Positions 1 to 64,000 of a stretch of DNA of 64,000 bases are shown here, piece after piece. Below the pieces are notes generated by a model that saw nothing but the letters and a program-made list of their open reading frames with translations, ran no database searches and was not told the origin of the DNA. Both the position numbers and the translations under genes were made by a program. How positions within the stretch are numbered: position 1 is the stretch's first letter; every line of letters starts with the position of its first letter. Origin of the DNA: Marsupella aquatica (lineage: Eukaryota; Plantae; Marchantiophyta); assembly GCA_973895155.1 (NCBI GenBank), contig OZ316892.1, forward strand, positions 15,182,861 through 15,246,860. The letters run 5' to 3'.

Positions 1-1669
1 GTCTAGGGTCCTTTATAATCCCATTTTGTCTTCCTCTCCTTTTTTGCCAAAGTAGTCCATCGACCACATAATTTTAGTTTGCCAATTTTGCGTGCATGTT
101 ACCACTTGAGTTAAATACTTTGTGAGATAAGATTTTGACTTCCAATGTAGGGAACTTGTTTTCTTTTCCAAAGATTAGTTCAAATCCTTGATAGACAAGA
201 TTCAATCCCTAAAGCAGAGTCAAGGGGGATTTGGTTAGACAGTTACTCTAGGACTCTAGGACTACTATGTAATCATAGTTAGTTTAACCATAGTAAAAAA
301 AATTGCTTAAGGTTTGATGCACCACTAAGAGACAAGGAGAGCTTAGTTTTTGGGACTTGATATGGCCGATGGACATAAAGTGTAATAAAACTCACTTCAG
401 TGTCCCCGTCGACATAACTTGAACAAGAGTGGTGAACCACATATTTCTTGTATCAACAACTTATGTGTTTGTTTGATGTTACACATATGCATGCTATCTA
501 TGAGTAGCTATTGTTTACTACTTAGACACAAGTACATGAAATCTTGTGTTTTGCCATGCTCTCTCCTTATCTCTATCACTTTTTGCTAATAGAGGGCAGA
601 GTTCTACTAAGGAAAAACCATGTCATTTTGGGGTTTTGGCAATCTAGAAAATCTTTACCAGTCTAAATTCCACATAGAATTGGGCAAGTTATACTCTAAA
701 TCATGGAATTATTTTTGATAGTGTGAAATTAATTCTAACTATGGAAAATATGGTGAAACTTTTGATCTAGAAGAATCCTTGCAAATGGCAGTGTAAAAAA
801 TCATACAATGAATAGATAAAGTGCAAACATTGGAAACACATGCCAGCAAATTTAAATTTTATTAGCAACAGCTGATTAGCTAATTGTCAATGGCGTAGAT
901 ATGGGAGGTAGGATTGAGCATCCATGGGCCAACCACTAAGTGACTAAAATCCACGGGCCACTGGTTTCAGATCTAACAACTAATATTACAAAAAGTTTAC
1001 CTTTATTTTCTCCATCTAGTTTTAGAGAGGATTAATTAGCTAGATCAAAGTGTTTCACAGGGGCTAGTGGCTTTTGAGACACTTAATAATACTCAAGTAA
1101 GTGTCACTTTCCGCATATAAGTTATCCCTCAGAATATTTTCTTAATGGAGGAATGGTAACTTATTCATACTAGATGAAGAATGCAATGCACTTCGTGGGT
1201 AGAAAACCTAAATACACCAACTAGTAGGATCAATGGAGTTTAGTTTTGTTTGTCATCTGTAAGTTTCAGCTTTTATCTATCCTTAGCCTTGCATTTTCTT
1301 GTTCCTTCTCATGCCTGTAGCAAAGCCAATGTTTGTAATCTATGATAATTTATCGTGTTGTCTGAGCATTATGCACTCCAATCCTAAATATTAAAAAGCC
1401 ACTTCCTCACTTCGTTAAGAACCAGTGTTGGCTGAGAGTCTTCCAAATTGTGAAACCAGGAGGGAGCTGAGGTGTCTTAAATATGACTAGATTATTGTCC
1501 TTGCCCTTGACTCAATCATGTTTCTGCATTTCTCATCTTCGTTAGACTAAAATGTGTTTCTTTGTGGCTACGATCAGTTTGAACCTTAATTGCTGTTTAT
1601 TACGAACCGTGTAATTTTGAAAAAGTAATCATGTGAATTTCTTTGAGCAACTTGTCTACCATACTTCTT

Positions 1670-4171
1670 TCAAATCGTGAGGGGAACTCTTCCATGACCT
1701 CGTAACCTATGCATTTGAAGCAATTTACTTTCTTCATCCAATGAAAAATAGAATTATGATGATGAATGCCAGGAGAGGTACTTACGAGATTTTGCGTAAG
1801 AGTTGATAGGAGCTGGTCATTATCATTAGAGTATTCACAGCCAACAAGTTCCAATTCTTCTGCATCCCAAAGTTGGTCAGTTCCTCACAGTACCGAATGC
1901 CAAGTTACATCACGCAAACCACTCTTATGGTGGAACTAAGAAATCACTGAAGGATTTGTGGTACTATGACATCAAATGTGTGAGGAGAGATTTGTGTGTT
2001 AGACAAATAAATAAGTTCTGCGTGAACAGTTGATCTTTATTTCGGAAACAATTATTTGAAATTGACTTAGTTGTGAATACACCAACTTTCAAGTATGCTG
2101 AAACTCAATGTCTTTCAATATCGTCCAGTGGAAAATGAGGTATATGTACAACTGCAGTATTGAAAACTGTATACTAGTGGTTGACTTGTACGTTTTTCAG
2201 CATTGCGTTCCATTGTGCATATTGTTCACTCAATGTCTTTCAATATTCTCCCAAAACCAAGTCCTGAACATGCAAAACTCTCCTACATGACAATGCTTTA
2301 CCATTGCGGTTCGTTCAAGTTAAACACGAATTCCATATCACGCTGCCAAACTACCAAAAAGCTCCAACCAGGTGACAATGTCCCACAGGCTCGAAGACCC
2401 AATAAAGGAACGAAAAAAGAACCTGTGGCATTCAAAGGGTCCCAAAACACTGAAGCTTCGTAGCTACCAACCCAACTCTGCCCTTAACACAAATGCCTCG
2501 TGAAGCGAGACATGCGAGACACAAGTGCATTGCAAATTGTCCTTTGTGTAGTCAAGTGATTATAGCAACACCAGATCTCATCTGAAGGGAGCATTAGGAG
2601 CTTTTCATCACTTCTGTGAGCTTTGTCTACTGTACCGGTGTGATGACCATTGAGTAGCGACACCATATTAGTGCTGATCCAGCCATAGCTGTATTTTGGA
2701 AAACCACAACCACAATGTCAAGCGCTAGCACTACAGTCGTCAAGAAACCACGTAAAAGTGATGAAGAAGTAATTAGGGCATCCCAAAACAAGGGCAAAAT
2801 CATTCGTTCCTCTCAATCCAGATCAAATGATTAAACGTAGTTGCACTGGCAATAATTGATCCATTTATGATAGAAGTTGGAGGCTACCTGATTGATATGG
2901 ATACGAGATTGTCTCAGGAGGCTTGCTGAAGTCGGCAATGTTGGCAAATGAAATGCCCCATTTTGCAATCGGTGCCCAGAAGAAAACTGCATGTTCAGAG
3001 TAATTTGCAATTATCTATGAGACAATAAAAGTCTTTGTCAATGCGAGAGATGAAGCAAAGGTATCGTTGGTCAAGCATCTCACGACTTATTCCAAAAATC
3101 ATTGCAACGCAAATTCGTCGACATTAATCTTCCAAGTGAATGAAGAAACCTCAAGTTTTTATACCCTGCTCTAGAGCCTTCCCCTAAAGAAGTAAAATTC
3201 TTTCATCCAATGCTCATTCACATTCAAAAGATTTACCCGGTTATGTGTTCATCGTTGAAGATCCCTTTGGGTCCGGAATCTAAGTTCATTTGAGTCTATA
3301 TCATCTATTATTAATATCAGTGGGTAGCGATTTAACATCTCTATCCTATAATATTCCTAGACTAAGCTTTTGTTCGACGTCAAGACAGCAAGCTGTCGAA
3401 TTCACTCTACATATACCTTTGAGTCATATACCAGTCACTACATCATAAGCATCCCCTTTCGTTGTAAATTATCATAACTCCCAACGCCATTTGGCTTGTA
3501 GTTGGATATTTTCTTTACAACATGCCCTCCAAGTTAGGGAACAAGACTGGGGCAAGTGTGTCTGTATAAATAATGGACGGATGACAAATTGAATAAAATT
3601 GCGATTAATGTATTATTGACGTCATAAAACTTCCACGAAAGAAGATTATCAAAGCCATCGGGTTCAGTTTCCAGTGCACCAAGACCTCCCAAGCCAAAGG
3701 CTACTGACTTTGTATATGTCCTCGGAGGAAATCGTATGAGGCTGTGAAGTATACTACTTCTCATTAATCACGGAGGAATGAGGAAATTCGCAATCACAAA
3801 GTGTTACCAATGGGCAACTGGACGGCACTTTTGCACTATAGTTCTCAGTCTAACTTATCCTTTGTCAACAGTTTCTTCAGGCATCCTTTTCCAGAGCACC
3901 GTCTAACATCTATTCTACGTTTATCTTGCAACATTGAATCATACGCAGGAGCCCAGAGCACAGCGACGGTAAAGATTCAAAACAAGGCTGACGCTTCTTG
4001 TAGTATTGGTTGTTCAACTGAGTAACTCGTAACGATGCCAGTACATCTAAGAACTGCTCATGAACATTCAGGATCTTGAACGAACAACAGACTCCAGTAA
4101 GGAAAGAGGGAGGGAAACGGACTGGTTTTAGGGCCAGCTGGATGGTTCCATATGTCCTTTATCATTCCCAT
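1670..4171 (-). CDS. Mitochondrial pyruvate carrier (MPC2-type, UPF0041/BRP44 family), spliced. Exons about 4171-4123, 2986-2888, 2688-2636 and 1859-1786; last exon tentatively 1706-1670.
   Basis: GT-AG bounded exons join in phase to give MGMIKDIWNHPAGPKT-IFFWAPIAKWGISFANIADFSKPPETISYPYQS-AMAGSALIWCRYSMVITP-KNWNLLAVNTLMIMTSSYQLLRKI, the MPC signature. The terminal exon is uncertain. Confidence 0.9.
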
Positions 4172-7100
4172 CACTTCCTCGCTGGGGTTGGCGGAATGCG
4201 ATTTCTTCGTTTGGATCTTTGGACTTGCCCACCACACCACTTGTCAATTATTATTGAAGTCCAGTATGGTGGCGGGTAACATGAGTCTGCCCAACTGGCC
4301 CACAAATTTCACGCGACGAGGCACTGACTCATTATTTGGTTTGGCTCTACTGTAGTCATCAACCATCGCTCATCTTCCTTGGTGACCCAGGGTTCTTTCT
4401 GGTCCGCCGTCAACACTGCAGTGTCAGGCGTCATTTTCTCTGGCCCCTTGGTTTGTTTTCTCTGCAACCCAGGGGATCTGGGGCATGTCGACTTCACTGA
4501 AAGACTTAAAAAAGCCAACCACAGTTCACTTTGGTTCTTGAGGTAGCTTGCTTTACAATATAGTTCATGCTTGCTTCCAGCATATCATTGATCGGACTCA
4601 ACCAACCATACAGCATGTTCATCCTGGATAATGATATTCACGATAAATGATATGCCGGACGTGAGCATGAACTATATTGCATGCTATATCATAAATGATC
4701 AAGCTAGACCCTTTTTTTTGTTGTCTTGTAGTGATATGTAATTAATCTAATTTATTTATGATAAAAGAATACAATAGATGTAAAGTCTATGTCAAGAAAA
4801 TAATATCTGTTAATTAAGAGTGAATTAGAAATACACAAAACCATAAATACACATGCAAAAAAAAACACATAATGACCATGAAAATGCAAAGGTACTGAAT
4901 AGTTGTGCACATAAGATACAAATTTTCAATTGCTTCTAGGTATTGACAGTCGACTTAATTAAAACCATAAATTTTGTAACAGGAACCACAAGAGGAACTT
5001 AGTATGCCAGATGTGCACATTGTGCAAAATCATTTCTCTCACTCTCATAGAATTTACTAAGGAGTGATTGAAAAGGAAAGATTAATCATTTGAGGGGATC
5101 CAAAATGAATTCAAAATACTCAAGTTAACTAAAATTAAAAGGGGTCTAAAAGTTAATTCAAAATTTAATTAATACACATGATTCACCTTGTTAAGGCACA
5201 TTAAAATCAAAATAAGACAAATCATGAAAGTTGGATTCACCATATAGCATGCTCATCCTGACCAAAATGTTTTTGATTCATGTAACCATCTAACCTTGTC
5301 TCTCGGTTTGACCCTTTTGGCCTTTGGCACTGGTATATACTGAACTTTGATATCAATCACTCTAATGTGGATGCAAATGTCCTCTGATTACAAATTGACT
5401 TTTGGAGTGAATCCGTAATAGCCTTCAGATTTATTCTTTCAATTTCTTGGGCAGTGGGATTATCCAATAAGGGCAGGCTAGAAACTCAAGCAAAACATAT
5501 AGGAATATGTGTCCAGGAAATGCACACTTAAAAGTACAGGTCTACACTCAATCAGTAGTCGCTAGGGAAAGAGAAAGAAGCATGACCAACGAACTATATT
5601 TTTTCCCCTGTAGCTACTTTGCCCTTTTTTTGGAGAGTTTTTGCCTTTCCCATTTTAAAATTCTTTAGGTGGGAAGGCAACTTTTTGGGGGTTTGTAGTT
5701 ATTTTGCTTTTTTGTATATCATATTTGATTTTTGGTTGGGTTGTTATGTGGTGAAGCTTTTTTTCCTTTGGGGAAGAGGGGGCCAACCTTTTTAAAGTTC
5801 TCTTGTTCAAGTTCAACCTCCGACAAGATCCACACCTAGAAAAATTTGTCAGGAATGACTCGGTTCTTTGTACGGATTTGCACCTAAGGAGAGGTTGACG
5901 ATTGAGCACAGTTGCAATAAAAAGCCATTCAAAATTGTATTTCTCATCTGAAGCATGCTACCCGTCAACATCGGAAGTAATAACACCCGTCAACATCGGA
6001 AGTTGGTAGTGAGAGTTAAAAAAATGTAAAACAGATAAGCAAGCCCCCACAGCTGTTAGTGATATTCTGAATACCCTACACTTGGTTTAAATTACCCGTG
6101 CCTGCAGAATGGCTTTATTGATAAATAGTACTAATTAGTCAATTTGAAACCATTAGTAGAATTGGATCTTTTTAAACAAATTTCCATGCAGTTTGAATAT
6201 TCTTACAAGATCTAGACCATCTTGCTTGATTAGAAGGAATGAAAAATGATTGTGTTTGTTGCCTCGGCAATTTGTCAATTCAGATCAAATAGTGGCAAGG
6301 ACAAATAGTCCACACAGCGGAAATACCGGCGAGATATTTCTGAGACGTTGATTTTCGAGATTGGTCGAGTAGATTGATCAAGTAGACTTTGTACAAGGAA
6401 CTAAACCTGGTGATGATCAACTGCAATTGTTGGTCTGAAAACAGTGTTACGCTGCGGTCAAGCTGAGCGCTGTTGGCATAGATGATATTGAGAGGGAAGC
6501 AGTATTGAAAGCTGCAACTAAGGAGTTGGAGCGCAGCTTCAATAAGGCTGATTTTAGGAGAATGAAGGTTCTCGAATCCACCCAATCTAGGATTTCATTT
6601 CATTTCTTTGTCCATTTTTGGTGGTTTGTGCTAACGTAGATACCATTTAGATGTTTGAAAGGGTTAGAAGAGGTATGAGGTCCTAAATCTCAAGTTGTGT
6701 TTTACATCATGCACTCCCGGGATACTGTCCAGAGCTTGTTGTTGGAATACAAACTGATTTATTTTATTCAACAAGAAGGACATAGTTATAGTTGATCAGG
6801 TTCAACGCATGGCTCCTATCGCCTGTATTCCGAAATCAACGTCAGAGAAACCCAACCTGGCACTAAGGGAGGTAATCAAAGTAAACAGAAAGTGCTGACT
6901 TGGTTATTTGTCTTCATTCTCACCCTTTCGTCTTTGGCGAGAGCTTCCCACTTGAGGACTTTGTGTGGCTAGGCTGTAAACAGAGCTCTAGCTTTCTATG
7001 TAGATTTTCTTTGTCGATTTCAATCACCTGCCTTCGTTGAGGGGGTAACTTTGTCACTTGTTCAATTGGAGCCACTTTTGTTTCAGCGTAATGCTTGCTT

Positions 7101-7934
7101 CTGCTTTTGATCAAGGCTTGTGTTCTTTCTTGTTGTACTGGGATGTCTTCTTCTACATTTGCCTTGACAGGCTCTTCAGATTTCCACCAGTTGGTTGAAA
7201 CTAGTCTTTCTCCCCAGACATGGCTGAGATTCGTACCGCAGGCTTTAACTCGCCCTGCACATATGTCAGATTCTCGGGACTGTTTGCCTTGTACCTCTTC
7301 ATGTCCTAGCGTTATCGGCTTCAGTTTCAGTTGATGATCTGGATAACGAGCTGTTATCCAATTTGCCAGTTGAACAGGGCACTATCTTTCTCGATATAAC
7401 TGCCGCTTTGTTTGCTCCAAGTCATTTTCTCCCCAGGGAGGAAGTATAATCTCATCCTCGTCTGTACACCTCTCCCTGTGACACGCAGAGTATTTGTGCA
7501 ATCCACCACTATCGTGTACATTCGAATTCATGCTACTCCTCGTCATTGATATCATGAACCTCTTCTTTTCCCATCTTCATCATCGGCCAGTAGGTAGAGC
7601 CCAAGTGTCACCGCCTCTTTAAAAGTGGTATTTCACTTAGGACACTTTGTGACTCCTCCGCAGTCCACTTGACGCGATGCACACAGCACGAGGGTAGCTT
7701 TGGATTTTTTTGCTCAAGAAAGTTCATAGGCGAGATGCTTCTCTCTTGAAGCAGAAAGAGGATCCATTTTCAGTGGAATTAATTGTAGCTTTGTGTTGAA
7801 AGAATTCTAGAGACAATGGAGCTCGTCCAGAGACACTTCTCTCAATTTCAATAGCCCTGCCAGATTTGTGAGTCAGACTCCTCTGTTCCTACTGCTTCGT
7901 CCATATCAGAGCCTGCCTCTAGTGAAGCATCTAA

Positions 7935-8501
7935 CTAAGGACTACCAGAATTTGTGCTTGGTTCCAGTTCTTTATCCGAAGAAGGCTCCTTTTGGGATAG
8001 GCGCCCATTTTCCAAGACGTTAATTACAGGGGCGTACACCTTCTCATGAATTTCTCTACGAGCTCCCAAAAGCTCATTCTCAGAGTGTAGAAAATGCTTC
8101 CGTATGTCAGGTGTTACATTCACGTCATACGCTGAGGTTAGTAGGAGGAAGGTGAGTACCGTCATTGGGTACTGGGGAGAGTTGAACGACCTGTATAGTT
8201 CATTTAGTAACTTGGCAACTTTGGGCAGGTCGACAAGTCGTCTGTTTGATCGAAAACCTGACGATCTCCTGAAGCTAGAGCCTAAACCTGGCTTTGACAG
8301 AAACCCTTTCACACTGCAAGTGTCGGATATTACGAGATCCAGCTTCTCCATGCAAGAAGCTGTCTTTGTTCCAATACTGTAACTGGAACAAGATTGTCCC
8401 TCAGATATATTTTCTTGTGTTGGACAACGACATTTCGGCCATTCTTCCCTGCTTGATGACTACATATCATACGGATTCTAATTTGCGATCAAAGCATATG
8501 C
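7935..8501 (-). pseudogene. PMS1: PMS1/PMS2-like MutL mismatch-repair gene fragment, frameshifted; may extend to about 6900
   Basis: After a ttcag acceptor it reads AYALIA, then in a shifted frame IRMICSHQAGKNGRNVVVQ, then VKGFLSKPG, SGDRQ (shifted frame) and VDLPKVAKLLNELYRSFNSPQYP...AYDVNVTPDIRK. This is the MutL transducer domain with several frameshifts and stops. Confidence 0.8.
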
Positions 8502-9674
8502 CTGAAAGCGCAAATCGCATGCTTCAGATGACAAGGAGGAAAGATTTAGTTTTTATCAGCACAGTAGAAGGTAACATAAAAGGAAAGCTTGCTAGCATCC
8601 GGGATAAACAGGGTAAAGAGCTTGCACTGGTCATGACTTCAAGATGCTTCGTTTGAGTCACCAGATAGATCCCTGTCATTAGTGGCTCCATCAAAATCCT
8701 AGCATTTGCAGGGTATGGAAGGCCGGACGATATACAACATGTGCAATACTTCAAATAAAGACAAAACTGAAATGGGGGTGGACAAAAAGGATGGGACAAA
8801 GATTAACAAAATAACATAAAAATATTATTGTGCAAGATTTTTTTTCTTCATATTTGTTTATGTTCAAGGAAGGGGTAATCTGGCTAGTGGAACAAAACAA
8901 TCAATCTCCCCTTGTATACCTCTTGACTTCCCTATTTTTGGTTGGAAAAAGGTGAGGCTGTCATTGTGAATGAGTACCGACGTTGCTAGCTGTATTGTTA
9001 GAAACAAGTTGAACTGACCAAACATAGGCATCAGGCCAACGCTCATGACCATATTTGACCAGATAATCTGCACCTAGTGTGACCCCACAATTGGAGTAAA
9101 GAGGGCCACGTTGGAACTTGACAATTTACTCTTCATAACAAGGTGCTAAGGGTGGCTTTACATAATGTTGGTGGCCCACTTCTTTTTCTCTCCTCTAAAA
9201 TTAAGTTTGGACCACTTAATGAGTGGAGACAGCTGCAATTGGCTTTACAGAAACTTGGGGGCACAGGTATAGTGTCCCCTGATCCTACAATGGCAAGTAG
9301 TGGGCCCAAGTAAATACTGATGTGTAGTGTCTATTTTGCCTAGAATTGTTGACCACCACTAGAGGTGATTGAAACATTTGCAACCCTTGTCCCTTTCTCT
9401 CCGGGGGATTTGCATTTACTGAACTTCAATTCAAAAGATTTTTGAACTGGAGACTATCTTTGAAACAAGGAGTGGCCATGGGGTTTGCTTTGGTGAAAAA
9501 GCTACAAATGCCCCCACCCTAAATGCCATATTAAATAGCCCCATCTAGTTGGTGTCACCTATAGGGAGGTGGCACGTCAAGCTTGTGGTGAGAGGACCAC
9601 TAGTTCTTTGCCCCCTCTCTATGCGCCTTCAGCCAAAATTGCTCTTTGTTGGTTGCTCTTGCTCTCTTCTCAGC

Positions 9675-9850
9675 TGTCGTGACATATAGTATCGTAGCCA
9701 TAGTGTATCGAAAACATACAAGTCACCGGCAAGGCATATGTGCAAGCTGCTAGCAACCAACATGCATAGAAAAAGTCCAATCACATTCACAAGTACCAAG
9801 AAAAAGCAAATGAAGTGGTATGTACGTAGTGGAGGTGTAAACCTCTGTAT
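9675..9850 (-). repeat. Repeat B2 (176 bp), 3' terminus of the element
   Basis: Direct copy of 10211-10386 with about 6 substitutions, all transitions; ends in CACGACA on the element strand. Confidence 0.95.
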
Positions 9851-10208
9851 ATAAAAGGCGTAAGAGAAACAATTGTACTGAAATTGAATCGAAAACCGGC
9901 AGGATGCCAAGATCGGCCGGGAGCATCTAACGAATCACTGTGTGAATCCCGTGTATAGAACCGACGAGCACTGTCTGAGCTCTGTCAACAGCGATTCAAG
10001 AAGAACTGAAAACCCCCAAAGAAAGACATGCCCTAAGCAAGCAAAGTCCTGGCATCACACTAACAAGCACATTTGCTTCAAGAACGGCCCAGACTTGCTA
10101 CAAGAACATGTCACTAACTCAGGTAGTACACTAGCCCTAACTACATACCTAGCGGGCAGGCGAGGGACATGCCGATGTGCATAAGAGGCAATGTCCCTTG
10201 GCATGACA
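9851..10208 (-). repeat. Repeat A2 (358 bp)
   Basis: Direct copy of 25900-26257 with about 11 substitutions; begins TGTCATG on the element strand. Confidence 0.95.
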
Positions 10209-10210
10209 GC

Positions 10211-10386
10211 TGTCGTGACATATAGTATCATAGCCATAGTGTATCGAAAACATACAAGTCATCGGCAAGGCATATGTGCAAGTTGCTAGCAACCAACATG
10301 CATGGAAAAAGTCCAATCACATTCACAAGTGCCAAGAAAAAGCAAATGAAGTGGTATGTACATAGTGGAGGTGTAAACCTCTGTAT
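10211..10386 (-). repeat. Repeat B1 (176 bp), joined to A2 by a 2-bp GC spacer
   Basis: Copy of 9675-9850. The junction at 10202-10217 reads catgaca-gc-tgtcgtg. Confidence 0.95.
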
Positions 10387-10393
10387 CCCCCCC
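10387..10393 (-). other. Putative polypurine tract (G7) immediately 5' of B1
   Basis: A C7 run on + ends exactly at the B1 boundary, about 30 nt after the pol stop. Confidence 0.65.
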
Positions 10394-10425
10394 AGACCAC
10401 AGCCAAAAGGAGGGCTGAAGAAAAT

Positions 10426-11076
10426 TCAGGTAGCACGTGGAGCACAGGAAGGGCAAAACCATAACCCTTCTGGCACCTGGGTAAGTTCAGGCCGAAGACA
10501 GAAAAGATGGTACCCTCCATTGCAATTGTCACACAGCAGCATCTGGTCAGCATCATCAATTCGCAAACACACTTTGCAAGGGTAGTCCACAGGTGGAATC
10601 CAAGTAGAAGTCACAATGGTGGGATCCAGGTTAGGCAGATGACAAGGGGCGCAATTCTTGGCATTGTCAGCAATTGTGCGCCCATCTGCCCCTTGTAACT
10701 CTAGCACTCCCGATGGTCAAATAGCTTTAACCCTAAGAATAGTACGACTGGTAGAGGTGTCCAGGGTGTCGTTAGCTTGCCGTTGCAAGTACACAAAATC
10801 TCCCACTTCAAACTTCCTAACCTTGGGCTGAAAAGTGCCCCCTCGTGTGTGTGCATAACACAGTGTGTCCCTGTGCTGTGCGATGGCCAAATTCTCCATG
10901 GCCATGGGCATAACCCTCCTGAATAGGGCAGCCCTCTCAGAGATCACATCAGACCAAGTCACAGTTGAATCCAAGTCTACCACCTGAAGCATGTGAGCAA
11001 CAATAGCAGAAGGTGGAACTGGGTGACGACCAAAAACAAGAAGTAGGGAGAAAAGTTAGACAGTGATGCATGTCTG
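10426..11076 (-). pseudogene. Integrase C-terminus and C4HC3 PHD finger of the DNMT retroelement
   Basis: HASLSNFSPYFL..GRHP continues the integrase across the Copia insertion. It is followed by GDFVYLQRQ, an in-frame TGA at 10717, and CKVCLRIDDADQMLLCDNCNGGYHLFCLRPELTQVPEGLWFCPSC. Confidence 0.9.
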
Positions 11077-11479
11077 TGTTGGGTATTTACTCTTACGTCT
11101 AGGTTAGGTATGACGTGGTTGGTACAACAACGTGGGTTGGTACAACTACGTGATTAGGTACAACTATGTGGTTAGGTACAACTACGTGATTAGGTACAAC
11201 TATGTGGTTAGGTACAACTAAGTTGCACACTATATCATAAGAGGCATGTGTGCTTGGAGAGGTAGAACCAAGGCTCATTGTTATGGAGCCACTTGAGAGA
11301 TAGGGAGAGCTTACACTATGGAGACTCGGTATAGCCGACGGGCTTAGAGTTCAGTAAAGCTCTCTTGTGTGTTCCCGTGGACGTAGCCTCAAGGAGGTGA
11401 ACCACGTATCTCTTGTGTCGACTATTGTGCGTTGGATGGTTCATGGGCTTGCCGTTGCGATCGTCGTCTATGCTCAACA
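11077..11479 (+). repeat. Copia 5' LTR (403 bp; six copies of an ~18-bp unit)
   Basis: tgttgggtattt...tgctcaaca; matches 17120-17504 apart from one extra 18-bp unit. Confidence 0.97.
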
Positions 11480-11481
11480 AT

Positions 11482-11493
11482 TGGTATCAGAGC
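11482..11493 (+). other. Copia primer-binding site (tRNA-iMet)
   Basis: TGGTATCAGAGC, 2 nt after the LTR. Confidence 0.95.
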
Positions 11494-12807
11494 ATGCTTG
11501 GGAGGTGACGTGTGTTCGTGACGGGATTTCATTATGGTTTTTCCAGCATTGAGTGTCGGTGGATTTCCCGGAGTTCCGTCGCATGGAACTTGGAGTTTAT
11601 GGGCTCAACGGATAGATCGGGGCAAGAGCTTTCTAATGGTGTGAAGAAATCGTTGAACGGAGCTCGTGGTGCAGAGAGATCTAAGTTTTCGTCGTTCTGG
11701 ATTTTGTGAAGAAAGTTGGCAATCGACTCGGAGGGAGAAGCGTCAAGTGTTTTGACTCAACGGAGAGATTGAGGCAAGACGATTGTTTTGAGTCCGGGAT
11801 TGGCTCTTTGATGCAAAGAGGAAGGCTAAGCAAAATCAATTACCTTGTTGGATTGGTGACGGCACCAAGTGCAATTGATCAACATTCGTTGTTGACAAGG
11901 TACCATTTTTTCTCTTTGAAAAACTGATTCGAAATTGGCTATGGCAATTGAGAGAAATCTGTCATCTTTACCAATTTTTTTCTCCCTCGTTCTTTCCTCG
12001 TTTTGGGTGCTTCTTATATCGATCTTCACCGCCTCGAAGTCTAGTTTCCAAATCTGAAATCAGATCTTGATTTCGTCTAAACTCGAGTGAGATATCTTGC
12101 GTTTGGTGTCGAGGGGTACATTCTGCCGTGTGTATTTTCTGCGCGCGCGACCAGATTTCGACGACGAAGGGTGGTAGGGGGTTTTGGGGGTTCGAGGACA
12201 CGTGTCAGCCCCTCGATTGTTCTTCCAAAATTCCCACAAGGCCTGTACAAGGGTCATAGAATATTCCAAAAAACCATAGAGCTATTTTTTGACCGTCCGA
12301 CAAAGATTTCATCCGTCGAACGGTAACTTTTTTGGTTATTTTTTGGCGAGGTCGTAGCCATTGAAGTTGGCAACGCGGCGCACCAATCACATCGTAATTC
12401 CGACAACGGGTTGTACTTGGTATTTCGGTTATTCCCTGAGGTGGTCAAAACGGGGGAGTTTCCCAAGGTTTTACCCACCTCGACCGAAATTTGAATAACT
12501 TTTCCGTCAAATTTTGATTTTGATTTCGGTTTTTAGTATTGGACTCCTAGCTTTGTGGGCTACGCGGCGGTGTTGAGTTTCGAGTTTTTTGAGAAGTTGT
12601 GAAAAACAACAGTTTTTGTGACTTTCTCATATGAGTGATTCGGAGGAGTTTTTCGAAGACGTGGAACTTGAAGCATGAGGATCACCGCGGAGGTTTCAGG
12701 GGCAGAGAGAGGAGCAGGAGGAAGAGCACGTGACACCGATACCATCACCGGTGCGGCGTGTGGTGGAGGAAGCAGTACTACTACCGGAGCTCACGGTAAA
12801 GAAGAAG

Positions 12808-15800
12808 ATGGGGACTTTCAAGCTTGGGGGACCCAAGTATGAAGTGACAAAGTATGATGGGCGCTCTGACTACTTGCTATGGGAGAAGCAGGTGAAGGGA
12901 GTGCTTTATGCGTCAGGGATAGGCCAACTGCTGAGCCCTCGTGAAGACGATGTTGATGAGAAACAATGGGACCGCATGCAGGAGCAGGGAGTGTGGTGTG
13001 TTACACTCTATCTCATGCCTCCCATCATCAAGCAGTTGGGTGCACATAAGGATTGCATGTCCTTGTTTGCGGAATTGCAAAGCAAGTATCACCGCAAGGA
13101 GTTGTCGAACCGGCTCTACACTTCCTACAAACTGATGAGTTTCAGGATGAAGGAATCTGGTACGAAGTTGCAAGACCATGTGGATGATTTCAACGACATG
13201 GTCGTTGACTTGGAAAACCTTGGGGAGACTTTGAATGATGAGATGAAGGCTCTGCAGCATCTTAGTTCATTGCCTTCATCTTACCAGTCCCTATCACGAG
13301 TGTTGTTGCATCGTGATAGGGATACCATTTCATACAATGACGTGGTAAGTTCTCTGCTTAGTGATGATCTTCAGCAGAAGATGCACATCACGTCACAGCC
13401 TTCATCATCTGGTGCTGCCCTCAATGTTAACCGTGGGAGGAGTATGCAGCGACCAACTGGGGACCGTAGAACCCAGTTTAGATCTAAATCCAGATCTAAG
13501 TCCAAGGGTAAATCCCCTCAGAGGAGGCAGGTGACATGTTGGAAGTGCAACCAAGTTGGACACTTCAAGCGAGACTGTAAGGGAAAGGCAGCGGAAACTT
13601 CATCGGCAAATGTGGCTAGGGCTGATGGAGAAGCTGATTTACTCAATGATGAGTATGTTTTATGAAGCCAGGGGTATGCCCTGTGCACGTCATCTAGGAG
13701 AGCAGATGATGTGTGGATTCTTGATTGTGCTTGCTCTTTTCATATTTGTTACATTCGTGAGTTTTTCAGTTCTTACTCTGTTTCAAACGGTTCAGTTCTG
13801 ATGGGAAATGATCACTCCTGTCAAATTGAGGGAATTGGGTCTGTGAAGATTCAAATGTTTGATGGCGCTGTGCGCACAGTGTCCGGAGTCAGGTATGTAC
13901 CTGGCATGCGTAAGAATCTGATTTCACTCGGTGTGTTGGATTCAAATGGTCATCAATGGAGCGTTATTGATGGTGAACTTCAAGTCAGGTCGGGAGAGAC
14001 AGTGATTTTGAAGGGGAGTAGACAAAAGAATTTGTATGTGTTACAGGGCAATACTGTATGTGGAGAGGCCAATGTAACCAAGTCTCACGAGGAGATGACT
14101 CAACTGTGGCATTCACGGCTAGGCCACATGAGTGAGAAGGGTTTGGCTATCTTACGGAAGAATGGACTCATTTCTGATTTGCAATCTTGTAAATTAGAGT
14201 TTTGTGAGCATTGCATTCTTGGAAAGCAGCATCGTCGTGCTTTTGGTGTTGGAACTCATCGTTCCAAAGCGGTTCTTGAGTACATACATAGTGACGTGTG
14301 GGGTCCATCCCCGACTCCCTCACACTCTGGAAAGTTGTACTATGTATCATTTATTGATGATTACTCAAGATTTGTGTGGATTTATTTCATGACGCATAAG
14401 TCTGATGTCTTGTCCATTTTTAAGAAGTGGAAGGCCCAGGTGGAGAATCAGACTGGAAACACGATCAAGTGTTTGGATACAAGGGTGAAGAGTCTGAGGT
14501 CAGACAACGGCGGGGAGTACACTTCAATGGAATTTGAAGAGTACTGTTCAGAACAGGGGATAACTCGCCATCTCACCACAATTTATACTCCGCAGCAGAA
14601 TGGTGTCGTTGAGAGGCTCAATCGGACACTGTTGGAGCGGTCACGGAGTATGTTGAGCCAATCAGGTTTACCACAAGAATTTTGGGCAGAAGCTATCAAT
14701 ACCGCAGCTTATTTGGTAAATCTTTCTCCTTCTAGTGCTATCAATTTCAAAACTCCGTTTGAGATGCGCTATAAGCGGCAAGCAGACTATCATGGCTTGG
14801 TAGTTTTTGGAAGTGATGCATATGCTCTCACACCGAAGCAGAATAGGACCAAGTTGGATCCTACCTCCAAGAAATATGTTTTTCTTGGGTACCAGAGTGG
14901 TGTGAAAGCCTATAGGCTATGGGATCCTATTGCCTGTAAGCTCGTTGTCAGTAGGGATGTTTCCTTCAATGAATCCAGATTATTGAAGGAGGGGGAGAAT
15001 ACTCAGGTCTCCCGTACTGACAAAGAAAAATCTCCTATCCCGGATCTCGTTGAGGGGGAGATTGGTTATGAGGTGCATGACCGGAGAGAAGGAGTTGCTC
15101 CAATTATGGAGCTGGTTCCTGTGCCAGAGGAACCAGAGGAGTTTGTTGATGCTGGTGAGCAGCAAGTGGATGCTGTTGAGCTTCAAATTGTACCAGCACA
15201 CGCAGATCAACCGAAGTCATCGGCTAGAAGAACATCTGGTCGCACTGTACGTGCTCCACCAAGGTATGGACAGTGGGTTGATTCATCTCAACTGCAAGAA
15301 AATGATTTTGCAACTGATGATGAGGGTGATGCGTTAATTTTGGAAGAAGGGGAACCTTCTTCATTTCATGAGGCAAGTGCTTCAAAGGAGAAGCAGAAGT
15401 GGACTGCAGCAATGCAAACGGAGATGCAGTCACTAAAGGACAACAAAACTTGGGAGCTTGTTAAGCTGCCTAAGGGTCAGCAAGTGGTGGACAGCAAGTG
15501 GATTTACAAGCTGAAGGATAATTCCATAGGAGGTGGATCGAAGGTCTACAAGGCTAGGTTGGTAGCAAAGGGATTCACACAAGAGAAAGGTGTGGATTAC
15601 AATGAGGTCTTCTCACCAGTTGCTAAGTACTCTACAATACGACTATTGTGTGTACTTGTTGTAATGTTTGGTCTGCTGCTAGATCAGATGGATGTTGTCA
15701 CAGCTTTCCTCTATGGCACATTGATCTTCATGAGACAACCGCTAGGTTTTGTGAAGAGAGGACAGGAGGAATTGGTTTGCAGATTGCTGAAATCCTTGTA

Positions 15801-16929
15801 TGGGTTGAAGCAGTCACCAAGACAGTGGAACAAGCAGTTTGATGATTGGATTCGGTCACAAGGTTTTCACAGAAGTGTATTTGACCCTTGTGTGTATTTG
15901 AAATCGGTAAAGAATATTGTATTTGGGTTCATTGTTTTAGTACTTTATGTGGATGATATGCTAATTGCAGCCAAGGATAGGTCTGAGATTGTTAAGCTCA
16001 AGGCACTACTTAGTGCAGAGTTTAAGATAAAGGACTTAGGGCCAGCTAAGAGGATTTTGGGTATGGAGATCACTAGGGACTTGGAGGCTGGCAAGCTATG
16101 GTTGACGTAGAGCAGTTATGCGAAGAAGGTAATTGCAAGGTTCAACATGGGGAATAGCAAGCCAGTAAGTACCCCGTTGGCTCCACACTTCAAGTTATCA
16201 TCAGCGTTCTGTCCTACGGATGACACAGAGAAGGGGTTGATGTCAAAGGTTCCGTATGACAAGGCAGTGGGGAGTCTCATGTATTTGATGACTTGCACTA
16301 GACCTGATCTTGCCATGGCTATGGGCAAGGTAAGCAGGTACATGTCAAATCCAGGGAAGGTACACTGGGAAGCAGTGAAGTGGATTATCAGGTACTTGAA
16401 GGGTACCGTGGATCATGGTCTTTTATTTGATGCGAATGCAAAGAATGCTAAATCATTGATTGGCTATGTTGATTCTGACTATGGACAAGATTTGGACCGA
16501 AGGAGATCAACAACAGGATACGTGTTCACACTTGGCGGTGGATGCATAAGTTGGAGGTCTACTTTGCAGAAGTGTATTGCTCAGTCTACTACAGAAGCGG
16601 AGTATGTTGCAGCTGCGAAAGCAGCAAAGGAAGCGATTTGGTTGGATAGACTTATCACTGAAATGGGATTGTCACAGGGGAATGTGAAGCTCCATTGTGA
16701 TAGTCAAAGTGCGCTCCACCTTGCTATGAACCAGGTGATGGACAGCAGAGTGAAGCACATTGATGTCAGGTACCATTTTATCAGGCAGGCTGTGTCTGAT
16801 AATTTGTTTGAGCTAGTCAAGATTGATGGTAAACTCAACCCGGCTGACGCATTTACCAAAGTGATTCCTTTGGAGAGTTTCTCTAGACACCGTGACGTAT
16901 TGCAGGTTTTGCAATTGCATCACAAGTAG
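12808..16929 (+). pseudogene. Copia gag-pol polyprotein in one frame with two internal stops (TGA 13663, TAG 16108)
   Basis: CWKCNQVGHFKRDC knuckle, WILDCACSFH protease, WHSRLGH...CEHC and HSDVWG/SDNGGEY integrase, LYVDDML RT, GYVDSDY/CDSQSA RNase H. The three ORFs share a frame. Confidence 0.93.
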
Positions 16930-17108
16930 AGTTTTCTTAACATTCATTGTAATTACTGATATATGCTCTTCCTCATTCCTATGTATTAGGCTACGGCTTA
17001 GTTCTGGTTTGCTCTAGTTAGAGAGGGAAACCAGTTTGGTTTTTATCCAGAACTTCCCGCTGAGGGATCATATACATTGGCAGTATTACTCTCCCCTAGA
17101 CCAGAGTC

Positions 17109-17118
17109 AAGGGGAAGA
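17109..17118 (+). other. Copia polypurine tract
   Basis: AAGGGGAAGA just before the 3' LTR. Confidence 0.85.
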
Positions 17119-17119
17119 T

Positions 17120-17504
17120 TGTTGGGTATTTACTCTTACGTCTAGGTTAGGTATGACGTGGTTGGTACAACAACGTGGGTTGGTACAACTACGTGGTTAG
17201 GTACAACTACGTGATTAGGTACAACTATGTGGTTAGGTACAACTAAGTTGCACACTATATCATAAGAGGCATGTGTGCTTGGAGAGGTAGAACCAAGGCT
17301 CATTGTTATGGAGCCACTTGAGAGATAGGGAGAGCTTACACTATGGAGACTCGGTATAGCCGACGGGCTTAGAGTTCAGTAAAGCTCTCTTGTGTGTTCC
17401 CGTGGACGTAGCCTCAAGGAGGTGAACCACGTATCTCTTGTGTCGACTATTGTGCGTTGGATGGTTCATGGGCTTGCCGTTGCGATCGTCGTCTATGCTC
17501 AACA
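17120..17504 (+). repeat. Copia 3' LTR (385 bp; five ~18-bp units)
   Basis: Direct repeat of 11077-11479. Confidence 0.97.
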
Positions 17505-18785
17505 GTCTGGACATCCTATACCCCATGGCAATGTAGGGTAAGGCCAGGTCCCAATCCTCCTTGTTTTTGGTGAGGCAAATCTTCCGGAGACCCTTCTTGC
17601 ATGTCTGAACCATGCGCTCTGCCAAGCCATCTGCCTGTGGATGATCTCGTGATGTCCGGCGATGATCAATGAGGGCCTGATCAAGCAGCTCCTGGAACTC
17701 TCCTCTAAACTCTGAGCCCTGGTCAGTGAGACATTCTACACAAGCTCCAAAGCGACTGAGAACTTGTTGCAGGAATGCCTGGCTGGTGCTTAGGGGGGTC
17801 TTATCCGGCAATGCCACAAGTTCTATCCACTTAGAGAAATGCTCTATCATGATGATGATGTAGAGATTACCCCGAGACGTGAGGGGTAATTCTCCAGCCA
17901 AATCACATGACCAGCGATAAAACATGCCCTGAATAGGGAGTGGATGAAGTGTGAGTTGCTGAGATGTGAAAGAAGTCCTCACCCTATCACACTGTTCACA
18001 CCGGGCAATAACATCTTGAACCTGGCCATGCATGCCTCTCCAATGATAATGAGGGACCAAGAGGCTGTAAGTCCTCTTAACGCCAAAATGACCAAGCTCA
18101 GAATGTACCTTACGGATAAGGCCAACCCTCTCATGAATGGGTGGAACCACCACTTCCCTGTCTGGCAAGCAGCGCACGAGATGATCTCCCTTCCACAAGT
18201 AACGCTTGGACCTTTGCTGAATTCGGTCTCTCTGGGCAGCAGTAACATGGGTGGGGTACTCCCCATGCTGCAGAAATCTCAGAGTGTCGCTGTCCTCCCA
18301 TATGTCCACCACAGGTTGGTCAACAATGTAGCATGGCAGCAAAGCAAGATAGGTAGATGCATGAAATGTAGGCAGGACGGAAACCTGGTCAAAATTCTGC
18401 TGTGCGTCTGAGGAATCATCAGAGGCAATCAAAGGGCTGCGGGACATAGTGTCAGCATTTTGATGTGTCACACCAGGCCTATGAATTACCTCAAAATCAT
18501 ACTCCTGGAGTATGAGCGCCCAACGAGCAAGCTTGCCAGTAAGCTTGTCGTTGGTCATCAACCACTTCAAGGGCTGGTGGTCGGTGTAGAGAACAAACCT
18601 GGTCCCATAGAGGTAGGGCCTATAATGTATGATAGCCCACACAACAGCAAGGCATTCACCCTCATAAGAAGAATAATGACTCTCTGCCTGATTGTTGCTC
18701 CTGGATGCATAGGCAATGATGTACTCTTTACCTTCCTCATCATGCTGGCCCAAAATGGCACCAATCCCAAGGGCACTCCAATCTG
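17505..18785 (-). pseudogene. RNase H and integrase (HHCC and DDE core) of the DNMT retroelement
   Basis: DWSALGIG..IAYASR..EGECLAVVWAI..TDHQPL..NADTMSR; HSELGHFG..CEQC; CDLAG, TDQGSEF, GLAERMVQ. Confidence 0.95.
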
Positions 18786-19830
18786 TGTGAAATCAGGTCT
18801 TCTCAGCACCGGGTATTCTGAAAGCTTCTCCTTCAAAGTGGCAAATGCTGCCTCAGCATCTGTACTCCATGTCCAAGTCACATTCTTTTTCAACAAAGCA
18901 TACAATGGGTGTGCAATGGTACTGAAATCTTTGATGTAGATCCGGTAGTAATTGCACAACCCAATAAAACTCCTCAAAGTGTGAACATCGGTAGGAGTGG
19001 GCATTTCCAAGATGGATACCACCTTGGCCCAGTGAGCCATGGTTCCATTTGGAAGAATGCGATGCCCAAGATATACTACTGATCTGACAGCAAATTCACA
19101 CTTATTGGGGTGTATCTTTAGGTTCACCTTCTTAAGCCTCATGAATAGCTCCTCAAGGTCAAGTAGATGCTGGTCAAATCCTTTATTGTGGACCAACACA
19201 TCATCAATGTAGCATTTCAGAAACTCAGCACCTTGAAGAACCTGGTCCATGACTCTTTGAAAGAATATGGGCGCATTCTTCAAGCCAAATGGCATCACCA
19301 ACCACTCCCATAGTTGGTTACTACCATGGAAAGCTGTTTTCTTGCGGTCCTTTGCAAGCAGCAAAATCTGGTTAAAGCCTTGCCTTAGATCCACAAGAGT
19401 GAAGATGTCTGAGTCTCCAATGCTGTCAAATAGCTCCTCTGGCCGTGGCATGGGGTACCTGTCCTGGGGTGTGACCAGGTTTAGCGGCCTGTAGTCCCCA
19501 CACATGCGCTTCTCTGTCCACAATCCACTGGAATCCTTCTTTGCTGGCATCACTGTAGCTGTTGCAAAATCTGATGTAGATGGCTGAATAAGACCAGCTT
19601 CATATAACTCTTGGCACCTCTCATCCACCAGCTGACACTCATGCTTACTCAAACCGTGTCTCCACCTGAAGATAGGTGTTTCATCAACCAAATCAATGGA
19701 GAACTGCATAGTCTTGCACTTACCCCAGTCCTTCATAGAGAAAGCAAACACATTCTCATGCTTGAGGAGCAAATTCAGCAGCTGGTCCTTCTGTCTTTTA
19801 CTCAGGTGGTTGCCCATGATGAATGTGTAG
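18786..19830 (-). pseudogene. Gypsy-type reverse transcriptase of the DNMT retroelement
   Basis: KRMCGDYRPLN, DRYPMP, DLRQGFNQI, MPFGLKNAP, YIDDVLV, YLGH. It is in frame with the C-terminal half of the methyltransferase. Confidence 0.96.
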
Positions 19831-20189
19831 TTGGCAACACTAGGAATAGGACCTGATGTACTCGTACTTGAAGAGCCAGAAGTGCTAGCCTCTCCACTGT
19901 CCAAGCTGCTAGCATGCTGCTGATAAGGTGATGAGGCCTCTCCGAGGCCTGTTGTACCTGCTGATCTGGGTTGGTCCACACCATGAAACTCAGAAATAAT
20001 ATCAGCCACATTACAAGGGACCTCCTCCCCCCCAACACTTGGACTGAAGCGATGAGTGTTGAATAGAGGTAAGTGCACCTGGTCAGGATGCCATGTAGCA
20101 GCACCATGGAGTGGTAGAGCTGGAACTCCAGATGCTGGATGAATGTACATCTGAAAAAGGATGCAAGTGACCAGAAGCCAAGTGAGAGC

Positions 20190-21120
20190 ATTAAGATCCA
20201 TTACCCTGCCAAGTAAAGCATTCCTGGCCAGCCTGGTGATCTGGGTGTGACCTGTAGTACCGGATTGGAAGCCCATAGCCCGTTCTCTCTCCTCAGGATT
20301 AGGTTCATCCCAAGTACCGGTAGAATGTCGATAAACCAGGCCAGGACCATCACCCTGAAAGGCATGTGCACCTGGAAAGGATACAAATGTAGGCCAAGCA
20401 GCACGGGGCTGTCCAATGGTATTGGCTGGATACCAAGGTGCTGGCTCTTGCCGTGTAACTGGTTGGCAAGAACTGTCAGGATCCAAAATCTGGTCCACTA
20501 TGAGGTTAGTGTCCCTGGATGTGTGGTGAAGAGCTAACTCCAACAAGGAAGGTGGTGCAAGGTTAGTCCAAAAGTTACGAAGACGATGTGCATAAGAACC
20601 ACAGTGCACTGCATCAATGAGAAGGGGTGGTCCCAAGTAGTGTTGGACCACACTGAAATCCTCTTTGACCTATGGACGCTGGTCAAACTGAGATGGAGTA
20701 TTCTCAATGATATAACCAACAGCAGGATAAAGGGACTGAGCCCAGGTGAGAATCTGAACCAATGCTGTGAAAAGGCCAGAACGAGAATCATGCAGTCCAG
20801 CACCGTGACCAGCAGCTGAAAACCCTTGGCATTCCCAACCAGCTATGATCAAATCAAGGGAGCCAAGAAGGGTTAAGTGTCGGTGCTGGACAAGCTGGAT
20901 ATCTGGAGGAAAGAAAGAAAATGCAGACTTCCATGCACTATGTGGAAACTGCTGGGGAAATCGCTCTGAAAATTCCAACAGACGGGATTCAGCCACTTGC
21001 CTTGCACCTGGATCAATATCCACATAGATGTACTACTTCACCACCATGCCAGACTGTAGGAGAGCTTCCAGGCCTGTAGAAATGCCACCAAAAAGCTCAA
21101 GCAATGTAAGGCCATCTGAA
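20190..21120 (-). pseudogene. C5 cytosine DNA methyltransferase domain (DNMT3-like) inside pol
   Basis: Ordered motifs: I LELFGGISTG, II YVDID, IV DLIIAGWECQGFS, V DSRSGLF, VI IIENT, VIII AHRLRNFW, IX ERERAMGF, X RLARNALLGRVMD. One frame, broken only by TAG at 21033 and 20670. Confidence 0.9.
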
Positions 21121-21341
21121 GGAGGAGTCCATGTAACTGGTGCGCTCAAGATTGGGGCTATTGATTGGCCATTGTGCTGCCCAAGATCCTCAAATTTGCG
21201 CAATGCAGCCACCAAAGGTCCATGGGCTGCTTGGAGCCGTTGTACCACCTCTGGTTGATGATCCACGTTGCTGGAAAGTGCTGCTATACGTGCAGCAGCA
21301 TGTGCAGTAGCCACCTCATCATCATCCTCCTCAATCCAATC

Positions 21342-22724
21342 CTACAATGGGTGGTTGACATAGGTAGCTGTGTGCACTGCTTTCAACACACAGTGGTGAG
21401 CCATAGGTGTATGGGCACCGTGCAAATCAAGTGGAATGTAGCCCAAGTGTGAGCCATCCGTATGCCAATCAACTCTGTAGTATGCATGCTCATGCCAGTT
21501 GTCAATGGTAAAACCTGGTGGGAACAAAGCCTCCTGGCCAATGAGCACATCATACGTAGTGGCATTGGTAACCAAACATCTGACTGGGAAATGCAATTCC
21601 TGATCTGTACCTCCATTAAAAGTGAGAGTGAGTAAAGTAGAACTCTCACCCAGCACATCCTCCACAGTGCCACTAGCAGTCCGAATGTGCCACTTGGATT
21701 GCTGTAAATGATCAGTCAACAGTCCCATCTTCTTGGCAAACTGAATGCCCAATATCACTGGTTGAGCACCTGTGTCTAGCATGACCACCTGAGGAGCGTG
21801 ACCCTCCAACTTGACCACTGAATTCCTGTTGTCAACAATGACAATAGTGGTGGAAACTGAAGTCCTGTCACTAGGCACCACTCTCGGCAAATGATGAGGT
21901 ACCTTGTGAAGGGAGTTAGTGTCCACGGTCTTTCCACTCAACAACATAGCCAGGAAAGATGGAGTAGCATGACCAGAATCAAGTGTAGCTCTGGTCACAC
22001 AATCAATAGCAATCGGTACTGGGGCAGCCAAACCAGTGGAAACATGTAAAGGAGAAGAAGAAGGTCCAGTATGTACATGAGATTGGACCTCCAAAACCGG
22101 TGTCACAGGGGCTGATGAAGAATGCAGTGAACCCTCTAGCGCTCTGAGGACAGCTCTAGCATCCAGCTGTAAATCATGGCAATTGAAAAGTAGAGTTGTA
22201 AGAATCCTTTGTGCCATACCGGAGGTGACATGCTCAAGTAGCTCAGGAGAAACAACTCCCTGTGAAATGTCAGCAGCACCTGGTGGTGGAATGGATGTAG
22301 TTGCAGCTCCCTCCCCCCTCGCCAACAAGGTGCGCTCTTCAGCAAGTGTGAGTGGCTGAAAAGATTGGGGCAAGACAGCCCGAGCTCCCCTGGCTCTAGT
22401 CATAGGACCGGCAGCAAGACCATCAGCCTGTACAATGCGGCGTGTGGGAGCAATACGAGAGGCAGCACTGGCTTGCTGGTAAGCAAAATAGGAAGGGCAG
22501 AATGAATCTAAAAATTCTGCTGTAAGGCCAGGCTGTGGAGCAGAGGACAACACACACTCACCCATATGAGCATCAAATGGCAAGCCATAGAAAGAGCGGG
22601 ATAGAGGTGCTGAACTGTCAGTGGTGTCTGGGTTGCACGTGACCAGCCGGTTGAGAAGGACCAGCAGAGGTAGTTGACTTGCCTTTGATGTTGGCAAGTT
22701 GGGCACGTAGGGACTCAACCTCAT
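21342..22724 (-). pseudogene. Pol N-terminus with retropepsin-like aspartic protease
   Basis: VMLDTGAQPVILG...IRTASG...YDVLIGQEAL; same frame as the DNMT and RT across a TAG at 21342. Confidence 0.88.
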
Positions 22725-24192
22725 GAGTCAGAGACTGGAGTTGAGTTGCCTGTGCGTTGTGAGCCTCCTTCTGAGCTGGTGGCTTCTGTTGCTACTTGGG
22801 CAATTTGTTGGCACTGGTTGCTTTGCCACTGGAAGGAGGAGCAACTGATGCAATAGGAGCCCTCCTAGCTGGTGGGGGAGTGGAAACATGAGCAGGATGA
22901 GTGGCCTGTTGTCGTAGCTGTTTCCTCTCTAGGAATTTGGCAAAACAAACTGCCTCCAAGTGGCCCACTTTCCCGCAAAAATCACAAGACAGGTCCTCAG
23001 CAACAATATCACATTCATTAGCCTTGTGATTAGGATTGCCACAGTAGTTGCAAGATGGCAGCATGAAAGCAGCATGTGCTGGTTTGGTCTTGGAAGCATA
23101 CTATGGCACACGGGAAGGGGTGGTCATTGTAGGAGTAGCAGCCTGGTACCTGGATCGCGGTGGACGCGCAATACTGGCCTCATAATGTGCATGGGCCAAC
23201 TCAAGTTTCTCAGCAGTGTCATAGACATTGAGCAATGTGTAGCTGTCTCCAAACTCTGAGAATACTTGCTGCAACACTTGTGAATGGAGAGCTGGTGTGC
23301 CCGCCAATGCGCAAAGATAGCGATGAGCAGCTTCTAGGTCAGTGATGCTCTGGGTGTCCTCCTTCAGCTTAAGAAGCCGGCGATACATCATCTTCAAGGT
23401 TTCATCGCGCTGCCTCACAAAGGTCGCCAACTGCATGATTTTGTCAGCACTCTTGATTGGGAATTCCAATTCAAGAACCTGGAAAAACTCAGCGACTGGA
23501 TCAGCAAAGGCAGGAGAATCAATAGTGGGAGAAATGCCTGATGTAGCCTGTGCCAAGACAGTGGGAGTAACTGGCGCAGTGGTAGGAACTGGAGTAGGAG
23601 GGGAAGTGGCAGGAGCAGCAACATGGGCTGCAATGGCATTATGTAAGGCCAATTGTGAGGCTGCCATAATTGCACTGGCATAGGTAGGGTTTGTTAACTG
23701 TGTGATAGCAAGCAGCCATTGAGAGTGCTGCTCATACACATCCAAAGCCTCATAGTGCACATACCTGGCTAGTTGCTTGAATGCAAAAGCATTGGTGAAA
23801 TTGCTGCCGTACTTCAACTCCAATTCGTAAATGACAGTGTAGAAAGTGGATTTGAACTCACACAAAGAAACAGTGCCTGGTCGCCCGCTGAAGAGCTCAA
23901 TGCGGCCAGATGAGTGGCTAGCATCCATGCTGTATGTCGGTGAAGCTGGAACAACCACTAATGCATAAGGGGTAAATGGCAAGGAAGTGATAGCAGGCTT
24001 CGGGGTAGTGGTGAAGCGACCGCCAAATTGAGCAGAAGGATTGTGTGGTGTGGGTGCTGCTGCTGTCTGCGGACATTGTCGAAATTGCCGAGACTCCAAT
24101 GAAATTGGCACCAACGGTCGTGGATCACTCCGTAAGTGGTACCGGGGTGTCGATGGCGATGAGCTGCTACGACTCGGCTCCTCTGCTGACAT
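22630..24192 (-). pseudogene. gag-like ORF with two Cys/His knuckles
   Basis: 363-aa ORF, in-frame TAG at 23101, CNYCGNPNHKANEC and CDFCGKVGHLEAVC, TAG at 22792, then a coiled-coil-like tail. Confidence 0.8.
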
Positions 24193-24869
24193 GCTGCATG
24201 CTCACCTGGGGTGCCAATGGAAAAGAAACTGACAAGAAAAATAAATGGCACCCTCAAGGCTAGAAAATTAACCTACAATGAAGCAACAGCGTGAGGCAAA
24301 AATGTTGTGGCCTTGATGTGCATACCCGGGCGTGTAGCCCTATGCGGATTACCGGCGGTTACCAAATGTCCGGGACCAAATGTCAGCGGCTGTGAAGAAA
24401 TATAATGAAATGGACCCCCTTAAGTGTATACATCGGGACCCCCTGTAATTATGCATTGGGCCTGATGTGGACACAGGAACTGACGGAAGGCGCACATCGA
24501 CAGAAAAGAAAAATCAGGTGGGGACCGGCAACCGAGCGAGTGTGCATACACACTCGAGCACGGTGCCCTATGCAGTCGGAGGGAGGTTCTCGCGCGGCGT
24601 TTGAGGCAAGTCGACGCCTTGCCGGCTACAACCCACGGATTGCAGGTCGCGGCAGCTGGGCTGGAAAATGGAAAAATGGGTCTTCAAAACGCGAACGGGC
24701 CCCAATGTACACATCGGCCCTATGTGGACCCGAGAAATGACAGCAGGTCGATCGTCGCGCGGCGAAAAAGCGAGAATGGCCGAAAAAGGGGAAAACGGGA
24801 CCCAAGGCGAGGCGAGGAAAAAAAACACAGAAGAAGCAGAAGTGGGCCTTAATTGCGCGAGCCCTGCAT

Positions 24870-25325
24870 AGGGCTTCGCACCGCCCCCTCCTTAAGTCCT
24901 TATGAGCTCCCGAAGGGAAGCTACGAGTTCCCCCTTCCCCTCCTTAATGATTCCTGGTGGGCCTCGTGCCCTGCAGAAGTGTGACTCCCAAGAGGAGGGA
25001 GTCTAATTGAATTCCCCCTCCCCTCTTTAATTCAGCATAGGGCCTCGTGCCCACTCCTTGCGCTGCTGCCTCGGCTTTGTCTCCCCCCTCCTTTAATGCT
25101 GCTAAATGTGCTTCATGCCCTGCAGGACTCCTGAGAAGGGAGTCGTATGTATTCCCCCTCTCCCCCTCTTTTAATTCCTCATAGGGCTTCGTGCCCTTCT
25201 TTCGCTTCCCCCTCTCCTGCGTGGCTGGTGCGCGGCTCCCCTCTCCCTCCTCTTTAATGCTGAAATGGGGCCTGGCAGGATGACTCCCGAGAGAGAGAGA
25301 GTCGTATGTACTCCCCCCCTTCTTA
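24870..25325 (-). repeat. Degenerate array of hairpin modules in the element's 5' leader
   Basis: Recurrent + strand motifs cccctc(c/t)ttaa, gggc(c/t)tcgtgccc and gactcc...ggagtc; the last two are self-complementary. Confidence 0.7.
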
Positions 25326-25886
25326 CTGTTTTAGAGGCGCGAAGCTGGCTCGGCAGCCGTGGCCGGGAGAGACAAAAAAAACGTTTGAGGGGCCCCCAAG
25401 GGTCGACTCGAGCGGGGGCGCAGCTCCCTATGTACAGACTGCGAAGAGCCGGGGGTGGTAGCGAAAAATGGGCACACGGCCCTATACACTGACAATCGGG
25501 AGGTGGCAGGGAGGGACCATGGCCGGAAACTGCAATAATCGGGCCCCAATCGTTGCGCTACGGTCGGGGCAAGTTCACCAGTAGTGTGTGGCCGGGAAAA
25601 TACCGAAAATGGCCCGAAAAGGTCGAACGTGCACGAGGGCGCAGCGCCCTATGCAGCAGCCGGAAGCAAGTTTGCAACAGCAGGTCGGCAATCGACGGAG
25701 GGGTCGCGGATGCACCCGGGAAGGAAAAATTGGGTTCCAATAGAAGCGTTATGTGTATACATAACGTGACATTAAACCCATAATTTCAACTCGTCACTCC
25801 GATGTCCGTCGAAGAAATTGCAATGGCTTCACCAGAAATTGTCGAAATTGCCACGAGCAATCTTCTTCTCCTCACCGCTAACTCGG

Positions 25887-25901
25887 CAGTTCTTCTTGAA
25901 T
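25887..25901 (-). other. Putative self-priming primer-binding site
   Basis: cagttcttcttgaat (25887-25901) is the exact reverse complement of attcaagaagaactg (26043-26057) inside A1 and abuts the A1 boundary. No TGG-type tRNA PBS is present. Confidence 0.75.
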
Positions 25902-26257
25902 AAAAGGCGTAAGAGAAACAATTGTACTGAAATTGAATCGAAAACCGGCAGGATGCCAAGATCGGTCGGGAGCATCTAACGAATCACTGTGTGAATCCCG
26001 TGTACGGAACCGACGAGCACTGTCTGAGCTCTGTCAACAGCGATTCAAGAAGAACTGAAAACCCCCAAAGAAAGACATGCCCTAAGCAAGCAAAGTCCTG
26101 GCGTCACACTAGCAAGCACATTTGCTTCAAGAACGGCCCAGACTTGCTACAAGAACATGTTGCTAACTCAGGCAGTACACTAGCCCTAACTACATACCTA
26201 GCGGGCAGGCGAGGGACATGCCGATGTGCATAAGAGGCACTATCCCTCGGCATGACA
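25900..26257 (-). repeat. Repeat A1 (358 bp), 5' terminus of the element
   Basis: Direct copy of 9851-10208; not followed by B. Confidence 0.95.
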
Positions 26258-26322
26258 CAGCCCCAGTTTTTTATTGGTGACCTTGTGGATAGTTCAGGCA
26301 GTTTCAGGCGCTGCAACACTGG

Positions 26323-26424
26323 TAGACATATGATTTGGCCCTTGGGTTTGTGTTGCCTTGTGTCCCACTGGTTTAGACATATGATTTGGCCCTTGGGTTT
26401 GTGTTGGCTTGTGTCCCACTGGTT
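26323..26424. repeat. 51-bp tandem duplication (2 copies)
   Basis: tagacatatgatttggcccttgggtttgtgttg.cttgtgtcccactggtt at 26323 and 26374. Confidence 0.9.
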
Positions 26425-27701
26425 TTTGCCGCAGTGGCCTCTCAAAGTTTTTCTTCTTGGGGGAAAAAAAAACTCATCTACACTCCAACTTCCTTTTCTC
26501 ATCAACAAACAATCTCATTGACACTTTTATGGACACGTCTTTTATGGCAATGAGTTGCTAGTGATCTTTTAGATTGCGAATCATCCCCCAAAAGCAGGGG
26601 AGTCATTAAGGTGCTTCTTTTGTTGTTTTCGTTATAAGCCACTTAAAATTCTCTGTGTTTTTTTAACAGCAAAGAACCTTTGGGGCAAAGGCTTTCATCC
26701 ACCACTGGCGAAAGGTCCCTCTCAATAACATGGTTCTTTATCTAACTCCAAAACACAGCCTTCCTCATAATTACTCACTAAAAAGTGCTCCAAATACAAT
26801 TCTGCAAGACCTACAAGATACAGTTCTGCACCCGTACAGGTGGGGAGTATGATGCGAAAGTACACATCTGGTGTGGTCTCATCTGTGATTGAAGGTAATT
26901 CTTCGATTTCCTTCGATACCAAGTCAAAGGCTACAAAAAACTGCGAGACATATGCAGTGTTGGACAGAGGAAGCTGGGATGAGTTGGTATGTCACAGGTA
27001 GCGAACGCACTTAACTGTCACCAAAAGTACAAAAGCTTCCGCCTGCAGCCTGGGTTCAGCTATTCCACACCACAATTTCAGCATATGCAGATATCCATGA
27101 AAAGTTAAGCCCCACTCCTTTCAGAATGTCCTTCCAAAATTGTAGCTTTCAATTTGTTAGAGAAGAACACCCTAAATTGGAGTCAGCTGAGTGCAATCCA
27201 ACTTGCAATTCCGCGTTGAATTGCACGAATGTGCCACCAAACTCGAAGATGTTACAATCATTGACTGCTCCCAGAAAACCTGCAAACCTGCAGCTAACAT
27301 TCTATCCAATGCTTCTCGACGTATGTTCAAGCATTTCAATTTTCAACATAGCCCCCAAAAGCTAAAGGGGTAAGATGGCAGTTTAAGGGACTGCAATATT
27401 CCTCTCCCTAAGATGAAAAGATTCGCCCAATGCAAGTAATGAGCAAGAATCAATTTATCTTCATAAGATAATCCCACATTGCATGAACTTACTCGTAAAT
27501 CCTCAAATCTAGCAAAGGTAATCTGTTTATAAGCATCTTGTGCGCGGCTTGCATCTTCTCCGCGCGCGTCCTGTTTCCCCCGCAGAAAGAATGTACAAGC
27601 TCCACTTCATCTAATTTGCAATTGACTAACTGGTTTATGAGGTGCTTTAGAGTCATATTTCCGATCCAAGCTCCTTATAAACTGTACAAATATACAAGCA
27701 A

Positions 27702-29528
27702 CTAAAATTGCCATTCAAGATAGTCCTCTACTTCCTTTTGGCTGTCATAGTCCACTGTATTCCCAATGGTCTTGTCTTTCTCGTGCCCCCATATGTAATT
27801 TAAGCCAACCAACAGCTCTGTAATTGCTGCCTCACTTTTAGCTAGATCTGCAAAATAGAGTGTTTGAAGCAAAAGAATGTTGGAGCGAGCTACGACCTGC
27901 TGCTGCTCGAAGTTGTGCTCAGACTGCCAACGAATCATATTGTGGGCCAGGGGGGTTAACCACGCAAGTATTCTTTCCAAAGCATCCTTCCAATGACTAG
28001 CAATATCACCATCAAAGCCATCTTGCTTCCTCATTCCTGCCTTGAGTCTGGACCTCAGAGCCATTCGCACGCTCTTTGGTAGCATGTTGTACAGATCATC
28101 CCTGGAATCATGAGATATAAGATGTGGAAACTTGATCATCTTCTCAATGATGATGACAACGTTGGCGTAGTGTAAAGCCAGAGCAGCACCTCCAAGGGTG
28201 GTAGACGGGGCGTTATGATGCCTGTGTTTTGGATCAAAGAAGACTTTCCTGGTGTGACCGGTCTGACTGAAAAGATCATGATTTGAAGACACACTGGGTA
28301 TCCTGAAAGGAGTTCTAAGGGGAAATGGTTGAGAGCTGCGGAGGGAGGCCGGGCTGAGGGTCTCTGCCAAATTAGACCATTGAGTGCCTGTCCCAACCTT
28401 ACTAGAAAGGCTGATCGGGTTGTCGTGAGGGCTATCTATTGCGAGGGCCTGAAAATCCATGGACCCCCTCGTAGGGGATTGAAGGCAAGTTTGATAGAGA
28501 GGAAAATAGCAAGGATTAGGTTTTCTAGATTGACTAATGATTGGCCCAGAACTTAGAGCCGGGCGTAAGTCAGAAACCACAGGGGATACTCGAGAGACAT
28601 AAGAGCTACTTACTGAATTTGTGATTGCCCCGCTAACAAAGGTGCGATCATGAGGAGAGCCAGGAGTGAAAGGCCCCACGACTACTGGGCCAATTGAGGA
28701 TTGCCGTTCCAATCCTCTGCGCGGAGGTGGAGGTGTCAGTTTAATAAAGGGCGAAGCTCCAGTCTTCAGAGGAGCGTCTCGTAATCTTTCAACGGGGAAC
28801 AGCTGAGGCAACCCCAGGAGAGGAGAACCAAAGACTGTTATAATTCTTCCATGAATGGTGCACACAGTTCGTGCGAGAAGGGTTACAATTTTGTCATAAG
28901 TGCTATTCCAAAGAGATAAATCTCTCAAGTACTTGATTTCCTGTCGATGCCATAATGCTTTCTCCTCCAGGGCAACCAATGTTTCTCTGTCACGCGGGGT
29001 ACCTGACCCGTCATCCTGCATCCTTCTGATGGCGATCTCCAAATCTCCTAGAATCTCTAGTTCCTGGTACAGATGCGACGTTGAAGCGATGAATTGATCC
29101 ATCTTCTTAACCTTTGCTTCCATGTCTTTGAGAGCGAATTCCCATTTTTGGACATCAATCTTATGCTTCAGTACGTCGTCATAGACATGCTCGAAACCGT
29201 GCAGTACCTGTTCTTGACATTTCTTCCCCAGTCGGGCAACTGCCCCAGCTACTGCTGTCAGGTCCTGGAGTTTTTCCATGCAAGCCAAACTGAGAAGGAC
29301 AGCCTCTTTGTCAGATACCAGGTTTAGAACGCCCTCAGCTTTGATCACATCTGTTCTAAGCCGAAGGATCTCATGATCACTCAAAGACTGCCACAGCAGC
29401 ATGATCTTTGACATTACATTTGCCACCTCAAAGGAAAGGATTCCTATTTTCGCTTTCTCGGGTTTTGCACCCTTCTTCTTCCGATCTCGTTCTATCACCG
29501 CCTTGATGGTGCTCACCTGGCTCCCCAT
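27702..29528 (-). CDS. DUF3475/DUF668 domain protein (PSI-related family), intronless CDS
   Basis: IGILSFEVANVMSK (DUF3475) and TLGGAALALHYANVVIIIEK..RDDLYNMLP..WLTPLAHNMIRWQSE (DUF668). The first ATG gives MGSQVS, an N-myristoylation-like start. Confidence 0.93.
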   Translation of the reverse strand: MGSQVSTIKAVIERDRKKKGAKPEKAKIGILSFEVANVMSKIMLLWQSLSDHEILRLRTDVIKAEGVLNLVSDKEAVLLSLACMEKLQDLTAVAGAVARLGKKCQEQVLHGFEHVYDDVLKHKIDVQKWEFALKDMEAKVKKMDQFIASTSHLYQELEILGDLEIAIRRMQDDGSGTPRDRETLVALEEKALWHRQEIKYLRDLSLWNSTYDKIVTLLARTVCTIHGRIITVFGSPLLGLPQLFPVERLRDAPLKTGASPFIKLTPPPPRRGLERQSSIGPVVVGPFTPGSPHDRTFVSGAITNSVSSSYVSRVSPVVSDLRPALSSGPIISQSRKPNPCYFPLYQTCLQSPTRGSMDFQALAIDSPHDNPISLSSKVGTGTQWSNLAETLSPASLRSSQPFPLRTPFRIPSVSSNHDLFSQTGHTRKVFFDPKHRHHNAPSTTLGGAALALHYANVVIIIEKMIKFPHLISHDSRDDLYNMLPKSVRMALRSRLKAGMRKQDGFDGDIASHWKDALERILAWLTPLAHNMIRWQSEHNFEQQQVVARSNILLLQTLYFADLAKSEAAITELLVGLNYIWGHEKDKTIGNTVDYDSQKEVEDYLEWQF

Positions 29529-32500
29529 TGTAAACCACAATATTTGAATACTACGATATTCCTAACCGCACCATAGTCTCGAGGGACGTGGATGACACAT
29601 ATGAACTAGAACACCGTGCCCCGTACTGTAAATTTCTTGTCTTTTTCACGCCACTTCAGAGCTTCACTGTTATATAAGTTGGGGTGGTCCTGTACTCCCT
29701 TTGTGGTCACCTGAATTCTAAACCTCGCAGAACCCTGCCATCCACAAGAAACGTAGAATAAATAACTCGGCGACAAGAGTGAGAAAATGTTTACAACCCA
29801 GTATTAAATTCCAAGTCAGTCACCTGCAGTACAACGTCCTTCAAAGATTCGACGGACTGCAGAACGAATCCGGTTGCTAGTCCGCTTCACAATTCTAAGT
29901 CAACTTTCCCCGCACTCTAAAATCCCTGCCTATTGTCGGGACAGCTCAATCACACTGGTTGGGGCACCCAGCTCGCTTTTGCTGGAAGAAAAACCTCTAT
30001 CTGAGAGCCACTTTGACACTCAGAACTAAGCCCTTCACTGAGATGTCAATCAAAACCTATGAAACAAGGTTTTCTGGAGCATCGTGGCAAAAGACCATCC
30101 TCTGATCTAGAAGCTGAAAGACCACGGCAGAGAAACCGGAGTGGGGAGCTATCATCGATGGAAGGGAAGGCGTTGAGTGTAGAATTGCATTCGGTAGTGA
30201 ACAGATGAATGGTTCGTGCAATTCGCACTTACAACTTGCGGTGGAAGGCAATCACGAGAACAGGTAATTGTGATCCGGAGAACAAGCAATCTAATGGAAA
30301 GGAACCATAGAAGTCTCGCTTAGTGCCTTCCACATTCATTTCGCAAGGCCGGCAGGGCGGCTCTCTACGCTTTCTCGATGCCGTCTATCTAAAGACATTC
30401 GGATCTGACCCAATCATTATTGCTCTGACTGAAAGGATAGCCTTCATCGATCACTCAAGGGCCAGACAACGCAGAGTTTGCAGTGAACTGAACAACCATA
30501 GATAACATAACTCTCAATCGAAAGGAAGCAATTGAAGAGTTGGGGAGCTGCCTCACCTAAGCTCGCTAGACAGAACGAGTGTCTTCCGTTCATTCCGTGT
30601 ATCTTCAAACCCATTGCGTAAAACAACACAGGAGTCGTGTCCACACCTTAACTCCACTTCCCGGGTACAGCACTACCAGATGGTAACAGAGTCTATCGGC
30701 AAGTGATGATCTGGCACTTTGCCTGGGTATCCTGCCGCCGCTGTTAATGAAAAAACTCCACGATCGCCTGTCCAAGGGCCCCAGAAATTGACCTTCTCTG
30801 GTTCAATAGCACGCTCCCATCCTCAACACTGGAAGTGAACCGCAACCCCCAATTCCAGCAAGAGTGGAATCCTGCCGCCCCACAAAACTTTGGAACTCCC
30901 GGAATTTTGTCCCTGCTTTGAATGACATAATCTCATCAGCTTTTCGAGGATTTCATGATAAAGTTTATGTGTATCATCCTGTGAACAAATTATTCAAAAG
31001 AAGAAATCGACTTCACCACCAGCCACTTACTGGCAACGATTTGTCTACCGAAGGATCGAATCCACTACTGAGAGCTGAAGCCCTATACTCCAGTCTTCTA
31101 TGTGCCCGCCGCCGGCCCGTGGCACCCGTTTGTCTCCCATCCCCTCTTGTCCTAGAAATCGCCCAAGAATTCATTCAGATATTCATCACAAACATTTCGG
31201 TCACCTCCACACTTGACTTGCCGGGAGTCAGACATGTTCTGGTGCTAGCTAGCCAGCTAGCAGACCACAGCAACACCTCAGCTGTTCTCTACTCCTCTCT
31301 AAAACGCGTTAAGCCGATCCGCACACAATCATCATCCTTTTGCTCCGCAAGGTCGTCGTCCTCCACGGCATCTGCCGAACACACGAATGCAGTATTCTGT
31401 CGCGAGGACGAGCGGGAGAGAGTGCAAGTTGGGGGTGTCGATGAAGAAAGCTACCACCCTCCCCACTGCCTGCCTCTTCCTGCCTTGCTCTATCCCTTGG
31501 CTTCGTGCAGCTTCCTCTGCCCAACCTCTGCCCAGCCGAAAAGTCTTCACTCTCATCAGTAGACTCCGTCTCCGTCCGATCAATCGATCCTTCGTCTCGC
31601 GGCCAAAGCCGAGCCGAGGCGAGCCGAGCCCAGCCAAGCCCGCCGTGCTCGGACAGCTGCACTCCTACGACTTTTTCTTCGCTCCCCTCCGCTCTTCTGC
31701 GACAAGTTCGCTCCTGCTGATTATAATAAACTTTACCCGGCGCACACCTCACCTCACCTCGCTTCACCTCGCTCGAAGCAGATTAATCTGCAACATATTA
31801 TTGCACTGAAAGTTTGTGACTACCGCTCTCCTATCCAGAACCGCAAGCACAGTAAACCTTCACACTACAAACCCCATACTCATCGATGCCTTCTACAAGC
31901 TTTCTCTCCAACCCCGGGATTTGCACACTCACTCTCTCTCGTCTCTCTCTCGTCTCTCTCTGGCCTCGGAATCTAAGAGATTCATTCTTCCGCTGCAAAA
32001 GACACAAATCCGTTGCGAACTCGATCGTCGGCTACTCTTCCTCCTGCAATAGTAGTATCGGGATACTAAACTCGCCGCCGAGGCAGACTTGATGATGAGA
32101 GACTACTGCACCCATTCGATTCGATTCACCCGAGGGCCCCTGTACAATAATGATGACTAGTGCCCCGAGCAACGACGATGGGATCAGGACGAGACCAACC
32201 TCTCTCCTCGCCGTCACGCAATTTTACAGTAGAAGTCGAAGGCCAGGACAGAAATGCCGACCGGACCTCGTCCTTCCTGGTCCTGTTGTTGACTCCTGTA
32301 GTAGTCCTGCTCCTGCAATACTGATATTGTTGTTCTGTGACTCTGTGAGGTCCCGTTGCTCTTTTTCCAGTCTGATCTCCGTGTATCCAGACTAGACCAA
32401 ACCGGACCAATCGAACTGGATCAAACCAGACCAGAAATATCGGAACCAGCCCAAACCAGACCAGACGTCGACCTGTCTCTAGCACTTCAGGTCCATGTCC

Positions 32501-34931
32501 CCAGCCAGACCAGGCAGTCGGGTCAGTCCGTCAGTCGTGACTAGGGACTAATAAGGGACTAGGGACTAGGGACTAGGGACTCGGGAAGTACAAAGTTGCG
32601 TCAACCCTGGCAGTATGTTGTTCTCCATAGTAATCAATTTGTTACTCCGTACAAAATGATGAAGTTTACCACAACCCTGTAACTTGATGTACAGCAGGGA
32701 GACCGATGCCGGCAAATCCGTGTTTTTTCTCATCAAATCACGTGAAATAGATTTCACACAAGGGGGGGGGAGAGGGGTATCCCCCCTATTTGCATGAGCC
32801 CATCATTGCGCAATTGACCTATCAAAATGAAGTCAATAGTGGTGCGATTCCTAAACTCGGTCCTGTACCCCTGTTTTGGTTTGCAGGGTTCGTTGCCATT
32901 GCCTGATGGTTGTGATCCATGTGTGGGGGAGGCAGATGCTTGTGGGTAATTTCTGTGTTTCTGATTGTTTTCAATAACACTCTATCCTGTATCCAGTAGC
33001 CATGACTACATTCCAAAATAAACTAGAAAATAAGAGGCTGGGCATCTTTGGGAAAGCCCAACATTCAGCCATCAACAAGTTTCCCAAGTGCTCTTGACCA
33101 ATAAGTTGGACAATGGGATCCAATGGGAACTAAAGATGAAAGAACCCAACTGGAGGACCCCAAAAACCAACAGCACTCATAAAATGGCGGGGAGCCGAAG
33201 CAACCGTGGGCAGGCAACAAGTTGCAAGGCAGAACCCGGTTGTCCTATGGGCTCCCTACCAAGAATTCCCAAAGCAAAGGTAGGTGGAAGGGGCGACCAA
33301 ACCGGCCAGCAACGTACAATGAAGTGGGGTCAGCCACCTAAGGAGGACGCCAACCCAAGGGCTCCTCCTGGTTATTTCAAGTGTGCAAGGTGGGTCACTA
33401 TAAAAACGATGTCCACAGGCCAAAGGAAATTCACCAGGCAGGGAGGACTAGGTAAGGCTCAACTTGGTGCAAGTGGAGCCCAAAGTTCTAGATCCCAATG
33501 CTGATGAACTAGACAGTAAGTAAGCTTTGCTTGGGGTCATCTTTGTTAGGCCAAAAACATAGTGGGATGCACCATTGATCTTTGATTTCCTGACGAGAAT
33601 GGTGAATGGATGCCTTGATTGATGATTGTGGATGTGGAAGACAGTGGCTAACTAGTGTGATCCTGCATTGGTTGCATTGATACCACAGCTTTGAAAAACT
33701 TCATAAGTGAAGGGCTGTGATGGAAACTAGGAGTCTCAACAGTACCACCTCCAGGCACACCACAATCATGCAAGTTTTGGTATTGTAACTCATAAAGTCT
33801 CTAGGTTAGAACTAGGTCTTAACAGGAGAATCAAGCAGTTTAACTTTAGAGAGGATCTTTATATCTAAGACTGTATATAACTACATATTTCCCCTTTTAT
33901 GTGGCCTGGTATGTTGTATCAAGAGGCATCTTACGTCGTCATGGATCTTAGAATAGAGTTAGTTTATATCTATGAATTTTTATTAAGCGTTGGCATGTAA
34001 TACTTCACCCTAAAGAGGAATTTCTTGCAAACCCAGAAGAGTGCAAGAAATACCTCAAAATTAGGGGATTTGCCCGAGTGGTCTAGGCATGTTGGGGAAT
34101 GAGTAAGCATAAAGGCAACAGAATCAAGACCAAGCTAATCACTCTCAAGCAACTCCAAAAGGACTTGAGGAACAGCTTTCAGACTTGGCAAAGTCGGGGG
34201 CAAATTCAAGGGCAGATTTGCTACAAGTCAATCAACATTACTCCAACCAAGGAAGAGAAGGAAGCCAAGAAGGCAAAGACAAAAAAAGGCAACGGGTGAT
34301 ACACAGGAAGAGGTTAAGTCCATTATTGATATGTTTATAAACGTGCTTTTGGATTCACTGTTGCCTTGCATATCACCAGATTGATTTGAAACCAGGGTCT
34401 ACCTTATCGGAGGAGCTTGTCGGAACGACAACTGTTGATGGATTCCTGAGCGGAGTAGGAAGCCCACAGGTTCAAAAGGCCAAGTGTGACGCCTATGGTG
34501 CTCTGGTGATGTTTGTCACCAATGAAAATGGATGGAACCCAGTGGTGGACCTCGTCACCCAGCGCCCTCACCAATCCCAGCACTCACGCCTAAGTGCCCT
34601 TGGTGCCCGAACGCCTCCACGGAATACCTTGAGCAAGTAAACTAGTGCTCCTTGCACCGCCCGCGGCCCCTCCCATACGAAGCCGCACTTGCTCTCTAAC
34701 TCAACTGCTACTCAACGGTCCTCCCTATCTGCACAAGTAACCAAGCACCTCGGTAAGTAACCCTTCAGGATCTAGAACTCGTCAAGTCTAGCATCCTACT
34801 CAAGCTCAATAGACGTTGGTAAATAGGTCAGCGATAGGTCCTCCGGATGCCATAAGCCGGAACCAGAACCCACGCCCACTGTCCGTCCAGGACAGCTCCT
34901 TCCTTGGGCGCAGCTCGGGTTCCCCCTCGTA

Positions 34932-35313
34932 CCTATCCATCACCAACTGACCGCCCTGACCTCAGGACATACTCATGGCCCAAGTAGCGTAGCTTGTCCT
35001 AAAGCTTGTCCCAACATGCCGGGACCAGAATGGCCCCGACTCCTGAATCCAACCCACGATTCGCACTACTGATGGTCTAGGGGCCGAACTCTCTTGGGGC
35101 TCAACCTCACACCTACTTGGCCTTGTCTCCCCAACGCAAGCTCCCTTGGGAGATTGAACGCGGCTTGGCTGCTGTTCGGCGAGATTTGGCAAGCGGGCGA
35201 GCTAACACCCGCAAACCCCGAGAACCCATGGTGCCCCCAGACCCAGCTGAGCTCAGAAGAACGTAGCCCTCCTCAAGAGCTTTCCAACGCACCCAAGAAG
35301 TCCTCCAACGGAC
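34932..35313 (+). repeat. Dispersed repeat, diverged copy of 50772-51140 (probable fragment of another element)
   Basis: Colinear from cctatccatca..ctgaccgccctg to caagaagtcctccaa.ggac in both copies. Confidence 0.8.
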
Positions 35314-36760
35314 TTCTGGTTGGGAAAATATCATCATTTCCGTTTGGCGGTTTCCCTTAGTGTCGCGACCGCCGTGGCTCACGACTTCAGCTCACCCTTA
35401 GCCCCCAGGGAGACATCACTCCCCTCATATATGCTCTGGGGGACTGCCACCCCTGGACCAGCTTTGGTCCCTAAATATTTGGCCCCCAACCCGGATCCCA
35501 TCGCGCATAATGGGTGCGCCACCAACTGGCAACGCCCATAACTTTCTTGATAGGCATCCGCAAGCGGAGTGCCTTAGCCCATTGTGACCGGGTCAACCCA
35601 GTGCTCATGCCTAGGCCCTCAGGTCTGATCGCCGCTCAGGCCCCCCGACCGGCCCAACCGGGATTGGGCCACAACTTGCGCCCCAAGCGTCCGTTGCCAA
35701 TGGCGTCAACTCCATTGGCCTTGGGCCCAAGAGGAGCTCACACTCAAGCCCCCAGAACTCAAAGTTCATCCAGAGGTCCGAACGGCCATCCTTGAGCCCA
35801 GCCCATTTCCCCTTGACCCGACCAGCCATCGGTCAGTCCAAGTCCTTAGTGTGTGTCCCCAGCTTGGCTCCTTGCCTCGCTAGTGCCACGTCTCATTGCC
35901 CACAAGTCTCCCCATGCTAAGTCCTCCCCGGATGGCCTATCCGGGCGTGGACCATAAGGGAGCTCGGCGTCGGAGTCAGCGACGCCGGAGCTAAGTGTTA
36001 AGGTAGTCGAGTTTCGCAACTAACCCTCCCCCTTTGTGTGGATTGCCATGCACTCAAAAAACAGACAATGAAGAACAAATACCCATTACCTCACCAAGAC
36101 TACTTGTTCAATGCTTTGGTGGATGTTGAGAAAGGTCTAGCCAAGTACTTTTCTAAGCTGGACCTTAGGACAGGATATAACCAGGTCCAGGTGGCCAAGG
36201 GCCACAATAGTTTGATGGCAATTAGGACTTGATTTGGGTCCTACAAGTTTTTGGTGATGTCTTTTAGCTTATCCCATGCTTGGGCTATGTTCATGAGTTC
36301 CATGATCTGTTGGACCAAGAGGTGGCGGTCTTCTTGGATGATATCTTGGTTTAGGGAAGACTCTGGACGAGCATAACGGCCTTTTGCAAGAAGTGCTGAA
36401 GACTTTGTGAGACAATGCTCTGCATGGAAAGCCTAGTAAGTGCAACTTTGTCATCCAACAAGTTGAGTTCCCTCTGCCACATGATCGCACCAAAAGGGAT
36501 GACCCCAAGCCTGGACATGTCAAGGTCATTCAAGAATGGGAGACACCTACCAATCTCAAGGAAACTTGCTTGTTAGTAGGTTTTGTATATATCCTTCTAT
36601 CAAAGTTCCATCAAGAACTTTGGGAAGGTGCTATGTCCCTTGTACAGCTTGTCAAAGAAAGGCAAGGTGTTTTTTTGTCCAAAGAATGCAAGGCAGCACC
36701 CCAGGAGTTGAAGGAGGCAATGATGTTGCTTCCAGTTTTGAACTTACCCGAGGCGGAAAA

Positions 36761-37105
36761 TGTTGAGCATAGACGACAGTTGCAACGGCAAGCCCATGAA
36801 CCATCGAACGCACAAGTATCGACACAGAGAGATACATGGTTCACCTCCACATGAGACCACATCCCCGGGAACACACAAGAGCTTTACTGCACTCTAGGCT
36901 GACCGGCCATCCCAAGCATTCACAACACAAACTCTCCCTATCTCTCAATTGGCTCCGTAAAAATGAGCCTGAGTTCCTACTCTCCAAGCAAACACCATTT
37001 GGGTATAGTGTGTGTGTAACATGACTAACCTAACCTAGTCTGCGACTAAGGTTAGCCCTAATTGCGGTACAGTCGTTTCTGTACCCCTAAGAGTATATCC
37101 TAACA
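36761..37105 (-). mobile_element. Solo LTR related to the Copia LTR at 11077
   Basis: TG..CA ends and a 3' half that matches the Copia LTR. Flanks are gaaaa/aaaaa (TSD with 1 mismatch). Removing it restores LPEAEKPYEIW. Confidence 0.9.
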
Positions 37106-37525
37106 AAAAAGCCTTATGAGATATGGACGGACACGTTGAATTTTGATATTAGGGCTGTCCATAACCAAGATAATCAGCTCGTGGGATATCTATCAGTCAA
37201 GGTGGAGAACAAGTGGCCGACTCAAGAGCAGAAACACTATTGTTTGTGCAATGAAACAATGGTACATCCATCTCATGGAATCCCGGCACATACCCAATTT
37301 CAATGATAATATCTATGTGACTTATTTCTTGGCTTAATCCAAGTCATTGCCAATGCAATGCCGCTGGCCAGAGCGCATCCAAAAGTTCCCTAATTATAAG
37401 ATCCAATATAAACCAAGGGAGAACTTAGTGGCGGATGCCTTATTGAGGCATGAGATTTGGTTGAAAGGTGCATTGTCAAATCCAATTCACTAGACAAGTT
37501 GCTCAGGGCCTATGCATACAATTGC

Positions 37526-38000
37526 TTGACAACAATATGGCTAACTTGACTTGGGATCAATACAAAGGTATGGCATGTCTCATTGAACAAGGCCAAAATA
37601 CTTATGTGGAAGCAGTTGAAGGCTTCTATTCCAGAGAAGTTGACGACGATTACTTGACAACAATATGCCTCACTTGACTTGGGATCAATAAAAGTTGCAG
37701 CATGTCTCATTGAACAAGGCCAAAATACTTAGGTGGAAGCAGTGCAAAGGCTATATTCCAGAGAAGTTGAAGACGATTACTTGACAACAATATGGCTAAC
37801 TTGACTTGGGATCTATAAAAAGGTGCAGCATGTCTCATTGAACAAGGCTAAAATACGTGTGTGGAAGCAGTCAAAGGCTTATACTCCATGTTGCAACAAA
37901 ATATGACTAACTTGATTTGGGATCAATAAAAAGGCGCGTCATGTCTCATTGAACAAGGCCAAAACACTTATGGGGAAGCAGTCGAAGGCTTATTTTCCAT
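37526..38000. repeat. Tandem repeat of about 110-128 bp, 4 copies, inside the Gypsy remnant
   Basis: Units beginning ttgacaacaatatg(g)ctaacttgacttgggatc at about 37526, 37654, 37781 and 37891. Confidence 0.88.
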
Positions 38001-40204
38001 GTTGAAACAGTGCCGCAATTCTAGGTGGGTGGGTCATAGAGGTCAAAATTCTACTTATGGTTTGTCGGTTAAACAGAGTTATTGGCCATGCATGAAGGAG
38101 CTAATCATTGACCATGTCAAGAAGTGCTATATTTGCTACAAGAACCACCAGAGTATTGTAAGTCTGGAGGGTTGTTGCAACCATTGGCGCTCCTTCATGG
38201 CCCATAGGAAAGTGTTTCGATGGATTTCACCACGTACTTGCATGATTCAAACAGCTTCAACTTCACGATGGTTGTCATAGATTGTCCAAGATGACTTTGT
38301 TCTTGCCTACACCAAGAAGGTCTGGGGATACATGCTTTCCGGTGGTATCAGACACTCTATTCATGCCTTACACCGTGGTATATGCACTATTTAATTGAAC
38401 ACAAATCAGTGATGTTGCTTTTGATCGGCCCAAATGCTCTCGTTGTCGACCACTACCTTTAACAGTCCTAGATCTCCCTCTATCCTGCTGTAGATGGCTG
38501 CGTTGTGAAGTCCTGACTTCCCTTGGAAGGACCAGGGTCCTCCTACCATTTTCTTCTCCACAGCGTGAGATCTCGGTCTTCACACGTCAACGCTGGATAA
38601 CACTTATATATTTACTTTTCGTTTTTGTAGCTACGGTAGTTCCCTACAATTGCAACTTGTTCTGCATCATCAGCACTTGAGATCATCAACACTCAGGGCT
38701 GTGACAGCCATGAATCACTAGAAAGATCAGTAGGAAGAAATTGGCGCTAGAACATCGATAGAACACTCAGAACAGCACTGTCTAGGAAGAAATCCTTTGT
38801 GGTCCGAACATTACTATGAAGACATCGTTGGTGGCCATCCAAGTTATCTAGGGTCTTGGGTCCCATTATCATAATGGGTTGGGATCACATGTTTTCTGCA
38901 ACCCTGAAAACGTTTGCAGCTCACTTTGATCAACCGGTAGCAATCCCAAACGGTCTCCTCCAACTTGTGGTCGTCATCCAGTTCAGCTGATTCACATAGA
39001 TCCTGAAGCTCTGTTCAGCTGACATCAGGAGGTTGATGAGAACTGTTTTCTTAAGAAATCGATACAATCTCATTGCACTTCATACACTCTACCGAACTCT
39101 GAACTGCCCGAACGAGTATTTGAAGGCGCTATCGAACGATGTCCAAACTGCGACATATTATGTGGACTTGTTCAACACGAAGAACCTCGTTAAAAACCAC
39201 TGTAGCAGAGTCTCGAGTGCAGTTCTGGAGACATAAAGGCACGGAACGAAATTGGCATACTTAGCTTCCATCTGACCTTGCAGAAAACACTTGAAAACCC
39301 TAGTGCCGCTATAGCTCAAGGTGCTCACATTCAATAGAATAACGAACACCGGGCAAGCTACCCCACAACATGTATACAAGCTAATTCTAGAACCCCAACC
39401 ACCGAAATAGCACTTCCAGAGCAGCCTTCAGTCAGCGAGATGCTCCGCCATGTAACCTACTGAGTGATGAGCACTACAACGACGATCTAAATTTCTTGGA
39501 ATGCCCTAGGAACGACTTCAAACTTCTGCACGTGTTATTAAAGCGCCACTGTCCCCGAAACAAAACCTGGTGCATCCAGGTTACTAAAATAAACCAAAAA
39601 TGGACTCAAAACAGTAATAAAAGTACTCTATTTTGTCCTCCCAAACCTGGTTCCAATGGTGGTTTAAGAAGAAGTTGCCCTAGAAGCGACATCGTGCAAT
39701 TCAAAAGAACCAATCCCTTGCATCTTGGCAGATATATAGAATGGTGAGGAAACATATTGCTCCATCTTAAGTTCCTAGAAAATGGACTCTGTACATAATA
39801 ACTCACCAATAATGACAGAAACAGTTCTAAGAAAACGATCGAATTTGAAATCGGGTCTCGCTCGAGTTTCTCTTGACCATGTATAAATGGGTTGATCTTA
39901 CGATTAAGAACGATAATAATCCTAACTTGTACAGAAAAATCTGATTTATGCCAGAGAACCACGAAACAGGTGTGAAATAAAACCATAATTCTACATTCAA
40001 TTGCTGCAGGGGTGAACTTTCGACCGTACTAGCATGACATTTACCCATTCGGAATGTTCACCAGGCCTTGGCAGCGTTCAACAAGTGCTTTCCCGTTGCT
40101 AGGAAACCCAATACTGAGTTCCACTCACTCTTCGAATGAACATTAGCTCTTCCACGCCACAAGTTGTCAAATGGAACAAACCACAAGCGTGGTGGGCAAC
40201 CTTC

Positions 40205-41932
40205 CTATTTTGATCCAAAACCCTTGACAGGGGTTCTTGCTGCCGATGAGAACTGCTGTTGAATACCTGATCGACTTTTTTTTCTCTTTGCAGTGCCAGG
40301 TGGTGCTTTGCGCTCTCGGAGAGATTCTTCCAAAGCACCTAATCCAGGGACCGAGCCCCCTTGTAACATGGCAGACAAGTTCTTCATGCGAGACCGCATT
40401 TGAAAAAGTTGTGAGACGAGCTGACTTACCTGTTCTTGAGTTCGTCCAGAACCAGAGGCAACCCTTCTTCTTCGAGACGGAGATTTTGCCAGGAGGTCTG
40501 GATCAGCCCTTTCTTTTCTGGTCATAGAGTTGATCATGGACTCCATAACTTTGAGGCTCTTTTCTGCGTCTTGGATCTGCTGGGGGCTGACTTTGTTCAT
40601 GCCTGGAATTAATTTAACAAGCCCGCCCATTGATCCCATACGCGCAAGAGAACGTGTCTGCTTGAGGAAGTCATTGAAATCGAACTTGGCCTCCATTATC
40701 CTTTTCTGCATCTCTTCTGCCTCTTCTTGGACCATAGCTTCTTGTGCTTTCTCTACAAGTGAAAGTACGTCTCCCATGCCCAATATTCTACTCGCCATTC
40801 GATCAGGATAGAAGGGCTCCAGGGCTTTCATACCTTCTCCTTCTCCAATAAATTTTATAGACTTCCCAGATACCTCTTTGACACTTAGAGCAGCTCCTCC
40901 TCTAGTATCTCCATCGATTTTGGTCAGTATGGCACCTGTGATTCCTAAGTCAAAATTAAAAGCTGCCACCAAAGCTGCAGCCTCCTGGCCTGTCATTGCG
41001 TCCACTACTAGTAGAACTTCATTCGGACTCACGGCATTCTTCACTTGCTTCAACTCGTCCATCATTCGTTTGTCTACTTGGAGGCGCCCTGCTGTGTCGA
41101 TGATGACAACGTCAACACCCGTCTTTTTCGCCTCAGCTAAACCTCTTCGCGCAATCTCAGTGGGGGGGGTCTGATTTCCGACTTCAAACACGGGAACATC
41201 CACCTGCTTGCCAAGAGTGATGAGCTGATCTATAGCAGCTGGCCGATATATATCAGTCGCCACCATCATACAGCTCTTACCCTTCTTTTTGAGATAAAGA
41301 GCGAGCTTCCCGCAGGCTGTGGTCTTTCCAACTCCCTGAAGCCCGACCATGAGTATCACAGTTGGACCTGACTTTGCATATTCAATTCCGGCCATGGCGC
41401 CCCCCATGAGGCTAACCAGCTCGTCATTGACAACCTTCACAAGCTGCTGATCGGGTCGAACTCCACGCACAACCTCTGTACCGACGGCCTTGTCAGAGAC
41501 GGACTTAACAAATTTTCGCACGACAGGCAAACTCACATCCGCCTCCAAAAGCGCGCGCCGAATGTCTTGCATTGGTTCCTTCACATTGGCCTTCGTCAGC
41601 ACATCTTCCTTCCTCAGCTTCGTCCAAGCCGCTTCCAAACCGGAACTGAGTTGGTCAAAAACAGACGAGGCTCGAACACACAATGGAAACGTCGCCCTCT
41701 TCTTCGAGAAATTCAGATTTCGGACTGTTATACTGTTTGGCCTCATGAAGTCGCTTGAGAGCGAGGGACCGGAAGTCCGAGATTTTCTCAAAACGGAGCA
41801 GTCCGACAGTTGAGAGGAAGGAGAAGGAGAAGGAGAAGCAGAAGCAGCAGACAACATGCGGACCTGCTGTTGGAGTGGAGACCTGGAGGAGCAGCCGTTC
41901 GCCCAGACGACAGCCGACATAGTCGTGGCCAT
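40205..41932 (-). CDS. cpSRP54: Chloroplast signal recognition particle 54-kDa subunit, intronless CDS
   Basis: Ser/Arg-rich transit peptide; [22 protein letters not shown] and TKIDG GTPase motifs; M domain; C-terminal [10 protein letters not shown]. Confidence 0.96.
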
Positions 41933-42360
41933 CGTTCTTCTTCCTCCGGTCCCGAGGGCGTACAAGGAGAACGACGACTCAGGTTACAACAGTTCGACAG
42001 ATTTTCCTCAAAATTGTGCCACAACAACTGCAACAATTGGAACAATTGCTGGAGACATTGCGCGATGAATCCTGGCGATCAAGTCATTCTCGGGTGCCCA
42101 TGGTGGCGGGCGCCATTGACACCGACGTCCAAAAACTCACCCGCAAGGACGATGGCAAGTAAAAGTGCTCGATAAATAGAATGCGATGACGAGAAGAGGA
42201 CAGACGGGGTTTGAGAGAGTTTGAGGCTCCGATGGATGCTGTTGCACGGATTGTTTGGGGGGGGGAGGGGGGGGGGGGGTTGGCCGCTCCCATAGGATTA
42301 CGGTAGACTACCCCCTGATGAGTGCTCACTCTCATTGTGTGACCACCTTAATACCCGAAA

Positions 42361-43170
42361 GAAGTTGTGTCGGCCAATGTCATTGAGAAAAAATGATGTG
42401 GTGTCAGCCAAGAGGTCTAATGCACAAAAGAAGTTGTGTTGGCCAATATGTCATTGAGAAAAAATGATGTCGTGTCAGCCAGAGGTCGTGGAGAGAAAAG
42501 ATGTTGTGTCGGCCAAGAGGTCGTGGAGAGAAAAGATGTCGTGTCACCCAAGAGGTCGTTGAGAGTAAAGATGTTGTGTCGCCCAAGAGGTCGTTGAGAG
42601 AAAAGAAGTCATGTCGCCCAAGAGGTCGTTGAGAGAAAAGATGTCGTGTCGCCCAAGAGATCGTTGAGAGTAAAGATGTTGTGTCGCCCAAGAGGTCGTT
42701 GAGAACAAAGCAATTGTGTTGGCCAAGATGTTGTTGAGAAAAAAAGATGTTGTGTCGGCCAAGAGGTTGTTGAGAAAAAAGATGTCATGTCGGCCAAAAA
42801 GTCATTGAGGAAAAAGATGTAATGTCGGCCAAGATGTAGTTTGAAAAAAATTTGTCATGTTGGCCAAAATGTTGAGAAAAAAGATGTCGTGTCGGCCAAG
42901 ATATTGTTCAGTGAAAATACCTGTGTGTTGCACAAAAGATGTTGTTAAGAAAAAAGATATCGTGTCACCCAAGATGTTGTTATGTGAAAGATGTCACGAA
43001 ATAAAAAGATGTTATTAAGAAAAGAGAAATCATTTTGCCAAAGACGCCATTATGTGAAAGATGTTAAGAAAAAGGTGTCATTTTGTCAAAGATATCGTGA
43101 AGTAAAAGGTGTTATAAGAAAATGGTGTCGTTTCACCCAAGCTATCGTTAAGTGAAAGATGTTATGAAGC
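42361..43170. repeat. Minisatellite with a ~35-bp unit, about 20 or more copies, degenerating outwards
   Basis: gtgtcgcccaagaggtcgttgagagaaaagatgt(c/t) at 42541, 42576, 42611, 42646 and onward. Confidence 0.92.
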
Positions 43171-44429
43171 AAAAAGTCAAGGAAAGAAGGAGCGAGTCTT
43201 TTTCTTTGTTTTGTTTTTTTTACCCAAAATGCCCCTACATTTGAATGGTGACCACTCTATAAATTGGCGCAACGTTATAAGAGGTTTCAGGTTTAGTGTT
43301 TTAGGGTTTAGGGTTTAGCAAAGATTATCATTCTGTCGGTATCCTTTCAATCCCAGTGCATTGCATAAAAGATGTTGTTTGGTTAAAGATATTGTTGAGA
43401 AATAGATAGTGGTGCAAAAGATCTTGTTGAATAAAAATAATAATTGTTAAAATACATTATTGCACAAAAAAAAATTGTTGAGTGAAAGATATCATTGTGA
43501 AAAATACTGGCTATGGCAACCACAAAAGTTCTTTTTTTTCTTTTTTCTCCTTGCACAAAAAATTTCTTGAATGAAAGATGTCATTGCACAAAAGAGTGGC
43601 TATGACAACTACAAAAGCATAACAAAATGAGAGGTGGTTTATTTCCTTTTTTTCCTTTTTTTCTCTTATATTCCTTTTAAACCTTAATCTCCCCCTTTTC
43701 CCCATTTCCAAATTTTTTGTCTTCTACTCTCTTTTTTTTACATTGAAAATGACAGTGCAAATGACTATAAAAATCACCACAAATATTGGGATCTAGTGAC
43801 TAAAATATTATTAGCAATTAAAATCCTCTTAGCAGTATTATACAAAACTATACACACAATATTGAACATATATAATGCTTACTTGCATGTAAGTATTCTA
43901 ATATTTACATGCATGGATGATGGAGGGAGTATACTCCTTGATCCCCGTGCATTGTGTTAAAAGTCTTAGTTTCATTTTTTGTTGGGTGTCTTGTGTGATT
44001 ATTCTGGCTTGTCTTGGACAATGGTGCAACTTTTTGTGAGTCACACTACATTCAATTCACACTTTGTCATTTTTACTTACCTTTGACTACAATTTGTTAA
44101 TTTTTTGCCCTGCAATTTTGAATGAGGACCACTCTAAAAAGTGGCGCAATTGTGTATTACAGTTAAGGATATTGAACTAGAGTAGTATGGACCAATGTTG
44201 GGGAGGTTTAGGGTTTTCTTTATACCTGCAATACAAAGGTATAGTGGACATCCTTGGCCCACAAGGTATGGTATTGGACTGGTATATAAGGTCCCAACAA
44301 ATTTTCAAAATATAGAGATGTATTAACAAACCGGGTGTAGGTATAGAGCTTAGACATGATTATACCTGGGTTATAAGGGTATACAGAAAGGTGTAGTAAA
44401 ATTAGACTCATAGTAACAAATTTGAACAC

Positions 44430-47400
44430 AAACTCAAATATGTCATCCAGAAAATCTATAATCATCTTTATTGTGCAAGTTAAAGATTACAATCCAAAGT
44501 TTGATTACAATCTCCAACTGAATCACAACTTCTCCCTCGGGTGATGTTTATATATATGGTGATGGGATTACAAAGTATGTTCCTAACTAGGGTTAGCTTA
44601 GTAACCCCAGTAACTTAACTGTAGTATCTTAACACTCCCCCTTGATTGTATTATGGGAGTAATGCAAGCAACTCTATACTAGTTAAGCTCTCCAACAACA
44701 GTCTTATATATTGTACTTTGTTCCTATGGAGGTGTTGCCTCATTAAAACACTCTGAGCATACTTGTGCAAGGGAAAGAGTACAACCACCTTTACAAATAA
44801 GAGTACAAAAGTTTGTGGCTATCTAGAGTTAAGTATTATTTTTAATCTCTGAGTTTTGATAGTCTGCGTAAGCCATAGGCCTTGACAATGAATGGTATGT
44901 AGTGCTAGAGTCAAGACTTTTGTGAACAAATCTGCATGGTTGTTTTTGCTCGCAATTGTCTTCACTTGAATGATGTCTCCTTGTTGTTCGTGGGTGAAGA
45001 AGAATTTTGGTGCGATATGCTTGATGCGGTCTCCTTTGATGAATCCTTTCGATACCTGTTCAACACATGCTTGATTGTCTTCGAATAGTGTAGTAGGTTT
45101 GGTTAGTGTTGGTAAGCCGCAGTTTGTATTAATATGGTCGGTTACCTTTTTAGCCAAATACACTCTCTGCTGGCTTCATATAATGCAATAATCTCGGCGT
45201 GGTTAGATGAAGTGAATGTTAGTGTTTGTTTAGTGCTTTTCCAAGAAATGGTTGTGCTACCATATAAAAATATGTAACCAGTCTGTGATTTAGCGTCGTC
45301 TGGGTCTGATAAATATCCAGCGTCCACATAGTCTGTTAAGGTTTTATCAGTGTTATTAGGGAAATATAGTCCCAGATCAATGGTTCGTTGGACGTAACGC
45401 ATTATTCTTTTTATGCCATTCTAGTGGCGTATGGTTGGTTGTGCACTATGTCTGGCTAGTAGGTTTACTGCAAAAGAAATGTCTGGTCGTGTCTGGTTGG
45501 CTAGGAACATGAGTGCTCCTATTGCTGATAAATATGGTTTTTCAGGATCAAGTAGTGGTTCATTTTCGTTTCTCTTTCTTAATGCATCTTTGTCTTTGTC
45601 TAGAGATCGTACTTCCATAGGAGAAGTTAGAGGATATGCCTTGTCCATATTGAATTGTTTGAGGATTTTGGTAGTGTAGGTACTCTGGTGTAAAAGTATA
45701 CCATCAGGTAGGTGTTTAAACTGTAGGCCCTAACAATAGTGGGTTTGGCCTAAGTCTTTCATCTCAAATACGCGGTTTAGTATCTTAATGGTGTCTTGTA
45801 ATAAGTTTAGGTGTCCAAATAAGTTAATGTCATCTACATAGATGGCGATTATTACAAATTCTTCATCATGTTTTATAATGAATAAACAAGGAGCAGTATC
45901 TTCATTAGTAAGACCCATATTCAACATTTCATCTCTAAATCTCTCATACCACATTCTTCCGCTTTGCTTTAGTCCATATAAAGATCTCATGATCTGGACA
46001 GCATATCCATCATTGGCCAGAGGCATGGATTTATGTATTGGAGGGATAATAAGTCCGCTCTTAGGAAGGACAATAGATCCACTCCATGGTGTTTGATGGA
46101 CTATAGGTCCACCATGCCCTGTTTTCCCTTCCTGAGGTCTTTTTGTGGTATAAGGTAGAAATGTGGATGTGGTAGGGTTTTGCTTTGTCTTATGCTCCCC
46201 CAACATGTGATATGCATGTCTCTTTATTAATTTTGGGGGTGCTTTCATATATATGGTGGTATCCAATAATCCATATAAATATGTTGTTACGACATCCATT
46301 TGATGCATCTTTAGTTGGTGACCTAGGGAAAAGCCAACTAGGTATCGATAGGTTATTGCATGATCCATCACTGGTGTGTATGTCAAGTCAAAGTCAAGCC
46401 CAGGTATTTGTGTCTATCTTTTCGCAACAAAGCGTGCTAACCTTGCAACTTGGCCTTGGGCAATTCTCTTTTTCACGAACGTCCACTTATAATCCGTTGA
46501 GTGGGTATCTGGTGGTGCTGGGACAATAGGTCCAAACACTTGGCGTTTAATCAGTGAATCCAATTTTGAGTTAATTGTCTTTTCTCATTCTGACCAATCT
46601 GGGCTTTTCTGTGCCTCACTGATCGTTTTAGGGTCAGGTTGTGTATTTGTGATATTTTGGGAAATGTGATAGGCAAAGTTGTCCTCCATGGGAATATTAT
46701 TTCTATTCCAAATGGTCCCAGTATTCATGTAGTGAATTGAGATTTCTTCATTTCTGGGATTTCCACAGGACTTGGTGTGGGTATCACTTCTGGTATTAAA
46801 GGTGATATTGTTGTGGTTGTTTTTCTTTGCCTTGGTTGGGTATCTTTAGATCCCAAAGGACGTCCATGTTTTTCTCTTGGTGGTTGGTCCGTGGTCAGTT
46901 GCGGTAACGAACCCGCTACAATCACGTTACCTCAGGGCACTACTATCTATATTAAATTCGCTATATACACACACCTAATGCAACAAGAAACTTGATTAGT
47001 TTCAAGGACATTAGAGATAACGGATTCCATATCCACACTAGCACAGATAAAAATCAGGAAGTAATTCATATTTTAAAGAATACTTCCGATGGAATGCAAA
47101 TAAAAGAAACACTTTTTGCGTATCCGTTGGGTTTCTATGTCACACAATTGAATGCTTCATTCCACCATGCATGAGATGTCACTATATGACCTTTGGCATA
47201 CCAGGCTCTCGGGGGGTTGACTATCAAAAATCTTAGGAACCACGTGCGATCCAAAATAGGTATTTTTCATAGAAATTAGCTAAATTTTTAAAAAGCGTAG
47301 GAAACAAAAGGAGGTATTATAGACCAGTATTTATAGAATATTCTCTAATGTATACCTTTTATAAAGTAAAATAGGTCATTAATATTGAAAATAGAGAATT

Positions 47401-50200
47401 TTTTTGGAATATTCCCATTATAAAATAGGTGTGTTTATATTAGGCTAGGATCGCACGTGGTACCCCAAAATATACACTAAGTTAACCCCCCGAGACCAGG
47501 CTTTGACACCCTAGCATGACCATGTTCCAAAAGATGAAAAGAGTAACCCACCGAATACCACAAAATGCACGTCCAACGAATCATAATCAGTCATGCATGA
47601 CATGTTCTCAAGGAAAGTTAATCCTTAGACCTTCTGTCTCCAAGACCATCCATGAAATGCCCAAATTCTTGGAACAAGTGCATGCAGACGTATGTGGCCC
47701 TATTGAACCACCAAGCCGACCATTTTGATTTTTCCTAGTCATTATTGACACATCCTCGTTGCTTTCCACACAAAACATGGTTTTTCCAAGACTTTTAGCA
47801 CACATCCTCAAGCTAAAAGCCCAATTCCCTGAAAACCCTATCAAGATGATTAGGGTGATAATGCAGGCAAATTTACTTCAAAAACATTCAAAGATTTCTA
47901 CATGGTTACAGGGATAGACACTCAATACCATGTACCCCACGTCCATTTCCAAAATGGCATCGCTGAATTTGTCATTAAGAGAATACAAATGATAGCAAGA
48001 CTCATGCTCAGATGCAGTTACCCACAACTGCATGGGGTCACGTTGTACTACATGCAACAACTTTACTTAAATATTGCTCATCGGCGTAAAATGACCAAAC
48101 TCCACACCACCTAGCCTTTGGAGTAGATCCTGACTTATCACATGTCAGAACTTTTGGTTGCCAGTACTAGTCCCCATAATGGGACCCAAACATACTAAAA
48201 TGGGACCTCAAAGACAAAAAGGCATTTACGTTGGTTTCGAGTCACCATCCATAATTAGGTACTTAGAACCATCAACTGCCGATGTCTTTCAAGCAAGGTT
48301 CCCTGACTGCCATTTTTACGAGAATGTTTTTCCCAAATTGTTTGAAGGATACCGCAATTTGAACGACCTCATACCCTAGAATTACAATGGCGGACTCAGA
48401 CCACTATTTGGAATGACCCACGGACACGACAATGTGAAGAAAAAATTTGTAGGATATTACAATTGATAAAAACTGTGGAGAAAATGAGTAAAATTACATC
48501 ATCAGTTATCAATCATTTCCATCAGTCGTCACATCATCTCAGAGAGGCCGCCAAGATGCGGCGCCGAAATAAAATGCAAATTTTATTTCATTTTTTTGGG
48601 TCAAAATTTGATTTAGGGTTTAGGGTTCTTAGGGTGTCCGTACTGTACGATATGGACGCCGGATTTCGTCGAATTTTTTTTTCAATTTTTTTTTTGTTTT
48701 GAATTTTTCAAGAAAATAATTTGAATTTCTTTCCCATTTTTTTGTCTGCACGCCAATCTCAGCGAGGTCAGCTGAGATTGAGTCAATCTCAACTGCCTAG
48801 CTGAGATGCGTGGAAGTGCAAAGTCGTCATCTCAACTGCTCAATTGAGATTCAAACAAATTTCAACGGAAAAACTAATAACTGATGATCCTTGCTACCCC
48901 GGAGCAAATGCCAGACGCATTTACAAATATTGTGTAGGGGACAAGATCACATATCCCTGTCGCAAATGCTCCTGCACACTTACAAGAATCCACAACTATC
49001 TGGTTGCTCCCCATGATAGTAGTCATGCTTCTATGGGACGGAGTAATGTGAGTGAAATAGTCCCTACACTTTAATATAGTGTGGGACGTCCCGCAATGCA
49101 GGTTCTAATGTTGTCTAAGGTAAGGAATCATGTTGATGTGTAATCATATGTGTCTCAGGGATGGTGTCATCATGGGTGTAGTTTTCTAGATGAGCATCCT
49201 TCTCTAGAAAAGTGTCATGATGTGCCTCTTGAGTTCTACTATTTCTACTCTACTGGTATAATTCTGATAGATGTGCCGATATGTGGCACAATTCCTGTGG
49301 GTGGCCCTTGGTGCCGCATTGGAAGCATTCCACGACGGGTCTTCCTAAGTACTATCGAGAAGAACTGCCCCGTTGGGCTGGTCTTCCTAGTCTTTTTGTT
49401 CCTCCACAAGTGTAGGTGAAGCTTGATCTTCATCGTCCGCGACCTCCTCCATTTCTGTGGCCTCTGCCTCTCCCCCCGAGGTAGGTAGATCTTCTCTGTC
49501 TTCCTCCTCTGAAGGTCGGTTGTCCTTTATCGTTGTGGCTAAAGCAGCCCCATTGGCCTCTTCTGCTGCTAGAAGGCGTTCTGAAGTTTGTCTCGGTGGT
49601 TGGGGGTGATGGCAGGGTTCTCGGGGGTCGCATCTTTGAGTTCTTCAATAGTAACTCCTGATGCCTCTTGGCTAGTAACATGTGAGCTATAATTTCAGAA
49701 TATTTTGTGAACTTCAGTTTCTATATTGTGCCGAGAGTATGATGTTGCCCGAGTGGAAGGTTGATAGTGTCTTTTCTATTTGTTCTTCGCCAGTGACTGG
49801 TTGGCCGCACAGGGCCAACTGGGATGTGATGCGAAATAGCTCACTGTTATAGTTAACTATAGACGTATGGTCTTGGACATTGAGGTTAGCCTAGTCATGG
49901 CGGGCTCTAGGGAGGTGTATGGTCTTAGTGTGGTTGTATCTTTCCTTGAGTTGATCCAAAAGGTTTTTGGGATTTTCCTCATTAAGGTATTGTAGCTTTA
50001 GTGGTTCTACGAGGTGGTGTCATATGAACACCAATGCTCTCGCCTTTTGTTGGGTTGTTGTGTCCTGATTGATTATGATTGTTTCAATATATGTCTTTAG
50101 CTATTAGGTTGACTTTGATGTCTAGTGTCCAGGATCTAGGTAGTTCTCCCCCTCGATGGTCAAGGGGAGAAATTCTAGATTCTCTATGGATGCCATGTTT
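44430..50200 (-). mobile_element. Decayed Ty1/Copia of the Bianca-like lineage with an internal inversion; outer boundaries approximate
   Basis: RH GFIKGDRIKHIAPKFFFTHE, RT IYVDDINL and SLYGLKQSGRMWY, INT KMGPQRQKGIYVGFESPSIIRYLEP, ISFKDIRDNGFH, gag knuckle CFQCGTKGHPQELC. PPT AAGGGGGAG then TG at 44634. The 5' LTR was not found. Confidence 0.85.
47208..47494. mobile_element. 287-bp MITE (non-autonomous DNA transposon)
   Basis: TIRs CTCGGGGGGTT...AACCCCCCGAG, subterminal inverted repeat accacgtgcgatcc/ggatcgcacgtggt, and 8-bp TSD ACCAGGCT (47200-47207 and 47495-47502). It interrupts the integrase motif WHTRL.HP. Confidence 0.88.
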
Positions 50201-50771
50201 GGGGTTTTAGGGTTTGTTCTTGGGTTTTAGGTTTAGGGTTAGGGTTAGGTCTCATATTGGTTATAACGTATGCAAGGTTTATACGATAGTTTAGTTTTTA
50301 GTGCCTGATGAGTTTTGTGCGGTTATAGGTTTTGTGCACTTTTCGAAAATCAAAAGAGTTGATTTTTCTTTCTTGTTTTTGCTTTTAGGGTTTTACTTTA
50401 TTATTATAAGGTTTTTTTGTTAACCCTAAATGCGTTTAAGGTTCATTGCCGCATGCAAGGTTTATTGCTTAAAGGAGGAAGTTCACTTTAGGGTTTGCAC
50501 TTAGATTTGGTTTTGCTTGTGTATGTCATAAACTCCACTAGGTTGTTTTGTAAATGGAATTCTCTTTGTTTTTGGTTTGTAGTTGTGAATGGTTTGCGGT
50601 TATGTGTGCTTCCCTGGTTTAGTGCACAATTTCTTTTGTAACTATAATTTTTTTGATGGATTTTGTGGTTAGGGAGGGTTGCACTTAGCGCATTTTTTGC
50701 ATGTTTTCTCGATGGTATACCATTTGTTCAAAAAAACCCCTCTACCGGGTGCTATACATGCTTTAGCACTT

Positions 50772-51140
50772 CCTATCCATCATTGGCTGACCGCCCTGCC
50801 CCTTGGACATGCTCATGGCCCAAATAAGCTAGCTTGTCCTAAATGTCAGGCCCAGTTTGGCCCCGACTCTAGCAACCGTCTCCAAGGTTCCCACCCAATT
50901 GAAAGTCTAGGGGCCAAATGCACTTGGACCTCAACACCCATGCCTATTCTGCATTGTCTTCCTTATGCAAGCTCCCATGGAAAACGCGGCTTGGTTGCTA
51001 TTTTGGCAAGATTTGGCAAGTGGGCGAGATAGCCCTTGCAAACCTCAAGACCCAAAGGAACCCCCAGACCTAGCTTAGCTCAAGAGGATGTAGTACTTCT
51101 CAAGAGCTTTTGAACGTATCCAAGAAGTCCTCCAATGGAC
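50772..51140 (+). repeat. Dispersed repeat, diverged copy of 34932-35313
   Basis: Colinear similarity seen by eye. Confidence 0.8.
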
Positions 51141-52168
51141 ACCAATAGATTGTTTGAATCAAACCATATGAATCCATTTCGTGTGTGAATACTCGTGTGA
51201 CGGCTCGTGTGGCCTGGGGTGTGACGGGCCTGGGATGTTTGACCTCTCAACACATAGGCCTATTTAATTGTAAAGTAAAAAAATTCTTTAAAGTTTTTAG
51301 GGGTTTTTTAGTAAAACATGGCAAACTTTTAGAAAGAAAAGGTTTTGCAAAAACAATAATTCACTTACAAGTTAGGGGGGTCAAACCCTAAAATGTCCCA
51401 CGCAATGTATGGTCCTCCATATAGTGACACCCCCCCCCCCGCCCTGAGTATGTGTGTACCAATTGCCTTAGTTAACTTATAACCCTTGCATATGTGTACA
51501 CGAGAGTGCCTTGACTTGTCACCTTATTGATTTTGGAATTACATGTCAAACAATACACACTTACCCTTGTAGATGTGTGTACCAAAATACCTTAACTTGT
51601 AACCTTATAATTGATCTTAAAATTATAACTAGGGTCAAATAGACATATGCACATGTGTGTACTACAATAGATTGCCTAGCCTGTACAATAATATATGGGT
51701 CTAGGTTGTAATTATAGTTTTTTTTAAATGAAGGAGGGCACTTTATAGTAGGCAGGGGGGCAACAACCACCCAAGCCAGAACAAACACAAGTTTGGGGAC
51801 AACTCAATCCAGCCAACAGCAGCAGTGAGGCCAGTGGATCTCCCTCTGGCCCTGAACACAAGGATTGGTACAAATCCCCAAGAAGGGACAAAAAGTACCA
51901 CAACTACTACTCTGATTGCAACTAAACTCACTCTGCCCTTGAGCGAGAGAGTGAGGAGTGAGAGGACCTCTGGACTGGTTCTCAGTCTTGTTGGGTCCCT
52001 TGTACCCATCTTGTTGGACTATGTATTGTGGCCTGAAAAGATGATCCTTACTGTGTCCACACCATAGAGGCTGTGCCTTTGTCTGTCTAGTGCCCTTTTC
52101 CAACAATCTTACTTGTGTTGAGAAGGGAAGTGTATGTTATTTTGTTGTGTAAGCTTGCTAGTCATACT

Positions 52169-54200
52169 CTAGTAATTATTCATAGCACCGGGTATGTCTA
52201 AAGTGGCCCAAGGTCTCAATATGAGTTCCAGTTCCTCGATGTTTCGCTCTAGCTGACGAGATTTCTTACTGGAGTAGCTAATCACCAGCATGGCTTTGAG
52301 GTGATCCTGAGAATGACCCAACTGGGGAGGAAGTCTAAAAATTAAATGCGAATACACCTTGGCATTTCTATCTTTCCACATTTGGTTGCATAGTTCCATA
52401 AGGAGTACAATGGATCCAGGGTTGCATTTCTGGACCATCATAGTAGTGTCCATGGATTCAAACAGAGAGTTTTGTAGCCGATTCAGGGTCACAGTGTGGT
52501 TCAACAACGTCTTTATCTCAAGCCATTGGTTCCTCACTTTGTTGCAGCTGTAGAACAAGTATTCTGTGTTCGCAATATTGCAATTGCATCTTTCACAAAG
52601 ACCATTATTCATCCCCCACTTGTTTGCTCAATTGTTGTTGAAGAAACCATGCTTTAAAAGATGTCATGTAAAGAATCAAACCTTCATGAGGGCTCATCCT
52701 CCCCAGATCTTTTTCCAACCAGTTCCTCCAGTCAATTTCAGTCCCCTGTTGTCCCCATCTCCTATTCAATTGTAGAATATCCCAACGGAGTACTTAGCCG
52801 GAGTGACCCACATACTGGTCGGATGTTTCCAACTAAACACACATGGCTTCCACTCCCACTGCCAGCTTCTACAACGATGCAGGTCCATTTCAGACGGTGT
52901 CTCACTTGTGTTAGGATAAACTCTTAGGTCTAAAGTTATGTCAATTGTACCATAGTTAGGGCTAACCTTAGTCGCAAACTAGATTAGGTTAGTCATACTG
53001 CACACACACTATATCCAAGTTGTGTTTGCTTGGATGATGGGAACTCTGGCTCATTGTTACAGAACCAATTAAGATATAGGGAGAGCTTGTGTTTTGGATG
53101 CTTGGTATGACCGGTCAACCTAGAGTGTAATAAAGCTCTTGTGTGTTCCCGAGGATGTAGCCTCATGTGGAAGTGAACCATGTATCTCTCTGTGTCAACT
53201 ACTTGATCATTGGATGGTTATGAGCATGTCATTGTGAATGTCGTCAATGCTCAACAATGTGGGGTGACTGTGTCAAAGAAGTTATTGAATTTGTTAACTC
53301 CTATCCTCCTATTGCTTCTGGTCAGAGCAATGATTTTGTGCTTGTCGTGCCACCTTTTCCCATTACTGATTAAGACACCCAAGTTCTTAATTCTCCGTTT
53401 GGCTAGGAATCTTGTTATATCAGTTTTCATTCCCTTTGGATCGTGCCCACCCCTAAAGTACAAAATCAACGTCTATTCTATAGTCAGGTGAGAAGGCAAA
53501 GGGCTCACTCCAAAATTGAAATTGAGTCGCTTGCTCAATACTCGTGGACTAAGTATGGGGAGACTAGTGGGCAACAAAGCGGTGCACTAGCAAAGGCAAT
53601 GCTCTAAGCTGGTGATGCACACTAAGGACTTCTAGCGTGGGATCTGGTCGGGTCATGGGAAGGGTCTGGCTCAGAGTGGACCATCCGGACCCCTTGGATA
53701 GACTTTGAGTTCTGAGGGCTTGAGTGAGAGCGAGAGTGAGAGGTCCTCTTGGCTAAGGAAGTTTACTTCATGCGCAACGGACGTTTGGCACATGCAATAC
53801 GATGCGACGCATGTTTGACCGTCCATGACTTCCCAACTGACTCCCAACTGACAACAGGTTCCAAGGACCTAGACATGAGCACTGGGTCGGCCCGATCACA
53901 ATGGGCTAAGGCACTTCACTTAGAACATCTAACTAGAAAATTATGGACATAACAAATTAGTTGCGTGTCTATGCGATTGATTAGAGTCCAGGTTGAGGGC
54001 CAACTATAGGGGACCAAAGTCGGTTTGAGGGTGACAGTTCTCCAGAAACATATATGAAGGGAGTGTCTCTCTGGGGGGCCAAGGGCAAGCCGTGACGGTT
54101 GCTGCAACACTTAGGAGAAACGTCAAACAAGAATTGAAAGGCAACTGGGCTTTGAGCCAGTCTATTTGGGGTCACTTCAGGGAAGGAAAGGGGTGATCTA
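52169..54200 (-). mobile_element. Decayed LINE (L1-like) ORF2 remnant
   Basis: zf-RVT-like CERCNCNIANTEYLFYSC...W...MWKDRN at 52169-52612 and a degenerate RQGCPLAP-like motif (RHGLPLAP) at about 54075-54098. Confidence 0.7.
52909..53256 (+). mobile_element. Solo LTR of the same family as 36761-37105, inserted in the LINE
   Basis: tgttaggata...tgctcaaca, colinear with the reverse complement of 36761-37105; TSD not clean. Confidence 0.87.
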
Positions 54201-56143
54201 ATTTAGACAGAGGTTAGGCCTGTTTCATGAGACAGGTCAACGTTGCCACCCCCCATTTTTAGAAATTGTTAACTCAGTTTTGTAACCAAAGTTACGGGAT
54301 TAACCCTGAATCCGCAACTCCACAACTCAGGCTAGTGGCAGAGTTTTGTGACACCCTATTGTAATTTTGTGGGTCTCCTTTCCCATTTTGCCCCTTGGAG
54401 CAGTCTCACATGCAAGCGCCAGGACACTTTAATCTGGGATGTATCATCATGTGTGGTGGTTGTCTCTAGACCCTAACTGTTAATCTTATTATTAAAGTGC
54501 GAATGTACTCTTAAGGGTCTAGAGTGAAACCACTAGACCCTAACCCTTAATACAAACAAAAGTGATCCAGTCTCAATAAAAAATTATAAAATAATGAGGA
54601 TGGGCAAAAATGATATTGATTTCAAGTAAAGACAAAACTGAAAAAAAACAAGGCTAGGGCAAAGATTAAATAGCATAGAAACTTTATTCCACGTGATTCT
54701 TTTTCTTCATATCTATTCCGTTGGGTAATTGGGCTAGTAAAGATGAAAGTGACAATAACTGTTAATAAGGACAACACACATGAGGGTAAAACAGAAAATA
54801 GGGAGGGGAGCAAAGATGAAGAAAAATGACATTGACTCTGAATACCGAAAAAATGGAAATAAATGAGTAAAAAATAAGGGTGGGGCAAAGATGAAGGGAA
54901 AATAATGTAAAAGTTTTTTGATTTCAAGATTTTTTTGTGTATTCATGACTGGGTTTTTGTGTTGACTGTTTACGTGCAAGGAACTGGTAATTGGGCTAGT
55001 GCTCGTAGTTAGTCAATACAAGAAGTTTTACTAGTTGACTCTGGGGATTGGAACGGCTTAGACTAAATTTAGACTAACTTTTGTGTTATCTAAAACTGGG
55101 TCCTCAGGTCGCGGCAGGGCATGGCACTTTAGCCACGTTGATACTCCAGGGCTGATTGGAAAGATGGCACCAAGACGATTTCTAGTAGCAGGCATAGCAC
55201 TCACGCTATGTTCAATACTCCGCTACTGGGTGGAAAGACAGCACCAAAGCTATGCTGATACCAACGCTTTGTACCCAATACGTGAGTCTCCGCATGCCTA
55301 GTAAGAGCTGAAGAATTCTTTCATACACAGGGGGTAATGCAAGTTTGTCTAATCGGGCACTGTTCGACACGTGCTCACGTCTCATGAGAATCGTTCTAGA
55401 TGGTCACTAAGGCCACAATTGTGCTTGACGGATTACTTTTAAACTGGCGATAGCGCTATTGAGTACACAAGTCACGAATAGGTTTTCCGTGAAAGACATC
55501 AACTCTGCCTCATCATGTTCGTGACGAATTTTCATTTTATCTTGCTTTCTTCACTTAGAATTTGAGTGCTTTATCAGATTTCTCCAGAGCTTCAGAAAAC
55601 TATTGATCTTGCCCGCATGCCAAGTTTGATGGATGTAGCACAACGGCAGAATAAATTTAACCTCTCCTCATTCATGTATGACCAAAGCGGGAAACGTAGA
55701 GGTTCCAAATTTTTTCACATCTCTACTGCACCATCGCACTGTCAGCAATTGAGATCCAACATGTGATTGTCCGACTATGGCCGAAGCGACCTCTAGGAGC
55801 TGACCCACACCCTAGAGTGTATCTTCTCTATGCCCTTCAAAACACATGCTTATTGCGAGAACTTGGCTGCTTGAGACCAAATACCGCCTGCCCAGAAAGA
55901 GACGAAACCTTTCTACAAGACTCTTCAAACTCTATTTATGTGCAAGGAATCAGGGGAAAGAGTAGCCCGACCTAGTAACTAGATACCTGCATCATTTCTC
56001 AGGCTTCTTTTATATTGGAAATTCGATATCTGCACAACGAGCGACTCTGTAATTTACATCAATACTAAAGCTTTGATGGGGGTTTAAAAGAAAAGAGATT
56101 TATGAAATTGGCCCATACGATCTTGCACAGGAAGGATCAAACA

Positions 56144-59100
56144 CTATCGGCCAGACATCAACCCCGTTCTGACTGTATCGCTTCCAAATGCGCTCATCTC
56201 CCAGTCTTGCGTGGCAGATGACAATGTCATTAATGCTACCACTGCAGTCCGCATGCTAGGCCGTAGTTCTGGGTTCTCCTGAGTACAAGCTCCCGCGAGT
56301 TGTGCCATCTGTACAGCAAGGTTCCACGTCAGCTGTGCAGATCTCCCTAACCCCGCCAAGCACACCGTCATTTGATCTTCTATGATCCAGAACCTAAAGA
56401 TTGCTAGTCACCAAATAACTTAACGAGCGACACATTGGTCACGCCAGGCATACTAGTACGTCAAAGAGAATTTCACTACAACTATTTTTTTTGGTACTAC
56501 TGTCCCTCCTGACTAGGTAAAGGCTGACGAGGAAAGGAGATAAGTCGACCTTCCATGCTGACTCCAGTGGATAAGTGCCATTGAGAGCAGGATCTACAAG
56601 CCTCGCTAATTTCTCTTTTCCATCTGGATCAGTCAAAACTTCTTCAAACTGCAATCAAATATCCCCGTGAGCATTAAAAGAAAATAGCGGAACATAAGAT
56701 TGAATTACAATGTACAGAAAAAACCCGCATTCCAGTAAAACAACTATGGTTTTGAGAAATACCAGAGTTACAAGACCTCTTTGCTCCTCCTTGTTAGCAC
56801 CCATTGGTTCTGTTGAGGACCCTGGGAACCGTACAATTGCGGCCTTGGCAGAGACTATCTCAAAAAGGACAACCCCAAAGGAATACACATCCACTTTAGG
56901 TGACACGTCCCCAAATCGAGCGTATCTGTCAAAAAGGATTTTTTCGGTCAACTCAGGACCGTCATTGGACATAAACTGCAGACAAGTGCTTAAGAAAACC
57001 TATCACATCTACCTATACTTCTATAAATGGAACCAATTTGAGAGCTCGGATGTCGGCCCACGGTAAGGGATCGTGCGAAGGCATCCGATGTCCTACTCTA
57101 CTCACAGAGCATTTTCACTACTTAATCCAACTGCAAAAGTCCACATGCAGAGTTGACCTTAGAGTGAAGACAGCTATCTCCTCACCAAGCATTAACACTA
57201 GAACCCTGTGCCCCGGGGGTATAAGCACCATCCATACATTTATTCAGTCCACACAAAGACAAGAGCAGAACTACAGAAAGTAACAAAAGATGGGATCTGG
57301 TTCTCACTCTGGGGACATGTAACCAAAAGTTCCCACCAATCTTGTTGGACCGGTCAATGAAAAGCTTCCAATTCCTGACTCCGTAAGCTTAGTGAGACCA
57401 AAATCTGCGACCTGTATAATTGGATGTTAGAAGACAACGATTTGATGGCGATGGTCGATTCTTGCAATAAGATACTTCAAAGCCTAGCTCTTTCTGGGCA
57501 AGTGTAAAAGATGATACTGAAGGCAAGCGTGTTCCGTTAAAACAATCTTCTCTTTCAAAGGTACTTGAGGACTGCCCCTCAAAATGATACATCAAATGCT
57601 TCGGTGTGTGTCCAGACTTTATCTCGAGCTTAATAATTTCTCCAGCTTTTTGATAACGTTATCTTACGATAAGGACTGAAGAGTCCTATAACGACGAATT
57701 TCTTTTGGGTCAGGGATTAATAGCTTAAACTTGCCACGTGAAGATCAAGGCTGGAACAGTTGCTGTGTAATGTTTAGTGTCTATATCTATACGTCCACGA
57801 CCATGCACATCCAGGTTGAGAACTTTATAAAGCCTTTTGGATTCCCGTCGTAACCAATCCAAATCAATTGTCCAAAGGGTTTTCGCATGCAACTCATTTC
57901 CACTGTCCATGGGATCGGCAAGGTCTTCTCAAGATCACGTACTTGGGCTGTACTTTTATAATTTTGCACTTCATCATAGGAGGGCTCAGGATATTGAAAC
58001 CTCTCCCTCATTACGTGGCATATTGCTGTATCTTATAGATACCACTTTCTGATTTTCATCTCCTAGCTCTGTCACAGCCTTGAGATTCAGGGAGGGAGAC
58101 AATATGCAAGGTCGACAGGATTGTCTTTCCGCACCGAACTTGGCCACTCAAACAAAATGTAAGATCATGTAAATCAGGTTTGAGTTGGTCACAGACCCAT
58201 ATATTACGTAAGAGGTTACGGCACTGAATACAAAGTACCTCAAGGGTTTCGGGAAGTCTTTTGGTGATGAGATCAGGAATCAACTCATTGGCACTCGGAA
58301 AGAAAACGAATGGACAGCAATATGCACAGTTCTTACCTTGGCATGTAGCTGCTTATCGATAAGAATGTTACTTGACTTTACATCTCTGTGGATATACGTT
58401 GGCTTTGTGTGTTCATGTATGTACTCCAAACCCCTCGCGGCATCTAGCGCAATTTGTACACGTGCGGGCCAGGACAAAGGTGGAAGATCTGATACGAGGG
58501 CGAAACAAATTTGCATGTGGGTAACGTGGAGTCCAAATGAGTACCTCGTCAAATGCCAGTAACGCCTAACTAACCTCTGATCACGAAAACCAACCACAAG
58601 CAAAACACCACGAAACGAAACAAAAACATCGTAGAGGCAAAATGTGTACTCATATCTTATCCTGATCTGCTGCTGTGATTAAGTCATAGAAAGGGAGTGG
58701 AAACATTACTATGGCTGCCGTGCAGATGACGATCCAGAGTTCCGTTCTCCACATATTCGTAGATTAAGAACAAAGAATCCACCGTGCAGTATCCAATCAA
58801 TTGAACCTGCATGCCTTGTGATTGGACACCTTCAGAATATGGTCTACTCAGCATCTAAACGTTTCATATCTAAACACTTTCATAGCTCCGCAAACAGGAC
58901 ACAGATTGTCCACAACTACAAATACGAACATCAGAGTATACAAACCCTTCATCCTGGTATCTAGCAATTAGAATATAATAATATTGCTACAATTCTATTC
59001 CCACAAATAAATAAATATACTAGGATAAAGATATTTTTAGGAATAGCATTTGTATAAATATGGAATTGCAGGTAATACAAATTTAGAATGATACATGCAT

Positions 59101-62100
59101 CCGGGGAAAAGCACCTCGAGATATTGTCTAACATTCATTCCACATCCCAAATCAGGGCAGGAATCTGGCATATGAAGACCTTACCAAATTAGTGTGATGT
59201 ACATGAGTGAGTACTTGAAGCTCAGCCAGAAACTCCCGCGTTGCTTGAAGATCCATTCTTTTCACGGCCATTTTCTACAATATGCAAGACTCAACAACTC
59301 GTTAGCTATGCCGGCATTACACCTGAAGTGTGATACCTGATCCCAACTTCGAGGTACAAGTTTCAAACACGACACAAAAACACAAAAACACAAAAACACA
59401 AAATAACATAATGAACAAATACGACAAATTGCTGTGCTCGGTATATAACAATGTTAGGCTCATTGAAAAACTCTCAAAAACTTTTCTAAGAATTCTAGCC
59501 ATGAAAGGTTTTATTGAGAGTCCTCGAGATACCCAAAAACAGTAAAAAGATGGAGACAACAAGAGGAAATTAAGATTGCACTGACCAAAATTAAAAGCTT
59601 AGTCTAATATCACTCAATCGTGGGAGATCAAAAGTTGCAATTTGCGTATTCTAAAGTTCTCATCCGGAAATCTTCGGCAAAACTTTAAACAGGATAGCTC
59701 ACTAATACAATACCACACCAAATAGAGGCAGGAGTGGAGACCAAAATCATCAGACACTACTTTCAAACACGCCTCCAATACCGCAGATGAAATTGGTCAC
59801 TGATCTCAAGAAGTGTCTCTGAATTAAGAAATATCATGCTTCTTGCTGCACGTGAACAAATGTATTGTCAATCTCTTGCATGAGTCAAGGAAACGTGACA
59901 TACCTGACCCCGTAGAGTGGCCAAGTAGACAGCACCATAACCACCCTCTCCAATCTTGTTAGCAACATTGAAGTTGTTGGTCGCAGCTGCGAGCTCCTGA
60001 AATGAAAACTCAACAGACTTGTCCACAGTGAAATCTGATAATGCTGAAGGTCCATGACCACTACCTGCACTGGACCCCGCTGTGCCGTCGCCTGGAAACT
60101 TGAGCATCGCTGTGAAGTAGAAATGAAACCAGATCTGCATTTAGTCTAACGATGAATCTCAATAACTAATATGCTGCTTAGCTTCCCTTTCACCAAGAGA
60201 CGCAAAAACTTCTTAAGGACGTTGAGCTACAACCCAGGATTGAGCCGAAAAAGGTAAATCTGCGTGATTTTGTGAAAGAAGGAACAGAACAATGCCGCAC
60301 TTTTCAATAGACTCAAAGTGTCACTTTTAGTATAGGTAGACGTAGAAAAATGTGTTGGAAGTCCTAATCTAATCTCCCGGCCAGCAATAGGAGTACACAC
60401 ACGCTGGTCTTTCGTCACAGTTAAGCCTTGGTTCTCTAAATAGTTTTATACCGAAGCTGAAAAAGAACTGCTAATCGCTTAAGATCTGTTTCGCTGATGA
60501 TTTGCTCGCCTGTGTTATCCTTTTTTAAATTCAAATCTATTGGTCCCTGAAAGTAACCCGCAGGCTATACTACAACATCAGGATCTTCTGTGAAAGCAAC
60601 ACAGGTGTTGCCCTACGACGATCTAAATGGGCTCCAGATGTAAGTATCTGCGGCTAGAGTGAATGGTCCGGAACTCTTTATGGATTCGAGTAATCCGCAT
60701 TCCAAGACCGCATTATTCTCACCAACCTCGCGAACACTTAGATGCAATCTCTCAATGAAGCGGGACAAGATATATTTTAAACGAACACATCTCATTGCAG
60801 GAAAACTTCAGATATAAGCACCTGATGGACTTTCTCTTGAAAACCCAGTACCTGACTGAATCTTCTCAAGGTCATCCTTGCCTTTCGTTGGTTGTTTCTT
60901 TCTTGATAAAAAGATGTAGCAAAGGCACAGGACCAGCATGAACAACAGAACAGCAACCCCTCCTCCAACAGACACACCGATTATCAGAGCATGATTGTTG
61001 CTGCTACTCCCTGTCATCACAGATTCGCACCTTAGAAACGCAGGGTTGTAATGAAATAATCCAAACCTGATATAAAGAAACGCAAATTCGTGTTGTTCAC
61101 GTTACGAGAAAACAGGGTGCCAACATAGTGTTGCCCGAGGTCTTTGGGGACCAACACATCGAATATAGAACCGGCAACAGTTTCCAGGACACTCACCATC
61201 ATCACTGCAAAACATTAATCAGCAAATCAATGATCAGAACGAATTTCAGTGTCGTGCTTGGACCTTCCAAGCACCCCAACAAGCTCACAAGGGAGCAGCA
61301 AACTCACAAGAGAGCCATCAATATCTTGAGACGTGATAGGGCTCAAACTGACTGCTGACATGAAGCTACGAGGTGCACGGTGTACGTACAGGTTCCAGGG
61401 ATGAATTACGATGACAAACCTATCCAAGGTCTTTATATTATGCATTAACTATTTAACTTCCATCCTCATATCCTGCTAATTAGCTTGCACCATTTTGCGC
61501 ACTACTGGTCCAGACAAGCCGTTCACAATCAGTTCACGTTGAGCCAGTCAACAAAGCGAACTCAATTCTCCTGCTGTCTTGACGCCAGAAAAGATCCTTA
61601 GCCAGAACTTTCCAAGTGACTAGAAGTGCTACCTGAAATTGTAAGGTGGATATACGCCATTCTCTGCAACCAAGTGACAGATTACAAAGAAGCAAGGTAA
61701 ATTACAAAGCCCACAGACTGACAACAGGCACGAACAATCCTAGTATTAAAGAGGTGAAAGATACGCAGACAAAGGTATCTCCAAGGAGGGAAACCTGTGA
61801 CACTCTTCGATTAATGGATTTTTTCACTTCCAAGGGTGCGATTATATAACGAAAGCAGAAGGAGCCGTACCTCTAATGGGAATGAACAAGATGTCTCCGT
61901 CTGACAAGGTGCCGCTCCAGTTGGCAGATGGATTATATGCGTGTAGCACATTTTCGGGCACCAAAAATGTAGAAGCAAGAGAAGAAGAATTGTCCGTGGA
62001 AAAAGCCGGGTATGTCGCAAAGAGTCCATAACTAGGACTTACAACCGGATTCCCGCAAGAGCAGTTCACCGGTACTTGTAATAATTCTCCTTGGTCGATC

Positions 62101-62522
62101 AATGTGTTAGCGGTTATACCATTCGCTTGGCTAATCCAATCTGACTGAGACAAGCCTTCAAATATGCTATCTGCGATTCTGATAATGGTGTCGTCCAGCT
62201 GCACTGAATACGTGTAACTGTGGCTCAAGAAACCGTCCAAGCACTCGCAAGGAAATGGAAAAAGGATAAAGTCGCCACTTAGAATGACGTTCTGCAAACC
62301 TATGGCATTATAAATCTGCACGTCAGCTAAGGTAGTCTGGAACCGATTAACCAAACTAAGCAGATCGTCTCCCCTTTGTACCGTGTAATATGCCAATGCC
62401 GTGCTGCAACCCTTTCGCGGCACACATGCGCTTTCTAGAAGTTGTATCCAGTTGTAGAAGCAGTACACAACGATAACCATTGACCACAACCATGGCCTCT
62501 TCTTCACTATTCTATTCCTCAT
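56144..62522 (-). CDS. LysM receptor-like kinase (LYK/CERK1 type), about 11 exons: 62522-61871, 61663-61633, ~61030-60822, ~60109-59904, 59274-59185, 58806-58710, 58488-58337, 57411-57308, 56925-56763, 56648-56550, 56308-56144
   Basis: Signal peptide, three LysM modules separated by CEC and CSC, TM helix, [49 protein letters not shown] and terminal LMSGR. Borders are GT-AG; juxtamembrane exon limits are uncertain. Confidence 0.93.
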
Positions 62523-63719
62523 TGCCTCAAGAACAGTCCACGATCCAAAATCCTCGCATCCAAAAATTATCTACCGTGTCTTCTTTTAACTCAGCCTCTC
62601 CGAACTCGTTCTTTGGACCCTGCAGCTCATCCCCCTTCTGTCACTTCTTCTACAGACCTCGTTATTCGTGGAATTCCGCCCCGCTCCCCCGCCTCCACCA
62701 CCTACTTGCTCAACTCATCCGTCCTCCGTGAATACCCTGCCCCTCTTCACACGGCATGGCTCCCTCCACCGCGTACCGTACAGCAGCTTACTGGACCGTA
62801 CTGGCGAACGAAGTCTCCTCTAGTCAATAGAGCCTGCTCATCGAGTCAAAAGGCGCATCACATCACACTCACCGATGACCGATGTCTTCTCAACTCGAGG
62901 CAGCACTCCACATCATCAGTCCTGATAACTCACGAGTCACACTCACTACTCTTTCCTACCTAAACCCCGGTGAGCCCCGGTCCTACCTGCGTTCTCTCGT
63001 ACTTGCGTTGTGCAGCAGTAGTCTCGTCATAGCTCGGATGGCCACCTACACCTACTAGTCTTAGTGTACCGTCATGATCAACGATACCATCAGCTCTCCA
63101 GTAGTCCCTCTCGCCCTTCCGCTTGGACATCATCCTTCTTTACAATCACTTCGGTCCCTCACTCAACCTCCGTGACGAAGCACAGTCGATCGTTCTGTGT
63201 CCCTCCACTAACTCTTCGTTCGTGTCTGCATACTCCTAGACAGACGATCCTGCTCATCAATTTCCTGCAGGCGACTGAGACACAGAAGAGCAACAGCTGA
63301 TGAGGTCGATTGTGCATTAATTTGGTTTCTTCTTCCTCCCTCTTCCCATGTGTTCTTGTTTGCACCAGCAGGAGCATGTTGCCGCCCTCGAAGGTTCGTA
63401 GTTTCATTCGTTTCCGAGAAGCAGGAACTCAACAACTTACCGTACTGCCATTTGACTAGGCGCGTTTGCTTTTCTTATTTTTCCCAACCTTCACTACCAT
63501 CAATTTAATTTCAGGGTCTTGTGGGCCAAAAAAAAACTTGGACGAATATCAAAACAACCCCCAATGTAGATTGTACTCAGGAGCTCTCTTTTGCATGCTG
63601 GGTCCAAGTCCAAGTCATAATGCAACATTGGTCATTGTTTCTACACCTTCTTCCGCAAGTGACTTGCAAGGTACATTGGCGGGTATCTCTCTCTCTACAC
63701 ATACACACTCTGCACACCC

Positions 63720-63785
63720 AGGCGATGAAGGGTTTTGAACATAAGCCTGGCAGTTCCAAGTCTCAATCCCCTGGCCACATGAGCT
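63720..63785 (-). other. Possible tRNA-derived SINE head (degenerate A and B boxes)
   Basis: The minus strand reads AGCTCATGTGG, about 33 nt, then GTTCAAAAC; no clean cloverleaf. Confidence 0.25.
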
Positions 63786-64000
63786 GGATCACTAGTTCTC
63801 ACTCAAGTGCTTCATGTTTTAAAACATTTCCAAGATACTAAATATGCACTTCATTAGAATACCATATAACATTAGAAAAAATCCGATTCTTTATGTATTT
63901 TACCTAAATCTCTGAAGAGATGGGGAGATCACTTGAGTATAGACTATGTTATGACACCCCCTTTGCATCCATTATATTCACATTTAGTACAGGGCGCTTT

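Follow-up and report, generated by a model that had tools for sequence, protein, structure and literature searches.

Permuted terminal repeats in a Gypsy element of Marsupella aquatica and its relatives suggest insertion by integrase cleavage at an LTR-internal palindrome

The window, a stretch of 64,000 nucleotides from Marsupella aquatica, contains a dead copy of a Gypsy family, read on the minus strand and made up of the following features (positions in the window).

9671..9674: 4-bp target-site duplication beside B2, CAGC on the + strand
9675..9850, - strand: B2, 3′ terminal repeat, ending CACGACA; putatively the B segment of the left LTR in the cDNA
9851..10208, - strand: A2, starting TGTCATG; the A/B joint lies at its end, 9851/9850
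10202..10217, - strand: internal att-like near-palindrome CACGACA-GC-TGTCATG, spacer 10209-10210; conserved in relatives
10211..10386, - strand: B1, by repeat comparison, starting ATACA immediately after the G run
10387..10393, - strand: G7 polypurine tract abutting B1, the predicted plus-strand primer; relatives also have a G run before B1
10393..11076, - strand: C-terminal part of the integrase with a PHD finger at ~10444-10578; interrupted by stops
11077..17504, + strand: nested Ty1/Copia element with a 5-bp duplication, GTCTG; splits the integrase gene
17506..18792, - strand: RNase H and integrase (HHCC; D, D-34-E), by domain matches
18567..20189, - strand: reverse transcriptase, YIDD, with an RVT_1 match at ~19056-19517; frame shifts before RNase H
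20190..21290, - strand: C5 cytosine DNA methyltransferase domain between protease and reverse transcriptase; two in-frame stops
21342..22727, - strand: N-terminal region of Pol, with an aspartic protease domain match at ~21525-21815
22792..24201, - strand: gag, interrupted by a single in-frame stop, with a zinc knuckle (CCHC) and 70% identity to the N-terminus of P0122
25887..25901, - strand: putative primer-binding site for self-priming, sharing 2 nt with the end of A1
25900..26257, - strand: A1, 5′ terminal repeat, by repeat comparison, starting TGTCATG
26043..26057, - strand: self-primer and transcript 5′ end (A positions 201-215), both predicted from sequence
26258..26261: 4-bp target-site duplication beside A1, CAGC

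The genes follow the Ty3/Gypsy order of gag, protease, reverse transcriptase, RNase H and integrase. The residues of an HHCC/DDE integrase, as proposed in the initial annotation, were found; the best solved match was Ty3 Gag-Pol (E 1e-33), and the D-E spacing of 34 is one residue less than in Ty3 and foamy virus. A domain search of the window ORFs assigned the methylase domain to PF00145 and the C-terminal module to a PHD finger (PF00628, E 2e-12), with no chromodomain match in the element. The absence of a tyrosine recombinase, also proposed earlier, was borne out: no Phage_integrase match was obtained among the scanned ORFs, and eight complete relatives lack any antisense ORF of at least 150 aa. 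The methyltransferase, the PHD finger after the integrase and the nested Copia element had been missed in the initial annotation. The Copia LTRs show 0 mismatches over 384 aligned bases; this element is young and has no part in the insertion mechanism. After its subtraction, the Gypsy element measures ~10.15 kb.

Comparison of the repeats within the window gave the minus-strand order A1-internal-G7-B1-GC-A2-B2 with TG..CA termini; the ends are A and B-GC-A-B, and two complete direct LTRs are not present. A1 (25900-26257) and A2 (9851-10208) differ at 11 of 358 positions, 10 of the changes being transitions, and B1 (10211-10386) and B2 (9675-9850) at 6 of 176, by transitions only. Both ends are flanked by CAGC (9671-9674 and 26258-26261), where 4/4 letters match at n = 4 and two at most at n = 3, 5 or 6. 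Layout, termini, duplication and divergences all agree exactly with what had first been described for this locus. CAGC is also the junction core of the element, a coincidence that was taken as chance: target 4-mers vary across 25 insertions, and homology to the junction is therefore not required. The window element is Gypsy by its proteins and not a canonical LTR element by its structure.

A perfect 15-nt reverse complement connects A positions 201-215 (26043-26057) with 25887-25901, at a crude chance expectation of ~7e-7, and primer and primer site covary across the window family, its relatives and locus L101. This points to a primer site of the Tf1-like self-priming type; no tRNA gene is present in the window. 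A TATA box lies ~30 nt upstream of the primer in 3/3 relatives examined and is absent from the window copy. In 14 of 26 relative A1 copies the primer complement spans just 6–9 nt (two with inexact coordinates), which was read as decay. On folding, the primer helix was lost at one of six lengths for the window element and at one of 21 for relatives, the latter preselected for a perfect primer complement. From the positions of the primer site and the G run, the reverse-transcribed LTR would be B-GC-A, as the initial annotation had argued from the priming signals, and the att-like palindrome lies inside it.

The comparison set consisted of 80 related metagenome loci, representing old copies in short-read metagenome assemblies. 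Seven distinct insertions with both ends have the A..BAB layout; they belong to a sister family, and its A and B repeats have no BLAST similarity to those of the window. The RT tree built from 13 relatives was star-shaped, with 9/10 branches open and the row for L015 misplaced by a guessed coordinate. The DDE integrase core is retained throughout the clade in the relatives compared. The 4-bp duplications predicted for relatives were exact in 7/10 two-ended insertions and matched at 3/4 letters in another, and were absent from two (L017 and L043). No conventional two-LTR copy, which had been named in advance as refuting evidence, was seen among the 80 loci; no joint of B with the primer site or of the G run with A occurred among the relative ends listed, and B preceded A1 (the ABA..B form) in 0/25 distinct 5′ ends. 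The split-repeat layout, the 2-nt spacer and the 4-bp duplication are a family trait and not a one-off, and the family is likely present across green plants and algae.

The two joints behave differently. At B1/A2 the spacer is 2 nt in 14/14 copies; the fixed GC spacer expected earlier thus held in length and not in letters, which may be GC, AC, GT or AT. The A2/B2 joint is altered in 6/14 copies (one-sided Fisher p 0.008 against the constant spacer), a variability documented in the sister family and in one contig carrying an additional base. In 3/14 joints one AT has been lost, A ending and B starting in AT; later slippage within ATAT is possible for these -2 joints. The A/B joint appears to be formed afresh with every copy. 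In L051 an inversion has its breakpoints exactly at the end of A2 and 15 nt into B2, and in L008 ~150 nt are lost. Across 12 elements, B1 and B2 from the same copy differ at 8.75 of 135 nt; for B1-B1, B2-B2 and cross pairs the figure is 13.8. The two are closer to each other than to other B copies and do not mark B2 as a separate lineage. An origin of B1 and B2 from different templates was considered and dropped, the seemingly shared indels being (AT)n length changes. Contigs from four runs had mixed sequence flanking the B and A termini, and a single shared sequence at the A/primer site joint. The sole traceable A..B allele (L022) occupies the same insertion site as an A..BAB copy (L038), and A..B copies stem at least partly from later loss of B1-GC-A2.

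The succession of G run, B and GACA-GC-TG was also found in L101, L104 and L105, at an RT identity of only 36–41%, and GACAGCTGTC occurred 0 times in the 664 kb that served as control (20 viral-contig and 21 bacterial loci). For the viral contigs, the land-plant alignment search returned no matches and the algal-type search weak methylase matches only. In L101, B-GC-A and the primer site are contiguous, which is either an assembly collapse or a layout outside a left-only rule. In vitro, retroviral integrases are described as cutting such palindromes internally (PMC1905944, PMC1180852).

For these reasons we propose, at a probability of roughly 0.7, that the integrase cuts the att palindrome (CA^GC TG) within the left LTR and not the cDNA ends, which would leave the permuted A-internal-B-GC-A-B. 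The RNA likely begins inside A1 and self-primes like Tf1/Tf2, to judge by the covarying 12–15-nt complement. Ordinary strand transfers, as predicted from primer site and G run, would then produce (B-GC-A)-internal-(B-GC-A), with ends AT..AT rather than TG..CA. The integrase likely makes a nick after CA on each strand of the left palindrome, which would give a pair of CA-3′ ends carrying 2-nt overhangs, to be inserted 4 bp apart; the duplications are seen, the cut is presumed. More speculatively, the left site may win by being double-stranded first, directly after the second strand transfer. The freed start of the cut-off B would be joined to the free A2 end, either before insertion, in a circle whose left site is already occupied by integrase, or afterward, by repair of the chromosome break; a circular intermediate is possible. 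The next RNA would keep an intact att site through B1-GC-A2, and B2 would not be transmitted.

The same layout might arise if reverse transcriptase alone made a linear A..BAB by an extra template jump, either as proposed for PAT/Ngaro or end to end on the shared AT, leaving the integrase a near-ordinary 2-nt end processing. The missing ABA..B would be directly accounted for, the layout is that of Ngaro, PAT and VIPER, and the AT at both partners, with one AT lost in some joints, suits the two-base clamping of which reverse transcriptase is capable. We nevertheless hold this unlikely. Given an RNA that starts inside A1, the start of A can come only from the B1-GC-A2 joint, so that a precise cut or stop at GC would still be needed; B2 has no lineage of its own, and the L051 inversion and the L008 loss resemble free-end repair.

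The initial annotation had instead favored a closed 2-LTR circle in which the integrase cuts either of two equal B-GC-A sites. Such a circle yields A..BAB, a variable A/B joint and a 4-bp duplication, is in keeping with the contiguous arrangement in L101 and has precedent in what is described for foamy virus and HIV-1 (PMC1180852, PMC1905944). Its newly made joint stands, as does the predicted A..BAB layout, represented by the seven insertions; its symmetric cutting does not. About half of the insertions should be ABA..B, and the complete lack of this form has a probability of 3e-8 under 50:50. The model could be rescued only if every ABA..B had been reduced to A..B, but the one A..B allele that can be traced, L022, sits where an A..BAB copy is also found. 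We therefore rate this model as distinctly improbable. Still less can be said for a tyrosine recombinase acting in trans, as in split-repeat elements of DIRS order. Repeat order and the coincidence of the window target with the junction core speak for it; the duplicated targets, however, are unrelated 4-mers, which largely refute it, the termini are TG..CA, the DDE core is conserved, and recombinase domains and long antisense ORFs are lacking in the window and in the complete relatives, respectively. The idea that a normal two-LTR Gypsy was rearranged in this one case or misassembled, conceivable for an old, broken copy with a nested Copia, is refuted by the seven independent sister-family insertions, the lack of B/primer-site and G-run/A joints among the ends listed, and the reported occurrence of the layout in Klebsormidium nitens (PMC5890265).

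That report also shows that the combination is not undescribed, as had first been thought. For KnitGypsy-Dnmt3 of K. nitens, a figure legend notes DIRS-type repeats on a Gypsy element (de Mendoza 2018, PMC5890265). Compared by description, it shares with the window element Gypsy domains, a cytosine methyltransferase in Pol (of the C5 type in the window) and split repeats A-coding-B-A-B; it differs in being reported from one alga, and the account consulted mentions neither a mechanism nor a primer type, att site or target duplication. Novelty is limited accordingly by a layout in print for one alga, and K. nitens is not named among the matches listed for the window element searches. A literature search for permuted LTRs or the mechanism found no description, most subscription journals lying outside its reach.

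Other known systems share parts of this architecture. Ngaro, PAT-like and VIPER elements are described with the same A1 ... B1 A2 B2 order and encode a tyrosine recombinase, whereas the window element has split direct repeats with a DDE integrase, a protease, TG..CA termini and a 4-bp duplication of arbitrary targets (PMC6681497). Tf1/Tf2 and the plant Tcn1 chromoviruses share the LTR-internal primer complement, which in the window element is recognized from sequence, and the Ty3/Gypsy domain order. Their described structure includes two full LTRs and, in most cases, a chromodomain (PMC5341516, PMC6317226), in contrast to the permuted LTR, C-terminal PHD finger and D-E spacing of 34 found here. 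In the accounts of foamy virus and HIV-1, DDE integrase cuts the CA..TG palindrome of 2-LTR circle junctions internally to give processed ends (PMC1180852, PMC1905944); there the palindrome arises by ligation of cDNA ends, whereas here it is hard-coded in the LTR and RNA-borne, and would be the sole route. Gypsy-7a_cRei and REM1 of Chlamydomonas are likewise green-alga Gypsy elements with a PHD finger, LTR subparts and unequal LTR ends; the source lists no methyltransferase for them and places the PHD finger before the integrase (PMC9940879).

Retrovirology has long asked whether an internal CA..TG palindrome is a true insertion substrate of a DDE integrase, and the debate has until now drawn on the junctions of 2-LTR circles. 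Split repeats serve to recognize tyrosine-recombinase elements, and the Gypsy family described here indicates that the layout can arise with an integrase. Since surveys are described as demanding two full LTRs, TG..CA and a duplication (PMC6317226), permuted elements would be missed, and a high-copy group carrying a methyltransferase may be absent from the repeat catalogues of bryophytes and algae. It is fairly likely that in a green-lineage Gypsy clade (D-34-E integrase, PHD finger, often a methyltransferase) the att site has shifted away from the cDNA ends and now lies in an LTR-internal palindrome. Internal cleavage by the DDE integrase and end joining would then form an obligate one-sided insertion route, with a Ngaro-type layout that needs no tyrosine recombinase and escapes two-LTR finders. 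A whole clade appears built to depend on internal palindrome cleavage, so that genomes and cDNA ends can be used to test the question.

The element's layout and coordinates as first annotated were all confirmed on re-examination; its parts and the neighbouring features are listed by window position.

26257-25900, minus strand: A1, 5' repeat of the element
3' of A1 and before gag, minus strand: leader, ~1.7 kb
Between the leader and B1, minus strand: gag, pol, then G7
10386-10211, minus strand: B1, after G7 and followed by the GC spacer
10208-9851, minus strand: A2
9850-9675, minus strand: B2, 3' repeat of the element
11077-17504: nested Copia, very young (no mismatch between its LTRs over 384 aligned bases)
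27702-29561, minus strand: DUF3475/DUF668 gene, single frame, ~1.4 kb from the element's 5' end
37513-38009: tandem array, 111-127-bp unit
40205-41983, minus strand: SRP54-type protein with N-terminal extension, one unbroken 592-aa frame
42358-43176: tandem array, 35-bp unit, ~16 copies
58280-62570, minus strand: exons resembling a LysM receptor kinase, judged by eye

A1 and A2 have 11 differences over 358 bases and B1 and B2 have 6 over 176, nearly all of them transitions; the termini are TGTCATG and CACGACA, with a 4-bp duplication on both flanks. Pfam domains comprised a zinc knuckle, protease, RT, RNase H and HHCC/rve integrase, the last being the ordinary HHCC/DDE enzyme anticipated from sequence, with Ty3 Gag-Pol as its closest solved relative. 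As also anticipated, no tyrosine recombinase was matched in the element ORFs scanned. Three features were missed at that stage: a C5 DNA methyltransferase lying between protease and RT, a PHD finger that follows the integrase, and the young Copia nested within the integrase. Because of several in-frame stops, one frame change and the Copia insertion, this copy is dead. Named relatives of its proteins belong to Calypogeia, Sphagnum, Marchantia, Closterium and green algae, which makes a host of bryophyte grade likely.

For pol (17510-22727) the CpG observed/expected ratio was 0.25-0.26, below that of the nested Copia (0.62), two host genes (0.54-0.76) and the 5' leader (0.84); the low value could reflect age or self-methylation. 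The Copia LTRs differ mainly by one 18-bp tandem unit, and related LTR fragments lie near 36761-37108 and 52906-53262. The SRP54-type protein is likely the chloroplast form; plant copies of this gene usually have introns.

The split-repeat layout is real and family-wide. Contigs of four runs from two studies, one of the two possibly the window's own source, were placed on window positions 9560-10700, whereby 17, 9, 12 and 10 contigs had loose ends at the B terminus and 11, 6, 6 and 14 at the A terminus. Among the 24 of 249 loose-end rows listed, mutual agreement was only 0.39-0.49 at these termini, as expected of many different flanks, and 0.91-1.0 at the other end of A, where the ends read as primer site. 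For relatives, metagenome contigs were scanned with a methyltransferase alignment, which confirmed 568 stretches, and the 80 best of these, 57-73% identical, were used; A and B of this sister family, defined on 7 loci and then searched in all 80, have no BLAST similarity to those of the window. Two of the three predicted layouts were found with both ends in view, A..BAB (A1-internal-B1-GC-A2-B2) in 7 distinct insertions and A..B in 3. The predicted 4-bp target duplication was exact in 7 of these 10, matched at 3 of 4 positions in 1 and was absent in 2 (L058 and L066, with B cut short, and L022, which repeats L038, were excluded); a full match at 3, 5 or 6 bp was never seen, and the 25 target 4-mers were diverse. 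Conventional copies (PBS after B, PPT before A), which the initial annotation had named as a finding that would overturn it, did not appear: neither B before the primer site nor a G run before A occurs among the printed ends of the relatives' loci.

The combination had been thought undescribed, but a precedent is in print. The Fig. 4c legend of de Mendoza et al. 2018 (PMC5890265) assigns DIRS-type repeats and Gypsy domains to Dnmt3-bearing elements of K. nitens, and the Fig. 1 legend gives A-coding-B-A-B as the arrangement of DIRS elements; neither a target duplication nor an att site or mechanism is given in these parts of the paper, the only one in the literature searched where the name KnitGypsy occurs. 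No account of the insertion mechanism was found in the literature searched, which left out most subscription journals, and going by these legends the window family belongs to a kind noted once, without explanation in that literature.

Inside A, the window copy has a 15-nt stretch perfectly complementary to the A1 end together with the following 13 nt. The primer letters of relatives differ and complementarity is retained: of 26 A1 copies, 8 have 15 complementary nt, 4 have 11-13 and the remaining 14 have just 6-9; L101, a distant Gypsy element, has a third version with a 12-nt complement. The primer helix was favoured in five of six folding lengths of the window and lost in one; relatives selected for a perfect complement gave 21 folds, 20 of which favoured it. 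A TATA box lies ~30 nt upstream of the primer in all three relatives printed; none precedes it in the window copy. The complement agrees with self-priming, as described for Tf2 (PMC5341516) and predicted for plant Tcn1 (PMC6317226) in the passages cited. An RNA starting inside A at the primer would, by ordinary reverse transcription, yield [B-GC-A]-internal-[B-GC-A] cDNA, whose ends are AT..AT and whose TG/CA att sequences lie internally.

In relatives, the B1|A2 spacer was 2 nt in all 14 distinct copies, with letters GC in 5, GC or GT by allele in 1, AC in 5, GT in 2 and AT in 1, all being GC or its transition products; the fixed GC spacer predicted earlier thus held in length and not in letters. 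AC may be inherited within one subgroup with common B variants. The A2|B2 joint was variable, exact in 8 of 14 copies and altered in 6 (one AT lost in 3, T lost and G gained in 1, ~150 nt of B lost in 1, an inversion breakpoint in 1), a difference in constancy from B1|A2 with Fisher p 0.008. The two-base losses could stem from slippage in ATAT, and the gained G may be a leftover of the tract or a substitution. The inversion (L051, 9019-16897) takes in most of that element; one breakpoint coincides exactly with the end of A2 and the other falls 15 nt inside B2. The palindrome at B1-GC-A2 (core GACA-GC-TG) is conserved 55-240 bp behind the G run in the distant elements L101, L104 and L105, at 36-41% RT identity (L102 and L103 end too early for this check), and had no match in 664 kb of control loci. 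Within a copy, B1 and B2 show 8.75 differences per 135 nt, against 13.8 for B1-B1, B2-B2 and cross pairs alike (12 of 14 elements; L008 and L051 left out). B2 is thus likely recopied from B1 every cycle and then newly joined to A2.

We favour insertion by a one-sided internal cut followed by end joining (probability about 0.7). The integrase would cut at the palindrome of the left LTR only, and A2 would be joined to the freed B, before or after insertion; integrases have already been described to cut CA..TG palindromes internally (PMC1180852, PMC1905944). A cut in the left LTR is favoured by the absence of ABA..B among 5' ends, and timing might explain the preference, as the left LTR would be double-stranded long before the right, after second strand transfer. 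Generation of A..BAB by an RT-templated route is the best-placed alternative, although we consider it unlikely. The closed two-LTR circle originally proposed, with two equal palindromes of which either is cut, is improbable: ABA..B would be expected in half of copies, and B preceded A1 at 0 of 35 A1 ends (25 distinct). For the A..B forms (L056 and L075, both with target duplications), it suffices that B1-GC-A2 was lost once the element had inserted or that the assembly collapsed, since the only traceable case, L022, shares its insertion with the A..BAB allele L038 (flanks 96-97%, element 89% identical). The single L101 contig has G run, B, GC, A and primer site in a row, an order explained by A1/A2 collapse, the alternatives being a genuine ABA..B, a tandem or a circle. 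A recombinase supplied in trans is very improbable, and an artefact scarcely credible.

Among the relative proteins P0122-P0209, the methyltransferase lies between protease and RT in Marchantia and Closterium, as in the window, and between RNase H and integrase in 29 proteins with RT-RH-DNMT-IN-C-terminus order, algal-type ones included; none was matched in L101-L103. L101-L105 are GC-rich Gypsy contigs assigned to bacterial MAGs, and are likely mis-binned eukaryotic contigs. In the window (17506-18150, minus strand) the integrase has a D-E spacing of 34, as do all 42 proteins and all 19 loci that matched the pattern, the survey having taken in P0130-P0207, 19 loci and L101, L102 and L105; the spacing is 35 in the nested Copia, the clade showing a one-residue gap relative to Ty3 and foamy virus. 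Judged from these alignments, D-34-E appears to mark the clade and may bear on its manner of cutting.

Follow-up and report, generated by a model that had tools for sequence, protein, structure and literature searches.

The analysed window, 64,000 nt of Marsupella aquatica DNA (assembly GCA_973895155.1, contig OZ316892.1, positions 15,182,861-15,246,860, forward strand), contains a 16.6-kb Ty3/Gypsy element with split repeats on the minus strand (9675..26257, a nested Copia element included) and two intronless host genes, one encoding cpSRP54 (40205-41983), which we used to place the host, and the other a DUF3475/DUF668 protein (27702-29561). Among the matches listed, cpSRP54 is 89% identical to the protein of Calypogeia fissa, 81-82% to those of Riccia and 78% to that of Ceratodon. 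In a tree built from the window protein and 18 of the 120 matches listed, it grouped with Calypogeia and one further protein (100/99), nested within liverworts (99/99). Judged from this gene, the DNA belongs to a land plant resembling leafy liverworts. No tRNA genes were found in the 64-kb window. Elsewhere in the window there are an ORF with three LysM-type matches, resembling an NFP/LYK-like ectodomain (61842-62570), and a tandem array of ~35-bp units (42376-43169).

The Gypsy element has TG...CA ends and is flanked by a 4-bp target site duplication with identical letters on the 5′ (26258..26261) and 3′ (9671..9674) sides. Read from its 5′ end on the minus strand, the 358-bp repeat A (25900..26257) is followed by a long, GC-rich, CpG-retaining leader (24210..25899; GC 0.55, CpG o/e 0.85) and by a gag-like region with a zinc knuckle (22795..24000; zf-CCHC, E 8e-5). 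The latter carries a stop at 23101-23103 and is split from the pol frame by a frameshift near 22650; in the relative P0004, gag-pol is one open frame. Pol consists of an aspartyl protease with a DTG motif (about 21525..21815; PF13975, E 3.4e-7), a DNMT3-type C5 cytosine methyltransferase with unpermuted motifs I-X (20157..21113; catalytic Cys at 20831, two internal stops), a reverse transcriptase (RT) core with YIDD (19056..19517; PF00078, RVT_1, E 1e-27) sharing the protease/methyltransferase frame, an RNase H past a frameshift near 18790 (18499..18789; PF17917, E 1.2e-35), and an integrase H2C2 zinc finger with the rve core (17638..18141; PF17921, PF00665). The integrase is disrupted by a younger Ty1/Copia element on the plus strand (11077..17504), which is not part of the family; its C-terminal part resumes on the far side together with a PHD finger (10429..11040, PHD 10578-10444; PF00628, E 2e-12). 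The domain order of the element is gag-PR-MTase-RT-RH-INT-PHD.

At the 3′ end, a G-run that is likely the polypurine tract (10387..10393, minus strand; common to L001, L003, L005 and L006) adjoins the first copy of the 176-bp repeat B (10211..10386). This copy ends in CA and is separated by a 2-bp spacer from the TG of the 3′ copy of A (9851..10208), after which the terminal copy of B (9675..9850) closes the element, all three repeats lying on the minus strand. The repeat plan is A-coding-B-A-B, and its internal B-A join, CA plus two bases plus TG, resembles joined ends. The same full plan is present in L001 and L006, and its 3′ B-A-B part in L003 and L005; a 4-bp target duplication is present at L006, and none was seen at L001. 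The letters of the target duplication in the window match the internal B-A join (10200-10220), by chance or through target preference, which is not so in L006. No TGG primer-binding site was found by eye after the 5′ A in the window copy, L001 or L006. The PR-RT-RH-INT order, DDE integrase, TG...CA ends and short target duplication are those of Ty3/Gypsy elements, but split repeats stand in place of two full LTRs with a tRNA primer-binding site. We considered a DIRS retrotransposon and ruled it out, since the integrase is of the rve type, with no tyrosine recombinase, and the target duplication is 4 bp long.

In the six-frame translation, one minus-strand frame runs through the protease, about 320 methyltransferase-like codons and the RT without a frameshift, although three stops break it, at 21342-21344 upstream of the methyltransferase domain and at 21033-21035 and 20670-20672 inside it; the domain was translated with X at the stops. 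The motifs occur in canonical order: I ELFGGISTG, II YVDID, IV GWECQ, VI IENT, VIII AHRLRNFW, IX ERERAMGF and X RLARNALLGR. The domain matches PF00145 with E 8.8e-7 and 29.1 bits, above the gathering cutoff of 22, and its middle piece alone matches Pfam DNA_methylase with E 2.8e-7. Among solved structures, DNMT3A is the nearest in sequence (E 1.8e-7 with the single sequence), and a profile of 14 family sequences again ranked DNMT3A first (2.8e-18), followed by DNMT3B/C, by DRM (8e-12 to 5e-9), by HhaI (2e-6) and by DNMT2. The predicted structure model has a mean pLDDT of 91.5, and all Foldseek matches listed are DNMT3 entries. When the model was compared with 48,161 representative chains, DNMT3B came first (Z 28.7, rmsd 2.6, 274 aligned) and DNMT3A followed (27.4), with M.MpeI (Z 25.2), HhaI (22.6), DNMT2 (22.2) and DNMT1 (18.9) at lower ranks. 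The domain is thus DNMT3-type by sequence and by the fold of the predicted model, a class assignment that expresses closeness to solved methyltransferases. A DRM identity was ruled out because the motifs run from I to X without circular permutation.

In motif IV the window copy has Glu-Cys in place of the Pro-Cys dipeptide. Across 202 aligned family domains, 201 of which have a residue at this site, the catalytic Cys is present in 201/201 and the motif VI Glu likewise in 201/201, and the two motif VIII Arg residues in 200/201 and 199/201. The residue before the Cys is Glu in 115/201, Pro in 69/201 and another in 17/201. Glu at this position is therefore not a sign of decay, being the commonest state of the family. 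The original prediction had read motifs I-X as ordered and in frame with protease and RT, had likened motifs VIII-X to those of DNMT3 and had noted that the Cys was kept as GWECQ; translation and Pfam bear out the first point apart from the three stops, the alignment with DNMT3A displays the quoted motifs, and the third corresponds to the state seen most often in the family.

Searches yielded 21 and 45 polyproteins, the 45 containing no host plant DNMT3 or DRM; 518 clusters at 50% identity were found at E up to 1e-30. Named members come from Marchantia polymorpha (two hypothetical proteins), Closterium (two), Tetradesmus, Scenedesmus, Chromochloris and Cymbomonas, most relatives found being unnamed or green algal, and no named K. 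nitens protein was among the matches to the family. We examined 227 proteins, a number that counts redundant cluster members, and 209 of them have the methyltransferase domain. In 51 of these 209 the sequence is too short for the domain order to be called, and in all proteins with a callable order (158/158) the methyltransferase is internal to Pol and occupies either of two positions: before the RT or after the protease in 18 proteins (Marchantia, Closterium and close kin of the window), and between RNase H and integrase in 140, among them those named chlorophytes whose order could be called. Most complete relatives also have a PHD finger alongside the methyltransferase. Fourteen of 80 metagenome loci are family members as well, eight of them 61-69% identical to the window, and the ESM Atlas holds three PF00145-type clusters at 0.94-0.96. 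The closest relatives of the window (L001-L008, P0003-P0005) are 61-77% identical in the methyltransferase and mostly 69-76% in the RT, and Marchantia is about 40% identical. This identity gap to Marchantia may reflect lineages that have long run in parallel, or else a transfer from one bryophyte to another.

We compared RT and methyltransferase trees of 84 elements. Of 23 RT splits with support >=0.95, 18 recur in the methyltransferase tree, and 15/21 do so in reverse, which points to long joint inheritance. RT and methyltransferase distances are also correlated (Mantel rho 0.51, shuffled maximum 0.25), as kinship alone would make them. The elements with the methyltransferase before the RT, which make up 5 of the 84 having an RT as well, were recovered as monophyletic (0.997 in the RT tree, 0.941 in the methyltransferase tree); in the full methyltransferase tree this monophyly was not recovered (supports 0.19-0.72; Closterium and P0006 outside). 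In the likely history, the methyltransferase was captured once and long ago, at an early stage of green plants or algae, and changed its place in Pol one or more times, probably leaving the position after RNase H for the one ahead of the RT, the trees being unrooted as to direction. A prokaryotic or viral origin was rejected: the best matches outside the family are 22-48% identical over partial stretches, with E 7e-13 or weaker, and none is a close donor. Two methyltransferases from viral contigs (L081:8001-8456 and L082:8001-8456) have a DNMT3-like motif I (LSLFDG) and were sister to the retrotransposon clade with support 0.99, in a tree with 11 prokaryotic or viral outgroups and no eukaryotic DNMT3.

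The Marsupella copy itself is dead because of its stops, its frameshifts and the Copia element in its integrase, having been disabled not long ago, and it is unable to make the enzyme. The LTRs of that Copia element have no differences at 385 aligned positions (0/385) and differ in the counts of a short internal repeat, while the Gypsy repeats differ at 11/358 positions between the A copies and at 6/176 between the B copies; hence both insertions are young, the Copia being the younger. The Copia gag-pol has just two stops (13663, 16108). Older repeats in opposite orientations at 36758-37108 and 52906-53262, 75-83% like the Copia LTR, are possibly solo LTRs. Further copies of the Gypsy element are evident in sequencing runs, where contigs from 4 of the 15 runs listed span all 30 bins of 19000-22000, a cover that is partly by choice because the runs were found with this same stretch. 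None of the 11 joints listed from these runs showed loss of the whole domain. The bulk of other copies in the runs do not share two of the three stops (40/159 rows, the site of the third stop lying outside them). In the same selected subset (40/159 rows), 23 C-to-T changes are particular to the window copy, with 13 in CHG, nine in CHH and one in CG context; CHG is enriched relative to CHH (p 0.0003), which fits host CHG methylation after insertion.

The methyltransferase domain is under purifying selection. Between the window and L001-L007, its dN/dS is 0.10-0.12 in 7/7 pairs, with upper bootstrap limits of at most 0.20, compared with 0.15 for the protease and about 0.05 for the RT, where 3/5 window pairs are saturated; all these ratios are rough because dS is near saturation (pS 0.70-0.72). 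Among decayed loci, 21 pairs gave 0.25-0.57 for the methyltransferase, with all intervals <1, and 0.30-0.62 for the RT.

CpG composition offers a further view of methylation. Across codon boundaries, the element has 29 CpGs against 149.5 expected (0.19), compared with 0.35 for the nested Copia element (p 0.022) and 0.75 for three host genes; the leader and repeats retain CpG (0.68-0.85), CHG is not depleted, and the CpG ratio of relatives ranges over 0.11-0.63. Depletion is thus modestly deeper than in Copia, the one control element, which is itself depleted. This lends weak support to self-methylation, and methylation by the host could by itself produce the whole signal. An older Copia RT fragment at 45730-46413 is CHG-depleted (0.47), in contrast to both young elements.

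Retrotransposon-borne DNMTs had already been described in dinoflagellates and the charophyte Klebsormidium, as the original prediction stated (de Mendoza et al. 2018, PMC5890265). The closest published likeness is KnitGypsy-Dnmt3 of Klebsormidium nitens, which is reported to have DIRS-type repeats with Gypsy domains, the DIRS plan being A-coding-B-A-B, and dN/dS <0.2 (PMC5890265). The liverwort element resembles it in its Gypsy domain set, its unpermuted Dnmt3-type domain in the Pol ORF, its A-coding-B-A-B repeats and its dN/dS <0.2, and differs in that its host is a land plant; the likeness is drawn from the published description. With SymbioDIRS-Dnmt3 and SymbioLINE-Dnmt of Symbiodinium, as described, it shares a Dnmt3-type domain in Pol and two alternative domain orders, but those are DIRS elements with a tyrosine recombinase or LINEs, whereas the present element has a DDE integrase, a protease and a target duplication. 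EpiLTRs/DAM-LTRs likewise are LTR elements with a methyltransferase and a chromatin reader; their DNMT is reported as sister to DNMT4 and accompanied by a DAM domain and a chromodomain, and is set apart from 'streptophytes (Gypsy-DNMT3)' (bioRxiv 10.64898/2026.05.21.726589). Gypsy-7a_cRei of Chlamydomonas is similar in having a Gypsy Gag-Pol with a PHD finger and an LTR in subparts; the passages describing it mention no methyltransferase (bioRxiv 10.1101/2022.06.16.496473). Among host enzymes, plant DNMT3 (MpDNMT3b, moss DNMT3) and DRM also have a DNMT3-class catalytic domain, permuted in DRM. The host DNMT3 of K. nitens is a multi-exon gene; in sperm, MpDNMT3b is reported to mediate methylation outside CG.

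Gag-Pol proteins are made and packaged together with RT and integrase. For a domain that is part of Gag-Pol and packaged with these enzymes, the element's cDNA is the likeliest substrate, and the constant location of the methyltransferase at one of two places in Pol keeps it tied to the RT/integrase polyprotein. We lean towards the reading that in active copies the co-packaged enzyme methylates the element's own cDNA. The methyltransferase would be made in Gag-Pol, enter the particle with RT and integrase, be active despite the Glu preceding its catalytic Cys, and add 5mC to the new cDNA, probably in CG context, ahead of its insertion by the DDE integrase; the PHD finger would likely read the chromatin of the target site. 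A new copy would then probably profit by arriving with a resemblance to host DNA or under tuned silencing. SymbioDIRS-Dnmt3 domains performed de novo CG methylation in yeast, and cDNA methylation was proposed by the authors (PMC5890265). Alternatively, an active enzyme might be released from Pol and act mainly on chromatin, perhaps with the PHD finger as its guide, whether at the inserted copy, at its site of insertion or elsewhere in the host DNA. The dN/dS values and conserved catalytic residues would serve this equally well, the PHD finger does occur beside the methyltransferase in most complete relatives, and the leader and repeats are free of CpG depletion. Still, the domain is kept in Pol at both positions instead of as a separate gene, and the K. 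nitens methylome is reported to be plant-like and not altered (PMC5890265). We regard a chromatin target as unlikely.

Rather improbable, too, is a changed substrate (RNA or RNA:DNA) or a loss of chemistry that left a binding module, with Glu-Cys marking the change. The preponderance of Glu over Pro before the Cys would agree with this, as would the unusual ends, where a tRNA primer site is not evident, and KnitGypsy-Dnmt3 showed no DNA methylation in yeast, a result that its authors called inconclusive because human DNMT3B failed likewise (PMC5890265). However, the family switches between Glu and Pro even where the domain order is identical (Glu in the window, Pro in the two Marchantia proteins), the remaining catalytic and SAM-binding residues are all retained, and the predicted fold is DNMT3-like, scoring above DNMT2. 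The two in-domain stops might suggest that this copy recently captured a host or bacterial methyltransferase as a functionless passenger, but this is very improbable: relatives from other hosts carry the domain at the same place, the clusters found are numerous, and two of the three stops in the frame are not common to the bulk of other copies. Recent functionless capture is refuted by the presence of the domain in relatives, purifying selection and the conserved catalytic residues. Since most relatives are unnamed or green algal, one might also suspect algal DNA misassembled into a plant contig, which would void the land-plant claim; we give this hardly any credence, because the target duplication flanks both sides, the liverwort cpSRP54 gene lies in the same window, many copies occur in several runs, and two independent Marchantia polymorpha proteins belong to the family.

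Elements of this kind have been known since 2018. What is new is a liverwort copy with its full anatomy and the extension to land plants, together with relatives named from Marchantia and chlorophytes, the two domain orders and the variation between Glu and Pro. The original prediction had proposed a DNMT3-type domain in Pol and a land-plant host, and both stand, the latter through the cpSRP54 placement. None of the three outcomes that it had named as refuting came about, since the domain matches PF00145, occurs in other family members and is under purifying selection; its idea of an enzyme packaged with RT that could methylate the cDNA stays a proposal. It had overlooked the PHD finger, the split repeats at the ends and the much wider family. 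The Gypsy case was treated as a Klebsormidium-lineage capture by de Mendoza et al. 2018 (PMC5890265), and later papers still cite the Gypsy-DNMT3 kind as 'streptophytes'. Relatives in chlorophytes suggest that the family is much older and wider than such a capture. According to a 2019 opinion paper, land plants such as tracheophytes lack transposons that encode DNA methylases (PMC6338049); bryophytes now have them. A literature search limited largely to openly accessible papers found no report of such an element in a land plant. The Marchantia methyltransferase surveys by Aguilar-Cruz et al. in 2019 and by Bowman et al. in 2017 may already list these genes.

More tentatively, one ancient Gypsy lineage may have passed from chlorophytes through Zygnematophyceae to liverworts and mosses with a complete epigenetic kit, pre-methylating its own cDNA. 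In this broader scenario, which we find possible but doubtful as a whole, the kit would comprise an active Glu-Cys de novo methylase, a PHD reader and tRNA-independent split-repeat replication; if it is true, a mobilised element could also methylate host DNA de novo. The two family proteins are unnamed in the Marchantia polymorpha annotation and so make the matter testable in a model plant, where genetics and methylome mutants offer a way to ask why a transposon keeps the very class of enzyme by which it is silenced. Such elements can also inflate DNMT3 gene counts in bryophytes.

Follow-up and report, generated by a model that had tools for sequence, protein, structure and literature searches.

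Organization of the element in the window

The window, i.e. the whole stretch of 64,000 nt of Marsupella aquatica DNA analysed here, contains on its minus strand a Ty3/Gypsy element of the domain order PR-DNMT-RT-RH-IN-PHD, inserted between two copies of a 4-bp target-site duplication, CAGC (9671..9674 and 26258..26261, plus strand). The element occupies 9675..26257, starts with TG at 26257, ends with CA at 9675 and carries split repeats in the order A1-coding-B1-A2-B2; this length includes a nested copia element of ~6.4 kb. Repeat A1 (25900..26257, minus strand, 358 nt) comprises the 3' part of U3 followed by the predicted R-U5. The coding part, on the same strand, begins with gag-like frames (22792..24201), the second of which has a CCHC zinc knuckle (zf-CCHC, E 8e-5); a Pfam search with the 366-aa gag-like frame gave no match. 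The aspartyl protease frame (21342..22727) is followed by a C5 cytosine methyltransferase domain (20151..21155; PF00145, E 2.8e-7), located between protease and reverse transcriptase (RT) and broken by stops in the window copy, and by RT, RNase H and the integrase core (17494..19832), where the frame changes from RT to RNase H. The nested copia lies between this core and the C-terminal part of the integrase (10444..11040), at whose end there is a PHD finger (PF00628, E 4.2e-13). With its stops, frame change and nested insertion the window copy is broken.

A run of seven G (10387..10393, minus strand) closes the polypurine tract, and repeat B begins at the next base. B1 (10211..10386, minus strand) represents the 5' part of U3 and ends with ACGACA; together with the start of A2 (9851..10208, minus strand) it forms the near-palindromic B|A junction ACGACA-GC-TGTCAT (10203..10216), the predicted integrase cut site. 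At the joint of A2 with B2 (9675..9850, minus strand) the sequence CCTTTT-AT-ATACAG consists of the end of A, the first two bases of the predicted primer-binding site described below and the start of B; we regard it as the predicted circle junction. In contigs from four sequencing runs (two studies) the repeat was covered far deeper than its flanks and occurred in many variant contigs. The A|B joint at 25900 was also seen as loose ends in divergent contigs of runs X1 and X4.

The nested copia (about 11100-17505, plus strand) lies inside the integrase gene, has LTRs 98% identical to each other and served as an internal control for priming sites. LTR-like copies related to it are present at about 36760-37070 and 52950-53200. 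The window further contains two intronless host-type open reading frames on the minus strand, 27702-29561 (DUF3475 and DUF668, 619 aa) and 40205-41983 (SRP54-family GTPase, 592 aa), and a 35-nt tandem repeat array at 42376-43170 with degenerate copies downstream.

A perfect inverted pair at the inner edge of A1

An earlier reading of these letters alone (hereafter the sequence-only reading) had claimed a perfect 15-nt pairing between the inner edge of A1 and a sequence upstream within A1, with an initiator-like TTCAGTT at the upstream arm. Both observations proved exact: positions 25887-25901 (CAGTTCTTCTTGAAT on the plus strand) are the reverse complement of 26043-26057 (ATTCAAGAAGAACTG) over all 15 nt, a spacer of 141 nt separates the two arms, the pairing extends no further at either side, and TTCAGTT is present at 26059-26053. 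On the element strand the arm 26057-26043 lies inside A1 (26257-25900), and the arm 25901-25887 begins 2 nt within its inner edge. In dinucleotide shuffles of 25870-26257 a perfect inverted repeat of at least 14 nt was reached in none of 5000 trials and one of 13 nt in 2/5000. The whole 64-kb window has one longer perfect pair with arms no more than 400 nt apart, the 16-nt core of a 39-nt inverted repeat (87%, 46-nt spacer) at 4556-4679. Such a length is therefore rare, not unique, and the argument is carried by the position of the pair and its conservation.

The same reading had proposed a self-priming site in place of a tRNA-type primer site, and in this it was right as far as a TGG is concerned: none occurs in the 40 nt after A1, which begin ATTCAAG. 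An Rfam search of 25500-26500 gave no match, and ARAGORN found no tRNA in the 64-kb window. The nested copia carries a canonical TGG primer site, TGGTATCAGAGC, at 11482. We take that site to be complementary to initiator tRNA-Met.

A1 and A2 differ at 11 positions, none of them in the upstream arm. Among the 40 of 91 variant rows listed in a first comparison of reads there was no substitution in either arm and one minor 1-nt gap at 26043, too few rows to count as evidence. A second comparison, over 25862-25932, gave no variant rows and carries no weight for conservation of the primer site within the window element's own family. A divergent subfamily seen in reads of runs X2 and X4, with a loose end at window position 26027, has two substitutions in the upstream arm.

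Counterparts in two further families

A metagenome scan yielded 560 confirmed loci, of which 80, with RT 65-79% identical to that of the window element, were kept as family B. Its repeats gave no blastn match to window A1 and were located through their self-repeats. From 34 A-region segments we removed six 3', solo or cut-off copies (L012, L027, L031b, L052, L054 and L074) and two duplicates (L055 and L064), leaving 26 5' copies of A, which share common ancestry and some of which are one insertion seen in different assemblies. A counterpart of the pair is present in 26/26 of them, the arm being searched for 26-37 nt after the TATA box only. Over 14 bp the pairing is perfectly Watson-Crick in 4/26, holds at 12/14 or more positions in 20/26 and has a minimum of 9/14. 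One perfect copy, L049, has the arms AGTTTTTCTAGAAT and ATTCTAGAAAAACT, a pair length reached by one of 5000 shuffles.

Two pairs have changed on both sides between the window and family B. Pair 5 is C-G in the window and T-A in family B (T in 26/26, A in 25/26), and pair 10 is T-A in the window and A-T in family B (A in 26/26, T in 24/26). The loops of the two are about 51% identical. The 3' architecture of family B agrees with that of the window element: all 18 B1-A2-B2 ends examined have the G-run|ATACA edge, which is identical in 31 family-B rows, and most have the CA-GC-TG junction. Among three full-length copies the 4-bp target duplication is exact in one and has one mismatch in two.

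Family C is represented by one contig, L145, the only one of 38 loci from a genome-contig search that full-length Pol match and tree place in the clade. Its Pol is 50% identical to P0011, its domain set is that of the window element including DNMT and PHD, and it has the same G run; the B|A junction of the ACGACA-GC-TGTCAT type is common to the window element, family B and L145. A perfect 13-bp pair, ATCTTTGTCAAGT (7239-7251) and ACTTGACAAAGAT (7415-7427), occupies the equivalent places and begins at the A of a CA. Its sequence is unrelated to that of the other families, the similarity of its loop to their loops is no greater than in shuffles, and a pair of 13 was reached in 0/5000 shuffles. 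L145 looks intact, with long open Gag-PR-DNMT and RT-IN-PHD frames and one stop between them. It was assembled as a circle and filed in a cyanobacterial bin; it is likely to be a methyltransferase-Gypsy element of a plant or alga that entered the bin as eukaryotic contamination.

The sequence-only reading had proposed looking for compensatory changes among relatives, and these were found in families B and C: the pairing of arm with site is kept with changed sequence in all three families, at equal placement, with loops of 103-163 nt whose sequences are unrelated. Three families thus carry this compensatory signal, of which family C is known from a lone contig.

Start site, primer and cDNA end

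The nucleotide preceding the arm is paired in only 4/26 copies of family B and unpaired in family C, so the conserved duplex is one of 14 bp that begins with the A at 26056. The start of transcription, placed near 26057 by the sequence-only reading, is thus probably better set at 26056, the A of a pyrimidine-A initiator, with the C at 26057, complementary as well in the window copy, as -1. The predicted self-primer arm is then AGUUCUUCUUGAAU (26043..26056, minus strand) and the predicted primer-binding site AUUCAAGAAGAACU (25888..25901, minus strand); the latter lacks TGG and overlaps the end of repeat A by its two leading bases (25901-25900).

In family B the word TATAAA stands 32 nt upstream of the arm in 22/26 copies and 31-33 nt upstream in all, which counts as one family-level observation. 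L145 has a weak TATA-like word, TATAG, 29 nt upstream, and no TATA box was found in the 200 nt upstream of the window arm. TTAGGG words occur at 26085-26080 and 26189-26184 (minus strand), which is 29 and 133 nt upstream of where transcription is predicted to start, and also in repeat A of family B and L145. We take them to be a promoter element of the telo-box type, which possibly replaces the missing TATA box in the window copy.

The primer site had also been said to fix the cDNA end. This stands to within about 2 nt; it does not hold exactly, as repeat A overlaps the site by AT and the A|B joints of family B keep between 0 and 3 of its bases. In 14/16 joint rows of that family, which represent about 13 distinct insertions because some loci recur across assemblies, the joint lies within 0-3 nt of the start of the site. 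AT is kept in seven clear rows and one probable row, three bases in four and none in two, and two rows have an insertion. This spread in family B fits end-joining of a cDNA whose end would lie at the primer site. Against the model, one read contig retains just about 9-10 bases of the primer site (loose end 25893). The AT at the joint would be explained by a primer of 12 nt, or by one of 14 nt with two bases left behind. In many family-B copies CA stands directly before the primer site, where the window has TTTT.

Folding and covariation

Each arm pairs with its own site at -15 to -17 kcal/mol, whereas cross-family swaps give -0.7 to -10.6. For each of the three sequences folded (window, L145 and L067 of family B) the minimum-energy structure contains the helix. 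The folds of L145 and L067 are more stable than shuffles (z -2.6 and -3.8); the 207-nt window fold is not (z -0.71), and the helix is missing from its centroid. When 257 nt of the window were folded, pairs 1-12 had probabilities of 0.58-0.80, and the last two, the weakest of the duplex, had 0.2-0.3. The L145 duplex forms only with an RNA that starts at the arm; with starts 11, 39 or 183 nt further upstream its probability was 0. A 12-bp hairpin, formed by an inverted copy of the arm, spans the predicted start of L145 (7228-7255) and would block the arm in read-through RNA.

A formal covariation test on alignment A3 (27 rows), in which a MAFFT gap splits the primer site and leaves 9/14 pairs countable, gave a result that did not exceed the shuffles (175-413 of 500). 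This is expected if 26 of the 27 rows belong to one decaying family, and no compensatory change was seen within family B among its 26 copies.

Phylogenetic placement

In an IQ-TREE phylogeny (LG+G4, 31 rows) the window element, families B and C, proteins from Closterium, Marchantia and Calypogeia and the unlabelled P0074 form one branch (100/99), separate from six chromovirus-type rows (99/96) that stand as proxies for Tf1, which is not among the rows; a 73-row FastTree agrees. Of these proxies, P0094, L158, L160 and L164 have a confirmed SH3_Tf2-1 domain and L158 also Chromo, and P0114 and L169 are labelled by branch only. The window element and L145 gave no match to Chromo or SH3_Tf2-1 and carry the PHD finger instead. 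Among the 120 of 408 RT matches listed, the named relatives are from Calypogeia, Marchantia and Closterium, and no named Klebsormidium sequence appears; searches of a viral collection with the RT of the window element and with alignment A1 gave no match. The window element and L145 sit on different sub-branches, so self-priming is likely to be old in the clade. It may have arisen there anew, or may be ancestral and lost elsewhere; the 31-row tree is compatible with both. The locus L083, the one examined of 64 loci that a scan of the viral collection with alignment A2 gave, proved to be env-bearing, TGG-primed and outside the clade.

Proposed replication cycle and alternative explanations

Taken together, the observations support the self-priming interpretation given by the sequence-only reading. 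We hold it highly probable that the 5' end of the element RNA folds back, is cut and primes minus-strand DNA without a tRNA. In the predicted cycle RNA polymerase II would start at 26056, at the pyrimidine-A initiator and, in family B, 32 nt downstream of the TATA box. The RNA's 5' end would anneal to the primer site, which lies 141 nt downstream, and be cut after base 12 to 14, the primer being released probably by the RNase H whose domain the element carries. Strong-stop DNA would copy 25902-26042 and then jump to A2, and the plus strand would start after the G run, giving a linear cDNA with B and A at both ends. Joining of these ends would create the A|B joint, after which the integrase would cleave the CA-GC-TG palindrome inside one repeat, and insertion with a 4-bp duplication would restore the order A1-coding-B1-A2-B2. 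Integration from a joined circle is inferred from this layout and the target duplications, and is further favoured by the placement of both predicted cDNA ends, at the primer site and the G run, away from the integration ends. Papers on the cutting of palindromic LTR-LTR junctions by integrase exist (PMC1905944, PMC1180852).

The duplex might instead be a conserved RNA structure acting in packaging, dimerisation or translation control, with a tRNA fragment or another host RNA as the primer. The absence of a TATA box from the window copy would agree with this, self-priming is here a prediction from sequence, and half-tRNA primers are described for plant copia lineages (PMC6317226). We nevertheless consider it unlikely, given that one arm starts at the predicted cDNA end in both families where this end is readable, and that the primer sites of the three families differ and each matches its own upstream arm only, so that the sites do not track a shared host RNA. 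Still less probable, in our judgement, is that template switching during reverse transcription produced the pair as an inverted copy, a by-product that has no function and is passed on or made again. Inverted copies do arise around this site, as the extra 12-bp copy of the arm just upstream in L145 illustrates, but the equal placement of the pair in three families, with loops of unrelated sequence, speaks against a by-product, and self-priming itself predicts that copying renews the primer site in each cycle from the 5' end of the RNA. As to chance complementarity, the arms are A/T-rich and the window has its 16-nt pair elsewhere; set against the shuffles (0/5000 for the window and for L145, 1/5000 for L049) and the two-sided changes between families, coincidence is hardly credible.

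Relation to known elements

Self-priming at a site next to the 5' repeat that complements the first bases of the element's own RNA is the arrangement of Tf1 and Tf2 of Schizosaccharomyces pombe and of the wider Tf1/sushi group (Tj1, Tosmo and plant Tcn1), with which the window element also shares the Ty3/Gypsy domain order. In Tf1 the RNA's initial 11 bases anneal to the primer site, and cleavage by RNase H falls between bases 11 and 12 (PMC7175516, PMC4600332). The Tf1/sushi elements are described as chromoviruses with ordinary LTRs that end in CA before the site and with a pretzel of three duplexes (bioRxiv 10.1101/2022.12.06.519325), whereas the window element has a PHD finger in place of a chromodomain, a methyltransferase domain, split repeats, a duplex of 13-14 bp and a separate RT branch. 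The designation "Tf1-like" given by the sequence-only reading therefore suits the priming mechanism and does not extend to group membership, against which the missing chromodomain, the RT outside the chromovirus branch and the split repeats speak. As its clade lies outside the chromoviruses, the element is likely to resemble Tf1 in how it works and yet to stand apart from the Tf1/sushi group, and a further origin of self-priming, outside chromoviruses, is likely.

A C5 methyltransferase domain in a Gypsy Pol and A-coding-B-A-B repeats, seen here in the window and in the 18 family-B 3' ends, are also features of KnitGypsy-Dnmt3 of Klebsormidium nitens, reported as Gypsy Pol with a Dnmt3-like domain and DIRS-like repeats (de Mendoza et al. 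2018, PMC5890265); the A-coding-B-A-B layout is given there for DIRS. Kinship with this element, which we compared by its description, is suggested by the architecture and by the RT relatives in Closterium, Marchantia and Calypogeia. The DIRS, Ngaro and PAT elements use a tyrosine recombinase; the window element has instead rve and H2C2 integrase domains and a 4-bp target duplication.

One survey predicts self-priming for 12% of the LTR elements of plants; Neumann et al. predicted it for Tcn1 and for TAR (PMC6317226). The TAR lineage (Houba, Osr-1) thus provides, as does the window element, a predicted case outside Tf1/sushi, but it belongs to the plant Ty1/copia superfamily and has ordinary LTRs. 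Phygy of a moss and Selgy of a clubmoss resemble the window element as non-chromovirus Gypsy elements of non-seed plants with 4-bp target duplications; they differ in their tRNA primers (Trp 81% and Ala 90%), and the survey entries for them list no extra polyprotein domain (PMC6317226). Skipper elements, as described in PMC5006619, lack TGG, yet have no self-complement of this kind.

Neither self-priming nor the split-repeat Dnmt3 Gypsy is new in itself; their combination probably is. Priming is not discussed in section 9 or three supplements of PMC5890265, and our literature search, beyond whose reach lay most subscription journals and the Repbase reports, returned no prior report on priming in the split-repeat methyltransferase Gypsy clade. 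The pair thus offers a testable start of reverse transcription for elements whose layout was presented, in those parts of the publication, without a priming model. We tentatively extend the interpretation, at somewhat less than an even chance, to a streptophyte-wide non-chromovirus Gypsy clade in which self-priming evolved independently of Tf1/sushi and TAR and went together with obligatory circularisation: a self-primed cDNA end would lack an att site, so that joining of the ends would precede cleavage of an internal CA-GC-TG palindrome by a DDE integrase. If this is true, the clade would contain a retroelement with a two-repeat circle as its normal integration precursor. For annotation, programs that look for TG...CA LTRs and filters that require a tRNA primer site overlook these elements, and the pair of 5' arm and primer site can be used to annotate their starts.

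The loop holds a further, shorter sequence complementary to the 3' half of the primer arm, at 25941-25934 of the window (minus strand, CGATTCAA) and in family B (GGATTTCTAGA), which could be an alternative fold or a piece of a pretzel-like structure.
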